A stretch of 64,000 bases of DNA, taken from the NCBI GenBank assembly GCA_964412505.1, contig CAYPOM010000005.1, forward strand, positions 14,411 through 78,410, in the 5' to 3' direction. The position numbers were made by a program, and so were the translations under genes. Source of the stretch: an uncultured Alphaproteobacteria bacterium (GTDB lineage: Bacteria > Pseudomonadota > Alphaproteobacteria > UBA3830 > CAYLKK01). Below, in pieces: positions 1-64,000 of this stretch. Position 1 is the first letter of the stretch, and each line of letters begins with the position of its first letter. The notes beneath the pieces are model-generated. The model worked only from the letters and a program-made list of their open reading frames with translations. It ran no database searches and was not told the DNA's origin.

Positions 1-140
1 CACAAATCAGAGAAACTGTATTTGCTGCCAAAAATATAGATGAATAAGAGACGTTATTCACCTACACATTATATTAGCAATACTAAACTTGCCCTGTTAT
101 TTGTAATGTCGATTTAAAACGAAACTATAACTCATGATAC

Positions 141-168
141 AAAAAACGCCTTCGTATTATGAAGGCGT
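141..168 (-). terminator. Rho-independent terminator downstream of the LRR gene
   Basis: On the minus strand an 8-bp stem (ACGCCTTC / GAAGGCGT, 7-nt loop) is followed directly by TTTTTT. It lies 28 nt after the stop of the 196..3060 ORF. Confidence 0.7.
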
Positions 169-195
169 GATATTAAATAAGCTGGAAATAGTAAA

Positions 196-3060
196 TTATT
201 TATTAGAATTAAGATTTAGATGCCTTACTTTCTTCAGTTCGTCCTGAATTTGTTTTGTTGGATTGTAATCATGTGTAATATTTACTGTTTGCATTTCTCC
301 ATTTTCCCTCACAAACTTTATTGTTGATAATTTTGGACAACCACTAAAGCATTCATCTCCAATTTCTTCTAATGTACCAGGAAGAGTTATACTCTCTAGA
401 GAGACACATTTTTGGAAACTTCCTTCCGCAAGTTTTGTCACACTATTTGGAATAACTATTTCCTTTAGAAAATTGCAGTAATAGAAACACTGTCGTTCTA
501 TTTCTGTAATTTGTCCTGTAATAATTATCTTTTTTAGTGATTTACATTCCCAAAAACACTCACATCCAATTTTTTCCAAGCTACTAGGAAGTATTAGCGA
601 TTCTAATGATTCATACCCACGGAAACAACCATCTCCAAGCTCAGCAATTCTTACGTTATACTCTTTTTCAAACTTAACTAGATCTATGCTCTGAATATTG
701 TGCTTGTAATATCCACCTTTATCATGAATTATTGTCATAATTCCTTTCGGAACTAATTCTTCTCCATTCTTGTTTAAGAATTCAGCGAAGCTATACTTCG
801 CCAACACCACCTTCTTGAATTCAATATTTTTTTCTGGATTTTCTTTTCTTATCTTAAGAGCTTCACTAAAAAAATTGTTATACCAATCAACATATTGAAA
901 TATCCTTCCGCCTTCTAAATATTTGTCATTTTCATTATAAATATGTAACGTCTCCACATTAGGAAAGTATTTTACTGTTTTTTCATTTACAGAAATTGGA
1001 TTGTAATGGAATTTTTCCATATTTAGCCTAAAATGCTTTGAAACATTTAGCAAATTAACATGATCGGCAAGTGTATTGAAATACTTAGATGCGTAAAATA
1101 TGCAAGCATCGCTTAGTCTAGGCCTCCATTCTGTCTGTTTTATTGAATCATTATATTGACAATCTTCTGCAATAGACTCATTTCCAACATTAATTTCCTG
1201 CCAAGCGCTTGTTATGTCTTCAAACGCGCTATTGTTTCCAGATATATTATTCAAGCTTTCTGTAGGACAATCTATTGCTTGTTTGTCGTTTTCCTCTTTA
1301 TGTAATTTATCTATTTCACACTTAATTTTATATGCTTTCCTCTCAACATTTTTAACATTAACTTGTTTTATATCTCCATCAGACTTCATTATATTAACAA
1401 ATTGCAATTTTGTACACCCAGAAAAACAACAATTTCTAATCTTAGTAACTCCGTTAGGAAGAGTTATAGATTTTAATGAAGAACATCCCTCAAAACACCA
1501 AAGTCCAATATTAGTAACTTCGTTAGGAAGAGTTATAGATTTTAATGAAGAACATCCACGAAAACACCAAATTCCAATATTAGTAACTCCGGGAGGAAGA
1601 GTTATAGATGTTAATGAAAAACATTCACTAAAACAGCTGTCTCCAAGTTCTTTTAAAGTACTAGGGATATTTATAGATGTTAATGAATGACAATCGCTAA
1701 AACAGGAGGTTCCAATCTTAGTAACTCCGTTATGAATAGTTATAGATTTTAATGAATAACATCCATGAAAACACCAATCTCCAAGTCCTTTTAAAGTACT
1801 AGGGATATTTATAGATGTTAATGAATGACATCCACCAAAACAGCCGTACCCAATCTTAGTAACTTCTGTAGGAAGAGTTATAGATGTTAATGAAAAACAT
1901 TCACTAAAACAGCTGTCTCCAATCTCAGTAATCTTTACGCCAGACTCTTTTACAAACTTAACTAGATCTATACTCTTAATCTTCTCTTTTATATATCCAG
2001 CATTCACATCTGCTAATGTGATAATTTCTTTTTTAACTAACTCATTACCTTCTGTTTTTAATAAATGTTTGAAACCATCTTCATCAAAAGCAACCTTTTT
2101 AAATTCAATATTTTTGTTATTAGATCTTTTACTAAATTCCACAGGGTTATACCAATCAACATACAGTTGTATTCTTTCGCCTTCTAAATATTCATCATCT
2201 TTACTATAGACAGGCAATGTCTCTATATTTGTAAAAAATTCTACTGTTTTCGTATTTACAGAAACAGGATTGTAATGGGATTTTTCCATATTTCCCCTAA
2301 AACGCTTTGAAACGAACGTTAAATTGATATGATCATCAAGTGTATTGAAATACTTAGGTGCGTAAAATATGCAAGCATCGCTTAGTCTAGGTCTCAATCC
2401 AATCTGTTTTATTAACTCTATAGTTTCGTCATCTACAATCTTTTTTCCAGAGATCTTATTCAAGTTTTCTATAGCATGTTTTATTACCATGGCACAATTT
2501 TTATCTTGAATATTTTCTTTATATGTATGAACGACCTCCCTTAATAAGTCACCGTATCTATATACTCCTTTAGTTTTTACGTATACGGTTCCATCATTAA
2601 AAGAATATTGAATTCCAGATAGCGAAACATTCTCAAATATCTGATTGTCATTTATAATACCTAGAAGATAGGATGAGCTCGATATTAGCTTATTGATGTT
2701 GCCAGAAAGTGGCGGATCGCATAGGATGTGATTACTTTTGCCTGTTTTCCCCGCTTCTGAATTAAATAAAAATGCAGAAGCTTCTAAATGAAACAAATAT
2801 GACATCGAATCATCCAATAGCCAATATTCTTTAATTTTGCGTTCATTTGAAATGTTAATTAGACTTAAAGGAATGTACATATACTCAGAATATATACCTT
2901 TATATATAGATTTACTATCAGGTAGTACATCATAATGTACATTTTCATGAGGGGACCAAATCATCTGAATATTTGCCATCGCAAGCTCATACTTCATTCC
3001 TTCTGCGCTATAAAACATCCCCAGAGCGACTATACTAGTCGCCAATAACCTATTCTTCAT
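196..3060 (-). CDS. Secreted BspA/TpLRR-type leucine-rich repeat protein with two tandem (non-LRR domain + LRR block) modules
   Basis: 954-aa ORF with a hydrophobic signal-like N-terminus. It has two blocks of ~23-aa Cys-containing LRRs (IGDSCFSECFSLTSITLP, IGYGCFGGCHSLTSINIP, LGDGCFRGYESLESLILP). Each block is preceded by a duplicated ~110-aa module (RPRLSDACIFYA.KYFNTL.DH.NL..VSK.FR.NMEK.HYNP). Confidence 0.85.
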   Translation of the reverse strand: MKNRLLATSIVALGMFYSAEGMKYELAMANIQMIWSPHENVHYDVLPDSKSIYKGIYSEYMYIPLSLINISNERKIKEYWLLDDSMSYLFHLEASAFLFNSEAGKTGKSNHILCDPPLSGNINKLISSSSYLLGIINDNQIFENVSLSGIQYSFNDGTVYVKTKGVYRYGDLLREVVHTYKENIQDKNCAMVIKHAIENLNKISGKKIVDDETIELIKQIGLRPRLSDACIFYAPKYFNTLDDHINLTFVSKRFRGNMEKSHYNPVSVNTKTVEFFTNIETLPVYSKDDEYLEGERIQLYVDWYNPVEFSKRSNNKNIEFKKVAFDEDGFKHLLKTEGNELVKKEIITLADVNAGYIKEKIKSIDLVKFVKESGVKITEIGDSCFSECFSLTSITLPTEVTKIGYGCFGGCHSLTSINIPSTLKGLGDWCFHGCYSLKSITIHNGVTKIGTSCFSDCHSLTSINIPSTLKELGDSCFSECFSLTSITLPPGVTNIGIWCFRGCSSLKSITLPNEVTNIGLWCFEGCSSLKSITLPNGVTKIRNCCFSGCTKLQFVNIMKSDGDIKQVNVKNVERKAYKIKCEIDKLHKEENDKQAIDCPTESLNNISGNNSAFEDITSAWQEINVGNESIAEDCQYNDSIKQTEWRPRLSDACIFYASKYFNTLADHVNLLNVSKHFRLNMEKFHYNPISVNEKTVKYFPNVETLHIYNENDKYLEGGRIFQYVDWYNNFFSEALKIRKENPEKNIEFKKVVLAKYSFAEFLNKNGEELVPKGIMTIIHDKGGYYKHNIQSIDLVKFEKEYNVRIAELGDGCFRGYESLESLILPSSLEKIGCECFWECKSLKKIIITGQITEIERQCFYYCNFLKEIVIPNSVTKLAEGSFQKCVSLESITLPGTLEEIGDECFSGCPKLSTIKFVRENGEMQTVNITHDYNPTKQIQDELKKVRHLNLNSNK
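1417..1932. repeat. Intragenic tandem array of about seven 69-bp units (23-aa LRR units) with a 276-bp higher-order repeat
   Basis: The AGAGTTATAGATGTTAATGAAAAACATTCACTAAAACAGCTGTCTCCAA stretch occurs identically starting near 1601 and 1877, which is 4 x 69 bp apart. TTTTAAAGTACTAGGGATATTTATAGATGTTAATGAATGACA occurs twice, near 1650 and 1788. Boundaries are approximate. Confidence 0.8.
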
Positions 3061-3179
3061 TTTTTGCCAATCGCTTAACTCTAGGTAAATTGTATATTAA
3101 CTTATACGATGAAGCAATAGAAAATAATAGAAAAAGTATATAGAAAATTTAAAAATAAAATATTAAAACAAATTGTGAC
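2452..3179. repeat. Left arm of a ~0.7-kb inverted duplication (5-prime third of the LRR gene plus its upstream region)
   Basis: Its reverse complement matches 5475..6140. The encoded N-terminal ~203 aa are roughly 78% identical by eye, and the upstream TCACAATTTG.TTTAATA segment is also shared. Boundaries are approximate. Confidence 0.75.
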
Positions 3180-3361
3180 AAAATAAATAAAGTTCTGTTT
3201 TTTTATATACTTATATTGTAGATATGTATTTTTATATATATTCTACAATAAATATATTCACATATTTCATATGTTACAAAATATCACAATGATAATCACT
3301 GCCTCAATATCCTTAACCTTATACATCTTTACTTGAGAAACAAGCTATTTTTAAGTATAAT

Positions 3362-4666
3362 TTGAAAGCAGATTGGGAGTACTTTGTATTGGATAGATTG
3401 TTTTTTATTTTTGCTTTTGCATTTTGTTTTTTTAACACAGAATTAGCTTGCAAAAAATGTGATTCAAATGTCTGGATTGAAGCGAAAATTGACGACGAAG
3501 CCATCACAAATCTAGATGTAGAAAGAACTTTAGACACCTTGTTGTTTTTTTCGCAAATAAACATCACACCAGAGGATAAAGAGTTTTTAAAGCGGGCGAT
3601 CCTATCGTCTATGATCCAAGAGTACATTAAATACATATACGCTAAAAGACAATTAAGTCAGTATAATAATGAATTCGTTTCCAATAAAGATGTAAATGAT
3701 GAATTTGTAGCGCTGGCGGCTTCATATGGAATGACGGCAAAAGAGCTTATTGACATTTTAAAATCAAAAGGAATCGACGTTAGTTCAATAATGTCACAAA
3801 TTCGTAGACAACTAACGTGGACAGCATACAATAACGCAAAATATGGAAATTTAGTTGCTCCATCTGAAAGTGAAGCTATAAATTATAGAAAAAAGTTATC
3901 TAAAGAATATGGAAAACGAGCATACAGAGTGGAAAGATTATTCTTTCCAAAAATATCGTTTTCCGGCAGTTCTGAAAAAACAAAAAAATTTGCAAGTAAG
4001 ATCGATACCCTTTTAAAAGCTGGAATACCTTTCCATTCCGTATCTAACTTATTTTCTGGACTCACTGTATCCAATTCTTCATGTGACGGAGATTTCATAT
4101 CGGTTGGTCAATTGCCAATCAAACAAGAAAATGAAGCATTAAAAACAATGCAACAAGGTAGCTCTAAAATAATCGAGTCTGAGTTAGGCGTTTCAATTAT
4201 TCGAGTTAGTGCTATTAGAAAAGCATCAAGCGAAGTCCAGAAAACTGTCAGTTGGCGAAATGTCATTGTTCCAGTAGATGTGAATAATACCTCTGAATTA
4301 GAAAGACAGTTTGTTAAGTTATCTGAAGCGGTAAAGAATATCAAAAAAGCAAAAGATTTCATTTCATACGCGAGAAAGTTAAAGTATTCTATTTCAGAAA
4401 AAAACGAGAGTATAGAATCAGATCTGCCTAACGAACTAAAGGATATTATTAAGAATATAAAACCTGACGGAGTTTCATCGCCGATAGTAGTACCTGAAGG
4501 GATTTTAATAATATGTGTTTTAGAAAAAGGACAGTTTCAACTAAGCATTCCAAGTATAGATGAGTGTAAAATCAAAATTGCAAATGACAAAATTGATGTA
4601 TGTTCAGAAAAAGAATATAAAGATGCAAAGAAATCTGTATTTGTAGAACTAACAAAACATAAGTAA
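3362..4666 (+). CDS. SurA-like periplasmic chaperone with a parvulin (PpiC-type) peptidyl-prolyl isomerase domain
   Basis: There is a hydrophobic N-terminus and a SurA-N-like segment (IEAKIDDEAITNLDVER). A parvulin-like core follows (VERLFFPK...KIDTLLKAGIPFHSVSNLFSG...DGDFISVGQLP...GVSIIRV). The TTG start is uncertain. Confidence 0.6.
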   Translation: MKADWEYFVLDRLFFIFAFAFCFFNTELACKKCDSNVWIEAKIDDEAITNLDVERTLDTLLFFSQINITPEDKEFLKRAILSSMIQEYIKYIYAKRQLSQYNNEFVSNKDVNDEFVALAASYGMTAKELIDILKSKGIDVSSIMSQIRRQLTWTAYNNAKYGNLVAPSESEAINYRKKLSKEYGKRAYRVERLFFPKISFSGSSEKTKKFASKIDTLLKAGIPFHSVSNLFSGLTVSNSSCDGDFISVGQLPIKQENEALKTMQQGSSKIIESELGVSIIRVSAIRKASSEVQKTVSWRNVIVPVDVNNTSELERQFVKLSEAVKNIKKAKDFISYARKLKYSISEKNESIESDLPNELKDIIKNIKPDGVSSPIVVPEGILIICVLEKGQFQLSIPSIDECKIKIANDKIDVCSEKEYKDAKKSVFVELTKHK

Positions 4667-4680
4667 ATTTGGCAAGATAG

Positions 4681-5385
4681 ATGGAAATTGCAGATTATGG
4701 TATAATTGTTTCCTCAGAATCGTCATGTGAAAATGGTTATGTTCTGGTTTTATTTTCTCAAAATTATGGCAAAATATCTGGTTATTTCAAAAGAACAGAC
4801 TACACTATCCCACAAATAGGAGATCTTTGCTATTTTCGAATACAAAAACGGCTTAGCTCTCAACTTGGACAAATTCATATTGAATTGATTAAATCGACCA
4901 ATCATGCGTTTAGATCAGCGAATAAAACAAGATTGCTTACAATAAAATCGATTTGCGAAATAATCAACATGTATATTTACTGTGAAGATAAGTACGAAGA
5001 CCTTTATTTAGAGACAGTAAACTGCATAGAGAACATATGCGACTTAAAAAGATATGCGTTATGGGAATTAATTGTATTGCAAAACTTAGGATACGGTCTT
5101 GATCTTGCTAAATGTTGCATAACTAGCCAAACAGATGGGCTTACATATATTTCTCCAAAAACAGGGAAAGCTGTAGTTCAAAAAATAGGAGAGAGATATA
5201 AAGATAAGCTATTTATAATTCCTCATTTTTGGTTAAACGAATCTAACACAGTTATAAAAGATATTATAGAGTCCTTAAAAATAACAGGATATTTTTTAGG
5301 TAAATTAAACGAACATATAGGTTTTAATAAGCCTCTTATTTTTAGATCAATGCTATTGGATTGTGTCGAAAGATCGCAAATGTAA
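4681..5385 (+). CDS. recO: DNA repair protein RecO
   Basis: 234 aa with an OB-fold-like N-terminus. It has a RecO-type C-terminal pattern (LQNLGYGLDLAKCCITSQTDGLTYISPKTGKAV). Confidence 0.7.
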   Translation: MEIADYGIIVSSESSCENGYVLVLFSQNYGKISGYFKRTDYTIPQIGDLCYFRIQKRLSSQLGQIHIELIKSTNHAFRSANKTRLLTIKSICEIINMYIYCEDKYEDLYLETVNCIENICDLKRYALWELIVLQNLGYGLDLAKCCITSQTDGLTYISPKTGKAVVQKIGERYKDKLFIIPHFWLNESNTVIKDIIESLKITGYFLGKLNEHIGFNKPLIFRSMLLDCVERSQM

Positions 5386-5474
5386 CATAAATAGTCGTAA
5401 TAAACCATGATTTAGCTTATCTTAGAAACAGAACTTTGCAGTAATAATACTAATTATGATTAAAATCTAGCTTA

Positions 5475-6140
5475 TCACAATTTGCTTTAATAATGTTATT
5501 TTATTTACTTTTTCTATATTTATGGGATCAAAATGACAAAGAGTAAGTTGTTAGTAACTGGTGTAGTTGTTTTTAGAATGTTTTATAGTGCCGAATGTAT
5601 GAAGTATGGTCTTGCAGGTGCGAATGTTCAGATGATTCGGTCCCATCATAAAAATGTACATTATGATGTACTACCTGATAGTAAATCTATATGTAAAGGT
5701 ATATATTCTGAGTATATGTACATTCCTTTAAGTCTAATTAACATTTCAAATGAACGCAAAATTCAAGAATATTGGCTATTGGATGATTCTGTGTCATATT
5801 TATTTCATTTAGAAGCTTCAGCATTTTTACTTAATTCAGAAGTAGAAAAAGCCTACAAAAGAAATCATATCCTATGCGATCTGCCACTTTCTGGCAATGT
5901 TAATAAGCTAATATCAAGGTCGGCCTATCTTCTAGGAATTATAAATGATAGCCAGGCATTTTGGAATGTTTCGATATCTGGGCTTCAATATGCTTTTAGT
6001 GATGGAACTGTATACGTAAAAACCAAAGGAGTATATAGATATGGCGACTTATTAAGAGAGCTCGTTCATACATATAAAGAAAATATTCAAGATGTAAATT
6101 ATAGAAAAGTAATGTATCATGCTATAGAAAACTTGAATAA
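5475..6140. repeat. Right arm of the inverted duplication (paralogue of the LRR gene 5-prime end plus upstream region)
   Basis: See the left arm at 2452..3179. It is in inverted orientation and flanks the surA-like and recO genes. Confidence 0.75.
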
Positions 6141-6254
6141 GGGGGGGAGATTAATTGGCTTGGAAATGGCTGTTTCCGTTGGTATACATCATTAGAATCA
6201 CTAATACTTCCTAATAGTTTGAAAAAAATCAACTTATTTACGAACAAAAGATAG
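5533..6254 (+). pseudogene. Decayed paralogue of the BspA-type LRR gene (N-terminal domain joined out of frame to a single LRR remnant)
   Basis: The 220-aa ORF 5533..6195 matches aa 1-203 of the 954-aa protein. After a G7 tract (6131-6137) the -1 frame reads EINWLGNGCFRWYTSLESLILPNSLKKI, which matches RIAELGDGCFRGYESLESLILPSSLEKI of the long gene. That frame stops at 6252-6254, so about 1.7 kb of internal sequence is missing. Confidence 0.7.
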
Positions 6255-6389
6255 CAAAGGCTAAATTATTCATGGAAATAACAAAATATCTCAACATACT
6301 TAAACTTATACAGACATAAATTTATAATATACTTGCTTTTCAGAAGAAGATGCAACATAATTGTAAATGTATCATGCGAAGAGATTAGA

Positions 6390-7316
6390 TTGATAGACTT
6401 GATAATAGACTGTGACCCAGGCCAAGATGATGCAATAGCAATTTTGTTAGCATTAGCAAATAAAAATTTTAATATCTTAGGAATAACAACAGTAGCTGGA
6501 AATGTAACAGCACAACAGACATTTCTAAATGCAAAAAAAATGTGCATATGCGCAAATAGATCTGAAGTACAAGTTTACAAAGGTGCGGAGAAACCTATAA
6601 AAAAAGAACTAAAAACCGCAGAACATATTCATGGAGAAAATGGCCTTTCTTGTGATATATTAGTTGAGGATGATTCTGAATTGAAACCTGATGCGATTCA
6701 ATTTATTATAGAAACGTTAGAAAAATCAGATAGAAAGGTTACCATAGCAGCTACAGCGGCACTAACAAATTTAGCTTTAGCATTTAATAAAGCCCCACAT
6801 ATAAAAGAAAAAATTGACCAAATTGTTATTATGGGAGGTTCGACAGAAGGAGGAAATATTACAAAATATGCCGAATTTAATTTTTTTACAGATCCACATG
6901 CCGCAGATGTAGTATTTAAAAGTGGTGTTAGAATTGTCATGATTGGACTTAACATTACACATCAAGTCGTGTTTTCAGAGGCAGAAATAACTAAAGTAAA
7001 GCATATTAATAACTTTGTTACAAGCCAAGCTGTAAAAATATTAGAAGATCTGCTAATCACAAACAGAGACGTTTATGGACATAAAGGAGGGATTGTACAT
7101 GATGCGTGTGTAATTGCATATTTATCGGATCCCAATATTTTTTCTTCGAAAGAAGCATATGTTTGTATAGAAACAAAAAACCAAGAAAATATTGGCCAAT
7201 CTTATGTGGATTATTCTTCAAATATCACCAACTCTTTAGTATGTATTGGTGTAGATATAGAAAGAATATTTAGCTTGTTCTTAAAATTATTTTCGAATTA
7301 CAACGCTAACAATTAA
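6390..7316 (+). CDS. Inosine-uridine preferring nucleoside hydrolase family protein
   Basis: The N-terminal IIDCDPGQDDAIAILLAL motif is the classic DxDxxxDD nucleoside hydrolase signature, and the length is typical. The ORF opens at 6333 (TTG), and the TTG at 6390 places the motif at the usual distance from the start. The start is uncertain. Confidence 0.8.
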   Translation: MIDLIIDCDPGQDDAIAILLALANKNFNILGITTVAGNVTAQQTFLNAKKMCICANRSEVQVYKGAEKPIKKELKTAEHIHGENGLSCDILVEDDSELKPDAIQFIIETLEKSDRKVTIAATAALTNLALAFNKAPHIKEKIDQIVIMGGSTEGGNITKYAEFNFFTDPHAADVVFKSGVRIVMIGLNITHQVVFSEAEITKVKHINNFVTSQAVKILEDLLITNRDVYGHKGGIVHDACVIAYLSDPNIFSSKEAYVCIETKNQENIGQSYVDYSSNITNSLVCIGVDIERIFSLFLKLFSNYNANN

Positions 7317-7408
7317 TATCATAATATAAAACAAAAACTTTAAACTTTTCATGAAACTAATACTTAACTTAATAGTTATAAAATTTAGTTCTAATTCGGA
7401 GAAAAGTT

Positions 7409-7975
7409 TTGAATAATAGAAATCGTGGTGGTGTAATGATCGAGTCTGTCGTAGTAATCCCACTAGTGTTTTTGCTAATTTTAGGATTATTCGAAGTCAA
7501 TAGAATTCGATCTACACAAAGAATTTTAGACTCACTCTCAATCAATGTAGCTACAGAAATAGCGGCATATCCTATCGACAAGGATAGAATAAATAGCATA
7601 ATCAAAAGACATCTAAACTCATCACACATGAATATAATAATAGGTTTTCAATCTACAGATGACCTAAAATACTATATCGACTTCTACACAAATAATTATA
7701 TTGATAATTATTCTACTCCTAAATATGAAAACGACAGACCGAATGGCGATATTCAAAAAGATGATGGCAAAGATGTTTTAGATAATGAAGAGAACAATTC
7801 GAACAGCGAAAAAAATGACAACACGAATGAATACAATATAGAAAGAGGAAACGATATCGTCGTTACATTCTGCTATAAATTTAAATTCCTGTGTGCATTA
7901 ACCTGTGCAGCATTCACAGGATCGACAAATAAACCATTATATTTATATAGTAGAAGCAGGACAAAACGATTGTAG
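7409..7975 (+). CDS. TadE-like (Flp pilus pseudopilin-like) protein with an Asn/Asp-rich C-terminal region
   Basis: The N-terminus GGVMIESVVVIPLVFLLILGLFEVNRI fits the TadE-like G..a.E.a...P.......g..e pattern. It has a TTG start, and no other tad genes were seen. Confidence 0.45.
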   Translation: MNNRNRGGVMIESVVVIPLVFLLILGLFEVNRIRSTQRILDSLSINVATEIAAYPIDKDRINSIIKRHLNSSHMNIIIGFQSTDDLKYYIDFYTNNYIDNYSTPKYENDRPNGDIQKDDGKDVLDNEENNSNSEKNDNTNEYNIERGNDIVVTFCYKFKFLCALTCAAFTGSTNKPLYLYSRSRTKRL

Positions 7976-7987
7976 AATAACTACTAT

Positions 7988-8470
7988 TTACTGTTTTTCA
8001 TACTCATCGAGTCTTTTCTTTAAATCAGCAAGCGCATCTCGGATCTCACATGACAATTTCGAATTTTCTCTCAGCAGCCTTGTATTTTCGCGTATCAATC
8101 TATTATTCTCCGAAATCAAATCATTATTTTGTTTCGAAACATTCACATTATTCTCTACATTTTTTTTGAGCTTATTGGTCGTATTTCGAACAGGTTTATT
8201 CTTTGCGTTATTTATTGAACTATACTGTTTCACTTCATATAACCTATCTTCAGCTAAGTATGTTTTACAAGTTTTAGGAGCGCTATCAGATACACGTTTA
8301 CCACTAAAAGAATTACTTACACTATTCTTTGCATTTCTATGTTTTGAATCGCTTTTCTTAGAATCTATAGACCGATAAGAATCATTATCTAAATCATAAA
8401 AAAATACTTTTCCATGACAACTAAAAAGTATACATACAACTACCAAACAAGAAAAATATTTTTTTTTCAT
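7988..8470 (-). CDS. Putative lipoprotein with a C-terminal coiled coil
   Basis: It has a signal peptide with a lipobox-like LFSC (MKKKYFSCLVVVCILFSCHG) and heptad-like ENNRLIRENTRLLRENSKL. Its start overlaps the upstream gene's stop by 1 nt (TAATG). Confidence 0.5.
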   Translation of the reverse strand: MKKKYFSCLVVVCILFSCHGKVFFYDLDNDSYRSIDSKKSDSKHRNAKNSVSNSFSGKRVSDSAPKTCKTYLAEDRLYEVKQYSSINNAKNKPVRNTTNKLKKNVENNVNVSKQNNDLISENNRLIRENTRLLRENSKLSCEIRDALADLKKRLDEYEKQ

Positions 8471-8826
8471 TAAGAATCTCCATGATCAAGTATTTTCTTT
8501 GGTAAAGAACGCTTTACCTTATTCATATTGAGACGATTTTCAATTTTCTGTATTTTTTTGTATATATCAGACGATAAACAATCTACTCCGGCCTTCCAAA
8601 AATCTGATTTTATTTTAGAGACAAGCATGAAATCATTCGGAAAAAATATATAATGTTTAACAATTGACTTTACATATCGAGTCTTTGCCTCTATATCTAA
8701 ATTCATTTTACTAGCAGCCCATTTCCCTAAAATTTTATTACGCATCACTATTGTCACAAAACGATCCTGTAACTTGCCAGCGATACGCTTTTCAAACAAA
8801 AATCTAGACGGAGAGAACATTGCCAT
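8470..8826 (-). CDS. DUF1476 family protein (alphaproteobacterial F1-ATPase inhibitor zeta subunit-like)
   Basis: 118 aa. The pattern RF.....RNK.LG.WAA.K..L........Y.K..V.......D..L..KI..D....GV.....I..K matches the DUF1476/zeta family as I remember it. Confidence 0.55.
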   Translation of the reverse strand: MAMFSPSRFLFEKRIAGKLQDRFVTIVMRNKILGKWAASKMNLDIEAKTRYVKSIVKHYIFFPNDFMLVSKIKSDFWKAGVDCLSSDIYKKIQKIENRLNMNKVKRSLPKKILDHGDS

Positions 8827-8940
8827 ATTTCACCTAAACTTACTATCTACAGTTTATGATAAATATGACAAATAATCCAGCTGAATTTATTACAATGGAA
8901 CAAATATTATGCATTTAAATGTATAAGCAATCTGCTCATC

Positions 8941-9881
8941 ATCATGTGTTTAATTTATTTAACATGCATTTCCAACTTACTATGTATAAAATATCATTAC
9001 AATTGTAAAAATAATCCACAGCATTTTATCGTGTTCATATTTTTTTTATCAACAATAACGAAATATTACTTGCTTTCAGAAAATATCGCTAAATCGAACA
9101 GATACAGACTGCATAAAAAATAAGCAAATCGTACAAAAGTACTGGAAACACAACGACAAACACTCTTTGACCATATATTTTCCACAAACTTTTCCACAGC
9201 AATTGTGGAACACACTCAAAGCTAGTGCTTTTGAGCTACTTTAATAGCTCTTGTTATTTAGCTTAATGATCATGTGTTGATAATTTATTTATACTGAGCC
9301 CCGGATTTAAGGCCACGGTTATCGATCGTTTTTTGTGTGATATTATTGAGTTGATTAGAGGTTTAAGTATGGGAATGATGTGAAAAAACATATACAACAG
9401 TTTGTTTATTTTTATAATTTTAAGAGATTACATCAAAATTTAAATTACAATACTCATAATAATGTGTATAATAAAATCGTGGATGGACACAGCTTCATCT
9501 ACGCGAAAGTTGAGAAAAAACGATCGCAAAAATAATACATAAATGGTCCGACTTCCGGGGCTCAATATAATTTAACATGCATTTCCAGCTTACTATGTAT
9601 AAAATATCATTACAATTGTATAAATAATCCACAGAACTTTATCGTGTTCATATTTTTTTTATCAACAATAACGAAATATTACTTGCTTTCAGAAAATATC
9701 GCTAAATCGAACAGATACAGACTGCATAAAAAATAAGCAAATCGTACAAAAGTACTGGAAACACAACGACAAACACTCTTTGACCATATATTTTCCACAA
9801 ACTTTTCCACAGCAATTGTGGAACACACTCAAAGCTAGTGTTTTTGTGCTTCTTTAATAGCTTTTGTTATTTCTGCTAATG
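8941..9881. repeat. Tandem duplication of a 328-bp unit (last 47 bp of dsbD plus 281 bp downstream), with the second unit interrupted by a MITE-like insert
   Basis: Unit 1 is 8941-9268 and unit 2 is 9269-9881. Both begin ATCATGTGTT..TAATTTATTTA and end ..TAATG. 8961-9268 aligns colinearly with 9574-9881 (308 bp). Confidence 0.85.
9288..9571. mobile_element. MITE-like non-autonomous element (~285 bp) with terminal inverted repeats
   Basis: The left end TACTGAGCCCCGGA (9292-9305) matches the right end TCCGGGGCTCAATA (9554-9567) as reverse complement at 13/14 positions. There is a subterminal inverted pair CGATCGTTTTTT / AAAAAACGATCG. It has no ORF and is absent from the otherwise colinear copy at 8941-9268. 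An AT-rich flank (ATTTA) is repeated on both sides. Confidence 0.65.
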
Positions 9882-11385
9882 TAGGAATAGTTGACAAATG
9901 TATTCCTTTTTTACAACCTGGGCCAAAAATTACATTAAATGGGATACCGCTTTGATTATGAGATATTAAAAAATCTCTAATATGTTCATCTGGATAAGTA
10001 ATATCCCCCTCCATTAATATAACATTATTTTCTTTTATTAAATTTTTAAAAGATGGAGTTCTTAACATAAATGCCTTGTTATATTGACATGTCATACACC
10101 AATCGGCTGTTATATTTACAAATACAACTTTTCCAGATTTGATATATTCCTCAATTTTTTCTGTACTAAACTTCTCCCAATTCTCTGCCATTACAGTGTT
10201 TTTTACAGACTGCTTACTATCAAATTTTGATGCAAAAAATGGAATAAAAAGAATGAGAATAGCAGATAAAATAAATGGAACTTTGAATTTACCAGCAGAT
10301 ACAAACACAATGCTATACAAAACTGTTAACAGGAATAAAAAATATAAATTCAAATGATTTGATAATAGCCAAAATAGCCACAGGAAAGCAGCACATATTC
10401 CAAGATTTAGTACTCCTTTAAACCTGTTCATCCATAATCCTGGCTTAATAAAGCTCGGAATATCTATAAAGTTTATAACCAAATAAGGCAATCCAAAACC
10501 TACAGCAATTGCACTAAATACACAAATAGTTTCATACCATGTCCCATTAATCGCAAACGTCGCAGCAGTCCCCAAAAATGGTGCAGTACAAGGAATAGCC
10601 AACACAGTAGATAAAACACCTGCAGAAAATTCTCTTATAAAAATCGAATGCCCAATCTTTTGTCCTTCCGAGTAAATGTTAAATTGAACTCTTCCATATG
10701 CAAATAGCGTAAATATAAATACTAGTAAAGCTACAGAATTTAGAAAATAAGCATTCTGAAAATGCATACCCCAACCTACCGCTGTCCCTAGGTATTTTAA
10801 TATAATAACTATGATAGACAACACAATAAAGCATGTGAAAATCCCAGCAAAAGTATACAAGTTTGTATGTTTTACATTATTAGTATGTTTCGCTCCTAAT
10901 GATCTAAGTTTTATCATCAATACTGGCAATACACATGGCATACAATTTAAAATTAAGCCACCTACTATTGCACAAAATATTATATATAGAAATGAAAATT
11001 GAGTATTGTTATCAATTTCTTTTAATAAATCATCTATATTTAGATGTATATTCTTTGTAAGGAATACACAGATATCAGAACATGCAGCAATATCAGCGAC
11101 AAGATCGACGTCAGAATGTTCTTTTGAAACTACGACATCGACTTCATAAGATGATTCATCAACTTTCGAAATTTTATCAATATTTACAAAACTATGACTA
11201 TTTGATGTTATCTCAGGAGGCTTTGCCATCTTCCAATTTTCAGGAACAGATAATTGTAGACGACATCTAATATTAGAATCACCAATATCCTGAACTGTTG
11301 ATATCGAAACTGCCACATGTTTGCTTTCAATAGAAAAAGCATTACTAGTTAATAAGAGGAACAATATGAAAAAAAATCTCAGCAT
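9835..11385 (-). CDS. dsbD: Thiol:disulfide interchange protein DsbD-like (CcdA-type membrane core plus C-terminal thioredoxin domain)
   Basis: The membrane Cys motifs LNCMPCVLPVL and AIPCTAPFLG are present. The C-terminal thioredoxin motif ADWCMTCQYN is present, along with a signal peptide. Confidence 0.8.
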   Translation of the reverse strand: MLRFFFILFLLLTSNAFSIESKHVAVSISTVQDIGDSNIRCRLQLSVPENWKMAKPPEITSNSHSFVNIDKISKVDESSYEVDVVVSKEHSDVDLVADIAACSDICVFLTKNIHLNIDDLLKEIDNNTQFSFLYIIFCAIVGGLILNCMPCVLPVLMIKLRSLGAKHTNNVKHTNLYTFAGIFTCFIVLSIIVIILKYLGTAVGWGMHFQNAYFLNSVALLVFIFTLFAYGRVQFNIYSEGQKIGHSIFIREFSAGVLSTVLAIPCTAPFLGTAATFAINGTWYETICVFSAIAVGFGLPYLVINFIDIPSFIKPGLWMNRFKGVLNLGICAAFLWLFWLLSNHLNLYFLFLLTVLYSIVFVSAGKFKVPFILSAILILFIPFFASKFDSKQSVKNTVMAENWEKFSTEKIEEYIKSGKVVFVNITADWCMTCQYNKAFMLRTPSFKNLIKENNVILMEGDITYPDEHIRDFLISHNQSGIPFNVIFGPGCKKGIHLSTIPTLAEITKAIKEAQKH

Positions 11386-11446
11386 ATGACAATCAGGATA
11401 TCAACTTCGATACGATATCATGAAATAGCAAATAAATTGTTAAATG

Positions 11447-13240
11447 TCAATTTTTTCCCATTTTCAGTGCGTCGATAAAAGTTCCGTGAGGAATTCGAAC
11501 ATTACCTATTTCTCTCATTTTTTTCTTTCCTTCTTTTTGTTTATCAAGAAGCTTGCGTTTTCTTGTTATATCACCGCCATAGCACTTTGCTGTAACGTCT
11601 TTTCTCATTGCTGAAATAGTTTCTCTCGCAATAATTTTTCCTCCAACAGCTGCTTGTATAGGGATTTGGAAAAGATGCTTAGGAATAAGCTCTTTTAGAC
11701 GTTCACAAATCTGTCTGCCTCTGTATTCTGCGTTGCTTCTGTGAACGATCATCGATAAAGCATCCACAATTTCTCCATTTACTAAAATTGTCAGCTTTAC
11801 CAAATTTTCCGTTTTATATTCATCTACTTGATAATCGAAACTTGCATATCCGCGACTTACAGATTTCAACCTATCGTAAAAATCATATACAATTTCATTT
11901 AATGGTAATAGGTATTCAACTAAAGCGCGATTCCCAACGTAAGTAAGATTTTTTTGTATCCCTCGTTTTTCTTCGCACAAAGCTAAAACGTTTCCTAAAT
12001 AATCATCTGGAACCATAATACTAGCTAAAATCCAAGGTTCTTCTATAGACTTAATCCTTGTAGGATCAGGCATATCTGCTGGGTTATGTAAGTCTAGGAC
12101 TTCCCCATTTTGTAGATGCAATCTATAGACGACACTAGGTGCTGTAGTTACTAGATCTAATCCATATTCACGCTCTAAACGAGCTTCGATAACCTCTAGA
12201 TGAAGTAAGCCTAAAAAGCCACATCTAAACCCAAATCCAAGAGCGACAGAAGTTTCTGGCTCGAATGAAAAACTAGCATCATTTAGTTGTAACTTTCCTA
12301 AACTATCTCGTAATTTTGGATAATCCGCAGCATCACATGGGAACAAGCTACAAAAAACAACCGGAATGCTTGGCTTAAAACCAGGTAGCGCTTCAGAAGC
12401 AGGCCTATTTTCCAAAGTGATAGTATCCCCTACCCTTGCATCTCCTACGCTTTTGATCCCAGCAATTATATAGCCTATTTCCCCTGCCGAAAGTTTATCT
12501 ACAGTAGTAGGCTTTGGGCCAAAAACACCTACTTTTTCAACTGTATATACAGACTTGCTAGCCATAAGCTTAATTTTCATACCTGCAGAAATGAATCCAT
12601 CTTTTATGCGAACAAGAGTAACAACACCCATGTACGGATCATACCAACTATCGACAAGCAAAGCCTTCAATGGAGCATCTAAGTCGCCGGAAGGAGCTGG
12701 AATATCTCTGACTAGATGTTCCAAAATATCTGTAATTCCTACACCAGTTTTTGCAGATGCTTCAACCGCATCTGAGCAATCCAAACCTATAACATCTTCG
12801 ATTTGTTGTTTTACTCTTTCGCAATCAGATGCTGGCAAATCTACCTTATTTAGAACTATTACTATCGAGTGATCATTATCTATTGCCTTGTAAACGTTTG
12901 CCAAAGTTTGAGCTTCTACGCCTTGCGTTGAATCAACGACTAAAATGGACCCCTCACATGCAGATAAAGATCGACTAACTTCATAAGAAAAATCGACATG
13001 TCCTGGTGTATCCATTAAATTCAAAAAATATGTATTTCCATCTTTTGCTTTATATTCTAAGCGAACTGTTTGAGCTTTAATCGTAATACCTCGTTCTTGC
13101 TCAATATCCATAGAATCCAACAGCTGTTCCTTAAACTCTCGCTGAGAAATAGCGTTGCATGCTAACATTAATCTATCTGCAAGCGAAGATTTTCCATGAT
13201 CTATATGTGCTATAATAGCAAAATTTCTAATATTTTTCAT
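11447..13240 (-). CDS. lepA: Translation elongation factor 4 (LepA)
   Basis: [30 protein letters not shown] and NKVDL GTPase motifs are present, and similarity is full length. The ATG at 13240 is preferred over the TTG at 13249. Confidence 0.95.
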
Positions 13241-13249
13241 AATCAACAA

Positions 13250-14476
13250 CTAAAAATCAAAATTCACAACATCATCGACTTTTATTTCTATAATGTTACC
13301 TGTAGATCTTTCTTTTATTTCTACCATTCCAGTAGGCAATTTACGACTGCTAACTATAATTTGATATGGAAATCCAAATAGATCTGCATCAAACAATTTT
13401 TCACCTGGAGAACCTTTTTTATTTTCAAACCATACATCTACTCCGCGACTTTCTAGTTTGTTTTTTATCTCATTACAAGCGGAAACGCAATTTTCGTCAT
13501 TATAATGTAAATTTACTAAATGCACTAAATATGGAGAAATAGGTTTAGGCCAAATTATTCCTTTATCATCATGACTAGATTCAATAATTGCCCCAACTAA
13601 TCGAGAAACACCTATCCCATACGATCCCATTTCTGGGAATACTAAACTACCATTTTTATCTTGCACTGTAGCGTTCATAGATTTTGAGTATTTCGTACCA
13701 AAAAAGAAAATATGCCCAACTTCTATTCCATTAGACGTGCATAAGCTTTCTTGAGGAATAGGACATGTTTCTATAGAATATTTTTCATCTGACACTGCAT
13801 ACTGCCCATTATATTCATCATATGAATTGCAACTTAAAACGCTACTATCATAATATAACTTACTTTCACCATTTTCTGCTATGATATGAAACTCATGACT
13901 TAAATTCCCACCGATAGCACCTGGATCCGCTTGAACTGGAATTACAGAAATCCCCATTTTCTTGAATGTTTTTAAATATGCATCAAACTGCAATTTATAA
14001 CTTTCTATTGCGTCTTCTCTCGTTAAATCAAAAGAATAGCCATCTTTCATCAAAAATTCCCTAGCACGCATTACACCGAATCTTGGTCGAATTTCATCTC
14101 TAAACTTCCATTGTATTTGGTATAATCTCACAGGTAATTGCTTGTAGCTTTTAGTAGTTTTTCTGAAAATATCCGTAACTTGCTCTTCGCATGTAGGACT
14201 ATACAAAAAATCAGATCCTTTACGATCTTTAATTCTGAGCATTTCCTGTCCATAATCGTCATAGCGTCCGCTCTCAAGCCATAAATCCGCTCCTTGTATT
14301 GTAGACATGCAAACCTTTTGAAATCCTATACGAGCCTGTTCCTCATCTATTATCTTTTGGATTTTATCTAATACACGACATCCGAAAGGCAACCAACAAA
14401 AAATTCCAGATGCTGACTTTATCGCTATTTTTGCATCAGAGATCAAAGAACTTGAACATACCCCACAACTACTCAT
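13250..14476 (-). CDS. proS: Prolyl-tRNA synthetase (short alphaproteobacterial type without insertion domain)
   Basis: Class II motifs are present: WKFRDEIRPRFGVMRAREFLMKDGYSF and GSYGIGVSRL. The N-terminus is about 14 aa shorter than I expect and is Cys/Ser-rich, and an in-frame TGA lies two codons upstream of the ATG. Confidence 0.85.
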   Translation of the reverse strand: MSSCGVCSSSLISDAKIAIKSASGIFCWLPFGCRVLDKIQKIIDEEQARIGFQKVCMSTIQGADLWLESGRYDDYGQEMLRIKDRKGSDFLYSPTCEEQVTDIFRKTTKSYKQLPVRLYQIQWKFRDEIRPRFGVMRAREFLMKDGYSFDLTREDAIESYKLQFDAYLKTFKKMGISVIPVQADPGAIGGNLSHEFHIIAENGESKLYYDSSVLSCNSYDEYNGQYAVSDEKYSIETCPIPQESLCTSNGIEVGHIFFFGTKYSKSMNATVQDKNGSLVFPEMGSYGIGVSRLVGAIIESSHDDKGIIWPKPISPYLVHLVNLHYNDENCVSACNEIKNKLESRGVDVWFENKKGSPGEKLFDADLFGFPYQIIVSSRKLPTGMVEIKERSTGNIIEIKVDDVVNFDF

Positions 14477-14808
14477 ACATCACTCCAAAGATACAATAGA
14501 AAAATACTTGGTCGGATGCTAACATGAAAAATCGTTTATGGCAATGACATACTTTAATATACATATGTATTGGGACTGATCAGTTAAAAAATAGCAATTA
14601 CACATTATGAACAGAAAAATAAAAGATTCTACTAGGATATGGCCTTTTATATGAAAAGCTCTTTGTCATTAATTATGATCTAATCACTAAACTGCCGCAT
14701 TCTTAATCATAACAAATAAAAAATGCTTTTAACTCTTAGAAAATATTAATTCGTTATTAACAAAGCTAGCATATACTATCGCAAATATTATAATGCGATT
14801 TAGAAGTT

Positions 14809-16563
14809 ATGAATATCCATGAATCATACAATAAACTTATGAATAATTTTTCATTAATGTCATTAAACCCTCAAATTGCGCTCATATCATTTTTGAAAAT
14901 AAGTGCAGAAATGATGAAAGATCCAGATAAAATTAAAGATTCGCAAAAAGATCTAGTTAATAAGCTAATAGATCTATCAGAATATGCAACAAAAAAAATG
15001 CTTAATCAGGATACATCAAGTTTAAAAAAAGATGGAGATAAAAATTTCAAAGGAGATGAATGGGACGATTATTTCTACTTCGACATAGCTAAACAATATT
15101 ATCTAACTATATCAGAATGGATGAAAGATACCATAAATAACGTGGATATAATAGATCATGATTTAAAACTAAAGTCTAACTTTTTTCTAAATAGCTTTCT
15201 AGACGCAGTACACCCTAAAAACTTCCCGCTCTTAAATCCAGAAGTAATCAAAGAAACAATAAAAAACAATGGAGAAAATCTATATAAAGGTTTTGAAATG
15301 TTTCTTCAAGATTTACAAAACGGAATGATTACGACAAATGACAAATCGTTTTATAAAATAGGAGAAAATATAGCTACGACCCCAGGGAAAGTAATATTCA
15401 AGAATTCTCTTATAGAATTAATCCAATATGAACCATCTACCGATAAAGTATTTTCAACTCCACTTTTATTCATACCGCCATGGATCAATAAATTTTATAT
15501 TTTAGACTTATGTAAAGAAGAGTCTTTTGTTCAGTGGCTTGTAGATAAAGGTTTTACAGTTTTTATAATATCATGGGCTAACCCAGATAAAAGATATGCA
15601 GAATTTGGATTTGAAGATTACGCGATAGAAGGAGTAATCGAATCAATAAACAAAATACACGAAGTTACAAAATCAGCTGTAATAAATACTATAGGATATT
15701 GTGTAGGAGGAACATTAATTACTTCTATTCTAGGCGCACTATCAGATAAAAATTGCAAGATAAAACCAAAAGCGGAAATAAATTCTGCGACTCTTTTGAC
15801 GACCCCACTGGACTTTTCTCGACCTGGAGAATTATCTATATTCATTGATGAGTTTTATCTTAAGCTAATAGGCAATGACTTAGAACGAGACGGCTTATTA
15901 AGTGGGAAGGTAATGTATAACACGTTTAATGCATTAAAAGCAAATGACATGATTTGGAGGTATGTTGTAAACAGATATATGCTAGGGAACGCACCTACAC
16001 CGCATAGCATTCTTTTCTGGAATGCTGATACTATGAATATAACTAAAAATATGCAGTTATTTTTATCAAAATCGTTATATAGAGATAATATTATAAAGGA
16101 GAAAAAATTCTCATTTCTAGGAGCAGACGTAGATTTAAAGAATGTAAATGTACCAATTTATATGGTATCTATGCTAAAAGATCACCTAGTACCATGGAAA
16201 ACAACATATGATGGATTAAAACTATTTAAAAATGTTGTTAGATTCGTAGTAGGAGGATCTGGACACGTAGCTGGAGTAATAAATCCGCCTTGTAGAAATA
16301 AATACTCATATTGGACAAATTCTAATACAAATGAATCTGCAGAAAATTGGTTCGATAAAGCAACAAAACATAAAGGATCATGGTGGAACGATTTATTAGA
16401 ATGGTTAAAACCACTTTCCGGCACTTTAATACAAGCAAGAAAAATTAAAAATTATATGTATGACGCACCTGGAGTATACGTAACAAACCAGCTATCTGAA
16501 GATGATATTATTTCACCAGAGTTAATTAGGATATCTAAGAAATTAAATCAGCTTTCTAAATAA
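14809..16563 (+). CDS. phaC: Class I poly(3-hydroxyalkanoate) synthase
   Basis: 584 aa with the lipase-box-like GYCVGGT carrying the catalytic Cys. PhaC N-terminal-domain-like sequence is present (FKGDEWDD, PPWINKFYILDL). Confidence 0.8.
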   Translation: MNIHESYNKLMNNFSLMSLNPQIALISFLKISAEMMKDPDKIKDSQKDLVNKLIDLSEYATKKMLNQDTSSLKKDGDKNFKGDEWDDYFYFDIAKQYYLTISEWMKDTINNVDIIDHDLKLKSNFFLNSFLDAVHPKNFPLLNPEVIKETIKNNGENLYKGFEMFLQDLQNGMITTNDKSFYKIGENIATTPGKVIFKNSLIELIQYEPSTDKVFSTPLLFIPPWINKFYILDLCKEESFVQWLVDKGFTVFIISWANPDKRYAEFGFEDYAIEGVIESINKIHEVTKSAVINTIGYCVGGTLITSILGALSDKNCKIKPKAEINSATLLTTPLDFSRPGELSIFIDEFYLKLIGNDLERDGLLSGKVMYNTFNALKANDMIWRYVVNRYMLGNAPTPHSILFWNADTMNITKNMQLFLSKSLYRDNIIKEKKFSFLGADVDLKNVNVPIYMVSMLKDHLVPWKTTYDGLKLFKNVVRFVVGGSGHVAGVINPPCRNKYSYWTNSNTNESAENWFDKATKHKGSWWNDLLEWLKPLSGTLIQARKIKNYMYDAPGVYVTNQLSEDDIISPELIRISKKLNQLSK

Positions 16564-16631
16564 AAAATTTACGTCATACTAATTTCATTGTATGTACATA
16601 ATTAGTTGTATATACATGAAGATTTATTATT

Positions 16632-17681
16632 TTACATCTTTATAGAAATTTTGGAACCTTCTTTGATTTTTTCTAGCCCTTCACTTATGTACTCATCGCC
16701 TATGACTACACCTTCTTTTATTTCCACGTATCCATCGTAACGGCAGCCAAGAATTACTTTAATTTTCTTAGCATATACTTCTCCTGATGCTTCCTGATAT
16801 GGAACATAAATATATGCGTTATCTCCAGAAAAAGATACACTTTTTTCATATACACAAGGCGTGTTATGTTTATTCATAACTACATTAATTCTTAATGACA
16901 TTCCAGGAATTAATTTTGCATCAATATTATCAAATACACCTCGTACAGAAACAGTTCTAGAGTCCGTATCAATACGTGTAGATACAGCTAAAACATTACC
17001 TTTAAATAATTCTGTAGGATTTGATGTAGATGTTGCATAAATTTCATCACCAACAGATAACGCTAAAGCGTATTTTTCTGGGATTTGAAAATCTGCTTTA
17101 ACACGGCTTATATCATCAATTGTTGTTATCGTATCACCTTGAGCCAAAAATGCACCAACACTTATATTTTTAAATCCTAATTTTCCGCTGAATGGTGCTA
17201 CTATCTTTAACTCTTGTAATTTAGTCCTAATTAGCTCTAAATTCGCCTCTGCAGTTAAACACTTCGTTTTTTGCATTTCGAATTCTCTTTCAGAAGAAAC
17301 ACCAGATTTATGTAAAGGTTGTAAACGCTTTAATTCTCGCATTTGCTCTTGGTAATTCGCTTCTAAATTTTTTAACTCAGCTAGCTCCTGAGAATCATTG
17401 AGTTGAACAATAACTGTACCTTTCTCAACAAACTCACCATCATTAAAGAATACACCTGCAACTTTTTTGCTGACAGGAGATGTAATGATTACTCCTTCAT
17501 TTGAAACGACAGTTCCAATAGCATATATTGTATTCTCTACGTCCTTTCCAACAACTTTTCCTGTAGTGACAATAACATTTTTATCTTTTATTTTAATTTC
17601 TTTTGATTGAAAACTAACAAACGTAATCAAAACAATGCAAACAGCGCATAAAAGAAAATAATACAATAACTTGATTTTCAC
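16632..17681 (-). CDS. Efflux transporter periplasmic adaptor subunit (HlyD/MFP family)
   Basis: It has an N-terminal membrane anchor, a lipoyl/coiled-coil hairpin (AELKNLEANYQEQMRELKRLQPL...AEANLELIRTKL) and beta-barrel segments typical of MFPs. No pump gene is adjacent. Confidence 0.7.
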   Translation of the reverse strand: MKIKLLYYFLLCAVCIVLITFVSFQSKEIKIKDKNVIVTTGKVVGKDVENTIYAIGTVVSNEGVIITSPVSKKVAGVFFNDGEFVEKGTVIVQLNDSQELAELKNLEANYQEQMRELKRLQPLHKSGVSSEREFEMQKTKCLTAEANLELIRTKLQELKIVAPFSGKLGFKNISVGAFLAQGDTITTIDDISRVKADFQIPEKYALALSVGDEIYATSTSNPTELFKGNVLAVSTRIDTDSRTVSVRGVFDNIDAKLIPGMSLRINVVMNKHNTPCVYEKSVSFSGDNAYIYVPYQEASGEVYAKKIKVILGCRYDGYVEIKEGVVIGDEYISEGLEKIKEGSKISIKM

Positions 17682-17749
17682 TATATTAACCGAAACTATA
17701 CATGCTTATTATTCACTCATATTTTAATAGAAATATCAATCCGGTTTTT

Positions 17750-20200
17750 TCACTGATCGCCTCCATCAGTATTTGGCTTAAATGTAAACGTATCAAACAA
17801 ATTGTTATCTTTATCAGACTGATCATCATCTTTTTCTACTTGTTGTTCGCTATCTACTATACCATCTCCTATTTTGATACCGACCTTTTCGACATTTTGG
17901 ATTTCGTCTATTTCATCTCCGACAAATTCTACATTTGTGTCTGAACTTTCTGTCGATAAATCTTCTGTATTAATTTTTGCTTCTTGTTCATCAGAAATTA
18001 ACGTATCATCTGTTTGTTCGTCTACGACATTCTCCCTGCTAATTTCATCTTTATTTATACTAATATTTTCCTTTTCCATATCTTCTTCATAAACTCTTGG
18101 CAAAACCAACGTCAATATTGTCTCTAAAGGAGAAGTCATTTCGGAATATGTTCCTTGTAAGCGACTAGACATCTTATTAATTCTATCGAGACTTAATTGC
18201 ATATCGTCTTGTGAATAAATCTTATCTTCGACTTTGTGTCTAGTAATATAGAATGTAAACTTTATAAAATCTTGAGAATTTTCTTCTTCTGCTGCAGAAA
18301 ATATTATATTACTGTTTTTATTACTATCTGTTATATAGGAAAATATATCAGATAAAAGCATAATTAGTTTAACATGTGCTGTATATATATAACCTAAATC
18401 AGAATATTCTTGTATTTCTATCTTATTATTATTTTTCAAAGATAATACTCGTACCATTGTATCTATACTAAATACAATATCCGATATTCTGCAATTCGCT
18501 AAATTTGATTTTTTTATTCGACTATCAGTTTGAACAGCTGTATCATATATTTCGGCTACAGCTTTAGATAAATAGTTTGCACTATTATTTATCCTTCGTA
18601 AATCAATTTCTCTTTCATCATGGCTATACTTAGCCTCCTCTAATAATATTTCGCTATATTCACTAATTACACTTGCTGGCAACTTAAGAGCTAGACTTGT
18701 ATGTTTTAAAAACTCTATTTTTTCAGCTTCTGATATAATAGCTTTATCCATAGCAGCTTTATATTTAGATTGCTCAATTAATGCGTTATCGACTTGCTCT
18801 TTGTATGTATTAATGGTCTTTTGTGCATTTTTTTGAATAGCATCAATTCTATTACTTGTTTTTTCTTCCATTTGCTTCTTATAAGAAACGTCATAAGCTC
18901 CAATGGCCGCATAACTTACTCCATCTATTTCAACTACATATATGCTGATAGATGCCCACAAACTTGATCCATCAGTTAACTGCAGTAAAACATCATAATT
19001 CCTAATAGGTATTAAAGATGCAATTGCACTTTTAATGTAAGATACTTCTCTTTCATCAATAACAAACTTAAAAAAATCTACACCAATTAAACTATCAGTT
19101 ACTCTAAATAGATTTAAAGCTTGACTATTATTAAATGTTATAATGTAATCATCACATTTGATAAAGATAACAGGGCAAGGAGCACATCTATTAAATGCAG
19201 TCTCTCTCTTTAGTTTCGCATAGATATTTATATATCTTCGAGCTAAAACTAGTGAGATTAGCAATGTTAAAATCAATCCTACAAAAAATGCTCCATCAAT
19301 TCCTTTTAAAAGCTCTTTAGCTAACACAGTAATAGATGTACTATCTGTTGCTATTACAGACGTTAACATAGGCCCTTTTATTTTTTCATTGAGTTTTATT
19401 TTCGCTATATTTACTCTAAAAGGAATATTATCTTGCATAAAAATAACAGTTTTACCTATATGTTTATTTTTTATAACATCTTTATTGGCCAAGTGGCACC
19501 CAAGTATAACTGCTAAAGTTTTTTGTGATTGCTTACTAAAACTACCATCTAGATTTATATACCTTGAAAAAGATGGAGAGATAACGTAAAAAAACCTAGG
19601 AAATACCCCTTGATCTATTGATCTAACAAATGTATTGTATTTTTTCCAAGGCACAACAAACTTAAAGTAATATTTACTATCGCCTATTTTATGCATCACT
19701 AAATATGATATTAAAATATTAGCAGAATTTCCGTTATTTTCAGGAAATAAGTTAAATACAACATTGCCAGCTTCCGCTTGCTTAAACTCTGCATCTTTCA
19801 GCAAATCAGCATTATCGTATTTGTTTGATGTATATATTAAGGATCCATATTCATCACAAATTTTGATAGATACAATATCTTCATGCTCACCTAAAAATTT
19901 CTTCGTAATCGCTTCTATCTTCTTTAATTTAGCTATGTCACTATTACGAAACGATTTAGTGAATTGCTGTAGAAGAGAAACATCTTTTTCAATACCGACA
20001 GAAATTGTATTCGATATGTTACTATTTTCTGTGCTAATGAACGTATGCAAACAATCTTCTACACTTCTAGATGATGTATGTTCTATATAATTCACACCTG
20101 AATAAAATGGTATGAACAAACACAACCAAACTATCAGAGAAACAAACAAATAACGCGACATAACGTATTGCCCTAAGAAATAACAATACATTATACGCAA
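17750..20200 (-). CDS. Membrane sensor-like protein with a degenerate histidine-kinase core (pseudo-HK) and an acidic C-terminal tail
   Basis: Two hydrophobic segments flank a ~270-aa extracytoplasmic region, followed by a PAS-like region. The DHp-like FLKHTSLALKLPASVISEYSEILLEE has Leu where the phospho-His sits in FLxxxSHELRTPL. The CA-like region lacks the N, G1 and G2 boxes, and the last ~110 aa are rich in D/E. The start is uncertain (an alternative M lies at 20161). Confidence 0.5.
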   Translation of the reverse strand: MRIMYCYFLGQYVMSRYLFVSLIVWLCLFIPFYSGVNYIEHTSSRSVEDCLHTFISTENSNISNTISVGIEKDVSLLQQFTKSFRNSDIAKLKKIEAITKKFLGEHEDIVSIKICDEYGSLIYTSNKYDNADLLKDAEFKQAEAGNVVFNLFPENNGNSANILISYLVMHKIGDSKYYFKFVVPWKKYNTFVRSIDQGVFPRFFYVISPSFSRYINLDGSFSKQSQKTLAVILGCHLANKDVIKNKHIGKTVIFMQDNIPFRVNIAKIKLNEKIKGPMLTSVIATDSTSITVLAKELLKGIDGAFFVGLILTLLISLVLARRYINIYAKLKRETAFNRCAPCPVIFIKCDDYIITFNNSQALNLFRVTDSLIGVDFFKFVIDEREVSYIKSAIASLIPIRNYDVLLQLTDGSSLWASISIYVVEIDGVSYAAIGAYDVSYKKQMEEKTSNRIDAIQKNAQKTINTYKEQVDNALIEQSKYKAAMDKAIISEAEKIEFLKHTSLALKLPASVISEYSEILLEEAKYSHDEREIDLRRINNSANYLSKAVAEIYDTAVQTDSRIKKSNLANCRISDIVFSIDTMVRVLSLKNNNKIEIQEYSDLGYIYTAHVKLIMLLSDIFSYITDSNKNSNIIFSAAEEENSQDFIKFTFYITRHKVEDKIYSQDDMQLSLDRINKMSSRLQGTYSEMTSPLETILTLVLPRVYEEDMEKENISINKDEISRENVVDEQTDDTLISDEQEAKINTEDLSTESSDTNVEFVGDEIDEIQNVEKVGIKIGDGIVDSEQQVEKDDDQSDKDNNLFDTFTFKPNTDGGDQ

Positions 20201-20274
20201 TCAATATTATAAAATTATTAAAAAAAGGATTAATATTGCTACTAATCCCACAGAAATTCACAGTATAGCAATTA

Positions 20275-20544
20275 TTAGCCAAGCATTTTAAGATTTTTAC
20301 CTGGTTTAAACTTCACTGACTTTCGAGAAGGAATAACCATTGTCGCACCAGTTTTAAAATTTCTTCCGTTTCTAGCCGCAACTTCCTTCACTAAAAAATT
20401 TCCAAACCCTACTATAGCGACTTCATCTCCAGCTTTCAAAGCCTCAGTAACAGAGTCTAAAAACGCGTTCAACGCCTTCTCAGTATCTGTTTTAGTTAAA
20501 CCACTCAATTGCATCATAGATTCGATTAAACTAGATTTATTCAT
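20275..20544 (-). CDS. hup: DNA-binding protein HU/IHF family
   Basis: MNKSSLIESMMQLSGLTKTDTEKALNAFLDSVTEALKAGDEVAIVGFGNFLVKEVAARNGRNFKTGATMVIPSRKSVKFKPGKNLK is a typical HU sequence. The ORF track extends to 20622, but the 90-aa form fits the family. Confidence 0.85.
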   Translation of the reverse strand: MNKSSLIESMMQLSGLTKTDTEKALNAFLDSVTEALKAGDEVAIVGFGNFLVKEVAARNGRNFKTGATMVIPSRKSVKFKPGKNLKMLG

Positions 20545-20654
20545 TTTTGTAATCCCAAACAAAAAACAACAATAAAAGAGCAACGCATGCTGCAGACAAG
20601 ATATATCACAATCTGCACTCAAAAATCAACTGTTAAAGCTATGTTTGCATAATT

Positions 20655-21376
20655 CTGCAGATTAAAAGTAGAATCCGAACGGAGTGATTGCTAGAAGAGT
20701 CGAGAAATCGGGCTGATATATTATATTTTTTTAAAGGATTACCCAACTATGAAAGGATATATTAAAAAGAGCGGAAAGCACAGTCATTTATCAATAGAAG
20801 AACGAAGCATGATAGATGTGTTTTTGATTATGTAGATGTCTATTTCGAGGATTGCAGAGCATTTAAATCGTTCCAAATCAACTATTTCAGATGAAGTACG
20901 AAGAGGTAAGTACAACGGCAAATATAAAGCCAAAATTGCAAACAATAGGTCATTGAGGGACAGAAAGCTGTCACACAAACACTCAAAGTGGAGGAATCAA
21001 GATTTGCTGCATATCATTGATAGATACATTCAGAAGCGCTAGTCACCAGAGATTATTTCAAATATTTTGCGTATTGAACATGGCATTAAATTCTTACACA
21101 CGAGCATATACACTCTAATAAAAAAGCACAGACCAGAGTTGAGGAAATATCTAGCTATGAATGGCAAAAAGCCACAAAAAATGTACAAAGATAAATACAA
21201 AGGCTCTATTGAAAATAGAAATAAAATACTCAGACAGCTCTTTTGGAAAGAAAGTAATCCGTGATGAATTAATTGCAAATGAGCAAATCTGTACCATCCA
21301 AATAGACCGATGAAACTCCAAAACTGAAACGCTCCAACTCAGTCTATTTCCAAGTCGTTCGGATTATTAATTTAAT
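20655..21376 (+). mobile_element. IS30-family insertion sequence relic (internally deleted, disrupted transposase)
   Basis: The left inverted repeat is CTGCAGATTAAAAGTAGAATCCGAACGGAGTGATTG. Broken reading frames encode an IS30-like HTH N-terminus (LSIEERSMI..., ISRIAEHLNRSKSTISDEVRRG, SPEIISNILRIEHGIKFLHTSIYTLIKK). A C-terminal NRPMKLQN..TP remnant (like NNRPRK.L..KTP) is present and the DDE core is missing. The right end CGTTCGGATT resembles the inverted left end. Confidence 0.75.
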
Positions 21377-21401
21377 ATGACCATTAACAGAAAGTGAAAC
21401 A

Positions 21402-22334
21402 TTAATTGCAACTTGGTAAATTTTTTATAGTCGTTGCTTTTTTTTCAGGATTTGCAAAATACATTTTATACGCAACATTAGCCTGATTATAGACCACCAT
21501 GCCACACCTAAAATCATCGACATTACTTCCGCATCTAATCAATATATTCTTTACATATAAATCTAAGTTCAATAATACATTTATCCTATCAATGCACAAT
21601 TGAGCAAACTCTTTATCATCTTCAGTCTCAGCTATTTGCTTAGTAATAAATCTAAATTTAATATAATAACTTATAACATTATCAAACAAGCAATCAAGGC
21701 CATGCATATCTTTAAAATTAACAAATATAGTAGAGCGAATATCGCTATTTATCAATTCTTTTGGAATATTTATTAGCTGACGGCTAAACCAATAGCTGTA
21801 GTAATCATAGCCTCGTAAATCACAATAGAAATGCTTATTAACTTTTATTACATTAGTTTTAAATGTAGGATCAAGCCACTCATCAATACAATACAAATTA
21901 ACTGCAAAGTGTTTCCTAAAATCATGCAATAAATCATTCACATAATTCTCTGCCGCTTTTCCATTACACATATCCTTACTAAAGTTATTGTATAACGGTA
22001 GTTTAATAAATTTTTGTTTTGCAAAGCCACCAACAGATATATTTAAATTAGAGCACCCAAAGTCCTGCAAAAATGACATAAAATAGTAACAATTCTGCAC
22101 GATCTGATTGAACAACATAGGAATGATGATTTTCATAGTCCACGTGTTAGTCAACTTACCAGAACTAATTTTACTATCTAAACCGTCAATTAAACTGACT
22201 TCATAAGGTCTATTGTAAACATTCTCAGAAAAAAAGCCACGTGTAACTAAATCCGACATACATATCGCATTTTCTAAAGAAAACACAATACAACAAACAA
22301 ATAGAAAGGCTAAAATGCGCAATCTAATCATCAA
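21402..22334 (-). CDS. Hypothetical Cys-rich secreted protein (orphan)
   Basis: 310-aa ORF with a signal-like N-terminus (MMIRLRILAFLFVCCIVFSLENA). It starts 12 nt downstream of fabF on the same strand. I recognise no motif. Confidence 0.5.
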   Translation of the reverse strand: MMIRLRILAFLFVCCIVFSLENAICMSDLVTRGFFSENVYNRPYEVSLIDGLDSKISSGKLTNTWTMKIIIPMLFNQIVQNCYYFMSFLQDFGCSNLNISVGGFAKQKFIKLPLYNNFSKDMCNGKAAENYVNDLLHDFRKHFAVNLYCIDEWLDPTFKTNVIKVNKHFYCDLRGYDYYSYWFSRQLINIPKELINSDIRSTIFVNFKDMHGLDCLFDNVISYYIKFRFITKQIAETEDDKEFAQLCIDRINVLLNLDLYVKNILIRCGSNVDDFRCGMVVYNQANVAYKMYFANPEKKATTIKNLPSCN

Positions 22335-22345
22335 ATTCTATACAG

Positions 22346-23611
22346 TTAAACTTTTCGCAAAATCAAGCTAGAATTAGTACCACCAAAACCAAACGAATTA
22401 GACATAGCCACAGAAACACTTTTTTCCTTAGAGACTAACGGAACTAAGTCCAATTTTGTTTCTTCTTGATCATGCAAATTTAATGTACCAGGTACGATAC
22501 CGTCTCTAATTGCTAGAGCAGAAAATATAGCTTCTACAGAGCCAGCTGCGCCTAATAAATGCCCAATTGAAGATTTTGTAGACGATACACTAACGCGAGT
22601 ATTTTTACCTGCAAACAACGTCTCCAATGCACGAAGCTCAGCTAAATCACCCAATTGAGTAGAAGTTCCATGAGCATTTACATAATCAACCTCAGATGCA
22701 TCGATACCAGCAGAAGCTAGAGCCCTCTGCATCGCTCTAAGAGCGCCATTCCCATCCTCAGGCGGAGAAGTAATATGATGAGCATCGCTTGACAGTCCAT
22801 AGCCTACTACTTCAGCATATATCTTTGCTCCACGCTTAACAGCTCTCTCATACTCCTCTAAAACAACTATACCAGCACCTTCGCCCATAACGAAGCCATC
22901 CCTGTTCTTATCCCATGGTCTCGAAGCCTCATGTGGAGAATCGTTGTAGGAAGTAGACAAAGATCGTGCAGCTGCGAAACCAGCTAATCCGATACGGCAC
23001 ACAGCCGCTTCTGAACCTCCTGCTACCATTAAATCAGCGTCACCATATTTAATTAACCTTGCAGCATCACCAATCGCATGAGTCCCAGTTGAACATGCTG
23101 TAACAACAGAATGATTAGGACCACGAAATCCGTATTTCATAGATATATGCCCTGATGCCAAATTTATCAAAGCAGAAGGAATGAAAAAAGGAGAAACGCG
23201 CCTAGGTCCCTTTTCGTGCAATGTTATTGATGTATCGTATATGCTAGACAAACCACCAATACCTGATCCAACAAGCACACCGGTACGTTCTTTTTCTTCA
23301 TCTGACAGGCAATCTATACCAGCATCAGCAACAGCTTTAGAAGCGGCCGCCAAAGCATACAAAATAAATTTATCTACACGAGATATTTCGCGCTCTTCCA
23401 TCCAATCCAACGGATTTAACAAGCACGAAGCACCCTTAGGATTTTCATGACTAGGTAGCTGCCCAGCAATCTGAGATTTTATGTCACTAATTTCAAAACC
23501 GAAAACTCTTTCTATTCCTGACTCACCGGCCAAAATACGCTTCCAAGCTTCTTCTATGCAACATGAAAGAGGACAAAGCCCCCCGATACCAGTTACAACC
23601 ACCCTTCTCAT
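22346..23611 (-). CDS. fabF: 3-oxoacyl-ACP synthase II
   Basis: It carries the active-site ACSTG, the HxxxP / NAHGTST His motifs and the C-terminal NSFGFGGTN. Confidence 0.95.
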   Translation of the reverse strand: MRRVVVTGIGGLCPLSCCIEEAWKRILAGESGIERVFGFEISDIKSQIAGQLPSHENPKGASCLLNPLDWMEEREISRVDKFILYALAAASKAVADAGIDCLSDEEKERTGVLVGSGIGGLSSIYDTSITLHEKGPRRVSPFFIPSALINLASGHISMKYGFRGPNHSVVTACSTGTHAIGDAARLIKYGDADLMVAGGSEAAVCRIGLAGFAAARSLSTSYNDSPHEASRPWDKNRDGFVMGEGAGIVVLEEYERAVKRGAKIYAEVVGYGLSSDAHHITSPPEDGNGALRAMQRALASAGIDASEVDYVNAHGTSTQLGDLAELRALETLFAGKNTRVSVSSTKSSIGHLLGAAGSVEAIFSALAIRDGIVPGTLNLHDQEETKLDLVPLVSKEKSVSVAMSNSFGFGGTNSSLILRKV

Positions 23612-23622
23612 ATTACCTCTAA

Positions 23623-23862
23623 CTATTTAGAATTCTCTTTAACGAATGAAATAACATCACCAACAGTCTTTAATTTCTCTGCAGCTTCTTCATCGCTTAT
23701 TTCTAACCCGAACGTTTCTTCGATTTCCATAACCATTTCAACAACATCCAAGCTATCAGCACCTAAATCGTTTACGATATCAGCACTATCTACCAACTTA
23801 TCGACTTCACACCCCAGCCTCTTGGCCATTATAGTCTTTAATTCTGCCTCAATGTTATTCAT
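23623..23862 (-). CDS. acpP: Acyl carrier protein
   Basis: 79 aa with the LGADSLDVVEMVMEIEE phosphopantetheine attachment motif. Confidence 0.95.
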   Translation of the reverse strand: MNNIEAELKTIMAKRLGCEVDKLVDSADIVNDLGADSLDVVEMVMEIEETFGLEISDEEAAEKLKTVGDVISFVKENSK

Positions 23863-23896
23863 TATTTTTTCCCCAAAACAAACATAAGATGGCCAA

Positions 23897-23925
23897 ACTA
23901 TACAATAGAATTAACACAAAATCAA
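23897..23925 (-). promoter_or_regulatory. Candidate sigma70-type promoter for acpP-fabF
   Basis: The minus strand reads TTGATT-N17-TATAGT, ending about 35 nt upstream of the acpP ATG. Such motifs arise by chance in AT-rich DNA. Confidence 0.3.
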
Positions 23926-23971
23926 TCTTGACATGAATCTTAGCTTTGAAAATCTCTTAATATTGCAAAAA

Positions 23972-24110
23972 TCATTCGCCTAACATCCAACGAGGTTTTT
24001 GGCGGAAAGAAATCTGATCACAATTCCATCAACTTTTAATTGGCTATACGGAAACATGCGATAAGCGCAAGTCGTCAACTACGGAAACTCTGCGCATTAA
24101 AGCAACAACC
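23972..24110 (-). pseudogene. Stray fragment of the tsaD 3-prime end
   Basis: 23972-24017 matches the last 46 nt of tsaD at 38679-38724 at about 39/46 positions. It encodes ISFRPKPRWMLGE-stop, whose last 13 aa match the TsaD C-terminus exactly. Similarity decays further upstream, where in-frame stops appear. Confidence 0.7.
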
Positions 24111-24126
24111 AAAACAATTTCTTATT

Positions 24127-24370
24127 AAATAGTTGATTTAGAGTGATTCTGATGCTCTGCTATCCTCGAAATAGGCATTCCAAACATCAAAAACGCATCT
24201 ATCGTTCCAAGGTTCTTCTCTTGATAAATGACTGTTGTGTACTTTCTACTCTTTTTAATATATTCTTTCATAGCCTAGCGATCCTACAAAACCAATAAAT
24301 AATATATCAATTACACGATCTTTTGACTCTAATATCAATCACTCCGTTCGGATTCTACTTTTAATCTGCG
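24127..24370 (-). mobile_element. IS30-family relic 2 (left end plus transposase N-terminal remnant only)
   Basis: 24336-24369 is a perfect 34-bp reverse complement of 20657-20690. The minus strand encodes MKEYIKKSRKY....PISRIAEHQNHSKSTI followed by stops, which parallels relic 1. Confidence 0.7.
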
Positions 24371-24444
24371 AGATTACATCTTGACAATTGAGCTGTTGAC
24401 TTTATATAAGAATTGTAATATCTTTCTAAAGTTTTGGGGATGCG

Positions 24445-25569
24445 ATGTTTAAATTAAATTCACGAAAAATAAATGGAGCTTGTTTAGCTATCGGGGCATA
24501 TGCTTTTTTTTGGATCTGCAATAATGCTTGTAATTTAAATGTTTGTTGCACAGGGCAACAGAGTGAAATATCATGTGATAATCCACTTAACTCTTACAAT
24601 GTAGATTCTTTGCTCTATATGTCTGGAGGCCAAAGTTCAATACAGTCAGATGACACAACGTTTCTTAGTACACTTGATTTTAATGGCGAGACCGCTGAGT
24701 ATCCGAATGAACAAGATAATGCACATTATAACACAGAAAAGAAGTCTATAAGAATATGTGATAGAGATGCTTTTTTGATTAGTGGCATCGTTAAAGGTAA
24801 CTTTTACTCATCAGCTATAAAATCTGGAATTCCCGCCAATGTAGTATCAAAGTTCTGCAATGTGTTTAGCTCTAGGATAAACTTCAAAAATTCACTTAGA
24901 AATGGAGATACATTCATTATAGTATACGATAACAACAATGTTCTATTGTACGGGAAAATAAGCACGAAAAAAGGCGGTTATTGTGTATATGCGTATGCAA
25001 AAAATGATAACAAGATGTGTTATATTTTTGAAAACGGATGTTCTGCAAACGCTGATTCTTCAAAGTTCTTTTCACAGCCTATTTCTGGGGCTAGAATTTC
25101 ATCTTATTTTGGCCCAAGGAGACACCCTGTTTTTGGCGTAATCAAGAATCATACTGGAGTCGATTATGTCGCAGCGTATGGAACCCCTGTCAAATCAGCT
25201 TATAGCGGAAGAGTAGTTTTTGCTGGGTATGATGCCGGATATGGGAAACACGTAATAATACTCCACCCGAATGGATATAAAACGAAATATGCGCATCTAA
25301 GCAGTATTAATGTTCGATATGGGCAAAATGTAGATAAAAATACAGTTATAGGTAGAGTAGGTTCTACAGGAATTAGTACTGGTTGCCATTTGCATTTTGA
25401 AATGATTGCTTCTAATGGAATTCGAGTCAATCCGCTTCGCAGGATTACTGTCGCTCCTGAACATAAACTTTGTGGAGCTAAGTTAAACCACTTTGTTTCA
25501 TATAGAAATTCTGTTGATAAAATAGTAGAGAATGCTATTTCGAAAGAAAAAGTATTCGGCGAAATCTAA
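24445..25569 (+). CDS. M23 family (LytM-type) metallopeptidase
   Basis: HTGVDYVAAYGTPV, the later GYGKHVIILHPNGYKTKYAHLS and STGCHLHFE are the HxxxD and HxH motifs of M23 peptidases. An N-terminal membrane or signal segment is present. Confidence 0.85.
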   Translation: MFKLNSRKINGACLAIGAYAFFWICNNACNLNVCCTGQQSEISCDNPLNSYNVDSLLYMSGGQSSIQSDDTTFLSTLDFNGETAEYPNEQDNAHYNTEKKSIRICDRDAFLISGIVKGNFYSSAIKSGIPANVVSKFCNVFSSRINFKNSLRNGDTFIIVYDNNNVLLYGKISTKKGGYCVYAYAKNDNKMCYIFENGCSANADSSKFFSQPISGARISSYFGPRRHPVFGVIKNHTGVDYVAAYGTPVKSAYSGRVVFAGYDAGYGKHVIILHPNGYKTKYAHLSSINVRYGQNVDKNTVIGRVGSTGISTGCHLHFEMIASNGIRVNPLRRITVAPEHKLCGAKLNHFVSYRNSVDKIVENAISKEKVFGEI

Positions 25570-25574
25570 ATAAT

Positions 25575-27593
25575 ATGGAAACAGATAGAATTATTCTTTT
25601 ACACAAAGAATTATCTGAAAAATTGCAAAAATTTGCAGAAAGTTACTATTTGTTCGATTCTCCTATTGTTAGCGATTCTGAGTATGATGAATTATACAGG
25701 AAGTTAGTATCGTTAGAAACAGAATATCCAGAATTGAAGAATGGTGTAGTTAGTGTTTCTGAGAAAATAGGAGCAGGAAAGTTAGATGCAAAATTTAGAA
25801 AGATATGGCATATTAGTCAAATGTTATCTCTTGAAAACGCATTTAATAATGATGACATAGAAGCTTTTCTTAGTAGAATAAACAAATTAGCAGGTTGTAA
25901 TAGCTTTATTGAAATGGTAGCAGAAGCGAAATTAGATGGCCTATCTGCATCAATTAGATATTCTGCAGGACGACTTGTAAGTGCAGCCACAAGGGGTGAT
26001 GGGATAGTAGGTGAAGATGTTACAGAAAATGTAAAGTGCATAGATAATGTACCTATACAGATTAATTCAGATGGCCTTCCAGATACTATAGAAATTCGTG
26101 GCGAAGTTGTGATGCTAAAAGCTGACTTTGTCGAGTTAAATAAAGATAGAGAAAAAGTAGGTTTACAAAAATTTGTGAATCCAAGAAATGCGGCTGCTGG
26201 GTCTTTGCGCCAATTGGATCCTAATATTACTAAGTCTAGAAAATTGAAATTTTTCGCATATCAAATTGTTGGAGATCAAAAGATAAAGAATCAATCTGAT
26301 AGTCTTGATGCATTAATTAATTATGGGTTTGATGTTAACCCTATATTTAAAATTTGCAAAAGCAAACAAGAATTATACGAATTCTATAATGATGTGAATC
26401 ATAGACGTGCAGAGTTGGCATTTGATATAGATGGAGTTGTTTTTAAGGTTAACGATTTAAGTTTGCAGACTGAACTTGGTAATACAAGCAAATATCCTCG
26501 GCATTCTATAGCGTATAAATTTTCAGCAGAACAAGCAGAAACAAAGATTCTTGATATATTTGTTCAAGTTGGACGAACAGGAGTAATTACTCCAGTAGCG
26601 AGTGTTCTCCCTGTAAATGTAGGTGGTGTAGAAATTTCTAAAGCTACATTGCATAATAAAGATGAAATAAACAGGAAAGATATAAGAATTGGAGATACAG
26701 TTATAATACAGAGAGCTGGGGATGTAATACCTCAAATAGTTTCTGTTATTCCTAGTAGTCGACATTTGTCATCTCAAAAATATGAATTTCCTAGTATTTG
26801 TCCAAGTTGCGGAAGTACTTTAGTAGATGGTGAAGATGTAGCGATTAAGTGTCCAAATGTAGAAAATTGTAAAGCTCAGAACATAGAAAGAATAATACAT
26901 TTTGTGTCTAAGAATGCCATTAATATTGATGGACTTGGAGATAAAACAATAGAATTTTTGGTAGAAAATGGATTTGTAAAATCGCAATTAGATATTTTCA
27001 AGTTTAGCGAATATAGTAGGTTTTTGTTGCAATTTGATGGATGGGGTGAACGTCAAATTTTGAACATAAAAAACGCCATTGATAAAAGTAAAAAAAGTTC
27101 ATTAGATAGGTTTATATATTCATTAAGTATTCCGCTCGTTGGAAAAATTGTTTCGAAACAATTAGCTGTTTTTTTTGAAACTTCGAAAAAATTTATAGAA
27201 TGTGGAGAAAAAGGAGATTTTTCTTCTTTAATCAATGTAGATGGAATTGGTTCATCGATTATACATGAATGTGAAAAGTGGTTTTCGATAAAAAATAATG
27301 TCGATCTTATAAAACAGCTGAATAATATTCTCGATATAGTTAGCGTCAATAAACATGCCAGTGGCATGTTGGCTGGAATGATATTCATATTTACAGGCAC
27401 ATTAGAATCTTTCTCAAGAGATGAAGCTAAACGTTTGGTCGAAGAAAATGGAGGAGTTGTAGTATCATCTATCTCAAAAAAAATAAATTTTGTAGTAGCA
27501 GGGGCCTCTGCTGGAAGTAAGTTAAATAAAGCGAAAGAACTAGATCTAAAAATAATATCAGAAGACGAATTTAAAACTATTTTACAATTATGA
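25575..27593 (+). CDS. ligA: NAD-dependent DNA ligase
   Basis: The adenylation motif KLDGLS, a Zn-finger (CPSCGSTLV...CPN..C), HhH repeats and a C-terminal BRCT domain are present. Confidence 0.95.
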   Translation: METDRIILLHKELSEKLQKFAESYYLFDSPIVSDSEYDELYRKLVSLETEYPELKNGVVSVSEKIGAGKLDAKFRKIWHISQMLSLENAFNNDDIEAFLSRINKLAGCNSFIEMVAEAKLDGLSASIRYSAGRLVSAATRGDGIVGEDVTENVKCIDNVPIQINSDGLPDTIEIRGEVVMLKADFVELNKDREKVGLQKFVNPRNAAAGSLRQLDPNITKSRKLKFFAYQIVGDQKIKNQSDSLDALINYGFDVNPIFKICKSKQELYEFYNDVNHRRAELAFDIDGVVFKVNDLSLQTELGNTSKYPRHSIAYKFSAEQAETKILDIFVQVGRTGVITPVASVLPVNVGGVEISKATLHNKDEINRKDIRIGDTVIIQRAGDVIPQIVSVIPSSRHLSSQKYEFPSICPSCGSTLVDGEDVAIKCPNVENCKAQNIERIIHFVSKNAINIDGLGDKTIEFLVENGFVKSQLDIFKFSEYSRFLLQFDGWGERQILNIKNAIDKSKKSSLDRFIYSLSIPLVGKIVSKQLAVFFETSKKFIECGEKGDFSSLINVDGIGSSIIHECEKWFSIKNNVDLIKQLNNILDIVSVNKHASGMLAGMIFIFTGTLESFSRDEAKRLVEENGGVVVSSISKKINFVVAGASAGSKLNKAKELDLKIISEDEFKTILQL

Positions 27594-29845
27594 TTAGTTA
27601 TTTTAATAAGGTTAGCGCATTTGAAAATATGAAGAGCAAATACAGACAGAGTAAGCTGTCAAATTTATTTATAGTATTGGTAGTGTTTTTTTCTATTGCT
27701 TCTCTTCTTTACGCGTGTTTTACAATCGGAAGTGATAAGTCGAGTTATACTTCTCAAACAATTCTAAAGATATTGTACATAAATATTTTTTTCCTTCTGA
27801 TAGCTGCATATTCGATTGCATTAAAGCTACGTAATGTATTTAAAAAAAGACGAGAGAAAGGATCTAAATTACAGATCCGTTTGATAAATATTTTTTCTGT
27901 TGTATCTGCAATTCCTTCAATTTTGATGATTGTATTTGCAGCTTTATTTTTTCACAAAGGTATAGATTCGTGGTTTAACTCAAAAAATGAATCAGTTCTA
28001 TCCGAATCGTTAAATGTAGCAACAGCGTATTTGGAAGAAAATCGAAATATTGCCAAAGATGATGCTTTAGGTGTAGCAAGAGCGATAGAGATTGCTGTAT
28101 CTAGTTATACGTTTTCACAATTGAATGACGATGCTTTTTTGGGCAGTGTTTTAACTGATCTGATGGATGATCTGTTTGATATGAAAAATATCTATGGAGG
28201 TATATTAGCTGAATATCAAAAAAAAACTATTGCACGTTCCAAGAAAAGTTTTAGTCTAGATTTCATACCTATAAATGAATATGTTATAAGGTCGTGTATA
28301 GATAATAATATTGTAGAAATAAAGTCAAATACTCCGAATGAAATTATTTTAATTGTATCATTAACTATTCCATTTAGGGACAACATGTTCTTACTCGTAA
28401 AAAAGGAGATAGACAGCAATATTGTTATGCATGTAAAAAAAACGCATGAAGCTTTTTCAGATTATCAGAATTTCAAGAATAGTCGTTTTCAGTTAGAAAT
28501 AGCGTTTGTGATAATATTTGTGATTCTTGCTTTGTTAATTATTTTAATTTCTATAAATTTCGCAATAATATTTGCATCGCAATTCACTTCTCCAATTATA
28601 AATCTGATTAATGCATCGGAAAAAATTAAAAATGGCAATTTGTCAACAAGGGTAAAAATTGATAACAATATCTCTCAAGAAATCAAACTGCTCTCTATTA
28701 CCTTTAATGATATGGTTTCTACAATACAGCAGCAACAGTTAGAGCAGAAGAATACAAATGAGCAGTTAGATGAGAAAATTAATTTTATTAGTGGCATTTT
28801 AGCTGGAGTATCTTCTTCTGTTATAGGAATCGATAAATATTTTAAAGTTACAGTGTATAATGACAATGCTAAGGAGAAATTTGGGGATTTGTTAATTAAA
28901 GGGGCGGCAATTTTTAATATCTTGCCCCAAATATCAGATCCGATTTGTAAGGTAAGAAAAAATGAACAGATAGAACTACAAATTAAGTTTAGAAATAAGC
29001 TAGAGCAGATGCTATTTTTGGTTAAAATTGCTAAGATTGATGGGCATGAATCATTAGGTTACATCATCACTGTAGATGATGTAACTAGTCTTATGAATGC
29101 ACAGAAACAAGCAGCATGGGCTGATGTTGCTAGACGTGTGGCTCACGAAATTAAAAACCCACTTACTCCTATCCAATTGGCTGCAGAAAGGATTTATCGA
29201 AAATATTGTAAACAAATATCACAAGAGTGTGATACGTTTGCTAGTTTAACAAATAGTATTGTTCAACATGTCGGAGAAATAAAACGTTTAGTTAATGAGT
29301 TTAGCTTTTTTGCAAAGATGCCAGAACCTATATTAAAGAAAAATGATATACTTTCTATTCTGAAACAGTCTGTACTATTTATGAAAAATGCGAATGAACA
29401 CGTAGATTTTAAAATTTTTGTATCAACAGTAAATAGACAAATAGAAACACAAATATCACAAAAATCTGATGTAGATAGGTATGATATGCTAGTTGATGAG
29501 GGACTGATAAATCAAGTATTCATCAACATTCTAAAAAATTCTATTACAGCTATGAATGAGGCGAATATTTCAAAACAATTTTCGATTTATATTACATTAA
29601 AAGTTACTAATAAGTTCATAAAAATAATATTTGATGATAATGGTCCTGGATTTCCTGCAGATTCTATAGATAAACTGACTGATCCATATTTTACTTTGAC
29701 ATCTAAAGGAAGTGGGTTAGGGCTAGCGATTGTGAAAAAAATAGTGCAAGGGCATTCTGGCACTATATCTTTCGAAACAGGCGAATTAGGAGGAGCTAGA
29801 GTAATATTGTCTTTTCCTAACAATAGTGATATCCTCAATGTATGA
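27590..29845 (+). CDS. ntrY: Sensor histidine kinase NtrY
   Basis: It has multiple N-terminal TM segments, HAMP and PAS. The H-box VAHEIKNPLTPIQL, N-box NILKNSITAM, G1 DDNGPGF and G2 GSGLGLAIV are all present. The start overlaps the ligA stop (ATGA). Confidence 0.8.
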   Translation: MISYFNKVSAFENMKSKYRQSKLSNLFIVLVVFFSIASLLYACFTIGSDKSSYTSQTILKILYINIFFLLIAAYSIALKLRNVFKKRREKGSKLQIRLINIFSVVSAIPSILMIVFAALFFHKGIDSWFNSKNESVLSESLNVATAYLEENRNIAKDDALGVARAIEIAVSSYTFSQLNDDAFLGSVLTDLMDDLFDMKNIYGGILAEYQKKTIARSKKSFSLDFIPINEYVIRSCIDNNIVEIKSNTPNEIILIVSLTIPFRDNMFLLVKKEIDSNIVMHVKKTHEAFSDYQNFKNSRFQLEIAFVIIFVILALLIILISINFAIIFASQFTSPIINLINASEKIKNGNLSTRVKIDNNISQEIKLLSITFNDMVSTIQQQQLEQKNTNEQLDEKINFISGILAGVSSSVIGIDKYFKVTVYNDNAKEKFGDLLIKGAAIFNILPQISDPICKVRKNEQIELQIKFRNKLEQMLFLVKIAKIDGHESLGYIITVDDVTSLMNAQKQAAWADVARRVAHEIKNPLTPIQLAAERIYRKYCKQISQECDTFASLTNSIVQHVGEIKRLVNEFSFFAKMPEPILKKNDILSILKQSVLFMKNANEHVDFKIFVSTVNRQIETQISQKSDVDRYDMLVDEGLINQVFINILKNSITAMNEANISKQFSIYITLKVTNKFIKIIFDDNGPGFPADSIDKLTDPYFTLTSKGSGLGLAIVKKIVQGHSGTISFETGELGGARVILSFPNNSDILNV

Positions 29846-29865
29846 AAAATTAGAGTAATTCGGCA

Positions 29866-31209
29866 GTGCCCAAAACAATATTAGTCGTGGATGACGATTC
29901 AGAAATTAGAGCTGGAATAGCGGAAGTGCTAGAAGACGAAGGGTATATTGTTTTACAAGCAAAAGATCAAGATAGTTGCATATCTATTATAAAACGAAAG
30001 CCCCCATCTTTAATATTATTAGACCTTTGGTTAGGTCATGATGAAAATGCTGGAATCAGTATATTAGAAAAAATAAAGAAATTGAACAGTTATATTCCAG
30101 TAGTTATGATATCTGGACATGGTAACATTGATATCGCTGTTACGGCTATAAAGAAAGGTGCATATGATTTTATTGAAAAGCCTTTCCAGTTGGATAGACT
30201 ACTTCTTACTGTTAATAGGGCTATAGAATCTAGCGATTTATTAAAAGAAAATGTTTTGTTAAAAAACTCTAAGACTGTTTGCAGTGCAATTTTTGTCGGT
30301 TCTTCAAGCTATGCATCTCGACTTAATGGAGAAGTGTCAAGGGTCGCACAAGAAAATTCGAGAATTATGATTCTCGGTCCTAATGGTTGTATGCCTGAGT
30401 TCGTAGCATACACTATTCATTCTATGTCTAATCGCTCACGTATGCCTTTTGTTTCTGTAGATTGTTCTCATGATGAGAATGGAGAGCTTTGTAATCGATT
30501 ATTTGGTAAGTATGGACAAAGGTCTGAGCTTTCTAAAGCACATGGTGGAACTTTATTTCTAAATGAAGTATTGTCTATTTCTAAACAATGTCAAGAATAT
30601 TTATTGTCATATATGCAAACAGGAGGGGTAAATGGTGTAAAAATAAATGCAAGGATAATATGCTATTCATCGCAAAAGAGCAATAGTGAGATATTTAGTA
30701 AATTTAGTAGTGATTTATATGCGAGATTAAGTATTCATGAGATAGTTTTACCTACTATAAGTATGAGAGAGAACGATTTATCTAACATGTTAGATTATTA
30801 CCTAGAAAATTCTAATAATTTATTTGGATTGCCTACGAAGAAGCTATCTGATAATGCTAGAAAATTGTTAGTAAAATTTTCATGGCCAGGCGATATTAGC
30901 CAAATGAAAAACGTAGTCGAATTCCTTTTGTTGAATAGTAGTGGAGGTGTAATCGAAGTTAACGATCTTCCTGTAGAAATAACAGCTAGCAAAGATTTTC
31001 AAGAACAAATGAGCAATGGGCTTGCAATTGTAGATCTTCTTTCAATGCCTATAAAAGAAGCAAAGTATACATTCGAACGTGAATATGTGAAATTCCAAAT
31101 GTGGAGATTTAATGGCAATATTACACATGTTGCAAAACATGCAGGAATCGATAGGAGTTCTATGTACAAAAAAATGCAAAGTTTATCTATAGATACTAAA
31201 GAACAATGA
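29866..31209 (+). CDS. ntrX: Response regulator NtrX (receiver + degenerate AAA+ + Fis-type HTH)
   Basis: The receiver domain (VDDDSEIR...LLDLWL) is present, and it has a GTG start. The central domain has GPNGCMPE instead of GESGTGKE and FLNEV instead of FLDEI. The C-terminal HTH is GNITHVAKHAGIDRSSMYKKM. Confidence 0.75.
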   Translation: MPKTILVVDDDSEIRAGIAEVLEDEGYIVLQAKDQDSCISIIKRKPPSLILLDLWLGHDENAGISILEKIKKLNSYIPVVMISGHGNIDIAVTAIKKGAYDFIEKPFQLDRLLLTVNRAIESSDLLKENVLLKNSKTVCSAIFVGSSSYASRLNGEVSRVAQENSRIMILGPNGCMPEFVAYTIHSMSNRSRMPFVSVDCSHDENGELCNRLFGKYGQRSELSKAHGGTLFLNEVLSISKQCQEYLLSYMQTGGVNGVKINARIICYSSQKSNSEIFSKFSSDLYARLSIHEIVLPTISMRENDLSNMLDYYLENSNNLFGLPTKKLSDNARKLLVKFSWPGDISQMKNVVEFLLLNSSGGVIEVNDLPVEITASKDFQEQMSNGLAIVDLLSMPIKEAKYTFEREYVKFQMWRFNGNITHVAKHAGIDRSSMYKKMQSLSIDTKEQ

Positions 31210-32528
31210 AAATTATTGTCGTAGGAGCAAATGAGTACGGAATTAACATAATTTCTAGTTTGCTAAAGCTTCGTCACGAAGTAGTGTTAATCGAAAAATC
31301 AACAGAATATGCTTCATTTTTGATAAAAAACAGTGGACTTACAGTTATAAATGGTGATGCTAGATTGTTAGCTACTCTAAAAAAAGCTGATATAAAAACT
31401 GCAGATTGTGTTATTTCTTTGACAGCTGACGATTCATCAAATATAGTGATTTCAAAGATAGCTAATTGTTATTTTGGCGTTCAATCTACTATTGCTACAA
31501 TTTCAGAATTAGATTATACAGAGCAAAAAAATTTTAATATATTTTCTAAAAATAATTTTGCGATCACTAACATTATAGATGTAGATAAGCTATTATCTGA
31601 TGTTATACTGAGAACAATATTATCTCAGGGAACGAAAGATATTGCATATACTGAAAAAGTAATAGTTATAAGGACTGTTTGCAAACAGAAATCAATATTG
31701 GTCAATACGCCTATTAGCCATGTATCTTCATTGCTAGATTTTCAAATAAATGTTCTTGCTATAATACGTAATAATGTTTTACTCAATATTTCTCAATCAG
31801 ATATTATTCTGGCTAGCGATGAGGTAATTTTTTCAGTAGAAGAAAATAATTTGAGCCGAGCTTTGTATGCTTTTGGGCATCAGCAGTATGCATGTAAGAA
31901 TATAGTATTCATTTTAGAAAATTCGTGTGAACATAAAATAACTAATACATTTTTAAATAAATTACATGAATTGCAAGGCTATTATGAATCTAACATATCG
32001 GTTTCATTTATAAACAAAAATGATGTAGTTTTTAATGATTGGAATAAATTCGTTTCTATGTTTGGCAATGCAGATGCTGTTTGTATCTATACTGATGATA
32101 TTTGTTTCAATACTACTTTAGCCTGCACTGTGAGTAGTATAAATAAAAATATAAGAGTAGTTTCTATAAGTAAAAATGATATTGAAATGATAGATAATGT
32201 ATTCAATGAATGTAATTATATTCATTTAAATACATCTAATATTATTAAGCAATCTGTTCTATCGAATTTAAATGGTGTTTTTAAGGTAATATATGAATTG
32301 TATAATGATGCTGGTTATATTATCGAAGTTAAAGTCTCTGAAGATCATCAATGGATAGGAGCTACTGTAAAAAATTTCGCATATAAATTTGATATTATTC
32401 CAATAGCAATTAAAAGGAGTGATGATATACAAAAAATTGCTGAAGACAATGATATCATATTGATTGGAGATATAGTAAACATATTCGTTTCACAAAAAGG
32501 CTTGAAACGTTTATTAAAAATGCTATAA
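31206..32528 (+). CDS. trkA: TrkA-like potassium uptake protein (two RCK/NAD-binding-like halves)
   Basis: Its position downstream of ntrYX is conserved in alphaproteobacteria, and 440 aa with an MKIIVVGANEYG start is typical. The glycine motif is degenerate (GANEYG). Confidence 0.6.
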   Translation: MKIIVVGANEYGINIISSLLKLRHEVVLIEKSTEYASFLIKNSGLTVINGDARLLATLKKADIKTADCVISLTADDSSNIVISKIANCYFGVQSTIATISELDYTEQKNFNIFSKNNFAITNIIDVDKLLSDVILRTILSQGTKDIAYTEKVIVIRTVCKQKSILVNTPISHVSSLLDFQINVLAIIRNNVLLNISQSDIILASDEVIFSVEENNLSRALYAFGHQQYACKNIVFILENSCEHKITNTFLNKLHELQGYYESNISVSFINKNDVVFNDWNKFVSMFGNADAVCIYTDDICFNTTLACTVSSINKNIRVVSISKNDIEMIDNVFNECNYIHLNTSNIIKQSVLSNLNGVFKVIYELYNDAGYIIEVKVSEDHQWIGATVKNFAYKFDIIPIAIKRSDDIQKIAEDNDIILIGDIVNIFVSQKGLKRLLKML

Positions 32529-32695
32529 CTCCGTACAAACACAATTATTGTCTAGTGATTTTTCCTATATAGATTCATTGTTTAAGTAATGCTGGCTGCG
32601 AATTATTAATAATATCATATAAAATTCGATTTTTTATTTAGCAATCAATTTAGTATTTAACATTATTTTTGTTTTTAAGTGCTAATTTCTAAGTC

Positions 32696-33892
32696 ATGAG
32701 AACAGTAATTATAAAGTCATTTTTTTGTATATCGCTTCTTTGCTATTCTGTTTATAGCTATGGGGAAATAAATATTGATGAAAAAAACAAATTTAGTCAT
32801 GAGTCAGAGAATATAGTATCAAAACGAAATAATATTTTGAAATTTGTGTCAGAGTATGTGCCGCCAACTCCTTCTGAAAAACTACATGAAGTTGCTCTAG
32901 ATGAATATCCTGAAAGTGTAAACAATTTATACAAATACATAATTTATATTTTACAGTTAGAACAAGGATTTAATGATAACGAGATAACAGGTTTTCTAAA
33001 TAAATTTTCTCGTGCAATATTACCTGAAAAAATTGATGAAAACAGTGATGATGTTTCAATTAAGCTTGTTCAAGCCGCTTTAAATTTGAATGGATACATA
33101 TGTCCTATTGATGGTATTTGGAGCAAGGTTTTGAGTGATGCTCTCGCTGATTTCCAGCTATTTATGAGTATAAAACAATCTGGTGTTGCAGACAATGAAA
33201 CGCTTCAATCGTTATTTTCTTCTGGTGGTAATATCAACAAGAAAGTAATAGGTTGTGACTGTGCTCAACAACTTTCCCCAGGTGATATTAGCTTTTTAAA
33301 GTTGTATGGTTATAAGTATATTGGTAGATATTTGACTAGTAAAGAGAACGGTAGGCAAAAGCACATTACAAAAGAAGAGTTATATGCACTGCTAGATGCA
33401 GGCTTTCGAGTTATCCTATTCTTTCAAGAGGGAATGCATGATTTTGATCATTGTACGGCTGAACAAGGGATAATAGATGCGCAAAAAGCTGTTATCGCTG
33501 CACAAAAATTAGGCTTGAAAAGAGGGGCGGTTATTTATGGCGTTATAGATGATGACTTAGATCCGATAATAGTTTCTGGATATATTGAAAGTATGAGTAA
33601 CACATTACGGAAACATGGATATGATTTTGGAATATATGGTAGTCGGGCTATATGTAATTTTGCATATGAGCAAGGATTAGCATCTTTTAGCTATGTCGCA
33701 GGAATATCACATAATTATGCTGGCAATAAAGGCTATCAGATGCCAAAGAATTGGTCGTTTAATCAGGAAATTCAAATTGATGCAGGTACTATTAACAATC
33801 AAAGTCTATTCGATATAGATAATGTCATAGTATCAGGTATAGATCCAGGAATAACAGCGAAAGATATAGAATTTAGCACAATAACTCATTAA
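32696..33892 (+). CDS. Secreted peptidoglycan-binding protein with a DUF1906 (Rv2525c-like glycoside-hydrolase-like) domain
   Basis: It has a signal peptide and a PG_binding_1-like LVQAALNLNGYICPIDGIWSKVLSDALADFQLFMSIKQSGVADNETLQSL. A DUF1906-like region follows (ISFLKLYGYKYIGRYLTS...ITKEELYALLDAGFRVILFFQEG...GAVIYGVIDDD...GYDFGIYGS). Confidence 0.65.
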   Translation: MRTVIIKSFFCISLLCYSVYSYGEINIDEKNKFSHESENIVSKRNNILKFVSEYVPPTPSEKLHEVALDEYPESVNNLYKYIIYILQLEQGFNDNEITGFLNKFSRAILPEKIDENSDDVSIKLVQAALNLNGYICPIDGIWSKVLSDALADFQLFMSIKQSGVADNETLQSLFSSGGNINKKVIGCDCAQQLSPGDISFLKLYGYKYIGRYLTSKENGRQKHITKEELYALLDAGFRVILFFQEGMHDFDHCTAEQGIIDAQKAVIAAQKLGLKRGAVIYGVIDDDLDPIIVSGYIESMSNTLRKHGYDFGIYGSRAICNFAYEQGLASFSYVAGISHNYAGNKGYQMPKNWSFNQEIQIDAGTINNQSLFDIDNVIVSGIDPGITAKDIEFSTITH

Positions 33893-33953
33893 TTGATTTT
33901 ATTTTTGTCTGCGCAAATTAAGGGTTTGTTAATTTGAAGTATGTTATAACTTA

Positions 33954-35225
33954 ATGATTTTTATTAACATGGAGGATAGTGTGCGAAATATATTTTGTTT
34001 TGTTATAGCTTGTATTGCTTGTTGCCAATCTTATAGTATGCGGCACCAAGAGGAAGGAACGCTTGAAAAGAGTATAAGAATGGCCGAGGTATCGCAAATT
34101 CTTGACCATAATAGTCATTTACAGCATGAAGAGAAAGACTCTGTTGAACAAAGTATAGCGATTGATATAAATACTCCAGAATATATTGTTAATGAATTAA
34201 CAAATATGGGGATGCCATGCACTATGCGTTTATATAATGAATTTGGACGACATTTTAGATCTTTGACATCTACTTTTTTTTCCAAAGTTGAAAAAATAGA
34301 CCATGATACTCTTAACTTGATGTTAGTCGTTGCTGATCATACTTATAATAAAGATCAAATTATAGGGAGTAGCTCAGCATTTCAGTCTTCTTTCGGGGCA
34401 AAATTTTGGAAAATAGCAGATAAACTTTCCAAATATGCCAATAAAACTGGGTTACTAACAACAAGCTTTGTTTCAACATTATATTTAGCATTTGGAGGGA
34501 AATGTACGTTTAAACCTGATAATGCTGAGTGCAAATATAATGGATTAGATTTAAGTGATGCAGTTAACGGTATAACTTTTTATGATGTTAGTAAATATTT
34601 AGGACCTGCAGCTGTTTTTCTATACAACCTTTCTGACAACATATGTGTAAAAATCATGAACTATTCATCTGCAAAAAAAAATATGTATAAATCGTTGGAT
34701 TTAGGTGCGGATTATTTTTACTTTATTAAAGATTTTGCAAATGATGGAGGTACAGTTGATATGTTACCAGTTCAATACAGATATGGTACTATTGACTATA
34801 CCAATATTCCTCAGTCATTTTTTAATGAGTACGGGCCTTTCTTTACAAAAGCTACAAGAAATTTACTGAGAAGCGACATTGATGAAATATCCAATGATAC
34901 TAGGACTGCTGAATATGTAAAAAAAGCACACGAGGATAATATTTTAGAGAAAACATATAAAAAAATAGATACGTATCAATGGGTTTCTGGCGTATTAAAT
35001 CCATTATCAGGTTTGTGTTCTTTGTTAGCATCGACTGCGTTAATATTACATACTTGCGTAGATGATGAGAATACAAAATGGTTCTCCCAACTTTGTTCTG
35101 TAGTTTTATTACCATTGTCGTATATACTCGATTTTGCTGCTAAAAAAATTAACGCAGAATTAAACAAAGAGACGAAGAATTACATGTTATATGCATATTA
35201 CCAACATACAGGTGATGATGATTAA
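33954..35225 (+). CDS. Hypothetical exported/membrane protein (orphan)
   Basis: 423-aa ORF with a hydrophobic Cys-rich N-terminus (IFCFVIACIACCQS) and hydrophobic C-terminal segments. I recognise no motif. Confidence 0.5.
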   Translation: MIFINMEDSVRNIFCFVIACIACCQSYSMRHQEEGTLEKSIRMAEVSQILDHNSHLQHEEKDSVEQSIAIDINTPEYIVNELTNMGMPCTMRLYNEFGRHFRSLTSTFFSKVEKIDHDTLNLMLVVADHTYNKDQIIGSSSAFQSSFGAKFWKIADKLSKYANKTGLLTTSFVSTLYLAFGGKCTFKPDNAECKYNGLDLSDAVNGITFYDVSKYLGPAAVFLYNLSDNICVKIMNYSSAKKNMYKSLDLGADYFYFIKDFANDGGTVDMLPVQYRYGTIDYTNIPQSFFNEYGPFFTKATRNLLRSDIDEISNDTRTAEYVKKAHEDNILEKTYKKIDTYQWVSGVLNPLSGLCSLLASTALILHTCVDDENTKWFSQLCSVVLLPLSYILDFAAKKINAELNKETKNYMLYAYYQHTGDDD

Positions 35226-35356
35226 TGTAAAATATGAGATGTGCAAATAGGTATATTTTTATTAAATTTCCTTATTTTGTTCATGTTGCTAAGATGCAAT
35301 GTTAATCTTATGTAATAGGTATATATACTGATATAATTTATTTTAGGAGTGTAAAT

Positions 35357-35791
35357 ATGAATGAATATATAAAAAGCTTAGAAATATTATTAGCTGATAC
35401 ATATGCTTTATTTTTAAAAACACAAAATTATCACTGGAACGTTGAATGTAGAGAATTTAAATCATTACATGAACTATTTGAGGCACAGTATGATGATTTA
35501 TATAAAGCTATCGATGTTTTAGCTGAATTGATTCGCGAATTAGATGTAAGGACTATAGGTACGTTCGCTGATTTTTCCAGTAGGACAACAATAAAAGACG
35601 GTGATAGAAATGCTGATGTGACCAAAATGCTTTCTGATCTTTACTCTGACCAATGCACAATAGAAAAGACTCTGAAAGATGTGTTGGATCAAGCAGAAAA
35701 TCATAAAGATGAAGTTGTGATTGGGTTTATCGTAGACAGATTAAACGTTCATCGTAAAAATAAGTGGATGTTAAAAAGTTCAATGAGATAG
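35357..35791 (+). CDS. dps: Dps family DNA-protection/ferritin-like protein
   Basis: LADTYALFLKTQNYHWNVECREFKSLHELFEAQYDDL is the typical Dps ferroxidase-site region, and the protein is 144 aa. Confidence 0.8.
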   Translation: MNEYIKSLEILLADTYALFLKTQNYHWNVECREFKSLHELFEAQYDDLYKAIDVLAELIRELDVRTIGTFADFSSRTTIKDGDRNADVTKMLSDLYSDQCTIEKTLKDVLDQAENHKDEVVIGFIVDRLNVHRKNKWMLKSSMR

Positions 35792-35974
35792 ATTAAGTAT
35801 ATTTATATACTAATTGATAAGTCGAAAAGATGATTAATGATGTAGTTTGTCTGAAATATATTTTAGATTATTAACAAAATATATCAATGAAAATTGTTTA
35901 CTGTTTATCTACTTTAATCGTTAGTTCGGCTTATGTTTTTAATCTGCGCAACCTGTGAATTGTCGTATTGCCCA

Positions 35975-36003
35975 TTGATTATTGCCTCTTTTCTTTATAT
36001 AAT
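35975..36003 (+). promoter_or_regulatory. Candidate sigma70-type promoter for tlc
   Basis: TTGATT (35975-35980), N17, then TATAAT (35998-36003), about 60 nt upstream of the tlc ATG. A chance match in AT-rich DNA is possible. Confidence 0.35.
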
Positions 36004-36017
36004 TCCGAGTATGTTTT

Positions 36018-36051
36018 AATCGTACGTGTTGTGTGTACGATTTTATTTTTT
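36018..36051 (+). promoter_or_regulatory. Terminator-like stem-loop plus U-run in the tlc 5-prime leader (possible attenuator)
   Basis: AATCGTAC (36018-36025) pairs with GTACGATT (36035-36042) across a 9-nt loop. TTATTTTTT follows, then GGAGA (36052-36056) and the ATG at 36063. Confidence 0.4.
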
Positions 36052-36062
36052 GGAGAACTCAA

Positions 36063-37529
36063 ATGGAACAACAATCTAAAGAATTTTCCGGGATGAGAGC
36101 TGTTCTTTGGCCTATCCATTCTTATGAATTGAAGAAATTTTTGCCTATGGCAATAATGATGATGGGAATTCTTTTTAATTATAGTATTCTTCGAGGCTTG
36201 AAGGATGCATTAGTAGTAAATAACTTAGGTACAGAGATGATCCCAACATTGAAGCTTTGGTTCGTCTTGCCTAGCGCTGTGTTATTTATGGTTTTGTATT
36301 CAAAATTATCCAACTTACTTTCTAGGGATGGTGTGTTTTATACAATTGTTACAATATTTGTAACTTACTTTGCTGCAGTTGGATTAATTTTTAAATTTTC
36401 TAACCCAGAAAGTTTCCATACTCATTTTACATGTGACTATTCCGGGTTGCAAATAATATTAAACGCTATTGGTTCTTGGATCTATTCATCTTTCTACATA
36501 ATGTCTGAGTTGTGGGGAAGTGCTATGATTAGCTTGATGTTTTGGAAATTCGCAAACGATGTAACATCAGTGAAAGAATCTAAAAGATTTTACTCTATGT
36601 TTGGTTTTGTCGCGAATGGCGCGCTGATCGTTTCTGGCATAGTTTTAAAGAGTGCAAAATCTGCAAATGACTCTACAGGTGGTGGTTGGGATGCTCTACC
36701 ATGGATTGTTTCAACTGTTGTAGTAACAGGGCTTGTTATAATGGCAATTTACTGGTGGTTAAATAACAAAGTTTTGACTGATCCAAGATTCTTCAATAAG
36801 GATGATATTAAGCCTAAGAAGAAGAAAGAGAAATTAAGCATATCAGATAGTTTGAAATATATATTCAGGTCTAAATACCTTGGTTTTATCGCTCTATTAG
36901 TTATATGCTATGGTATAAGCATAAACTTAGTAGAAGTAATGTGGAAAGATCAAGTTAAAATGATGTTTGGCGGTTCGAAAGATGGGTTTGCTAACTTCAT
37001 GGGCGGATTACAGATATATACAGGAATATTCACAATTATATGTATGTTAGTTGGTGCAAATATCTTAAGAAAATGCTCATGGTTCACTGGTGCTATAATA
37101 ACTCCAGTAATGATATTTGTTACAGGATTAATTTTCTTTGGGTTTATAATCTTTAGAGATGCATTGAATGAATATATTATGCCTATTGGAATTGCATCTG
37201 TTGTAGTAACGTCATGGGTTGGATTAGCCCAAAACGTGTTAGCCAAGGGAACAAAATATTCGCTTTTTGATCCAACAAAAGAAATGACATATATTCCATT
37301 AGACGATGAATTGAAATCAAAAGGTAAAGCAGCTGTAGATGTTGTCGGTGGAAGATTAGGAAAATCTGGTGGTGCTGCTATAAATTGGCTTTTGTTAACT
37401 GCGACTGGAGCACAATTAGTCGACTTGTCTGTTGCAATTACGGTAATATTTATTGTTATTAGCTTAGTTTGGTTTACATCTGTAAAAGGTTTGAATAAAC
37501 AATTCTTGGCTATAACGCGAACAAAATAG
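36063..37529 (+). CDS. tlc: ATP/ADP translocase (nucleotide transporter, Tlc/NTT family)
   Basis: The N-terminal LWPIHSYELKKFLPMAIMMMGILFNYSILRGLKDALVV is characteristic of the Rickettsia/Chlamydia Tlc family. About 12 TM segments are apparent. The ATG at 36063 with a GGAGA RBS is preferred over the GTG at 36033, which lies inside the hairpin. Confidence 0.85.
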   Translation: MEQQSKEFSGMRAVLWPIHSYELKKFLPMAIMMMGILFNYSILRGLKDALVVNNLGTEMIPTLKLWFVLPSAVLFMVLYSKLSNLLSRDGVFYTIVTIFVTYFAAVGLIFKFSNPESFHTHFTCDYSGLQIILNAIGSWIYSSFYIMSELWGSAMISLMFWKFANDVTSVKESKRFYSMFGFVANGALIVSGIVLKSAKSANDSTGGGWDALPWIVSTVVVTGLVIMAIYWWLNNKVLTDPRFFNKDDIKPKKKKEKLSISDSLKYIFRSKYLGFIALLVICYGISINLVEVMWKDQVKMMFGGSKDGFANFMGGLQIYTGIFTIICMLVGANILRKCSWFTGAIITPVMIFVTGLIFFGFIIFRDALNEYIMPIGIASVVVTSWVGLAQNVLAKGTKYSLFDPTKEMTYIPLDDELKSKGKAAVDVVGGRLGKSGGAAINWLLLTATGAQLVDLSVAITVIFIVISLVWFTSVKGLNKQFLAITRTK

Positions 37530-37573
37530 AAGCTTGTTATACGCTTGCTTCCTATGGATTAACGTTATATTGG

Positions 37574-37602
37574 CTGCAGACAGTTTATGTCTGCAGTTTT
37601 TT
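37574..37602 (+). terminator. Rho-independent terminator of tlc
   Basis: CTGCAGACA / TGTCTGCAG forms a 9-bp stem with a 5-nt loop and is followed by TTTTTT. It lies 45 nt after the tlc stop. Confidence 0.8.
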
Positions 37603-37862
37603 CGTTTACTGACTCAGAGAAAAATATGTTTTCTCTATTATTTACATAAAGAGTATTAGATGAAAGTTAAGTTATAGAAGTAAGTTTTAAGTATTGTTTT
37701 TAAATATGTTTTTATCTGCGGACTATTATTTTCAATATTTCATTAAAATTCTGTTTTTAGTAAGAATTGTTTCATTAAACTACGCATAATATTTGCTTTT
37801 ACAAAACAAGATACTATTAATTATTTTTTTCATTGAAGGTTTATACAATCACTTTAATATTC

Positions 37863-38390
37863 ATGGAGAGAAGCATATTTAAATTAGCTATAGCTATGTT
37901 ATGCATTACATGTTGTGTCGATTACAACGAAGCAAAAAACGGAGAGATAAGAGCTAAAGCAAAGCAATGGTGCAAAGATAAGAAATTAGTAGCTAAAAAA
38001 TTTGGAGAAAATGTAAAAGGCAAAGCTAAAGAGAAGGCGGAAGAAATTGGGAAAGATATTGAGCATTCTGCTAAAAGAAAGCTATACGACAAAGCTTTCG
38101 AATTTTATATACTTCCAATAGATAAAAAACGAAGTGAATTAGTAGACATGCTAAGCGCTAAAACTACTATAAATATGTTAGTATTAATGTATTCACTTAT
38201 CAGCAGCAACAAGAAAGATGATCTTATTTCTAAAATAAACGAAGTCATCAAAACTAATTTAAACATAACTCAGAATTTTGATATTATGACCGCTAAAAAG
38301 CAAGACATAAAAGGAATAATTAATGGCATTGAAGGCGACTTAATTGAAAACCTTTCTAGTACTCTTATAAAAAAACCTTTATGCAACTAG
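37863..38390 (+). CDS. Hypothetical Lys-rich lipoprotein-like protein
   Basis: MERSIFKLAIAMLCITCC is a signal/lipobox-like start, and the ATG at 37863 is preferred over the TTG at 37833. I recognise no motif. Confidence 0.45.
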   Translation: MERSIFKLAIAMLCITCCVDYNEAKNGEIRAKAKQWCKDKKLVAKKFGENVKGKAKEKAEEIGKDIEHSAKRKLYDKAFEFYILPIDKKRSELVDMLSAKTTINMLVLMYSLISSNKKDDLISKINEVIKTNLNITQNFDIMTAKKQDIKGIINGIEGDLIENLSSTLIKKPLCN

Positions 38391-38641
38391 ACATTGAAGA
38401 AAAGCAAGATTGGCTCATCGACAAGCTTAAAAAACGCAGTGGCATCAAAATGCTAAATGATGCATACAAATCTACGCGAAGTGACAATAATGATATCAAA
38501 ACTGAAATCCAAAATTCGTTAAATATAAATGACGTGAAAAAAGTTAAAGAAAAACAAATTAGAGAAAGCATTACAAAACTGGGAAAAGAAAAACTCGATA
38601 GTTTTTTCGCAAAAATCCACAAAGAAATCACACACAATTAA
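38381..38641 (+). CDS. Hypothetical small charged protein (possibly the 3-prime half of a frameshifted gene)
   Basis: 86-aa ORF that overlaps the previous ORF by 10 nt (ATGCAACTAG). An antisense ORF of similar size exists, so this call is weak. Confidence 0.35.
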   Translation: MQLDIEEKQDWLIDKLKKRSGIKMLNDAYKSTRSDNNDIKTEIQNSLNINDVKKVKEKQIRESITKLGKEKLDSFFAKIHKEITHN

Positions 38642-38678
38642 AATTATATAGAGCCCACAAACATCGATGGATAAGTTG

Positions 38679-39692
38679 TCACTCTCCTAACATCCACCGA
38701 GGTTTTGGGCGAAAAGAAATTGGATTGCCTGTATCTCCATTTTTAATTCGCTCAATCGCAGACCAAGCTATCATCGCGGCATTATCTGTACACAATTTCA
38801 AACTAGGAGCAAAAAACTCTTTTCTATATTTTTTAGCCAAAATAGACAATCCAGCACGAATTTCTGTATTTGCAGCCACCCCTCCACCAACAACAATGCT
38901 AGAAATGTTTATACCATTATTATTACAACACTCAAGTGCAAACTCACATTTCTGAAATAAAAGTTCGCTCACAACACGCTGAAATGAAGCACATAGGTCA
39001 TTAATATTAAAATTCTCATGTTTTTCTACAATTAATCTAACCGCAGTTTTTAAGCCAGAAAATGACATATTACATCCTTGTTTTTTATACAAAGGTTTTG
39101 GTAAGTCAAATCTAAATGGATCTCCGTCTTGTGCATATTCTTGAATTGCAGGCCCACCAGGATATCCTAATCCGAGCATCTTCGCTACTTTATCAAATGC
39201 TTCACCTACAGAATCATCTAATGTTTGCCCCAAAACTTCAAAAGATCTAGGACCTTTTACAATACAGATTAAACAATGGCCACCAGAAACCAACAAAAGT
39301 AAATATGGAAATTCTATTTTTTCATTTCCCAATCTAGCGGATAAAGCATGGCCCTCTAAGTGATTAACTGCATAAAATGGTTTTCCAGAAAAAGCGGAAA
39401 TTGTTTTTCCAAAAGTTGCGCCAACTATAACACCACCTATTAATCCAGGACCACATGTAGCAGCAATTGCAAATATGTCGTCTATAGAAACTCCAGACTT
39501 TTGCATCGCTAACCGATAAGTTACATCAATGTTTTCTAAATGCGCTCTAGCGGCTAATTCTGGCACGACACCACCGAATGATGAATGTACATCAATCTGT
39601 GATGAAATCTCGTTAGCTAAAATATCGCCTTTATCTGTTACTAAAGCGACAGATGTATCATCACAGCTTGTTTCTATACCTAAAACTATCAA
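38679..39692 (-). CDS. tsaD: tRNA N6-adenosine threonylcarbamoyltransferase TsaD
   Basis: GIETSCDDTSVA at the N-terminus, HLEGH, SGGH and the GVAAN motif are present. Confidence 0.9.
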   Translation of the reverse strand: MIVLGIETSCDDTSVALVTDKGDILANEISSQIDVHSSFGGVVPELAARAHLENIDVTYRLAMQKSGVSIDDIFAIAATCGPGLIGGVIVGATFGKTISAFSGKPFYAVNHLEGHALSARLGNEKIEFPYLLLLVSGGHCLICIVKGPRSFEVLGQTLDDSVGEAFDKVAKMLGLGYPGGPAIQEYAQDGDPFRFDLPKPLYKKQGCNMSFSGLKTAVRLIVEKHENFNINDLCASFQRVVSELLFQKCEFALECCNNNGINISSIVVGGGVAANTEIRAGLSILAKKYRKEFFAPSLKLCTDNAAMIAWSAIERIKNGDTGNPISFRPKPRWMLGE

Positions 39693-40528
39693 AATTTCTT
39701 CTCTACTTTAACTGTAAGAAAAAGCTGGATTGGGCATTCCATCAAGCTCTGCAACTCTTTTCTTGCACTTTCGCCTATCGTTTTTATCTTGCAACCACCT
39801 TTCCCTAGAATTATTGATTTATGCGACTCCTTACTAATTATAATATCCTGCATAATTTTCCACCCTACCCCATCTTCTCTAGGTTCAATAGAAATAGTCT
39901 TCACGCTACAAGAGTACGGAATTTCCTTATGTAGTAAATCATAAATATGTTCACGAGTAATTTCTGCAGCATAAATTTCCATAGATTGATCAGTTGTATC
40001 ATCCTCAGCAAATAGCCATTCACCTGGTTCAGCATTATCAAGCAAATATTTTCTTAAATCGCCTACGCCACTTAAATTTTCTACACTTGAAACAAGAAAC
40101 ACCTGTTCGAAATTTCTCAAGCTAGAAAATTCACCTATTAACTTTAACAAATCAGGCTTACGCACCAAATCAACTTTGTTAATTACTAGAACAACATGTT
40201 TATTTTCATCTATCTTCTGTATCAATTTTTTAGACTTTTCAAGATTCTTCTTAGAACCGTCAATAACAAATAATATTAGCTCTGTTTTTCTAAATGCCCC
40301 CCAAGCAACTTTTTCGTAGTTATTTGCAGATTTAGACCGATAAAATCCAGGTGTATCAATTATAGCCACTTGAGTATCTCCTTCTGTAATAATACCCATA
40401 ATATTAAAAATCGTTGTTTGAACCTTTCTTGATACTATAGAAACTTTTTGTCCTACAAGAGCGTTAACTAATGTAGATTTACCGGCATTAGTCTCTCCAA
40501 TAATTGTAACTATATTTATTTTTTTCAT
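39689..40528 (-). CDS. era: GTPase Era
   Basis: G1 GETNAGKST, G3 DTPG, G4 NKVD and a C-terminal KH domain (ISKESHKSIILGKGGCKIK) are present. Confidence 0.9.
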   Translation of the reverse strand: MKKINIVTIIGETNAGKSTLVNALVGQKVSIVSRKVQTTIFNIMGIITEGDTQVAIIDTPGFYRSKSANNYEKVAWGAFRKTELILFVIDGSKKNLEKSKKLIQKIDENKHVVLVINKVDLVRKPDLLKLIGEFSSLRNFEQVFLVSSVENLSGVGDLRKYLLDNAEPGEWLFAEDDTTDQSMEIYAAEITREHIYDLLHKEIPYSCSVKTISIEPREDGVGWKIMQDIIISKESHKSIILGKGGCKIKTIGESARKELQSLMECPIQLFLTVKVEKKF

Positions 40529-40530
40529 AA

Positions 40531-41202
40531 TTAAATCTTCTTCAACAAAATCAACATATTTTTAGCAGCTTCCTGTTCTGCCTCTTTTTTACTGTTACCA
40601 GCACCCTCTGTCTTATAGTCATTAACTCTAACATATACGACAAAATGTGGTTTATGTGCTGGACCTGATATATCTTTAACTGTATAAATAGGGCTAGATT
40701 TAAGTTCTTTTTGAGCATATTCTTGGAGCTCGCTCTTTTTATCTTTTTCCTTTACATATGCTTGAGATAATTTACGTGAAAAAAGTTTTGAGATAACATT
40801 CATCGCACAACATAAACCTCCATCTAAATACACAGCGGCAAAAACTGCCTCCATCATATCAGCAATCGCAGAGTTATGCTTTTTCGTAAAACTATCCTCA
40901 GAAGCCTTAAAATCAAAATTTTCGATAAGGCCATATTTATTCGCAGTATCGATTAAAGATTCAGTAGATGTTATATTCGCCAATCTTCTAGCAAAATCTG
41001 CTTCATCTTCTTTCTTCAAATTTTGATACATTAAAGTAGCCACGCACAAACCTAAAACACGATCTCCTAAAAATTCCATTTTTTCAAAATTAACCCTAGC
41101 TCTCCTTTTTGGTAGCTTACTTGTATGAGAAATCGCTCTTAAAAGAATATTTTTATCGTCAAAACGATACCCAAGAATATTTTCTACATTTTCTAATTTC
41201 AT
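40531..41202 (-). CDS. rnc: Ribonuclease III
   Basis: The signature FEKMEFLGDRVLG (ERLEFLGD type) is present with a C-terminal dsRBD (GPAHKPHF...GAGNSKKEAEQEAA). Confidence 0.9.
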   Translation of the reverse strand: MKLENVENILGYRFDDKNILLRAISHTSKLPKRRARVNFEKMEFLGDRVLGLCVATLMYQNLKKEDEADFARRLANITSTESLIDTANKYGLIENFDFKASEDSFTKKHNSAIADMMEAVFAAVYLDGGLCCAMNVISKLFSRKLSQAYVKEKDKKSELQEYAQKELKSSPIYTVKDISGPAHKPHFVVYVRVNDYKTEGAGNSKKEAEQEAAKNMLILLKKI

Positions 41203-42518
41203 TGAATTTTCGCGACTATATCATTGATAGAAATCACTTCCTGTTCACCTGTATGCATATTTCGCAAATTGACTAAACAATTATTAAGCTCGTCTGTATT
41301 TGCTACTACGACAAATTTAAATCCTTTTTTAGCAGCATAACTCATCTGTTGTCCTAACTTCTTATCTTGTAAAAACAGCTCTGTTTTTATGCCATTTTTT
41401 CTAAGGTATGACGCTACTTCTATATATTTATCAATAGAACCTCTATCTTGCACAGTAACCAATACATCTGCAGGAGTCATCTTATCTACATTGACAATGT
41501 TTTTTTCAACTAAAATATTTATCAATCTGGAAACCCCGAAACTTACCCCAACACCAGGAAATTTTTTATTAGAGAAATATTCAGTTAAATTATCATATCT
41601 TCCACCACCAGCAACACTACTAGTGAATTCATTATTACGTAATTTTACTTCGAATATACTACCGGTGTAATATGTTAATCCACGAGCCAAACTAGTATCC
41701 AATTTTACATTAGAATAATCAACCCCAAATGATTCTAAGCGAATGTATAATTCTTCAAGCTCTGATACACCTTTACTAAAAGTATCGTTATAATTTAAGT
41801 TTTTTAATTGTTCTATAAGGTCTAAATTCGACCCTAAATAATCCAAAAAAGATATTACTTGTTTTATTTGAGAAGAATCGAGTCCGAGATCAGATAACAT
41901 TTCAACAAATTTATACTCTTGAACCTTCTCCTTTTTATCTATCACTCTCAAAACGTCTGATACTTTATTTGCATCCCCAATAATATGACTAATGAATCCA
42001 TCAAGAATTTTTTTGTTATTTATCTTAATCTCAAAATCCAATTCGAAAGACTTGAATACTTCATACACTACAGAAACAATTTCTGCGTCGCTATTTAAAG
42101 ATAATTGAGTATTATCAACTATGTCTATATCACATTGATAGAACTGTCTATACCTACCAGCTTGAGCACGTTCTCCTCTCCAAACAGGAGCTATATGATA
42201 ACGCTTATATGGAAATACCAATTCACCTTCATGCTGGGCAACATACCTAGCCAAAGGGACAGTTAAATCGAATCTAAGAGCTAAATCTTTTTTATCATTT
42301 GCATCAGCCAAACGATATATACCGTATATTTCACTATCATTCCCTTTAGCTAAAAGCGTAGAAACACGTTCTACAGCAGGGGTATCTAAAGGAGAAAACC
42401 CAAATAGCTCAAATTTTTCTCTAATTCTATTTAAAACTATATCAAAAGCAATCTGCCAACATGGCAAATACTCAGGAAACCCAGAAATCTTAGACACAGC
42501 CATACGAAATAGCTCCAT
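41199..42518 (-). CDS. hisS: Histidyl-tRNA synthetase
   Basis: Class II motifs are present (RYHIAPVWRGERAQAGRYRQFYQCD, GGGRYDNL, GVSFGVSRL). An alternative start lies at 42503. Confidence 0.9.
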   Translation of the reverse strand: MELFRMAVSKISGFPEYLPCWQIAFDIVLNRIREKFELFGFSPLDTPAVERVSTLLAKGNDSEIYGIYRLADANDKKDLALRFDLTVPLARYVAQHEGELVFPYKRYHIAPVWRGERAQAGRYRQFYQCDIDIVDNTQLSLNSDAEIVSVVYEVFKSFELDFEIKINNKKILDGFISHIIGDANKVSDVLRVIDKKEKVQEYKFVEMLSDLGLDSSQIKQVISFLDYLGSNLDLIEQLKNLNYNDTFSKGVSELEELYIRLESFGVDYSNVKLDTSLARGLTYYTGSIFEVKLRNNEFTSSVAGGGRYDNLTEYFSNKKFPGVGVSFGVSRLINILVEKNIVNVDKMTPADVLVTVQDRGSIDKYIEVASYLRKNGIKTELFLQDKKLGQQMSYAAKKGFKFVVVANTDELNNCLVNLRNMHTGEQEVISINDIVAKIQ

Positions 42519-42560
42519 TTATGAAAACTATTAAATTGTATAAGAATCGCCACTAAATAT

Positions 42561-43028
42561 CTACTTATTATTTTTCAATTTTTTCAGAGCATCAACATCT
42601 ATCGATATACTTGGTTTTTTCTGATCTATTAAAGCCTCTAGTTCAGCAATAAAACGATCTGAAAGATTTTTTACTATACATTCATAACGACTGTTCAATG
42701 TAGCTCTAATAGTCGCATCGAACTCTTTCTCAAGACGATCTTTTAAAAAACGTGCATGTTTTTCGCTCTCTTCTTTAAATGCAGCGACTGCCTCAGATGA
42801 TTTTGCCCGCATCATATTTATTTCATTTTCTATTTCCGCTTTACGTGAATAAGCTGCACTCAGCATCTCTGACGCGTTCTCTTTTAATTTTTCTGCTTCA
42901 GAAATCCTAGACTCAATTTTACTAGAATATTCATCACACATTTTAACAATAGCAAAATACAATTTTTTCCCGAAGAAAAGAAAAAAGCAAAGAAAAGCTA
43001 TAAGCACCCATAATTCAGCAGAAAACAT
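42561..43028 (-). CDS. atpF: F0F1 ATP synthase subunit b
   Basis: A single N-terminal TM segment is followed by a long charged helix, and the gene is last in the F0 cluster. Confidence 0.75.
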   Translation of the reverse strand: MFSAELWVLIAFLCFFLFFGKKLYFAIVKMCDEYSSKIESRISEAEKLKENASEMLSAAYSRKAEIENEINMMRAKSSEAVAAFKEESEKHARFLKDRLEKEFDATIRATLNSRYECIVKNLSDRFIAELEALIDQKKPSISIDVDALKKLKNNK

Positions 43029-43030
43029 AG

Positions 43031-43477
43031 CTAACTCTCACTCTTATTGTGATACAGCTTATAGTAAGCCGCATCTACAAGCTTTGGCATCTCTGACAAA
43101 ATGTCGTTAGATATAGTCTCAACATACCTATTAACTTCATCAATAGATTTAGCACTCTTCTGCAAATTTTCATTGTGTATAGCTTGCATACTAATCTCAA
43201 GATTTGCCCTAATGTTAGCAATAGCATTACGTTCCTCTGATTCTATTGTCATCCTCGCACTTTCAAGTTCTGCCGCAACTTCACTATCAATCTTTTCAGC
43301 TTCTTTTGCAAATTCCTTAGCCTGATCTAAAATGAAACTAACATAACGCTCACGAGATAAAAACATCCCATCAACTTTCGGCACTATGTAAAATTTAGCT
43401 ATCGCGAATAAAGAGAAAAATGATATGAACAACCAAAAAAGCTGAGAAGCGAATGTTGAACTATCTAGTTGCGGCAT
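43031..43477 (-). CDS. F0F1 ATP synthase subunit b-prime
   Basis: MPQLD..TFASQLFWL is the typical b-prime N-terminus. The gene lies between atpE and atpF, as in alphaproteobacteria. Confidence 0.75.
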   Translation of the reverse strand: MPQLDSSTFASQLFWLFISFFSLFAIAKFYIVPKVDGMFLSRERYVSFILDQAKEFAKEAEKIDSEVAAELESARMTIESEERNAIANIRANLEISMQAIHNENLQKSAKSIDEVNRYVETISNDILSEMPKLVDAAYYKLYHNKSES

Positions 43478-43483
43478 AAAAAC

Positions 43484-43708
43484 CTACTTATAAAGAATCA
43501 AAAATGCGATCAATAAAGCAAACAAAGCGACAGCTTCTGTTAAAGCGAATCCCAAAAAACCTACCAAAGACAAATGCTCTTTTGCTTCAGGGTTCCTTGC
43601 AATAGAACTTATCCAAGTCGAGAAAATATTCCCTAATCCTAATCCAACGCCAAACAACGCGAAAACAGCGAGTCCAGCACCAATCATACGAGCGGCTTCT
43701 GCATCCAT
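43484..43708 (-). CDS. atpE: F0F1 ATP synthase subunit c
   Basis: 74-aa hairpin proteolipid with the ARNPE loop and a conserved carboxylate (LTEAVALF). Confidence 0.9.
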   Translation of the reverse strand: MDAEAARMIGAGLAVFALFGVGLGLGNIFSTWISSIARNPEAKEHLSLVGFLGFALTEAVALFALLIAFLILYK

Positions 43709-43735
43709 GATAATTCACTCCTAAGATACGACAAA

Positions 43736-44464
43736 TCAATGTAAATGTATTGCATCATGCAAATACAAGCAAGTAAGTATAGCAAAAACGTACGCTTGCA
43801 AGCAAGCGACTAGAATTTCAAACCCAGTAAGTGCAATATTAACCGCGGCAGGGACGACACCACAAGCCCCCAACATAACAGAGAAAGCTGCAAAAACCTT
43901 CAAAATCGTATGCCCAGCCATCATATTTGCAAAAAGCCTTATAGACAAACTAACAGGTCTAGAAAAATAAGACAAAATTTCTATTGGGACTAATATAGGC
44001 TTTAGTATAAATGGGACTCCTTTAGGAACAAAATAACTAAAAAATTTCACTCCATGTATAAAAAATCCAAGCAACGTAACAAATATAAACACAATCATAG
44101 CAAGAGCAAACGTAACGACGATATGGCTTGTGAATGTAAACATGTATGGTACCATTCCTATTAGATTACCAAAAAGTACAAAGAAAAAAATACAAAGAAC
44201 AAAAGGGAAATACTTCATACCAGAAGAACCTACATTTTCCTTAACCATATTCACAACCAAATTATACGAAATTTCGACTAACGACTGGAAACGGCCAGGA
44301 ACATTCTTTTTATTTCTAAGCCCAAAAGAAAAAAATGCTGTTATACAAACTAATGCCAATAACATTGAAAATGCAGAGTTAGAAAACGACAGATCAACTC
44401 CATTTGCAACAAATTGTATTATAGGTCTAATTTCAAACTGATGTAATGGATCTATCATATTCAA
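43736..44464 (-). CDS. atpB: F0F1 ATP synthase subunit a
   Basis: LSIRLFANMMAGH is the signature with the essential Arg, and about 5-6 TM segments are apparent. Confidence 0.9.
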   Translation of the reverse strand: MNMIDPLHQFEIRPIIQFVANGVDLSFSNSAFSMLLALVCITAFFSFGLRNKKNVPGRFQSLVEISYNLVVNMVKENVGSSGMKYFPFVLCIFFFVLFGNLIGMVPYMFTFTSHIVVTFALAMIVFIFVTLLGFFIHGVKFFSYFVPKGVPFILKPILVPIEILSYFSRPVSLSIRLFANMMAGHTILKVFAAFSVMLGACGVVPAAVNIALTGFEILVACLQAYVFAILTCLYLHDAIHLH

Positions 44465-44636
44465 GCACCAACTTAGTAGTTAATTATAACATATTATATT
44501 ATAAACATTCAAATAACTAGAGATCTTTGCAAATATTAACCAGTGTGACTATTTTTAAAACATAACAACCAAACACGCAAAAAATCACTAACACCGCGCA
44601 TTCTATAGACATATAATTAAGAAATTACAATAAAAC

Positions 44637-45773
44637 CTAATTATTACTTATTTCATAAACTCTCATTTCATCTAAAACGCCTACAAATCTCAATTCTCCT
44701 GACGCATAATAATCATCTCCGCATTTCTTATCATCTATACTGTAAGATTTATATATATCTTCATACTTTTGTACAGAAATTTTCGTACGACTTTCAATAT
44801 TTTCTTCGAACAAACTTACATTAAGAAAACCTCTATAAGTGCTTTGAATTCTTACAGAAAAAAACTCAGAAACACTACCAGAGCCATAACTGTACAAACC
44901 AATATTTTTACAAGATAAATCTTCCTCAGTATTTGCAAGCAATGAAATTAAGCTAATATATAATGACGCAGTATAGCTGTTTCCTATAAGACGATTGTAT
45001 TTGATAGAATTTTTATTAAAATTATCAGCGTTTCCATACAATGCAATATGCCCCTTCTGTGCCATCTTACAAAATGGAGTATGAAAACAAACATAATCCA
45101 ATTCTATCTCATTAATTGCTTGAAAATTTTCATAAGACTTTTTTAAAAAGCTAAGATACTTTTTAGCAGACAGAGCCCCGTTTACAATAGCCTCTTTTCT
45201 ACATACAGGCCGCCAAAAATCCATAGCCTCATCTGCATAAATTCCTGTTTTTGGATTTATGACTGCAATTTCTGGGTTATCAGAAACTATTAAAGCAACA
45301 GCGCCACAACCCTGCGTAGCCTCACCTGGAGTATACAAGCCATAACGAGCTACATCAGACATTATTACAAGAACTTGCTTCCCTGGATTAGCACGAACAA
45401 AATCATACGCAACAAATAAAGCGGCAGTCCCTGCATAACACGCCTGTTTTATATCGAAAAGCTTGCAAGTATTTTTTAAATTTAAAAATTTATGTATATA
45501 TACAGCACAAGACTTAGACTCATCTACACCAGACTCTGTCGCAAAAATTAAAAGATCTATGTTTTCCACACAATATGAATCCATTATATTCTTTGCTGCA
45601 GAAAAACCTAATGTTATCGCATCTTCACATGTGGGTGGAATAGACATTTTTTCTTGCATTAACCCATCATAATATTTTGATATAGGCTGATTACGAGCGA
45701 TAGCAAAATCGCGCATATCTATAAAATATTTAGACGTACTAAAACTTACCCTATTAATACCTATATTTTGCAT
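44637..45773 (-). CDS. mvaS: Hydroxymethylglutaryl-CoA synthase
   Basis: IGINRVSFSTSKYFIDMRDFAIARNQ parallels the bacterial MvaS N-terminus. A catalytic-Cys region (KQACYAGTAAL) and the HTPFCKMAQK and NIGLYSYGSGS motifs are present. The ORF opens at 45788. Confidence 0.8.
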   Translation of the reverse strand: MQNIGINRVSFSTSKYFIDMRDFAIARNQPISKYYDGLMQEKMSIPPTCEDAITLGFSAAKNIMDSYCVENIDLLIFATESGVDESKSCAVYIHKFLNLKNTCKLFDIKQACYAGTAALFVAYDFVRANPGKQVLVIMSDVARYGLYTPGEATQGCGAVALIVSDNPEIAVINPKTGIYADEAMDFWRPVCRKEAIVNGALSAKKYLSFLKKSYENFQAINEIELDYVCFHTPFCKMAQKGHIALYGNADNFNKNSIKYNRLIGNSYTASLYISLISLLANTEEDLSCKNIGLYSYGSGSVSEFFSVRIQSTYRGFLNVSLFEENIESRTKISVQKYEDIYKSYSIDDKKCGDDYYASGELRFVGVLDEMRVYEISNN

Positions 45774-46836
45774 TTTTACTTCTTTCAATACTCAAATGTG
45801 ACTTAATTAATTCGCCATTATTTGTTAAAGCTGCCATCAGAGATAATTCTCCGCACAAAACTGTTGCACCTATTATTGCAGATAAACGCTTAGATCCGCC
45901 ATCATTTAGACCCCCCATCATTTCTAAGTTTTTTCTAGCGAATTCAATATGCTTCCCATTCCCGATAGTTCCAACAATTATGTTTGGCAAATACACTGAA
46001 AAATATAAACTTCCATCATTTTGCAAATTCGCATAAGTTATACCTTGAGAGCCTTCTACAATATTAGCTGCATCTTGCCCAGTAGCCAAATAAATAGCTA
46101 GCAACATATTCGCGAAATGAGAGTTTGCGCTCCTTAGACTACCAGCTAAATTAGAACCAAGCAAATTTTTTGTTGTATTTAATTCACAAATTTTTTCTGG
46201 CGTAGTACGTAACAATGATTTACATACATCTGGAGAAATAATAATTTCAGCATTTACGCGTTTACCTCTGCCACATATTGAATTAATGGCTGAAACTTTT
46301 TTATCAACACATACATTCCCAGAAACAGATATACACTCGCAATCATATTTCGCTATCACAAAGTTAACAAAATTTTGTGCAGCTTTTGTAACCATATTAT
46401 GACCTGACGCTTCTCCAGATTCTATACATAATCTAACATATAACAAATTACCAACAATTTCATTTGATAAATCTATAAATTTTGTATACTGACTACCATC
46501 TTCTATAATGTTTTTTATACATTTGTCATTTATGATATTTTCTGATATCGACACAGCATCATTGCAGTTTTTACATTTCAAAATAACAGACCTAGTCATT
46601 GTATCCTGAGACACAAAAACTGAAATTCCTCCACAATTTTCTGCTACTTTTGCACCTCTACACACAGAATAAAACAAAGGACTTTCTAACGTCGCTAATG
46701 GAACTAGAACTTCTTCGACTGCAGACAGATACCTAATCTTCACTGAATCTACAATCTTTGTCGGAATAACTGTATCTGTACTATTCATCAAATGACAAGA
46801 CATTGAACTACTCACAAAACGTGTAGATTGTACCAC
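45754..46836 (-). CDS. HMG-CoA reductase, class I-like
   Basis: [29 protein letters not shown] parallels the class I [32 protein letters not shown] parallels GDAMGMNM, GTIGNG parallels GTVGGGT, and the C-terminal [11 protein letters not shown] parallels LVKSHM.HNRS. At 360 aa it is short, and the start is uncertain (GTG at 46836 or a downstream ATG). Confidence 0.7.
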   Translation of the reverse strand: [360 protein letters not shown]

Positions 46837-46949
46837 AGATCAACCAAAACACACAGAAATATTTTATTGTTACGAATAGCCATTTTAAAATGATAGTTTT
46901 TCGCAGTATTTTACACAAAATTAATGCTTAGATTATAAGATATTTATAT

Positions 46950-47555
46950 ATGAATAGAATTCTTATATTTTCAACACTCTTTTGTATATTTAGCTCTTTA
47001 CATAATTCTGCATATTGTGAAGAGTTATTTGTCATTGTACCTGAAGCTAGAATAATAGACGCAGAAAAAAGATTAGATTCCCTTTTTCATGAAACAGAAC
47101 AAATAAAAAAAGACTTAGATTCTGTCCAAAACTTGGATGATAAATCTATTATCGCCTCTATCTTCAGCACATTAGCGTCAAGAATACCTGTTATAATAAA
47201 AAATATAAATAATGCAAATAAAGCAATTAGTGCATTCTATACGACAAATAATGCACTAAAACAAACTCAATCAGCAACAGCAGCGAATGAAATGCATAAC
47301 AATTTGTCAGAAATAGAAAGCTTGCTAAATATTTTAAAGAAAGTAACAAAAACAGCAGTAGATCAATCTACAGCAGAAAAATCAGTTTTATCTCAATATA
47401 TGAAAACAGACCCGTCGAACAATGGAAATGTAGAAAATAGCTCAGCTCACAGCTATCAAAACATAACAAAATTTTTTAACGTAGTTAAGAAGTATTTAGA
47501 CATCAAAAGGCAAAGTAGCCAAGCTAATACCTCAAAACGCAAAACTGCAAAATAA
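46950..47555 (+). CDS. Hypothetical secreted protein
   Basis: It has a signal peptide (MNRILIFSTLFCIFSSLHNSAYC) and helical low-complexity sequence. I recognise no motif. Confidence 0.45.
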   Translation: MNRILIFSTLFCIFSSLHNSAYCEELFVIVPEARIIDAEKRLDSLFHETEQIKKDLDSVQNLDDKSIIASIFSTLASRIPVIIKNINNANKAISAFYTTNNALKQTQSATAANEMHNNLSEIESLLNILKKVTKTAVDQSTAEKSVLSQYMKTDPSNNGNVENSSAHSYQNITKFFNVVKKYLDIKRQSSQANTSKRKTAK

Positions 47556-47559
47556 CAGT

Positions 47560-47793
47560 CTATATTTCATCTAATTTTTTACGTAGAGTATTCCTATTAA
47601 TTCCTAGTATCTTTGCTGCTTTTGTTTGATTGTTTGCCGTATATTTTAAAACTGCATTGAAAATAGCCCCTTCTATTTCACCAATAACAGTTTTATATAT
47701 ATTAGCTGGAGGGACTCCGTCAGAGTGCTTTTCTAAAAAATTCGAAACTTCTCGTTCAACCAATTTTGCTAAACTAACTTTTTCTGTATGCAT
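47560..47793 (-). CDS. fis: Fis family DNA-binding protein
   Basis: 77 aa with the C-terminal HTH NQTKAAKILGINRNTLRKKLDE. It lies immediately downstream of dusB. Confidence 0.75.
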   Translation of the reverse strand: MHTEKVSLAKLVEREVSNFLEKHSDGVPPANIYKTVIGEIEGAIFNAVLKYTANNQTKAAKILGINRNTLRKKLDEI

Positions 47794-47811
47794 GCGATAT
47801 TCTCCGTTGCA

Positions 47812-48768
47812 TTAAAAACTATACGACAAGAAAAACTTATTTAGATTTTCCTTTATTTTATCTACATTTTCAAGTGTATTTATAGATTGTCTAAAATTAG
47901 ATGCATTATGTAATCCCTTACTATACCAACAAAAATGTTTCCTAAAAATCTTTATTCCCGCATCAGTTCCATAAAATAACAGATTCTCTTCAAAGTGCTC
48001 AAGAATAATATTTAAAAGTTCCTCAGCATTTGGTCTAAATGGAACTGAACCATTTCCACTCATCATTTTGATTATATTTGATAAAATCCATGGTCTACCT
48101 AAAACTTCACGTCCTAACATCAGACAATCACATTTTGACTCTGCTAAAGCTTTTCCAAAATTTTCTTCATTAATATCTCCATTGCAAATCACAGGAATAT
48201 TCGCTGCATTTTTTACATTGCAAATAGCCTGCCAATCTGCTTTTCCACTGTAACCTTGCGCCCTAGTTCTACCATGAACGACCAAAAAAGATATCCCCAC
48301 ATTTTCCAGTTTATTCGCCAATATTGTCGCATTTTTATTAGTTTCATCCCAACCTAAACGCATTTTAACTGAAACTGGGACTTCAACTGCACGCACAACA
48401 TTTTCTGCAATTCTGCATGCTAAATCTTCATCTTTCATAAGAGCCGCCCCTGCATTTCCGTTCACTATTTTTTTTGCAGGGCATCCCATATTTATGTTAA
48501 TTTGAGTTGCACCAAAATCTACACACATTTTTGCTGCTTCAGCCATAGTGTGTGGCACATCTCCAAAAATTTGAACTATTCTATCTGGACTATTATCAAA
48601 CTGAATCAACCTCTTGTACGTTTTTTCATTTTTTCGAGATATAGCTTCTGATGATACCATTTCAGAAATAACAAAAGACGCACCAAATTTTAAAACCAAC
48701 TTGCGAAAAGGTGCATCGGTTATTCCAGCCATAGGAGCAAGCCAAACAGTATTACGATAATGGTTCAT
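47812..48768 (-). CDS. dusB: tRNA-dihydrouridine synthase B
   Basis: APMAGITDAPFR, NMGCPAKK and HGRTR motifs are present. Confidence 0.9.
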   Translation of the reverse strand: MNHYRNTVWLAPMAGITDAPFRKLVLKFGASFVISEMVSSEAISRKNEKTYKRLIQFDNSPDRIVQIFGDVPHTMAEAAKMCVDFGATQININMGCPAKKIVNGNAGAALMKDEDLACRIAENVVRAVEVPVSVKMRLGWDETNKNATILANKLENVGISFLVVHGRTRAQGYSGKADWQAICNVKNAANIPVICNGDINEENFGKALAESKCDCLMLGREVLGRPWILSNIIKMMSGNGSVPFRPNAEELLNIILEHFEENLLFYGTDAGIKIFRKHFCWYSKGLHNASNFRQSINTLENVDKIKENLNKFFLSYSF

Positions 48769-48798
48769 GATTTATAACTAACAAAAACAAATAATATT

Positions 48799-49707
48799 TT
48801 ATGCAGCCCTTTTGCTAATTACAAGGTAATTACAAAAAATGATCAGCACCAAACCAGATATTATATATATATTTGGCTTTATATTCCAAAAAAATATATC
48901 AACAAATATAACAGGAATAGCAATTACATAGCATGTTACAGCGAGTTCTGATGCTTGTGTTATACTGAAGGCATAATGAATTAAATATTGAGACAAAGTC
49001 CCCAAAATTCCGACTAATAAAAAATAAAATAGCAAAGAATAGCCATCATGAATAGGAACCCAATATTTATACGAAAAGAACAAAGAAACAAAGAACAAAA
49101 CTACATTATGATATAACATTATTACATATATGTTTTCTGTCTTTGTTAAACGCCTAATAAGAACATTATTCAATGCAGAAAATATAGCTCCAAATAGAGC
49201 TAGCAAAGCACCAATGTTCAGATAAGCCTCAGCATTTAAATTTGGTTTAAGTATAAGTAACGCCCCTATTAACCCTAGCATTATAGATATTAGGATATTC
49301 CCAGTTATCTTTTCTCCTAGTATAAAATAGCTGAAAGGCAACACAAACAATGCAGTCATATAGCCAATAGCATGTACCTCTGTCATTGCAGAATATTTAT
49401 ACGCAGTAATAAAAAGCATTGTGTTAATAGAAGCAATTATTGCTCTAAAAACATGCTCTTTAACTTTTTTAGTTTCAAATGGATTATATCTATAAAACAC
49501 GCAAATAGTAGCAATCGGAATTAGCCGTGATACTGTTCGAAAAAACACAACCTGAGGAGCTGTATAATCAAGCAAAAAACCCTTGCAAATTGTATCTGTA
49601 AAAAGATTCATAAGCAAAGCGAATATCATCACTACATTGCCAATAGCAATATTTTTCACTTTTTTATGCGACAAAAAATTTTTATGTGAAAGTATCATGT
49701 ATATCAA
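48799..49707 (-). CDS. EamA/DMT superfamily transporter
   Basis: About 10 TM segments form two EamA-like halves. The substrate is unknown, and the Rickettsia S-adenosylmethionine transporter belongs to this family. Confidence 0.6.
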   Translation of the reverse strand: MIYMILSHKNFLSHKKVKNIAIGNVVMIFALLMNLFTDTICKGFLLDYTAPQVVFFRTVSRLIPIATICVFYRYNPFETKKVKEHVFRAIIASINTMLFITAYKYSAMTEVHAIGYMTALFVLPFSYFILGEKITGNILISIMLGLIGALLILKPNLNAEAYLNIGALLALFGAIFSALNNVLIRRLTKTENIYVIMLYHNVVLFFVSLFFSYKYWVPIHDGYSLLFYFLLVGILGTLSQYLIHYAFSITQASELAVTCYVIAIPVIFVDIFFWNIKPNIYIISGLVLIIFCNYLVISKRAA

Positions 49708-49716
49708 ACTAAAGAA

Positions 49717-49792
49717 TGGTGGGCACTGCAGGGTTCGAACCTGCGGCCTCCTGATTAAAAGTCAGAAGCTCTACCGACTGAGCTAAGTGCCC
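49717..49792 (-). tRNA. tRNA-Lys (anticodon UUU), CCA encoded
   Basis: The minus strand GGGCACTTAGCTCAGTCGGTAGAGCTTCTGACTTTTAATCAGGAGGCCGCAGGTTCGAACCCTGCAGTGCCCACCA folds as a 76-nt cloverleaf. It has a 7-bp acceptor stem, GCTC/GAGC D stem, anticodon loop CUUUUAA and T arm GCAGG-TTCGAAC-CCTGC. Confidence 0.95.
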
Positions 49793-49851
49793 ACTAAACT
49801 GTTTGAAGTATATTACATTACAATCGATATTGCAAACGTTTTTTTGTGCAG

Positions 49852-49990
49852 GCAGATTAAAAGTAGAAGTTGAACGGAGTGATTTATAGGAGAGTAGAGA
49901 AATATTGTATTATAAATGCTGTCTTTTAAAAGAACTACCAGACGATTGGATGATATATTAAGAAGCGCTGAAGAAGCACATAAAGCTTTA
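49852..49990 (+). mobile_element. IS30-family relic 3 (left end only)
   Basis: GCAGATTAAAAGTAGAAGTTGAACGGAGTGATTT resembles the 34-bp terminal repeat of relics 1 and 2, with a few mismatches. Downstream GATATATTAAGAAGCGCTGAAGAAGCACA parallels the start of the relic-1 transposase frame. It lies 60 nt from tRNA-Lys. Confidence 0.6.
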
Positions 49991-50112
49991 ATTATAATTT
50001 CTAAATAATAAATACAAAATTAGACTAATAATAGCCACACGGATGGTTTTAAATACAAGTCCCTCATGAATTAATAAATAAAGATTTCAGTTTATTACCT
50101 TAACCTGACTTT

Positions 50113-51303
50113 TCAAAAACTATTTGGATGTGAAATTTTAAATTCGGCAGCAAACACATTATGTTTACTGCCTAGTTTTTCTAAAGTTGTTGTATATGTT
50201 TTTACTCTCCTATATTCACACAGAAAGGTTAACAAATGGTTAACGCAACACTCAAATCCAACTTTTTTGATACTTATTTGGTTGTTTTTAGATAAATTGT
50301 TCGTTTTTTTTCGAAATACATATCCTAGATACACTACGTGATCGCCAAAATTGCAAGATATCTTGTATTTATATATTCTTCCAGAATCACCGAGCGTATC
50401 ATTCAAACTTGTAAATGATTTCTTATTATTGATGTAATTAAATTCAAATGATATATTTTTATATCCAATTCCACCACCAAATAAATATGAGTTTAATGGT
50501 CTCACATCTTTTTTTCTATGCCTTCCGACCTTTCCACCTGCAAGAAATTTATAGTTTAAACCACTTGTTGCGCCTCTTTCGTAAGAACATACACCAGAAA
50601 GGACATTCTTACTGTTTATTGTCTCTTTATAGTCGTAAAAATGCATTCTATTTGAATCAGGAGAATATGACAGCGCCAATTTCCAACCACGAATTAATGG
50701 AGAAATCCACAAAAATTTTGTAGATATATCATTCCATGGATTTAAGAAATAATTATCTAATTTACCTGTATCATTTCTAGATAAATAAGAATACCTTTGC
50801 AATCTATTAATGCCATAAAGATCATTTACCCCATCTATTATAGAAGAATAAAAAATCGCATCTCGATCATTACCGATTCTTATTTCGCCAATATAATCAA
50901 ATATATAGTATATATAGCTTCTATACAATTCTGATTTTCTAAAGTTTTTTTCAACAGATTTGTCTAGCTTGAATTCACATAAAATGCCGCCTGTATGATC
51001 TCCTCTATTATAAACACGATAATCAGCTATTACATCTGCTAAAAATTCACAATACAAGTTTTCCGCTCTTTGAGTATCTAACGATACTAAACCAGAGTAA
51101 ATATCTGCTGATATTTCCAATTTACTATTCAAGCAATTTTTTATACTTTTAATATCATCAATAATAGGCTCATCACTATCTATAACTTGATTCATGTATT
51201 TTTGAATATAAGAAATATTCGAAGCGAAAGAAAAATTGACTGTCATATATGATATTAAAAATAGAAATGGTAATTTACACATTTTTTTAGATATAAAACA
51301 CAC
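50113..51303 (-). CDS. Putative outer-membrane beta-barrel protein
   Basis: It has a signal peptide (..LFLISYMTVNFSFASN), alternating hydrophobic/aromatic strands in the C-terminal half, and a terminal aromatic residue (..HPNSF). No family was recognised. Confidence 0.45.
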   Translation of the reverse strand: MCFISKKMCKLPFLFLISYMTVNFSFASNISYIQKYMNQVIDSDEPIIDDIKSIKNCLNSKLEISADIYSGLVSLDTQRAENLYCEFLADVIADYRVYNRGDHTGGILCEFKLDKSVEKNFRKSELYRSYIYYIFDYIGEIRIGNDRDAIFYSSIIDGVNDLYGINRLQRYSYLSRNDTGKLDNYFLNPWNDISTKFLWISPLIRGWKLALSYSPDSNRMHFYDYKETINSKNVLSGVCSYERGATSGLNYKFLAGGKVGRHRKKDVRPLNSYLFGGGIGYKNISFEFNYINNKKSFTSLNDTLGDSGRIYKYKISCNFGDHVVYLGYVFRKKTNNLSKNNQISIKKVGFECCVNHLLTFLCEYRRVKTYTTTLEKLGSKHNVFAAEFKISHPNSF

Positions 51304-51322
51304 AAAGCGATTTTAACACATT

Positions 51323-53185
51323 TCAATCAGTTTTCTTTCTAACATCAACTTTTTCAATCATTATTTCTTTCGATTTTTCGTCTGGCCAAGCCTCTATTTC
51401 AAAAATCACTTCACCGTTTTCATTCATATCACAATTTTTAATATCAACTACCAATTCGACTTTATCTACTTTTGAAAAATGATCGAAAACTTTGTTTGAG
51501 TGGACATTCACAGAAACTCTACTATTCTTACAATTTAAAAAGTTGAATTTAACAGAGTAATTTGATTCTTTGCATAACTTTAATTTTATAAAACAAATGT
51601 TTTTTTTCAATATTCCATTTGAAATATTCACATGAGCTAAAGACTTTGGCTCATCATTAAATGACGAAATATCCCACGAAAAATCAGACCGAGCCATTTC
51701 AATATGTTTGTATCCATAAATACCTATTAATGCATGGTACATTAATGAAAATCCTTTTGCTAACAACTTTCGACAAACAGTTTTTATCGTTTCTCTGTCA
51801 TTCGGATAAAATAATGCTATGTCATTTACTGTCATCGCATCTATACAATCGATAGAATCATTTACATAATCACACTTCCTACTATCTCCAATGAACCGCA
51901 ATAAGCACCCATATTCAGTTGATAGCAAACTCTTTATAGCATGTTTGTTTTTATCTAATTTATCAATATCCGACAAATAACAATATAATCGCCCTCCGTT
52001 TTCAACAATTGATTTATATAATTGCGGGAACATAGCAGACATCAACTTTTTACTGATTGCCACAGACTCGATATTAATGTGAGCACTAGCGATAAAAATT
52101 ATATTTGGAGTGAAGAATACAACAAAAGCTAACATTTTATAAAATTGAGATTTCGTTTTTATTATGTCTACAAAAGCTAGTAATATGTTAGGCAACATAC
52201 ACAACATTGGAACTGAGAAATAATAATCAAATTTCAACCCAAGAACCAACAATGCAAGAATGTATACGCCACCTGAAAGCATGTAACTATCAGTTATTGT
52301 GTAGTCATATGATTTCGACTTAAATAAAGAGAACACTCTATATATTACAAAAAAGCCAATAGCTAAATAAATCGCATTATTATTTAAAAACTCACAAAGA
52401 ACAAAATTAAAGTCACTGTTAATATAATCCCTCATGTATGGATTCACATGATTCGCAGTTATGATAAAATATAAAATAAGGTAAACTGCACAGTTTCCTA
52501 AAAGGCAATAGTTAAACAAAATATCCTTTCTTGAAAACTGACATATTACCGGCATCTTATTCTTTAAAATATCGTATTTACAACATAAATTAAATCCAGC
52601 GATTACTGCGAATATAACAAACATAGTTTCTTTGCAATATGTACAATATACAGCAGAAATAAAAGCAACTATATATGCTGCAGTTGATTGTTTCTTATAT
52701 CCAACATGTTGAGCTAACATAAATACAGAAAGAGCAAATATTATAAATCTTTCTGGATAAATTAGATGAAAATGCAAATCAACAAATATTGAAGAAAAAA
52801 GCAAACAAACGCACCCAACTGTAGCGTATAAAAAGTCTTGATCTTTTCCATACTTTTCTTGAACAATTTTTTTAAAATATATGTAAATAACATTTATGAA
52901 TGAAACCATTATTAAAACGTTCCATACATACATACATAGAACAGTCCTAAATCTAGGAACAAAATGCAATATATTGTAATCAAATAATCCTAAAGGCCAG
53001 AATCTATAACGAGCACACCAACCATAAACGATATCGCCTTTATCTAAAAACTTTAGAAACTGATAATCGTCACCAAATTCCAATGCTGCATTTTTACAAA
53101 TAAAATATGCATAGACAGCCAAAACTAATGATATAAAAAATATACAACAAAGCTCAGAACGTCTAATTTTACTTACATGTACCAA
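51323..53185 (-). CDS. Polytopic membrane protein, possibly a GT-C fold (ArnT/PMT-like) glycosyltransferase
   Basis: Roughly 12 hydrophobic segments are followed by a ~200-aa soluble C-terminal domain. An acidic FGDDYQF motif sits in the first predicted external loop, as in GT-C enzymes. It is adjacent to glmS-glmU. The functional call is weak. Confidence 0.3.
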   Translation of the reverse strand: MVHVSKIRRSELCCIFFISLVLAVYAYFICKNAALEFGDDYQFLKFLDKGDIVYGWCARYRFWPLGLFDYNILHFVPRFRTVLCMYVWNVLIMVSFINVIYIYFKKIVQEKYGKDQDFLYATVGCVCLLFSSIFVDLHFHLIYPERFIIFALSVFMLAQHVGYKKQSTAAYIVAFISAVYCTYCKETMFVIFAVIAGFNLCCKYDILKNKMPVICQFSRKDILFNYCLLGNCAVYLILYFIITANHVNPYMRDYINSDFNFVLCEFLNNNAIYLAIGFFVIYRVFSLFKSKSYDYTITDSYMLSGGVYILALLVLGLKFDYYFSVPMLCMLPNILLAFVDIIKTKSQFYKMLAFVVFFTPNIIFIASAHINIESVAISKKLMSAMFPQLYKSIVENGGRLYCYLSDIDKLDKNKHAIKSLLSTEYGCLLRFIGDSRKCDYVNDSIDCIDAMTVNDIALFYPNDRETIKTVCRKLLAKGFSLMYHALIGIYGYKHIEMARSDFSWDISSFNDEPKSLAHVNISNGILKKNICFIKLKLCKESNYSVKFNFLNCKNSRVSVNVHSNKVFDHFSKVDKVELVVDIKNCDMNENGEVIFEIEAWPDEKSKEIMIEKVDVRKKTD

Positions 53186-53187
53186 AG

Positions 53188-54945
53188 TTATTCCACAGTT
53201 ACAGACTTCGCTAAATTTCTAGGTTTATCAATATCACGACCTAGCTTATTTGCGACATAATATGCTAAAAACTGTAAAGGAATTGTAAATGTAAATGGAG
53301 CAAATGCTTCTCCTATATCATCAACCACTATTTTTCTTACCTCGCTTGGAAGTCTTTGTGATGCAGTTTTATCTGTAATTACTGCTACATTTTTCCCTCG
53401 CGCTAATATCTCTAGTAGATTAGATCTCGCCTTTTGAAACAATTCACCAGAACTAATTAAAGCTACAATCGCTACAGAATCATCAATCAACGCTATTGGA
53501 CCATGCTTTAATTCGCCGAAAGGAATAGCTTCAGCATGAATATACGAAAGCTCTTTTAATTTTAGTGCTCCCTCAATCGCTATAGGATACAATACATCCC
53601 TACCTACAAAAATTACACTTTTGAATCCTTTCAACCACTCGGCTAATTTTTCTACCTCACACTCACACTCTAACAATTTTAATATAGTTTGAGATAACGT
53701 AGATAATTGTTCTTTTAACTTTTCATCACGACCAAACGCTAATTTCGCTAGCACTGTTAATTGAGCCAAAAAAGCTTTAGTAGATGCTACTCCAACCTCT
53801 ATACCCGCCTCTGTATAAAAGCTATGATCACTTAAACGATCTATAGAACTATTTTTTACGTTCACAATTGACGAAATATCGCAATTATAGCGTTTCATCA
53901 ACTTCATAGCAGACAGAACATCTGAAGTCTCTCCAGATTGAGAAATAACTGTAAAAGCCTCATTTTTTGTTATAAAAGGATTCCTATATGCGTACTCAGA
54001 TGCTACTTCAACATTAACCTTAATTTTCTTATATTTTTCAAACCAATACTTTCCTACTAATCCTGCATTAAAAGAAGAACCGCACGCTATAATGTTCAAA
54101 ACCACATTATTTACATTAATATCAATATCAGAATTTTCTTCTAATGTTTTTGCAATTACAGCAGGCTGTTCATTTATTTCTTTCATCATGAAAGTATCAA
54201 ATACGCCCTTGCCTACATCTTCTGGCTTTATAGACAATTTTTCAAATTTTGGACTTATTTCTGACAAAGAATTATTATAGAATTTCACAGAAGTTCCATC
54301 AATTACAGATATTTCTCCATCATTAAAAAAATACACTTCATCACATAAGCCCAACAAACCAATCTGATCAGAACAAAAAGCGATATTTTCATTGCTAATT
54401 CCAATGATAAGAGGGCTGTGTTTTTTCGCCGTAATAATTAAGTTATTATATTCAGAAAACATGAATGCAAAAGCATACGAACCAGTCATTTCTTTTAACG
54501 CATTTTGCACAGCATTTATTGGATTGTTATCTTCAGAAAAGTATTTGTTAACTAAGGCAGCAGCAACTTCTGTATCAGTATCTGATTCGAATTTAACTCC
54601 GTCATTCTTTAACTTTTCTTTTAACTCTAAGAAGTTTTCAATTACACCATTATGAACAACAGCTACATTTCCAGACACTATTGGGTGTGCATTTCTTTCT
54701 TCCGGCTTACCGTGAGTAGCCCATCTCGTATGTCCAATGAATGAAGTACTCTCATCAAAATTGTACTCTTTCAATTTTTCACACAAGTTTTCAATTTTTC
54801 CTACAGATCTAACTCGATTAAATTCGTTGTTTGATACAGTAGCAATTCCAGCAGAATCATACCCTCTGTAAGACAATGCCATCAAACCTGCAATTGATTT
54901 ATTTAAAGCATGAACTTTCGACGATACTCCGACTATTCCACACAT
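53188..54945 (-). CDS. glmS: Glutamine--fructose-6-phosphate aminotransferase
   Basis: The MCGIVG N-terminal nucleophile, two SIS domains and the C-terminal KSVTVE are present. Confidence 0.95.
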   Translation of the reverse strand: MCGIVGVSSKVHALNKSIAGLMALSYRGYDSAGIATVSNNEFNRVRSVGKIENLCEKLKEYNFDESTSFIGHTRWATHGKPEERNAHPIVSGNVAVVHNGVIENFLELKEKLKNDGVKFESDTDTEVAAALVNKYFSEDNNPINAVQNALKEMTGSYAFAFMFSEYNNLIITAKKHSPLIIGISNENIAFCSDQIGLLGLCDEVYFFNDGEISVIDGTSVKFYNNSLSEISPKFEKLSIKPEDVGKGVFDTFMMKEINEQPAVIAKTLEENSDIDINVNNVVLNIIACGSSFNAGLVGKYWFEKYKKIKVNVEVASEYAYRNPFITKNEAFTVISQSGETSDVLSAMKLMKRYNCDISSIVNVKNSSIDRLSDHSFYTEAGIEVGVASTKAFLAQLTVLAKLAFGRDEKLKEQLSTLSQTILKLLECECEVEKLAEWLKGFKSVIFVGRDVLYPIAIEGALKLKELSYIHAEAIPFGELKHGPIALIDDSVAIVALISSGELFQKARSNLLEILARGKNVAVITDKTASQRLPSEVRKIVVDDIGEAFAPFTFTIPLQFLAYYVANKLGRDIDKPRNLAKSVTVE

Positions 54946-56264
54946 TATTTCTTCCTCTTCTCTCTATATTCTTTAGCTTTGTTTAGTAGATTCTTTTGAT
55001 CAGATCTAGTAATACCTATTGCATCATTTTCTACATTTTCTGTTATTACACTTCCAGCAGCGATAATTGCGTTTTCTCCGACAGAAACAGGAGCGATTAA
55101 ACATGAGTTTGATCCAATAAATGCACCATGTTTTATATATGTTTTACTCTTACTGAAACCATCATAATTACATGTTATAGTTCCCGCACCAATATTTACA
55201 GATTCTCCGATATTCGCATCACCTATATAACTAAGGTGATTTATTTTAGCTCCACTACAAACATTAGAGTTTTTCACTTCAACAAAATTCCCGATTTTTG
55301 CGTTTTTAGAAATTTCTGTTCCATTTCTTATCCTTGCAAATGGACCTACAGAAGCACTATCTATCGTACAACCTTCTAAATGAGAAAATCCTAGTATTTC
55401 TGAACCTTCTTTTATTGTTACTCCTTCTTTAAAAACAACATAAGGATGGACAATCACATCTTTTTCAATTTTTGTATCATATGAGAAAAAAACAGTAGCT
55501 GGGGCAATTAATTTTACACCATTTTGCATAAAATCATTGCGCATTTTATTTTGATATGTTTCTTCTACTCGAGCTAAATCTAGCATAGTATTTATGCCAT
55601 ACATTTCTTCTTTATCGCATTTAATGTATGTAGTTGTGAAGTTTTGTGTATATGCTATATTTATAATATCAGTAAGGAAAAACTCATTTTTATTTTTATG
55701 TTCTTTCAATTGAGGCAATAATTTTTTTGCTAAATCGGTTTTAATTAAAATACCTACATTGCATAAGTTCAAATACTTTTTGCATTGCTCTAACTCAGAT
55801 GCTTCAACTATTCGTATAACATTTTCTTGTTTATCCAATTCTAAGCGACCAAAACTAGATTCTTCATCCACTTCTATTGTTAACACGGCGCAGTCAGATC
55901 TTTGTTCAATAAACTTTGCAAATACACCATCTATAGTAATACTAGTGATTAATGGAGTGTCGCCATAAAGCACCAATATATTTTCAGAATTAACAATGTC
56001 TACAGCACAACTAACAGCATCCCCTGTTCCAAGCGGTATATTTTGGATTGCCACATCAATATTTTTCAAATCTGACGGTAAAGATGATAAATCTAAATTA
56101 GGAGAAAGCACTGTAATTATTTGCTTCGCCTTAGATTTCTTAGACGCATCTATAATATGACCAATAATTGGTAGGCCAGCTACATGATGCATTACTTTAG
56201 GAGTCGAGGAATGCATTCTACTCCCCTTCCCTGCAGCCAAAATTACAACACTTAAATTTTGCAT
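54945..56264 (-). CDS. glmU: Bifunctional UDP-N-acetylglucosamine pyrophosphorylase / GlcN-1-P acetyltransferase
   Basis: The N-terminal VILAAGKGSRM is present, with C-terminal left-handed beta-helix hexapeptide repeats. Confidence 0.9.
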   Translation of the reverse strand: MQNLSVVILAAGKGSRMHSSTPKVMHHVAGLPIIGHIIDASKKSKAKQIITVLSPNLDLSSLPSDLKNIDVAIQNIPLGTGDAVSCAVDIVNSENILVLYGDTPLITSITIDGVFAKFIEQRSDCAVLTIEVDEESSFGRLELDKQENVIRIVEASELEQCKKYLNLCNVGILIKTDLAKKLLPQLKEHKNKNEFFLTDIINIAYTQNFTTTYIKCDKEEMYGINTMLDLARVEETYQNKMRNDFMQNGVKLIAPATVFFSYDTKIEKDVIVHPYVVFKEGVTIKEGSEILGFSHLEGCTIDSASVGPFARIRNGTEISKNAKIGNFVEVKNSNVCSGAKINHLSYIGDANIGESVNIGAGTITCNYDGFSKSKTYIKHGAFIGSNSCLIAPVSVGENAIIAAGSVITENVENDAIGITRSDQKNLLNKAKEYREKRKK

Positions 56265-56266
56265 TT

Positions 56267-57313
56267 CTATCTTATGAATTGATCGAAATAAAACTCTTCA
56301 GCAAAGCAAGAGTCATATTCAAAATATTGTCTCAGGTCTGGAATTCCATACTTCAAAGACGTAATTCTTTCAAGCCCCATACCGAAAGCAAAACCTTGAT
56401 ACTTTGTACTGTCTATTCCACAATTTTGTAGAACATTAGGATGAACCATTCCACATCCACCCATTTCTAGCCAATTATTTCCAACACCGAATTTTATCTT
56501 ACCTTTTTCCTTAGTATAAGCCATATCTATTTCTGCAGAAGGCTCAGTAAACGGAAAAAAACTTGGTCTAAGCCTAATATTTAATTCTTCTACTTCAAAA
56601 AACTTTTTAAAAAACTCGATTACAGTCCATTTTAAATGTGAAAAATTAATATTTTCATCAACGACTAATCCTTCTATTTGATGGAACATAGGTGTATGCG
56701 TCGCATCTGAATCACTTCTATATGTCCTTCCTATAGAAAATACTTTGATAGGCGCACCGTTATCCTTTAATGCCCTTATTTGCACTGGTGAAGTATGAGT
56801 TCTTAGCAATAATTTATCATCAGAAATTGCATTTACATAAAAAGTATCATGCATCGTTCTTGCCGGATGATGCTCTGGAATGTTTAGCGCAGTAAAATTA
56901 AAATAATCAGTTTCTATATCAGGTCCGTCAGCAAACGAAAAACCAAACCCAGATAGTATCTCATAAACCTCTTCTTTTGCTTTTGTTAAAGGATGTAATT
57001 TCCCTATATATTTTCCACGGCTCGGCATAGTAACGTCAACAAACTCATCATTAAGTTTTTGCGCCATTTCTAAACAAAAAAGCTCCTTTTCTTTTCTTTG
57101 TATAGCTGAAACTATTTCTTCTTTTGCCTTATTAACCTTCAATCCGATTTCTTTCTTATCTGATTCATCAAAATCTCTCAACCTTTTAAAAACCTCAGAT
57201 AACCTACCATTCTTACCAATCGATGCATTCCGCAATTCCTGCAAATGCTTCATATCCTTACATTTTTCTATCTCAGTCAATGTAAAGATCAGAGTTCTAT
57301 CAATTAATTTCAT
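56267..57313 (-). CDS. pheS: Phenylalanyl-tRNA synthetase alpha subunit
   Basis: Class II motifs are present (HPARTMHDTFY, FRPSFFPFTEPSAE, GFAFGMGLERI). Confidence 0.95.
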   Translation of the reverse strand: MKLIDRTLIFTLTEIEKCKDMKHLQELRNASIGKNGRLSEVFKRLRDFDESDKKEIGLKVNKAKEEIVSAIQRKEKELFCLEMAQKLNDEFVDVTMPSRGKYIGKLHPLTKAKEEVYEILSGFGFSFADGPDIETDYFNFTALNIPEHHPARTMHDTFYVNAISDDKLLLRTHTSPVQIRALKDNGAPIKVFSIGRTYRSDSDATHTPMFHQIEGLVVDENINFSHLKWTVIEFFKKFFEVEELNIRLRPSFFPFTEPSAEIDMAYTKEKGKIKFGVGNNWLEMGGCGMVHPNVLQNCGIDSTKYQGFAFGMGLERITSLKYGIPDLRQYFEYDSCFAEEFYFDQFIR

Positions 57314-57420
57314 ACTAATTTTCCGAATTTAAAAGGCAGATTAATTGTACATAATATTTATTTACTGAGCAATAGCTCTTAATATTAAAAACTAAACGCA
57401 CAGTAATTTTATGAACTGAC

Positions 57421-58134
57421 TCAATCGTCCGTTGTAAGATACATTCTCATGTAATCTGCGAATAAATCGGGCCTACGCTGTTTTGTAATTTCCAAAGATT
57501 GCTCTCGTTTAAAATTTTCAATTGCGACATGGTTTCCAGATAGCAACACATTTGGCACATTTAGATTTTTAAATTCCAATGGTTTTGTATATAAATCATG
57601 CTCCAATAAATACTTCTCAAAAGATTCATTTTCAACAGATTCTTCTTTCTGAACTATTCCTGGAATTAACCTGACACTTCCTTCAATCACAGTTAAAGCT
57701 GCGACATCCCCACCCATAAGAATAAAATCGCCTAAACTCCATTCCTCGAAACCGAAAGATTCTATAATCCTTTGATCAACACCTTCATATCTAGCGCACA
57801 GGAAAATTAGGCCTTGATGATTTTCTATATTATCTTTAAATGTACTTTGAGTGATTCTTTTCCCACGCGGAGAAAAGTAAACCTTTTTAAACCCTCTGTA
57901 TTCCTCCTTCAACGACAAAAACGCTTTTTCAAATACATCAGGGCGAAGAGCCATTCCAGCACCACCGCCGCAAAGAGGAGCATCTATCCTTCCATGTTTA
58001 TCACCAAATTTTTTTAAATCTATCACCTCAAGATTCCACACATTGTTATCTAAACCTGTTTTTAATTTAGATACACCCAATGGACCAGGATAAATATCTG
58101 GAAACAACGTAAACACACATGCCGTCCAAGCCAT
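57421..58134 (-). CDS. trmD: tRNA (guanine37-N1)-methyltransferase
   Basis: TLFPDIYPGPLG, CARYEGVDQR and SLGDFILMGG motifs are present. Confidence 0.9.
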   Translation of the reverse strand: MAWTACVFTLFPDIYPGPLGVSKLKTGLDNNVWNLEVIDLKKFGDKHGRIDAPLCGGGAGMALRPDVFEKAFLSLKEEYRGFKKVYFSPRGKRITQSTFKDNIENHQGLIFLCARYEGVDQRIIESFGFEEWSLGDFILMGGDVAALTVIEGSVRLIPGIVQKEESVENESFEKYLLEHDLYTKPLEFKNLNVPNVLLSGNHVAIENFKREQSLEITKQRRPDLFADYMRMYLTTDD

Positions 58135-58136
58135 AT

Positions 58137-59552
58137 CTATGAAATCTCCTTAAATGCAAACTTACAAACACAATCAAAATTTGCATTCTTAAATGCCTCT
58201 AGACGAATTATAGTAGGAACAACAACAACGCCATTAATTATCACAGAATCTGCTTGAAAAAATGAAATATCAATATTTGAACTTACATTTAGTAAAATTT
58301 TCTTCCCATTAGAAAATGTAATATTTACCCCATTTTGATAAAGCAAATTTTCAACTAAAATAGGTTCATAAAAAACAAATTCCTTCAAAACACTCATTTT
58401 AAATGTGGATGTTATGATAACCTCCCACCTAATTTCTGTACCAAGGTTGTTCATATAAACACGCTTAGAAAAAGAAGCCTGCCCTAAAATGTAATCTAAC
58501 ATAGAATTCCCATCAAAAAGAGAAAATCCATGTTCTTGTTCAATATCACAATTACAAACCTTATATGATCTTAGTCCATTTTCAGGATTAAACATCCTAA
58601 GTTTCGTGACTTCAGATACATTTGTACTTTGATTTTGGAAAAAAAATTCAGTATTAAGAAAACAAGATTTCTTATCTATAAATAACTCACTATCAAACGC
58701 ACTTATCTTGTCAAATCTGTCCCATTTAACAACATCGTTTTTTTGATTAGATAATATACTTTTTATATGATGTATAGATGGGGTGTACTTGCTTCCGAAA
58801 ATTGCTAAACCATTTTTACTTACAATATAAGCAACCCTCTTTTTTAATAAATCAGCGATATCAGAACACAACACAAATTCAGCACTGTTTGGATCTATAA
58901 TAGCAGTGATATCTTCAATCTCTTTGATCAATTTTACAATTTTAATAGGTTTAATATCATCACAATTATCAATTTTATTATTTATATGCGCAGCAAGCTC
59001 TTTTAAAAACATCTTGCCTTCACGCTTCTCTTTAAAAAAAATAGAACAAGCGATTAAAGCACGATAAACAGATACAACGTGAGTTATCTTATAATTTAAA
59101 AAACGAATATTTTTCAAAAATTTAAACTGTGCATATACACTTTTCAGATAAGAAGATCTAAAATCTTTTTCCGAGGTTTTGACAATATTGTTATAGCAGT
59201 ACAACCAGTAATATATTCTAGATGAGACGATAACAGGAGCCCATGTAACACTATCAACTTTTTTAAAATTTTCTATCCAATTAGCCATTTCAGTCTTTAT
59301 ATGTTTTCTAATGTTTCGATCATGGGATGATGCAACATATTTCAACCAACCAAAAGAATAAGCTCTGTCTTGAAATAAAGCACTATTCTTCATTTCATCA
59401 TTTATTACAAATTCTTGCACCCAACGTTTAAATATAGGTGATTTCACATCGAATTGATTACGACAAAATACAAAGTTTATTCCTGTAAACGTACACATTT
59501 TATAGAATAAAAAAGATTTTGCTTCTTTTACTCTAATAAATACTTTTTTCAT
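58137..59552 (-). CDS. Hypothetical protein, possibly a divergent heparinase II/III-like family member
   Basis: A gene of that family commonly sits near rsmB in alphaproteobacteria. Weak pattern matches are seen (SFGWLKYV like hgF.WLrdL, W.P..V.SRIYYWL, NGLAIFGS like DG.La.FNG). The assignment is from memory and is weak. Confidence 0.35.
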   Translation of the reverse strand: MKKVFIRVKEAKSFLFYKMCTFTGINFVFCRNQFDVKSPIFKRWVQEFVINDEMKNSALFQDRAYSFGWLKYVASSHDRNIRKHIKTEMANWIENFKKVDSVTWAPVIVSSRIYYWLYCYNNIVKTSEKDFRSSYLKSVYAQFKFLKNIRFLNYKITHVVSVYRALIACSIFFKEKREGKMFLKELAAHINNKIDNCDDIKPIKIVKLIKEIEDITAIIDPNSAEFVLCSDIADLLKKRVAYIVSKNGLAIFGSKYTPSIHHIKSILSNQKNDVVKWDRFDKISAFDSELFIDKKSCFLNTEFFFQNQSTNVSEVTKLRMFNPENGLRSYKVCNCDIEQEHGFSLFDGNSMLDYILGQASFSKRVYMNNLGTEIRWEVIITSTFKMSVLKEFVFYEPILVENLLYQNGVNITFSNGKKILLNVSSNIDISFFQADSVIINGVVVVPTIIRLEAFKNANFDCVCKFAFKEIS

Positions 59553-59554
59553 TA

Positions 59555-60205
59555 TTAAAAACATACACACTCTCTAAGCGATTTTATAGCTGAATCTGGA
59601 TTACAACTTTTAAAAATATATCCTCCGGAAATTATTGCATTCGCACCTGCTAGCAAACATTGATTAATAGTTTTATCATTCACCCCACCATCGACAAAAA
59701 TTTCTTTAGCACAATTATCATTTCCCAAAATTCGAGAAGAGAAATCATTAAGCTCTTCCAAGCGACTATATGATATTTTTTGGAATGATCTCCCAGGCTG
59801 AACTGTCATAAAAACGAATGAATCAAATAGATTTAACATTTTTAGCGCAATATCCATGTCACATTTTGAATATATAGCACAAGCCAATTGCCCACAATGT
59901 TTCTTAACGGAATCGTATATTTTATTTATATCAGAGCATGTTTCTGGATGGATTATAATCCTATTAGCTCCAGCTTCTATATAATCAAGCACACGTAAAT
60001 CAGGATTACTAATCATCAAATGAGCATGGATTGGCAAAGAAGAATAATTATGAATTGTTTCGCATAGATTACATCCAAAAGATATCGTATCAACATAATG
60101 CCCATCCATCACGTCGAAATGTATCGAATCTGCATTGCAAATTGCATTTAGTCCTTGCTCTAACTTCAACAAATTACATGCTAATATCGATACAGAAATA
60201 TGCAT
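59555..60205 (-). CDS. rpe: Ribulose-phosphate 3-epimerase
   Basis: ISVSILACNLLKL...IHFDVMDGHYV matches the Rpe N-terminal signature, and HLMI and VDGGV motifs are present. Confidence 0.85.
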   Translation of the reverse strand: MHISVSILACNLLKLEQGLNAICNADSIHFDVMDGHYVDTISFGCNLCETIHNYSSLPIHAHLMISNPDLRVLDYIEAGANRIIIHPETCSDINKIYDSVKKHCGQLACAIYSKCDMDIALKMLNLFDSFVFMTVQPGRSFQKISYSRLEELNDFSSRILGNDNCAKEIFVDGGVNDKTINQCLLAGANAIISGGYIFKSCNPDSAIKSLRECVCF

Positions 60206-60206
60206 T

Positions 60207-61475
60207 TTAATTACGCCTCAATCTAGCGCAAAAAAAACCATCCATTTTATGCATATACGGAGAACTAACAAAAAAATCGCAACGATGTCCAGCAGGGAAC
60301 TCTATAGGATCTACCTCAAATTCCGGATATCTTTCGCAAAATGAAACAACCTGATCCTCATTTTCATCTCTAAAAATAGAACATGTAGCATAAACTAAAT
60401 GTCCTCCAGGTTTAACTAATTTATGAGCTAACTCTAAAATACTTTTTTGTACTTCAACTAACTCTATAACATCATTCTCTTTAATCCTAATTTTCATATC
60501 AGGATTTCTACGCCATGTTCCACTTCCAGAACAAGGTGCATCTACCAAAACACAATCTGCGAATTTTTCATGACGTTTTATCCATTTACTAGTGACAGCA
60601 TTACAGTATGTGTTTGTAACCCCTGCCCTACGCATGCGTAATTTCGCATCTTCAAGCCTATATTCATATTTGTCTGTCGCGTAAATTCTACCTTTATTTT
60701 CCATCATTGCAGCAAGCGCCAACGTTTTTCCTCCAGCACCTGCACAAAAATCAACCACCGTATCACCTGGCTTAACTTTACAAAATTCTGCGATTAATTG
60801 TGATCCCTCATCTTGTATTTCTATAATACCATTTTTAAAAAAATCTGAATTTCTAGGAATGTTTCCATGTTGTAAAATAATACCATTTTGGGAATATTTT
60901 GTTTTCTCAACTGGCAAACCTTCTTCTAACATTTTACTCAAAACATCGTTTACATTTCCCTTTAATGTATTTACGCGTAGATTAACTTTCGCTCTAGAAT
61001 TTAGCGCATATATTTCTTCAGTAAAATTATCTTTGAAACGTTCCTTTAATCTCGTTTCTGCCCATTCAGGATAATTTAACATGACACTCTGTTTTGTTTG
61101 ACTAAAATCTATATTTTGTAGCTTATTTATAAATTTATGTTCAAAAGGGCTTAGCTTCTCAGGAGAGTACCTCGCTCCGTTAAAAATTTCTTCTATCTTT
61201 TTAAGATCTAGCTTCTGGACAATAACTAAATATGAAAGAATTAAAAACCGAGATAAATTTGCTGTTATTTTCTCGCATACATATGATAACAACTCGAAAT
61301 TACGCAGTACATCGTATGCCAATCTAGCGATTTCTTTGCGATCCTTGCTACCTATAAATTTATGTTCATAAAAGAACGAAGAAGCTAACGAATCAAATGG
61401 TCTATTCGTATCAATAAAACGTTCTAACAAAAAAATAGCGGATTGTGTAATTCCTCCGTTAGTCATATTTTTCAC
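60207..61475 (-). CDS. rsmB: 16S rRNA (cytosine-C5)-methyltransferase RsmB/Sun family
   Basis: The SAM site DFCAGAGGKT, the catalytic DAPCSGSGTWRRNPD and the YATCS motif are present. Confidence 0.85.
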   Translation of the reverse strand: MKNMTNGGITQSAIFLLERFIDTNRPFDSLASSFFYEHKFIGSKDRKEIARLAYDVLRNFELLSYVCEKITANLSRFLILSYLVIVQKLDLKKIEEIFNGARYSPEKLSPFEHKFINKLQNIDFSQTKQSVMLNYPEWAETRLKERFKDNFTEEIYALNSRAKVNLRVNTLKGNVNDVLSKMLEEGLPVEKTKYSQNGIILQHGNIPRNSDFFKNGIIEIQDEGSQLIAEFCKVKPGDTVVDFCAGAGGKTLALAAMMENKGRIYATDKYEYRLEDAKLRMRRAGVTNTYCNAVTSKWIKRHEKFADCVLVDAPCSGSGTWRRNPDMKIRIKENDVIELVEVQKSILELAHKLVKPGGHLVYATCSIFRDENEDQVVSFCERYPEFEVDPIEFPAGHRCDFFVSSPYMHKMDGFFCARLRRN

Positions 61476-61582
61476 CTCAAGATTCGTTAATTTTAAAATA
61501 AACTGGCGAAGTATTCAATATCGTTATAATTCAACTATGTTGAGACATTTTTTAGCTATATTAATATACATTAAACTAGTAA

Positions 61583-61650
61583 TTATAGCTCTTGCGAAGG
61601 TAATCTTTAAAAACTTAAAACTAAGACAAGATTTACTTCACAAGAGCTAT
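61583..61650. repeat. Long imperfect palindrome (24-nt arms, 21/24 paired, 20-nt loop) between the large orphan ORF and rsmB
   Basis: TATAGCTCTTGCGAAGGTAATCTT (61583-61606) is paired with AAGATTTACTTCACAAGAGCTATA (61627-61650). No U-run follows on either strand. Confidence 0.6.
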
Positions 61651-61671
61651 AACGCAACAAAGTCTTAATGA

Positions 61672-64000
61672 CTACTTATTTTGTTTTTTCTGTGCATTGA
61701 TTATATCAAGAGGATTCAAAGCGTGATCTCCTTCATATTCGTTATATGCATCAGATTTTTTTATACTTTTTTGTCCTGATTCATTGTTGCGACTTTTTCT
61801 CGATTTTTTACAATCTCCGCTAATGTTTCCAGCATACACTACTTTACCAACAATTTCTGGTTCTTTTTTCTTAAAAGCTGGTATCACATCGCCTATATCT
61901 TCGCCAGGATACTGCGCAGCAAAACTCTCTTTTAAAATCCTGTCAAACTCCTCGTCAGCATTTTTACTATCAGAGAATTCGATTTTGCCTTTTTTATTAT
62001 ATAGCGCACAAAATTCATCTTTTGTACCAACAAATTTCCACTTATTTTGTCGCGGTATTTTAAAATTTATTGAGACATACGTGAAGGCATAAGAAGGGAC
62101 AATCTTCAAAATCTCAGAAATTTCTATTGTTTCAAGCCGTGTATTATCAGGAATATCTAGTGTAAAACCAGTCAGATTCTGGTTCTCACTAAAAGCGCCT
62201 TTAGACACTCGCGTGACAAAATGTGGGATAAAAACAACTTGTTCATTGAGTTGATACCCACAATCTAAACCTTTATATATCCCATCGCCTCCTAAAATAA
62301 TAGATTCATTTTTCATAGAGCCTTCATCTACTTTGATCTTCCCTTGTATTATTTCGCTTATAAACAATTTACTAACATCCAGACCTTGCCCATCCAAGAA
62401 CATATCTAATGTATCAAACTTTATTATCGCTTTCGCGTCTGATATTTGTTTTACATATCTACATGCAAGTTTTACCCCTTTCGGGACGCATACATCTGTT
62501 AGATAAGAATAATCACTGTTACCATCTACCTCAATCTTTATTCTATCAGGCAGTGCGTTTTCCCAATCATTATTTTTTAAAATCTGCATTGCATCTTGTA
62601 AACCCTTTACAACTAATGTAACGGAGCCTTGTTTACATTTATACTTCACACAACTTTCACGACCTGGCATAAAGATACTAGTCTGCCTAGATGGAACTAT
62701 CTTAATCTTTTGAGCACGTCCACATAAATTAACAACATTTACACCATTAGGTAATGCAGCCTCATGAATAAGTTCTATTGTCTCAGGAATATTAAATTCT
62801 TTTATATTTTTCTCAGATCTCAACAAACATGACGCGTTTAATCCATTTCTGCAAGGACTGTTCGATCCTGCAATTTGTGTCGTTTCAAGAATCTGAACAG
62901 ATTTTTTCGTGTCATCAAATTCAAAGAAATACCTAGGCACAGATACATCCTTTGCGAAAACTAGTTCTTCTTTACTCACACTTCCAGTTAGATTACGTGG
63001 ATATTTAGCAGACTTAATCGATTTTTTAATGCTCTTAATATTGTCTTGACTAAAGACATTAGATCCAGAGTTATAACATGAACTATAAACATCTCCATGT
63101 CCAGTATACTCATATCTACTCTTTTCACTATTATAAAGATTCCTTATGTGTTTAATAGCTGTATCTTGGCATGCGAAATTACTCCGATTAATCCCAAGAC
63201 TACAAGTACACGAATTATCTCCACACTTGGATACACTGCTAACGAGTAGAGTAATATCATCTAACGGCGCGACGGAATCATCTATTCCAAACACATTTTT
63301 CCAACTGTATTGCGTAACGCCCGAAAACACCTCTCCAATTTTCTCATAAAAATCATTTATATCCCAATTATTATATGCAAAATCCAAAGTACGTCGCACA
63401 GATGAATTAATATTTGGAAGGACATTCGACATTTGCATCTCTTGGCTAGCAACTGAAGGATTATTACTACGAAATAACGACATATTTTGCTCTGCTAGAG
63501 GGCAACTTAAAAGAGCTTGATTAGAAAGGCCAATCGCTAAATTCTTAGGCATGTGCCACTCACATACTCCAAACGCCCAACGAATACATTTTATGACCTC
63601 ATCCTTAATAGTATTGGTATGCTGCTCATTACATATATTCGTAATCTCATTTAGAATAAGCGATTTTGCATTATTATGTAACAATTCTCCTAGCAACTTC
63701 CATGACGACAGCGATTGCAAAGTAAATTTTTCTCTCAATAAAAATTTTAAAAACAGTACACCGGTAGCGTATGTAACACCGCCATCATTAACATCTTTTA
63801 AAAATGCTGTGATAGCTTCATTGCTAGAAATAATATTTTTAAGAACTTCGTTTTTAAATACATCAGAAGAAATGATGCCTTTTATCGAGCTACGAATACC
63901 CTCAATACGTAATTTGTCAAGTTCATCCTGCAGAGGAAAATCGCATTTTTTTTGAAGTAAACTATTATAATCATTATTATTAACAACATCTATAGAAATT
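61672..64000 (-). CDS. Large orphan protein, 5-prime partial (reading frame open to the window edge)
   Basis: The track ORF starts at the TTG at 63738. My manual translation of the same frame from 63739 to 64000 shows no stop (..ISIDVVNNNDYNSLLQKKCDFPLQDELDKLRIEGIRSS...GVLFLKFLLREKF..), so the gene probably begins beyond 64000. The C-terminal third has BspA-like LRR-flavoured segments (FIPHFVTRVSKGAFSENQNLTGFTL) and a basic tail. Confidence 0.55.
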   Translation of the reverse strand, partial: ISIDVVNNNDYNSLLQKKCDFPLQDELDKLRIEGIRSSIKGIISSDVFKNEVLKNIISSNEAITAFLKDVNDGGVTYATGVLFLKFLLREKFTLQSLSSWKLLGELLHNNAKSLILNEITNICNEQHTNTIKDEVIKCIRWAFGVCEWHMPKNLAIGLSNQALLSCPLAEQNMSLFRSNNPSVASQEMQMSNVLPNINSSVRRTLDFAYNNWDINDFYEKIGEVFSGVTQYSWKNVFGIDDSVAPLDDITLLVSSVSKCGDNSCTCSLGINRSNFACQDTAIKHIRNLYNSEKSRYEYTGHGDVYSSCYNSGSNVFSQDNIKSIKKSIKSAKYPRNLTGSVSKEELVFAKDVSVPRYFFEFDDTKKSVQILETTQIAGSNSPCRNGLNASCLLRSEKNIKEFNIPETIELIHEAALPNGVNVVNLCGRAQKIKIVPSRQTSIFMPGRESCVKYKCKQGSVTLVVKGLQDAMQILKNNDWENALPDRIKIEVDGNSDYSYLTDVCVPKGVKLACRYVKQISDAKAIIKFDTLDMFLDGQGLDVSKLFISEIIQGKIKVDEGSMKNESIILGGDGIYKGLDCGYQLNEQVVFIPHFVTRVSKGAFSENQNLTGFTLDIPDNTRLETIEISEILKIVPSYAFTYVSINFKIPRQNKWKFVGTKDEFCALYNKKGKIEFSDSKNADEEFDRILKESFAAQYPGEDIGDVIPAFKKKEPEIVGKVVYAGNISGDCKKSRKSRNNESGQKSIKKSDAYNEYEGDHALNPLDIINAQKKQNK

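What the first reader, a model, noticed from the sequence alone, without database searches (positions are those of the whole stretch)
196..3060. Secreted 954-aa LRR protein built from two tandem units that resemble whole Entamoeba-type BspA proteins
Seen in the sequence: a hydrophobic export-like N-terminus, an unknown ~200-aa domain, then two tandem units. Each unit is a ~110-aa non-LRR module followed by a block of 23-residue Cys-rich LRRs. The two modules are aa ~222-330 (RPRLSDACIFYAPKYFNTLDDHINLTFVSKRFRGNMEKSHYNPVSVNTKTVEFFTNIETLPVYSKDDEYLEGERIQLYVDWYNP) and aa ~640-745 (RPRLSDACIFYASKYFNTLADHVNLLNVSKHFRLNMEKFHYNPISVNEKTVKYFPNVETLHIYNENDKYLEGGRIFQYVDWYNN). Established: this LRR type is the BspA/TpLRR class, expanded in Entamoeba and Trichomonas and present in some bacteria. 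From memory only, the pattern SKYF..D.INL...K.F....E.FHFNPIPL....K.FP..ETLH.Y is the conserved N-terminal module of the Entamoeba BspA-like family. On that reading, the bacterial gene carries two complete eukaryote-style units behind a bacterial signal. Inference: gene exchange between an amoebozoan-type host and its symbiont, and use of the product as a surface or secreted effector. This is my best candidate for something new in this window.
Basis: partly seen in the sequence, partly recalled or inferred. Interest (0 to 1): 0.75.

Follow-up and report, generated by a model that had tools for sequence, protein, structure and literature searches.

The report
Symbiont exported protein copied from Entamoeba
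An uncultured intracellular alphaproteobacterium encodes an export-signal-bearing protein made of two tandem copies of a module-plus-leucine-rich-repeat unit otherwise known almost only from Entamoeba-type amoebae, most likely a gene taken from the host lineage and reused as a host-mimicking surface or secreted protein.

Summary
Window 196..3060 (-) is an intact 954-aa ORF: a Sec-like signal peptide, a roughly 190-aa orphan domain, then two tandem units that are 53% identical (E 1e-92). Each unit is a roughly 155-aa module followed by 23-residue BspA/TpLRR repeats (Pfam LRR_5, 2.2e-90) and a helical C-cap.

A profile of the module finds 928 protein clusters. Every named one is an Entamoeba 'BspA family' protein (E. 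histolytica EHI_194290 and EHI_015120, E. nuttalli, E. invadens, E. marina). There the module sits at the N-terminus, directly before LRR_5.

The closest relatives (59-69% identity) are unnamed gut-metagenome proteins on 23-25% GC eukaryotic contigs.

In bacteria the module is rare. One genuine locus turned up among 185,579 prokaryotic species, plus a few metagenomic contigs. All those proteins carry signal peptides.

The window organism has an NTP/NDP translocase, so it probably lives inside cells.

Best reading: eukaryote-to-symbiont gene transfer, followed by gain of an export signal, duplication of the unit within the gene, and use as a host-mimicking LRR protein.

Not shown: where the protein ends up, what it binds, which host carries the bacterium, or a well-supported tree. 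An F-box-like reading of the module's start is only weakly supported.

The parts
196..3060 (-). Complete coding sequence of the 954-aa protein (stop codon at 196-198)
   Evidence: ORF list. An independent assembly confirms the 5' end. dN/dS between the two internal units is 0.37-0.50.
2995..3060 (-). Residues 1-22: Sec-type signal peptide (MKNR / LLATSIVALGMFY / SAEG|M)
   Evidence: Hydrophobicity heuristic. Nearly the same leader occurs on paralogues that have different N-domains: P0026, P0042, P0080 and the 5533 copy. SignalP was not available.
2416..2994 (-). Residues 23-215: lineage-specific N-terminal domain of unknown fold
   Evidence: No Pfam family and no PDB sequence match. Only two hits in 5.8 billion proteins: the window's own paralogue and P0197.
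1936..2397 (-). Residues 222-375: module 1, homologous to the N-terminal module of the Entamoeba BspA family
   Evidence: Six-frame HMM scan, E 2.1e-52. 67% identical to module 2 over the core.
1393..1935 (-). Residues 376-556: LRR block 1, one partial plus seven full 23-residue BspA/TpLRR repeats, rich in Cys
   Evidence: Pfam LRR_5. TRF period of 69 nt with 7.4 copies. Repeat parsing. phmmer against 4fs7, E 1.1e-59.
1132..1392 (-). Residues 557-643: C-cap of unit 1 plus a charged, low-complexity linker
   Evidence: The start of this stretch resembles the C-terminal tail that follows block 2 (read directly from the sequence). No homologues outside the window in a local BLAST.
661..1131 (-). 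Residues 644-800: module 2
   Evidence: Six-frame HMM scan, E 8.8e-60. AlphaFold model pLDDT 91.8: short N-terminal helices, then irregular beta/alpha turns.
316..660 (-). Residues 801-915: LRR block 2, one partial plus four full 23-residue repeats
   Evidence: Pfam LRR_5. Repeat parsing. Regular strands in the model.
196..315 (-). Residues 916-954 plus the stop codon: C-terminal cap (strand plus long helix), conserved in the bacterial paralogues
   Evidence: Model helix at residues 299-318. 46% identical to the tail of P0026 and 36% to that of P0113.
146..168 (-). Terminator-like hairpin followed by a T run, directly after the gene
   Evidence: Consensus scan.
5533..6230 (+). Decayed paralogue: signal peptide and N-domain (79% identical) joined to a 27-codon LRR remnant in another frame, with the modules and repeats deleted
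   Evidence: tblastn. ORF list. An intact-looking relative, P0197, continues from this N-domain into a module.
36033..37529 (+). Context: NTP/NDP exchange transporter (Tlc-type), a marker of an intracellular lifestyle
   Evidence: NCBIfam TIGR00769, 502 bits against a cut-off of 387.

Best explanation
The gene encodes an exported, host-mimicking LRR protein of an intracellular alphaproteobacterium. Its two repeat units most likely descend from a gene of an Entamoeba-lineage eukaryote.

**Shown**
- The module that precedes each LRR block belongs to the family that forms the N-terminus of Entamoeba BspA-family proteins.
- That family is large in low-GC eukaryotic sequence and very rare in bacteria.
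- Every bacterial copy carries a signal peptide that the eukaryotic copies lack.
- The two units in this gene are each other's closest relatives, which points to duplication inside the bacterium.
- The host genome carries an NTP/NDP translocase.

**Inferred**
- A module-plus-LRR unit was taken from the host lineage, without its N-terminal and TLDc domains.
- It was fused behind a bacterial Sec leader and a lineage-specific N-domain.
- It spread as a small paralogous family and was duplicated in tandem in this gene.
- The product is exported through Sec and then exposed on or released from the cell.
- Its two concave LRR faces then bind host partners that normally bind the host's own module-LRR proteins, so it acts as a bivalent competitor or scaffold.
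For: **Homology to Entamoeba proteins**
- Single-sequence hit to E. invadens, E 1.8e-12.
- Profile search: 928 clusters, 516 of them at E <= 1e-10.
- Every named member is an Entamoeba BspA-family protein.
- Every module-bearing protein scanned carries LRR_5, downstream of the module.

**The closest relatives are eukaryotic**
- Their contigs are 23-25% GC.
- The proteins carry TLDc domains.
- One contig also carries Nop52.

**The module is rare in bacteria**
- Two loci among 185,579 species, only one of them convincingly bacterial.
- Bacterial-type members were recognised by signal peptides (P0026, P0042, P0072, P0080, P0107, P0113, P0189).
- Two of these lie on contigs whose neighbouring genes are typical bacterial genes (L008, L012).

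**Bacterial and eukaryotic subfamilies interleave**
- The window modules, P0026 and P0042 are 57-69% identical to the TLDc-type eukaryotic group.
- They are only 32-43% identical to named Entamoeba species.
- P0113 and P0107 are nearer the classical Entamoeba type.

**Duplication and selection**
- The two modules pair in 83% of NJ bootstraps.
- dN/dS between the units is 0.37-0.50.

**Structure and lifestyle**
- The AlphaFold model of unit 2 (pLDDT 91.8) shows one continuous capped solenoid. It matches solved BspA/TpLRR-type proteins.
- Intracellular lifestyle: Tlc transporter.
- Alphaproteobacterial markers: NtrY/NtrX and alpha-type ProRS.
Against: - No well-supported tree shows the bacterial sequences nested inside the eukaryotic ones. 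Bootstrap support beyond the intragenic pair is at most 42%.
- The LRR blocks could be of bacterial origin. They score 205 bits against Bacteroides ovatus 4fs7, compared with 140-169 bits against Entamoeba-type and paralogous repeats, although the two figures come from different scoring methods.
- A Sec leader only takes the protein to the periplasm. No dedicated secretion system or host-translocation signal was linked to it.
- The gene's GC and GC3 are like those of neighbouring housekeeping genes, so composition gives no sign of foreign origin.
- The host organism and the sample type are unknown.
- The genome scan used two short peptide patterns and would miss divergent bacterial copies.
Confidence: 0.7

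Rival explanations
1. Reverse direction. The module-plus-LRR unit arose in bacteria of this kind and passed into the Entamoeba ancestor, where it expanded. The bacterial genes would then be the originals.
For: - Published work holds that the LRR_5 part of Entamoeba BspA proteins came from bacteria (PMC8136499 and PMC5349171, read).
- The window's LRR block scores very high against a Bacteroides protein.
- The tree is poorly resolved.
Against: - The module occurs in E. histolytica, E. nuttalli, E. invadens and E. marina, and in hundreds of divergent clusters. In bacteria it occurs in only a handful of symbiont contigs.
- Bacterial modules are up to 69% identical to one shallow eukaryotic subfamily and only 31-48% identical to the named Entamoeba species. 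Different bacterial members are nearest to different eukaryotic subfamilies. That pattern fits recent transfers into bacteria.
Confidence: 0.1
2. An ordinary bacterial BspA-type surface adhesin, inherited vertically. On this reading the resemblance of the module to Entamoeba proteins is convergence or a widely shared LRR cap.
For: - LRR_5 proteins with signal peptides are common bacterial surface proteins.
- The fold search returns bacterial cell-surface LRR_5 structures first.
Against: - The module matches no Pfam family and no PDB sequence.
- Its profile hits reach E 1e-26 for named Entamoeba proteins and 1e-58 for eukaryote-type metagenome proteins.
- Identity of 59-69% over about 100 residues is not convergence.
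- The module is essentially absent from 185,579 prokaryotic species.
Confidence: 0.04
3. Assembly chimera or contamination: eukaryotic sequence joined by error to a bacterial contig.
For: - The gene is repetitive.
- Independent short-read assemblies break inside it. L004 ends 145 nt into the gene.
Against: - The 5' end, including the signal peptide, is contiguous with surA-like and recO in an independent assembly at 100% identity.
- The ORF is uninterrupted, starts with a bacterial leader shared by paralogues, and ends at a terminator.
- A decayed paralogue lies 2.5 kb away.
- Related genes sit on other bacterial contigs.
Confidence: 0.02
4. Same origin, different mechanism. The start of the module is a divergent F-box-like element. 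The protein would then act like Ralstonia GALA or Legionella AnkB effectors, recruiting host Skp1/SCF ubiquitin ligase to targets bound by its LRRs.
For: - The consensus LDNYCIFIASRYFxxIDDHINLxxVSKRFxxN reads like the H1-H3 pattern of an F-box.
- hhalign of the first 48 module columns against an F-box alignment aligns the expected register (idDhINL..VsKrf against dl..l..VcKrW). P is 0.003, and none of 100 column shuffles reaches the score.
- Pfam confirmed all 12 members of that F-box alignment as F-box domains.
- The model shows two helices plus two further short helical turns ahead of the solenoid.
- F-box LRR proteins appear among the weak fold hits: TIR1, COI1, FBXL17 and viral F-box proteins.
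Against: - None of 40 modules hits a Pfam F-box family, even at E <= 1.
- hhalign with the whole module gives a probability of 1.2%, and 10.6% with the N-part. Only 17 columns align.
- The conserved Leu-Pro and Trp of F-boxes are missing.
- The fold hits to F-box proteins are no better than hits to unrelated LRR proteins.
Confidence: 0.14

Closest known systems
Entamoeba BspA-family leucine-rich repeat proteins (for example E. histolytica EHI_015120 and EHI_194290, E. invadens EIN_475980)
   Same: - Same N-terminal module (profile E about 1e-23 to 1e-26), directly followed by Pfam LRR_5 repeats of 23 residues.
- One bacterial unit is about the size of a whole 330-430-aa Entamoeba protein.
- The LRR blocks are 36-43% identical.
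   Different: - The window protein is bacterial and has a Sec signal peptide and an orphan N-domain.
- It carries two units in tandem.
- Entamoeba members have one module at their very N-terminus. The Entamoeba BspA-family protein examined in PMC5349171 (EHI_016490) has no conventional signal peptide.
- Module identity to named species is only 32-43%.
Unnamed eukaryotic subfamily from gut metagenomes: about 200-aa N-domain, then module, LRR_5 and TLDc (P0010, P0012, P0019, P0041; contigs L001, L007, L009, L011)
   Same: These are the closest non-bacterial relatives of the module: 57-63% identity to the window modules, and up to 69% to the paralogue P0026. The module is followed by LRR_5.
   Different: - They have an unrelated N-domain and a C-terminal TLDc domain, and no signal peptide.
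- Their LRRs are more irregular.
- Their contigs are 23-25% GC and include eukaryotic genes such as Nop52.
- The organism is unidentified.
Bacterial BspA/TpLRR-type surface proteins (Tannerella forsythia BspA, Treponema pallidum TpLRR 6mlx, Bacteroides and Faecalibacterium LRR_5 proteins 4fs7 and 4gt6)
   Same: Same repeat type and fold, with export signals. Their general role as surface or secreted protein-binding modules is established knowledge.
   Different: None of the solved proteins contains the module: the profile search of PDB sequences gave no hit at E <= 10.
Eukaryote-like repeat effectors of amoeba-associated and intracellular bacteria (Legionella LRR/F-box/ankyrin proteins, Ralstonia GALA F-box-LRR effectors, repeat proteins of 'Candidatus Amoebophilus')
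   Same: The concept is the same: a host-type protein-interaction domain acquired by an intracellular bacterium and expanded into a small family (general knowledge; reviewed in PMC7542358 and PMC11323580, listed).
   Different: - No sequence homology to those effectors was found.
- Those effectors typically use type III or type IV secretion signals rather than a Sec leader.
- The F-box character was tested here and is inconclusive.

Membership tests
BspA/TpLRR-type LRR (Pfam PF13306, LRR_5) | Match to the family profile above the curated cut-off | tested here: met
   299.6 bits against a cut-off of 27.7, in three stretches.
BspA/TpLRR-type LRR (Pfam PF13306, LRR_5) | Repeat period of about 23 residues | tested here: met
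   TRF period of 69 nt with 7.4 copies at 1423..1931. Eleven full 23-residue repeats were parsed.
BspA/TpLRR-type LRR (Pfam PF13306, LRR_5) | Fold like solved family members | tested here: met
   Model pLDDT 91.8. Foldseek top hits are 4gt6, 6mlx (TpLRR), 3sb4, 4fs7 and 4h09. phmmer against 4fs7 gives E 1.1e-59.
Entamoeba BspA-family proteins (module plus LRR_5) | Conserved module (..ASKYF..IDDFINLE.V.K.F.GNMEKFHFNPI.L...T.K.FPN.ET.H.Y..) homologous to the family's N-terminus | tested here: met
   E. invadens hit at E 1.8e-12 from a single sequence. Profile hits at 1e-23 to 1e-26 to proteins named as E. histolytica, E. nuttalli and E. invadens BspA family. E. marina also hit.
Entamoeba BspA-family proteins (module plus LRR_5) | Module immediately followed by LRR_5 repeats | tested here: met
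   True of both window units and of all relatives scanned.
Entamoeba BspA-family proteins (module plus LRR_5) | Encoded in a eukaryotic genome, with the module at the extreme N-terminus and no signal peptide | tested here: not met
   The gene lies in a bacterial contig between housekeeping genes. It has a signal peptide and a 190-aa domain ahead of the first module. It is therefore a bacterial derivative of the family, not a member in the organismal sense.
Sec-exported bacterial protein | N-terminal signal peptide with a positive n-region, a hydrophobic h-region and small residues at -3 and -1 | tested here: met
   MKNR / LLATSIVALGMFY / S-A-E-G|M, with no lipobox Cys and no further hydrophobic segment. 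This is a heuristic only; SignalP was not available.
Eukaryote-derived effector of an intracellular bacterium | Narrow distribution in bacteria and wide distribution in a eukaryotic lineage | tested here: met
Eukaryote-derived effector of an intracellular bacterium | Bacterial sequences nested within eukaryotic diversity in a supported tree | tested here: inconclusive
   Nearest-neighbour identities interleave. NJ bootstraps beyond the intragenic pair are at most 42%.
Eukaryote-derived effector of an intracellular bacterium | Delivery to the host cell and binding of a host target | not testable with these tools
   Needs localisation and interaction experiments.
F-box/LRR proteins (FBXL type; GALA-type bacterial effectors) | Match to an F-box profile | tested here: not met
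   None of 40 modules hits any Pfam F-box family at E <= 1.
F-box/LRR proteins (FBXL type; GALA-type bacterial effectors) | Profile-profile or structural similarity of the N-terminal helices to an F-box | tested here: inconclusive
   hhalign probability is 1.2% for the whole module. For the N-part it is 10.6%, with P 0.003 and no column shuffle out of 100 reaching the score. Foldseek hits to TIR1, COI1 and FBXL17 have E 5e-3 to 3e-2, no better than other LRR proteins.
F-box/LRR proteins (FBXL type; GALA-type bacterial effectors) | Binding to Skp1 | not testable with these tools
   Complex prediction and experiments were not available.

The most novel reading that the evidence does not exclude
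The module is a divergent F-box-like adaptor domain. If so, the large Entamoeba 'BspA family', usually treated as surface adhesins, would mostly be cytosolic substrate receptors of an SCF-type ubiquitin ligase. The symbiont would have captured two of them to redirect host ubiquitination. The gene would also mark a so far undescribed intracellular alphaproteobacterial symbiont lineage of Entamoeba-like amoebae, allowing the host of a MAG to be predicted from a single gene family.
Probability: 0.15. Interest if true: 0.85.

Novelty: new variant of a known kind. Interest (0 to 1): 0.6.

Why it matters
**Gene transfer.** Transfer from a eukaryote into a bacterium is much rarer than the reverse. 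This case involves a family that is a hallmark of one parasite genus: 111 paralogues in E. histolytica and 1,320 in E. moshkovskii according to PMC8136499.

**Symbiont biology.**
- The gene links an uncultured intracellular alphaproteobacterium to an Entamoeba-lineage host. No paper describing such a symbiont turned up in the library searches.
- It gives a concrete candidate for how the bacterium engages its host.

**Entamoeba biology.**
- It draws attention to a conserved, unnamed module (no Pfam family) at the start of the Entamoeba BspA family, whose function is unknown.
- The bacterium kept exactly this module plus the repeats and dropped the other domains. That suggests the pair is the functional unit.

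Tried and rejected
**Structure**
- AlphaFold on the module alone with an 11-sequence alignment gave pLDDT 39.8 and was discarded. The second job, on the whole unit with 147 sequences, worked.
- The viral library returned only generic LRR proteins and weak F-box/FNIP hits.

**Identifying the source**
- Exact look-ups of the 954-aa protein, its 220-aa paralogue and P0026 found no gene on record.
- LepA and the Tlc transporter were not in the collection as exact sequences.
- The window's own locus seems not to be searchable, so the record name was not recovered directly.
- LigA and the 220-aa paralogue are each recorded on an NCBI contig of 92,904 bases. The related locus L006 comes from the MAG 'uncultured Alphaproteobacteria bacterium SRP315200_co2_804'.
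- Paper searches for the run, study, sample and assembly accessions found nothing.

**Module identity**
- The F-box idea had no Pfam support and only weak profile support. I kept it as a minority hypothesis.
- PDB sequence searches with the module profile and the N-domain gave nothing useful.

**Origin of the repeats**
- I tried to use the LRR blocks to infer origin. They are about equally similar to Bacteroides and Entamoeba-type repeats.
- Base composition shows no foreign signature.

**Rejected readings.** I considered and rejected chimeric assembly and an ordinary vertically inherited adhesin; the reasons are given under the rival explanations.


Full report
**1. What is in the sequence**

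Window 196..3060 on the minus strand is an uninterrupted 954-codon ORF with an ATG start. A GC-rich hairpin with a T run lies at 168..146. An AT-rich 300-nt spacer separates the gene from the divergently transcribed surA-like gene.

An independent short-read assembly (L004) covers window 2916..5405 at 100% identity. It therefore joins the first 48 codons of the gene to the surA-like gene and recO. The gene is thus part of the bacterial chromosome and not an assembly artefact.

The window averages about 31% GC. It carries:
- alpha-type ProRS, LepA, LigA and NtrY/NtrX;
- a class I PHA synthase;
- a Tlc-type NTP/NDP exchange transporter.

I read this as an alphaproteobacterium that lives inside cells. 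The related locus L006 comes from a MAG labelled 'uncultured Alphaproteobacteria bacterium SRP315200_co2_804'. LigA and the 220-aa paralogue of the window are each recorded on an NCBI contig of 92,904 bases.

**2. Anatomy of the protein**

| Residues | Feature | Evidence |
|---|---|---|
| 1-22 | Sec-type signal peptide (MKNR, LLATSIVALGMFY, SAEG then M); no other hydrophobic segment | |
| 23-215 | Orphan domain: no Pfam family, no PDB sequence; only the window's own paralogue and one metagenomic protein in 5.8 billion sequences | |
| about 222-575 | Unit 1 | |
| about 644-954 | Unit 2 | |

The two units align at 53% identity over 269 residues, E 1e-92.

Each unit has three parts:
- a module of about 155 residues;
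- a block of 23-residue Cys-rich repeats (7.5 in unit 1, 4.5 in unit 2; Pfam LRR_5 at 299.6 bits; TRF period of 69 nt);
- a short C-terminal cap.

AlphaFold2 on unit 2 with a 147-sequence alignment gave pLDDT 91.8 and pTM 0.81. The model shows two helices plus two further short helical turns, then irregular beta/alpha turns, then the regular solenoid, and finally a long C-terminal helix. The module is therefore best described as an elaborate N-terminal cap continuous with the LRR, not a separate globular domain.

The fold search returns solved BspA/TpLRR-type proteins first: 4gt6, 6mlx, 3sb4, 4fs7 and 4h09.

**3. What the module is**

The module matches no Pfam family and no PDB sequence.

- A single-sequence search found eight short metagenomic proteins and E. 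invadens EIN_346330, the latter at E 1.8e-12.
- A profile search of 1.84 billion cluster representatives found 928 proteins at E <= 1e-3, 516 at E <= 1e-10 and 70 at E <= 1e-30.
- The cluster look-ups covered 27 of these representatives. Five carried names, and all five are Entamoeba 'leucine rich repeat protein, BspA family': EHI_194290 and EHI_015120 of E. histolytica, E. nuttalli orthologues, and EIN_430840, EIN_475980 and EIN_508690 of E. invadens.
- The second word-index search added E. invadens and E. marina.

In these proteins the module begins within the first 11 residues and LRR_5 follows.

**4. The closest relatives**

The best-scoring relatives are unnamed ENA metagenome proteins with this architecture: N-domain of about 200 aa, then the module, LRR_5 and TLDc.

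Their contigs look eukaryotic:
- GC is 23-25%.
- They read through in the standard genetic code.
- One carries a 1,312-aa low-complexity protein.
- Another carries Nop52 beside two tandem family members.

One such contig is filed under a goat-colon 'Bacterium' MAG and is probably misbinned. I take these proteins to come from unidentified Entamoeba-like gut eukaryotes.

Over the 102-column core:
- the window modules are 57-63% identical to this group;
- they are 32-43% identical to named Entamoeba species;
- the paralogue P0026 reaches 69% identity to this group.

**5. Distribution in bacteria**

A pattern-plus-tblastn scan of one genome for each of 185,579 prokaryotic species returned two loci:
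- L006, a 765-aa paralogue in the alphaproteobacterial MAG;
- the misbinned 24% GC contig.

Among the roughly 190 family members whose sequences I held, the bacterial-type ones stand out by their signal peptides: P0026, P0042, P0072, P0080, P0107, P0113 and P0189.

Two of these were placed on contigs whose neighbouring genes are typical bacterial genes:
- L008, 22 kb, with DnaN, SecD/F, ParA and GidB;
- L012, 11.8 kb, with RNase PH, ComEC and a hibernation factor.

W954, the 5533 copy, P0026, P0042 and P0080 share nearly the same leader (K/R-rich start, then LLATSIVA(L/F)G.F, then A(E/D)GM). Their N-domains differ. This pattern suggests a family that diversifies by domain shuffling behind a fixed export signal.

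**6. Direction of transfer and history**

Distribution favours transfer from eukaryote to bacterium. The family has hundreds of divergent clusters across several Entamoeba species and only a handful of symbiont proteins.

Interleaving points the same way. The window group is nearest the TLDc-type subfamily, whereas P0113 and P0107 are nearest classical-type members. This hints at more than one transfer.

The NJ tree of 166 modules over 102 columns is weak:
- the two window modules pair in 83% of bootstraps;
- adding P0026 lowers support to 42%;
- no larger grouping is supported.

I therefore treat the direction as probable, not shown.

The LRR blocks do not help. Block 1 scores 205 bits against Bacteroides ovatus 4fs7 and 140-169 bits against Entamoeba-type and paralogous repeats. 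Composition does not help either: GC is 31% and GC3 23%, like neighbouring genes.

dN/dS between the two units is 0.37-0.50, so both units are under constraint.

A decayed paralogue at 5533..6230 keeps the leader and N-domain (79% identity). It has lost everything up to a 27-codon LRR remnant. P0197, from another metagenome, shows the intact arrangement of that N-domain followed by a module.

**7. Mechanism**

*Shown:* an export signal, two capped LRR solenoids of host-family type, purifying selection, and an intracellular lifestyle.

*Inferred:*
- The protein crosses the inner membrane by Sec and is then exposed on or released from the cell.
- Its two concave faces then bind host factors that normally interact with the host's own module-LRR proteins.
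- It would act as a competitor or a bivalent scaffold.

I put this at about 0.7 as a general reading. The target is unknown.

A more specific idea is that the first 45 residues of the module are F-box-like. I tested it as follows:
- No Pfam F-box hit for any of 40 modules.
Pfam confirmed all 12 members of that alignment as F-box domains.
- For the N-terminal 48 columns the probability is 10.6%, with P 0.003 in the expected register. None of 100 column shuffles reaches that score.
- F-box LRR proteins appear only among weak fold hits.

The test is inconclusive, and I keep the idea as a minority hypothesis.

**8. Comparison with what is known, and novelty**

- By repeat type the protein belongs to the BspA/TpLRR class.
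- By its module it is a bacterial derivative of the Entamoeba BspA family.
- In concept it resembles the eukaryote-like repeat effectors of amoeba-associated bacteria.

I found no paper describing this module in bacteria, or an intracellular alphaproteobacterium tied to Entamoeba-like hosts, in the held library. The phenomenon is a known kind. The family, the donor lineage and the architecture (leader, orphan domain, two host-type units) are new, so I call it a new variant of a known kind.

**9. Verdict**

The caveats concern tree support, the origin of the LRR blocks, host identity and localisation. Interest is 0.6.

Noticed in passing
window 5533..6230 (+): A decayed paralogue of the finding's gene. 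A 220-aa ORF holds the signal peptide and the N-domain (79% identical). It then runs out of frame into a 27-codon remnant of an LRR repeat that matches residues 805-831 of the big protein. The modules and repeats were lost in a deletion.
   Followed up: yes
window 8957..9256 and 9570..9869: Two 300-nt direct repeats (97% identical) flank a roughly 290-nt element bounded by 22-nt inverted repeats (9284-9305 and 9554-9575). On reading the sequence, the element appears to hold a short C-terminal fragment of a transposase/integrase-like ORF. It looks like an insertion-sequence remnant or a MITE with a duplicated target region.
   Followed up: partly
window 36033..37529 (+): A Tlc-type NTP/NDP exchange transporter (TIGR00769, 502 bits). 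It marks energy parasitism and an intracellular lifestyle for the window organism.
   Followed up: partly
window 14809..16563 (+): A class I-like PHA synthase (587 bits, just under the subfamily cut-off of 623) in a genome that otherwise looks like an intracellular symbiont.
   Followed up: no
window 17750..20200 (-), 33954..35225 (+), 51323..53185 (-), 58137..59570 (-), 61672..63738 (-): Five large ORFs (816, 423, 620, 477 and 688 aa). The 477-aa ORF has no Pfam match and was not scanned with NCBIfam. The other four have no NCBIfam or Pfam match apart from a sub-threshold PAS hit in the 816-aa one. They may be further lineage-specific or effector-type proteins.
   Followed up: no
L007 (JAFQOI010000007.1, 'Bacterium isolate RGIG2002', goat colon): A 2.1-kb contig at 24% GC inside a bacterial MAG. 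It encodes a eukaryote-type family member (N-domain, module, irregular LRRs) and is probably a misbinned contig of an Entamoeba-like protist.
   Followed up: partly
L011 (ERZ28654447 scaffold_9244) 3898..8084; also P0010, P0019, P0041: The eukaryotic relatives occur as tandem gene pairs next to a Nop52 gene. Many combine the module and LRR_5 with a C-terminal TLDc domain and an unassigned roughly 200-aa N-domain. I have not seen this architecture described.
   Followed up: partly
N-termini of W954, window 5533 copy, P0026, P0042 (L006) and P0080 (L012): A nearly invariant signal peptide (..K.(K/R)LL(A/I/V)T(S/G)(I/M/V)(V/I)(A/V).(G/R).F.(S/V)A(E/D)(G/C)M) heads proteins whose mature N-terminal domains are unrelated. 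It looks as if a leader cassette is reused across the family.
   Followed up: partly
window 1423..1931: The first LRR block has a higher-order period of 138 nt (two repeats) on top of the 69-nt unit. This points to recent expansion by duplication of repeat pairs.
   Followed up: no
window 7409..7975 (+): A TadE-like protein (Pfam E 2.7e-4, just below the cut-off) lies 4 kb from the gene. It may be part of a Tad/type IVb pilus system. I did not check whether other Tad genes are present.
   Followed up: no

Follow-up and report, generated by a model that had tools for sequence, protein, structure and literature searches.

An overlapping hmgR-hmgS pair in a Holosporaceae-like alphaproteobacterium, probably inherited vertically and feeding isoprenoid synthesis

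The supply of isoprenoid precursors sets the host dependence of intracellular bacteria: Rickettsia imports them, whereas the majority of the remaining Alphaproteobacteria make their own by the MEP route. The finding of genes for HMG-CoA synthase (HMGS) and HMG-CoA reductase (HMGR) side by side in 64 kb of DNA from an uncultured alphaproteobacterium (the whole stretch analysed, referred to here as the window) raises the question of what the two genes do and how they came to be there. The original prediction took them for the entry module of a mevalonate (MVA) pathway, laterally acquired by an alphaproteobacterial endosymbiont. The analysis described here favours a different history, in which the pair probably forms a functional two-gene operon, hmgR then hmgS, inherited vertically within an alphaproteobacterial clade and likely to feed a route to isopentenyl diphosphate (IPP).

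The endosymbiont host is borne out by the window itself, which encodes a Tlc ATP/ADP translocase and a LepA whose nearest named relatives are Alphaproteobacteria and Holosporaceae MAGs (78-80%). These proteins mark the host as obligately intracellular and as an alphaproteobacterial relative of the Holosporaceae-labelled MAGs. The comparison with Rickettsia that accompanied the prediction holds as an analogy but not as a statement of closeness, the host LepA being nearer to the Holosporaceae-labelled MAGs than to Rickettsia. 'Ca. Sarmatiella mevalonica' was considered as the source of the DNA and rejected, since the best 120 LepA matches include no Rickettsiaceae.

Both genes were read directly in the window as intact, overlapping open reading frames on the minus strand, and the features of the locus are as follows.

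45754..46803, minus strand: hmgR, class I-type HMG-CoA reductase, 349 aa, ATG at 46803
45754..46836, minus strand: hmgR, long reading, 360 aa, in-frame GTG at 46836
44637..45773, minus strand: hmgS (mvaS), HMG-CoA synthase, 378 aa, ATG at 45773
44637..45788, minus strand: hmgS, long reading, 383 aa, TTG at 45788
45754..45773, minus strand: overlap of the hmgR stop and hmgS start, 20 nt, preceded by GAAAGAAG; read directly
46804..46949, minus strand: intergenic region upstream of hmgR, common to a divergent orphan ORF, with a promoter-like TTTAAA-17-TAAAAT at 46889-46861 (consensus scan)
44465..44636, minus strand: hmgS-atpB spacer, 172 nt, with a promoter-like TTGAAT-18-(TG)TATAAT at 44512-44483

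The predicted overlap of 20-35 nt spans both readings of the starts, the longest ORFs (GTG at 46836, TTG at 45788) giving 35 nt and the ATG starts 20 nt. The ATG starts at 46803 and 45773 are favoured by the alignment of relatives and by public gene predictions for L001, an identical contig of 7.3 kb, in which HMGR (P0001) is likewise 349 aa and the hmgR/hmgS overlap is the same 20 nt. An overlap of this kind suggests that translation of the two genes may be coupled. The pair does lie, as had been described, between the atp genes downstream and an orphan gene upstream, a 201-aa ORF on the opposite strand with no family match in Pfam and NCBIfam profile searches. Promoter-like and terminator-like signals are no more numerous here than in shuffled sequence, such that both sites listed are candidates only, and a terminator scan of the hmgS-atpB spacer found no terminator-like hairpin. 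This arrangement suggests that atp may have its own promoter, with read-through from hmgS also possible.

The HMG-CoA synthase motifs described in the original prediction are clear, and the agreement of both proteins with their families, in profiles and in quoted motifs, is much greater than chance would give. HMGS matches Pfam HMG_CoA_synt_N (5.7e-14) and HMG_CoA_synt_C (5.8e-24) and scores 378.3 bits against the prokaryotic HMG-CoA synthase profile TIGR01835, above the equivalog cut-off of 360.35, in a full-length match (HMGS residues 9-378, profile positions 1-382 of 382). Its best solved relative is MvaS of Staphylococcus aureus (1xpk, 1.6e-79), with ATESGVD, KQACYAG and CFHTPF of the window protein aligning to ATESAVD, KEACYAA and CFHVPF, motifs which we take to hold the catalytic Glu79, Cys111 and His233 of the S. 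aureus enzyme. HmgS would join acetyl-CoA and acetoacetyl-CoA to form HMG-CoA. The likeness to the Gram-positive MvaS enzymes (S. aureus 1xpk, E. faecalis 1x9e) extends over the full length of the alignment (E 1e-70 to 1e-79) with the catalytic motifs kept, but does not extend to the partner enzyme, as Gram-positive cocci pair MvaS with a class II reductase (MvaA or MvaE) whereas the partner of the window HMGS is of class I.

The assignment of the reductase to class I rather than class II follows from both sequence and predicted fold. HMGR matches PF00368 (HMG-CoA_red) with an E value of 5.6e-81 and 272.8 bits against a gathering score of 27, over HMGR residues 24-351 and profile positions 43-367 of 368. 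Its best solved relatives are the archaeal enzyme 6hr7 (9.8e-68), a plant enzyme and human HMGR (1dq8, 3.3e-52), and class I enzymes of archaeal, plant or human origin account for all six sequence matches in the PDB at E<=1e-10. The AlphaFold model (pLDDT 85) can be superposed on HMGR of human and archaeal origin with TM 0.81-0.84, and human or archaeal class I structures make up all of the 50 best Foldseek matches listed (TM 0.79-0.84). Alignment to the human enzyme (phmmer against 1dq8) places E40, D167-K168-K169, D244 and H336 at human E559, D690-K691-K692, D767 and H866, so that the catalytic Glu, Lys, Asp and His, which the prediction had proposed to check, are all kept, and these residues are invariant in two alignments of 21 and 30 homologues. 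The class I-type reductase would convert HMG-CoA to mevalonate, presumably with NADPH.

Two apparent oddities of HMGR, the reading GEASG for GDAMG and the short protein, are real but are not peculiar to this gene. All the class I motifs quoted in the prediction are present, including GEASGHNM, in which EASGHNM stands where archaeal and eukaryotic enzymes have DAMGMNM (cofactor motif). G[DEN]ASGHNM, a length of about 340-350 aa and the lack of the N-domain are traits across the bacterial class I reductases, a very large family of which the enzyme of Streptomyces sp. CL190 is the type example. The window protein shares with this family its length, a start about 8 residues before the human L-domain, the G[DEN]ASGHNM, SGNxCxDKK and GEL(x)xSH motifs, 47-57% identity among the matches listed and a gene directly upstream of hmgS. 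With the archaeal and eukaryotic class I enzymes (6hr7 of M. thermolithotrophicus, human 1dq8, Arabidopsis 8ecg) it shares the fold, the catalytic and substrate-binding residues and 34-41% identity, but unlike them it has neither the N-domain, its alignment with the archaeal chain beginning at residue 95 of the latter, nor a membrane anchor. The score of 294.9 bits against the NADPH-type profile TIGR00533, below the curated equivalog-domain cut-off of 441.8 with a match beginning at profile position 72 of 402, falls short because this N-terminal region is absent family-wide and not because of damage.

The origin of the pair was examined with neighbour-joining (NJ) trees and bootstraps (200 and 100 replicates for HMGR, 200 for HMGS). 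In the HMGR trees the window sequence pairs with P0002 in 200/200 replicates and falls in a subclade of 9-10 members (190/200 and 89/100), itself within a clade of 53-57 members, weakly supported at 86/200 and 18/100, whose named members are solely Alphaproteobacteria or Holosporaceae (the alpha clade). The HMGS tree unites all nine alpha-clade sequences in one monophyletic group in 194 of 200 replicates, and the inner branching order of these nine is identical for both proteins, indicating that the two genes have diverged together. Both are thus placed with vertically inherited alphaproteobacterial homologues, the outcome that the original prediction had named as speaking against lateral acquisition. 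In keeping with this, the flanks of alpha-clade pairs carry alphaproteobacterial markers, for example CtrA and the ATPase inhibitor subunit zeta.

A recent island, acquired laterally by this genome and inserted between the atp operon and the orphan gene, is very improbable when these trees are set beside the composition and surroundings of the pair. The scatter of the HMGR family over many phyla (among the matches listed, Gammaproteobacteria, Verrucomicrobiota, Myxococcota, Calditrichota, Spirochaetia and others) would suit such an island, as would the adjoining ORF without a family match and the neighbours of the pair, which differ in every relative examined, the 80%-identical one included. 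However, with flanks that differ in all relatives the place beside atp is uninformative on origin, and that part of the prediction does not stand, while hmgR and hmgS themselves are adjacent or overlapping in every relative examined. Moreover, the GC (0.33) and GC3 (0.22) of the two genes are the same as in the rest of the window, only AT-rich chance repeats flank them, Pfam scans of the window ORFs found no integrase or transposase near them, and no tRNA adjoins them, the nearest being 3 kb away. Both genes have their nearest homologues in Alphaproteobacteria, and the closest relatives carry orthologous pairs. Against the 80%-identical relative (L087), dS is about 1, such that the pair predates the split from that lineage. 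Identities to a clade member (L004; LepA 74%, PheS 53%, HMGR 57%, HMGS 45%) show a divergence similar to that of housekeeping genes, PheS in particular. The locus therefore has none of the composition, repeats, mobility genes or absence from relatives that mark a recent genomic island, and the claim of lateral acquisition into this genome is not supported. Transfer is plausible, from the sequences compared, only at or before the base of the alphaproteobacterial clade and hence as an ancient event, because the family is scattered over so many phyla. On this view the ancestor of a broad alphaproteobacterial clade would already have had the pair, which then passed down vertically in one piece as the flanks were reshuffled around it.

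What the pair supplies depends on the genes that act after it, and as predicted the downstream kinases, decarboxylase and isomerase are not in the window: Pfam scans of its approximately 46 ORFs, together with tblastn using MVK, GHMP kinase, MVD and IDI-2, detected no mvk, pmk, mvd or idi in the 64 kb. The MEP genes dxs, dxr and ispD-H were likewise not found in the window, the one weak IspD-like match lying within GlmU. In tblastn searches of the window and 171 loci, no kinase or decarboxylase was found within 10 kb of the pair in 9/9 alpha-clade contexts, and the sole nearby isoprenoid gene found in the clade is a type-2 IPP isomerase (fni), 2.6 kb from the pair in one member (L007). This is unlike most bacteria with such a reductase, in which hmgR and hmgS head contiguous full MVA operons with fni, two GHMP kinases and mvd; the window and alpha-clade pairs are detached. 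In another locus (L170), an unannotated ORF of 311 aa that follows hmgS was considered as an MVA kinase and rejected, as it has no such similarity and reads as a signal-peptide, outer-membrane-like protein.

An unlikely explanation of this detachment is that mvk, pmk and mvd were lost from the clade or were never there, with mevalonate or HMG-CoA as the end product, for example given to the host, and IPP taken back. Quite unlikely too is its more specific form, in which the whole clade keeps, under strong selection, only the upper half (HMGS and HMGR) and mevalonate is exchanged with the lower pathway of the eukaryotic host instead of being made into IPP inside the bacterium. In favour of the loss are the separation of the pair from kinase and decarboxylase genes in all nine contexts when most relatives outside the clade keep a contiguous operon, the fact that fni is all that was found nearby, and the precedent of Rickettsia, which lives on imported isoprenoid precursors and retains only Idi (PMC5615194). 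In addition, a search for MVD seeded with the Liberibacter protein returned Liberibacter and Oceanospirillales and no Holosporaceae-named match among its best 120, although this query was not designed to reach the clade and the absence from the contexts covers only 10 kb around the pair. The most AT-rich non-Liberibacter match in that search (P0348) was rejected as a clade member, its contig neighbours looking gammaproteobacterial and its gene order being hmgS-kinase-kinase-mvd. In endosymbiont genomes that have been rearranged, it is normal for the genes of a pathway to be scattered. Mevalonate is moreover a costly product to give away, its synthesis taking 3 acetyl-CoA and 2 NADPH, and bacteria are not known to use free mevalonate. 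The strong purifying selection that runs through this deep clade is more simply read as the maintenance of an essential IPP supply. Still less credible, and scarcely to be entertained, is the view that both genes are degenerate relics or now serve another chemistry, whether HMG-ACP-type beta-branching (as PksG and CurD) or catabolic mevalonate oxidation. The TIGR00533 shortfall with its roughly 70 missing N-terminal profile positions might be read in this way, as might the detectable homology of polyketide HMGS-like enzymes (1e-42 to 1e-46), but the missing N-terminus is family-wide, HMGS clears the equivalog threshold set for genuine HMG-CoA synthases and resembles MvaS (1e-79) far more than PksG (1e-46), and neither an HMG-CoA lyase nor any gene for PKS, ACP or ECH turned up nearby in Pfam scans. 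Both frames are intact with all catalytic residues kept, and comparison with L087 gives a dN/dS of 0.11 (hmgR) and 0.16 (hmgS), as against 0.09 for a neighbouring ferritin gene, so that both genes are under purifying selection with no sign of decay. On the preferred reading, that of a vertically inherited operon, the pair most likely supplies a mevalonate route to IPP, with mvk, pmk, mvd and fni elsewhere in the genome and the MEP pathway presumably absent.

Mevalonate pathways have been reported in other host-restricted or intracellular Alphaproteobacteria, namely Liberibacter (PMC7170780) and 'Ca. Sarmatiella mevalonica' of the Rickettsiaceae (Castelli et al., 2021, cited in PMC11253213). 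As in the window, the MVA genes of these bacteria are of non-alphaproteobacterial type, and there they have been interpreted as horizontally acquired. The resemblance has limits in both cases. Liberibacter has a contiguous 6-gene operon where the window has a detached pair, its HMGR and that of the window share 49% identity, and in the NJ trees the window genes form a separate, clade-specific lineage. Sarmatiella belongs to the Rickettsiaceae, while the window host is nearer to the Holosporaceae-labelled MAGs.

The sequences point to a conserved hmgR-hmgS unit, of the class I type and presumably statin-sensitive, in a broad Holosporaceae-like clade of mostly uncultured bacteria. A text search of a recent and comprehensive Holosporales review found no mention of mevalonate, isoprenoid, terpenoid, HMG, isopentenyl or the MEP pathway. 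If the lower pathway is confirmed, the clade would provide a third case of the MVA pathway in host-restricted Alphaproteobacteria after Liberibacter and Sarmatiella, and an example of a usually contiguous MVA operon that has been split apart. As the enzymes themselves are conventional, the value of the locus lies in comparative and evolutionary biology and not in mechanism. Among the matches listed, annotated HMGR homologues come from Coxiellaceae, Legionellales, Francisellaceae, Oceanospirillales and Liberibacter, and a metagenome scan yielded a single alpha-clade contig of 1.3 kb.

The two overlapping ORFs lie on the minus strand at the positions of the original prediction, and both the public gene calls on L001 (a 7.3 kb Logan contig identical to part of the window) and the N-termini of homologues favour an ATG start for each:

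45754-46803, minus strand: hmgR, HMG-CoA reductase, upstream gene of the pair, ATG at 46803, 349 aa
44637-45773, minus strand: hmgS, HMG-CoA synthase, downstream gene of the pair, ATG at 45773, 378 aa

With these starts the genes overlap by 20 nt, the earliest possible starts (GTG 46836 for hmgR, giving 360 aa, and TTG 45788 for hmgS, giving 383 aa) extending the overlap to 35 nt. A purine run, GAAAGAAG, lies 5′ of the hmgS start. A weak promoter-like site was found upstream of hmgR and a better one, with an extended -10, in the 172-nt hmgS-atpB spacer, the scan returning no more such sites than in shuffled sequence, and no terminator-like hairpin was detected 3′ of hmgS in a terminator scan whose counts likewise did not exceed those of shuffled sequence.

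The identities predicted for the two products, an HMG-CoA synthase and a class I-type reductase, were borne out, with all of the motifs originally quoted found in the proteins. The hmgR product matched PF00368 (E 5.6e-81) and the hmgS product the prokaryotic HMG-CoA synthase family TIGR01835 (378.3 bits against a cut-off of 360.35). All six solved structures matching the reductase at E<=1e-10 were class I enzymes (Methanothermococcus, Arabidopsis and human), with the Methanothermococcus structure 6hr7 matching at E 9.8e-68, and an AlphaFold model (pLDDT 85, 21 homologues as input) could be superposed on the human and archaeal enzymes at TM scores of 0.81-0.84. Alignment on human 1dq8 equated E40, D167-K168-K169, D244 and H336 of the reductase (counting from M12 of the long ORF) with E559, D690-K691-K692, D767 and H866, positions that do not vary in either of two homologue alignments, of 21 and 30 sequences. 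The synthase aligned over its full length with S. aureus MvaS 1xpk (E 1.6e-79) retaining the Glu, Cys and His motifs. Relative to the orthologues on L087, the contig of the closest relative found, the pair showed 80% and 76% amino-acid identity at a dS of ~1, and both genes are under ordinary purifying selection and not decaying, since dN/dS was 0.11 for hmgR and 0.16 for hmgS, with 0.09 for a ferritin gene common to both genomes. Enzymes of class I, found in "archaea, eukaryotes and some bacteria", are inhibited by statins and have NADPH as their cofactor (PMC13001223).

The short protein and the GEASG motif had been regarded as oddities of this reductase, but are traits of the whole bacterial family, judging from 5,877 homologues at E<=1e-5, the best 120 of which are nearly all 335-368 aa long, and from their consensus TG[DEN]ASGHNM vs GDAMGMNM in eukaryotic and archaeal enzymes. 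These homologues start ~8 residues ahead of the start point of the human L-domain and thus lack the non-catalytic N-domain. The same traits account for the match to TIGR00533, in which the first 71 profile positions are unmatched and the score falls below the cut-off. We take the reductase of Streptomyces sp. CL190 to be of the same type.

The host is an obligate intracellular alphaproteobacterium, in agreement with the endosymbiont originally proposed, because of its gene content and its LepA matches. Two genes bear on this directly:

36033-37529, plus strand: Tlc ATP/ADP translocase (PF03219, E 3e-169)
196-3060, minus strand: BspA-type leucine-rich-repeat protein, 954 aa

Both are characteristic of an intracellular life as an energy parasite that interacts with its host. 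The window (GC 32%) also encodes PhaC, NtrY/NtrX, GlmS/GlmU and atpB-E-F'-F in Pfam scans. LepA was 78-80% identical to NCBI proteins named "Alphaproteobacteria bacterium" or "Holosporaceae bacterium", with no Rickettsiaceae LepA among the best 120 matches, which puts the host closer to MAGs labelled Holosporaceae than to either Rickettsia or "Ca. Sarmatiella".

The original prediction held that the pair was acquired laterally. At depth this may well be so, as the reductase family is scattered over Coxiellaceae, Legionellales, Francisellaceae, Oceanospirillales, Verrucomicrobiota, Kiritimatiellae, Myxococcota, Calditrichota, Spirochaetia and Liberibacter, so that horizontal transfer has shaped its deep history. 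For the window itself, trees of both proteins place the pair with alphaproteobacterial homologues, a result that the original prediction had named in advance as speaking against lateral acquisition. Neighbour-joining of 203 and 283 reductases grouped the window sequence with P0002/L087, the homologue from the closest relative, in 200/200 bootstraps, and then placed it within a 9-10 member subclade (190/200; 89/100) inside a 53-57 member clade, weakly supported at its node (86/200; 18/100), whose named members are all Alphaproteobacteria or Holosporaceae MAGs and which holds no gammaproteobacterial or verrucomicrobial sequence. The synthases gave a clearer result, all nine alpha-clade sequences being monophyletic in 194/200 bootstraps, and their inner order (window, L087, L002, L169) is that of the reductases, so hmgR and hmgS have moved together as a pair. 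On L004, a contig carrying LepA, PheS and the pair, identity to the window was 74% for LepA, 53% for PheS, 57% for HMGR and 45% for HMGS, so that the divergence of the pair is similar to that of housekeeping genes. The GC of the pair (0.33) and its GC3 (0.22) equal those of the rest of the window, and no flanking repeats, integrase or adjacent tRNA were found around it. The pair is thus not a private acquisition of this genome, and a transfer is plausible no later than the base of the alpha clade.

The pair is a conserved unit in variable surroundings, as its neighbours differ among clade members. The placement between the atp operon (downstream) and an orphan ORF (upstream) that had been pointed out is real in the window but was seen only in this genome; on L087 the pair lies between ferritin and nuoN-M-L, and elsewhere in the clade beside PGM and IF3, LepA and leucyl aminopeptidase, MurJ and DsbD, SpoU and NAD kinase, or an M50 peptidase. 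The orphan ORF (46950-47555, plus strand, 201 aa) matches no Pfam or NCBIfam family, and its N-terminus, MNRILIFSTLFCIFSSLHNSAYC, is hydrophobic and resembles a signal peptide; the identical contig L001 carries the ORF too, but in the 80%-identical L087 it is not beside the pair.

Pfam scans of ~46 ORFs and tblastn found no mvk, pmk, mvd, idi or MEP genes in the window, in line with the original reading that the downstream kinases, decarboxylase and isomerase are missing from it. Among relatives outside the alpha clade hmgR and hmgS usually head a contiguous operon, and in all nine alpha-clade contexts the pair is without the rest of the pathway beside it. The sole other isoprenoid gene near the pair in these contexts encodes a type-2 IPP isomerase and is truncated where the contig ends (7034-7957, minus strand, of L007, JAFUZX010000024.1; TIGR02151, 348 bits), 2.6 kb downstream of hmgS in a roe-deer rumen alphaproteobacterial MAG. 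A module comprising the upper steps only, with no lower pathway in the genome, is improbable; the lower pathway is quite probably encoded elsewhere in the genome.

The enzymes are of a conventional kind, the phenomenon has been described before, and the pair therefore counts as an additional example; the original observation is confirmed and its interpretation partly supported. NCBI and JGI already label homologues in Holosporaceae MAGs as HMG-CoA reductase, and a large 2025 review of Holosporales does not contain isoprenoid, terpenoid, HMG, isopentenyl, MEP pathway or mevalonate as terms. What is modestly new is a whole Holosporaceae-like clade with a detached hmgR-hmgS unit. Rickettsia has neither pathway and relies on imported isoprenoid precursors (PMC5615194). 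For "Ca. Sarmatiella mevalonica" a full MVA pathway gained by horizontal transfer is reported (PMC11253213). In Liberibacter, too, the MVA cluster is listed among horizontally acquired loci (PMC7170780). MVD homologues occur in every named Liberibacter species. In "Ca. Liberibacter brunswickensis" (L040:9989-16184, NZ_JAAEJX010000003.1) the operon is contiguous, running hmgR, fni, hmgS, GHMP kinase, mvk/pmk-like kinase, mvd, whereas the alpha-clade pair stands alone. L171 (6825-10990), a contig low in GC and with neighbouring genes of gammaproteobacterial appearance, carries an hmgS-kinase-kinase-mvd cluster without adjacent hmgR, a split of the opposite kind to that in the window's clade. On L003 (11070-13322; ERZ25039465 contig_28423, 1.45 Mb) a 750-aa protein joins HMG-CoA synthase in frame with a GHMP kinase; mvk and mvd lie ~6 kb beyond, with a T6SS Hcp block inserted in between. 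Two diplonemid strains, from a group that harbours endosymbionts of the Holosporales, are reported to have received an HMG-CoA synthase "from Pseudomonadota" by horizontal transfer (bioRxiv 10.64898/2026.01.29.702485); its source may be this alphaproteobacterial lineage of hmgS, or it may be symbiont contamination.

Several other features of the window were observed. PhaC, a poly-hydroxybutyrate synthase (14809-16563, plus strand) in an otherwise reduced genome, implies a pool of acetoacetyl-CoA, the substrate required by HMG-CoA synthase; no thiolase or PhaB was found in the window. LRR_5 proteins also flank the pair in the relatives L002 and L004. GC skew flips twice, from negative to positive to negative, at ~24000 and ~38000, tracking the switch in coding strand, and reflects gene orientation or a past inversion rather than a replication origin or terminus. 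Two stretches of 1.2-1.4 kb (8471-9834 and 20201-21401) hold no ORF of at least 120 aa and no Rfam family at gathering score, one frame of 20300-21400 having 25 stop codons, and may be pseudogenes or non-coding DNA. Five large ORFs without a Pfam match at E<=1e-4 may encode lineage-specific surface or effector proteins:

17750-20200, minus strand: 816 aa
33954-35225, plus strand: 423 aa
51323-53185, minus strand: 620 aa
58137-59570, minus strand: 477 aa
61672-63738, minus strand: 688 aa
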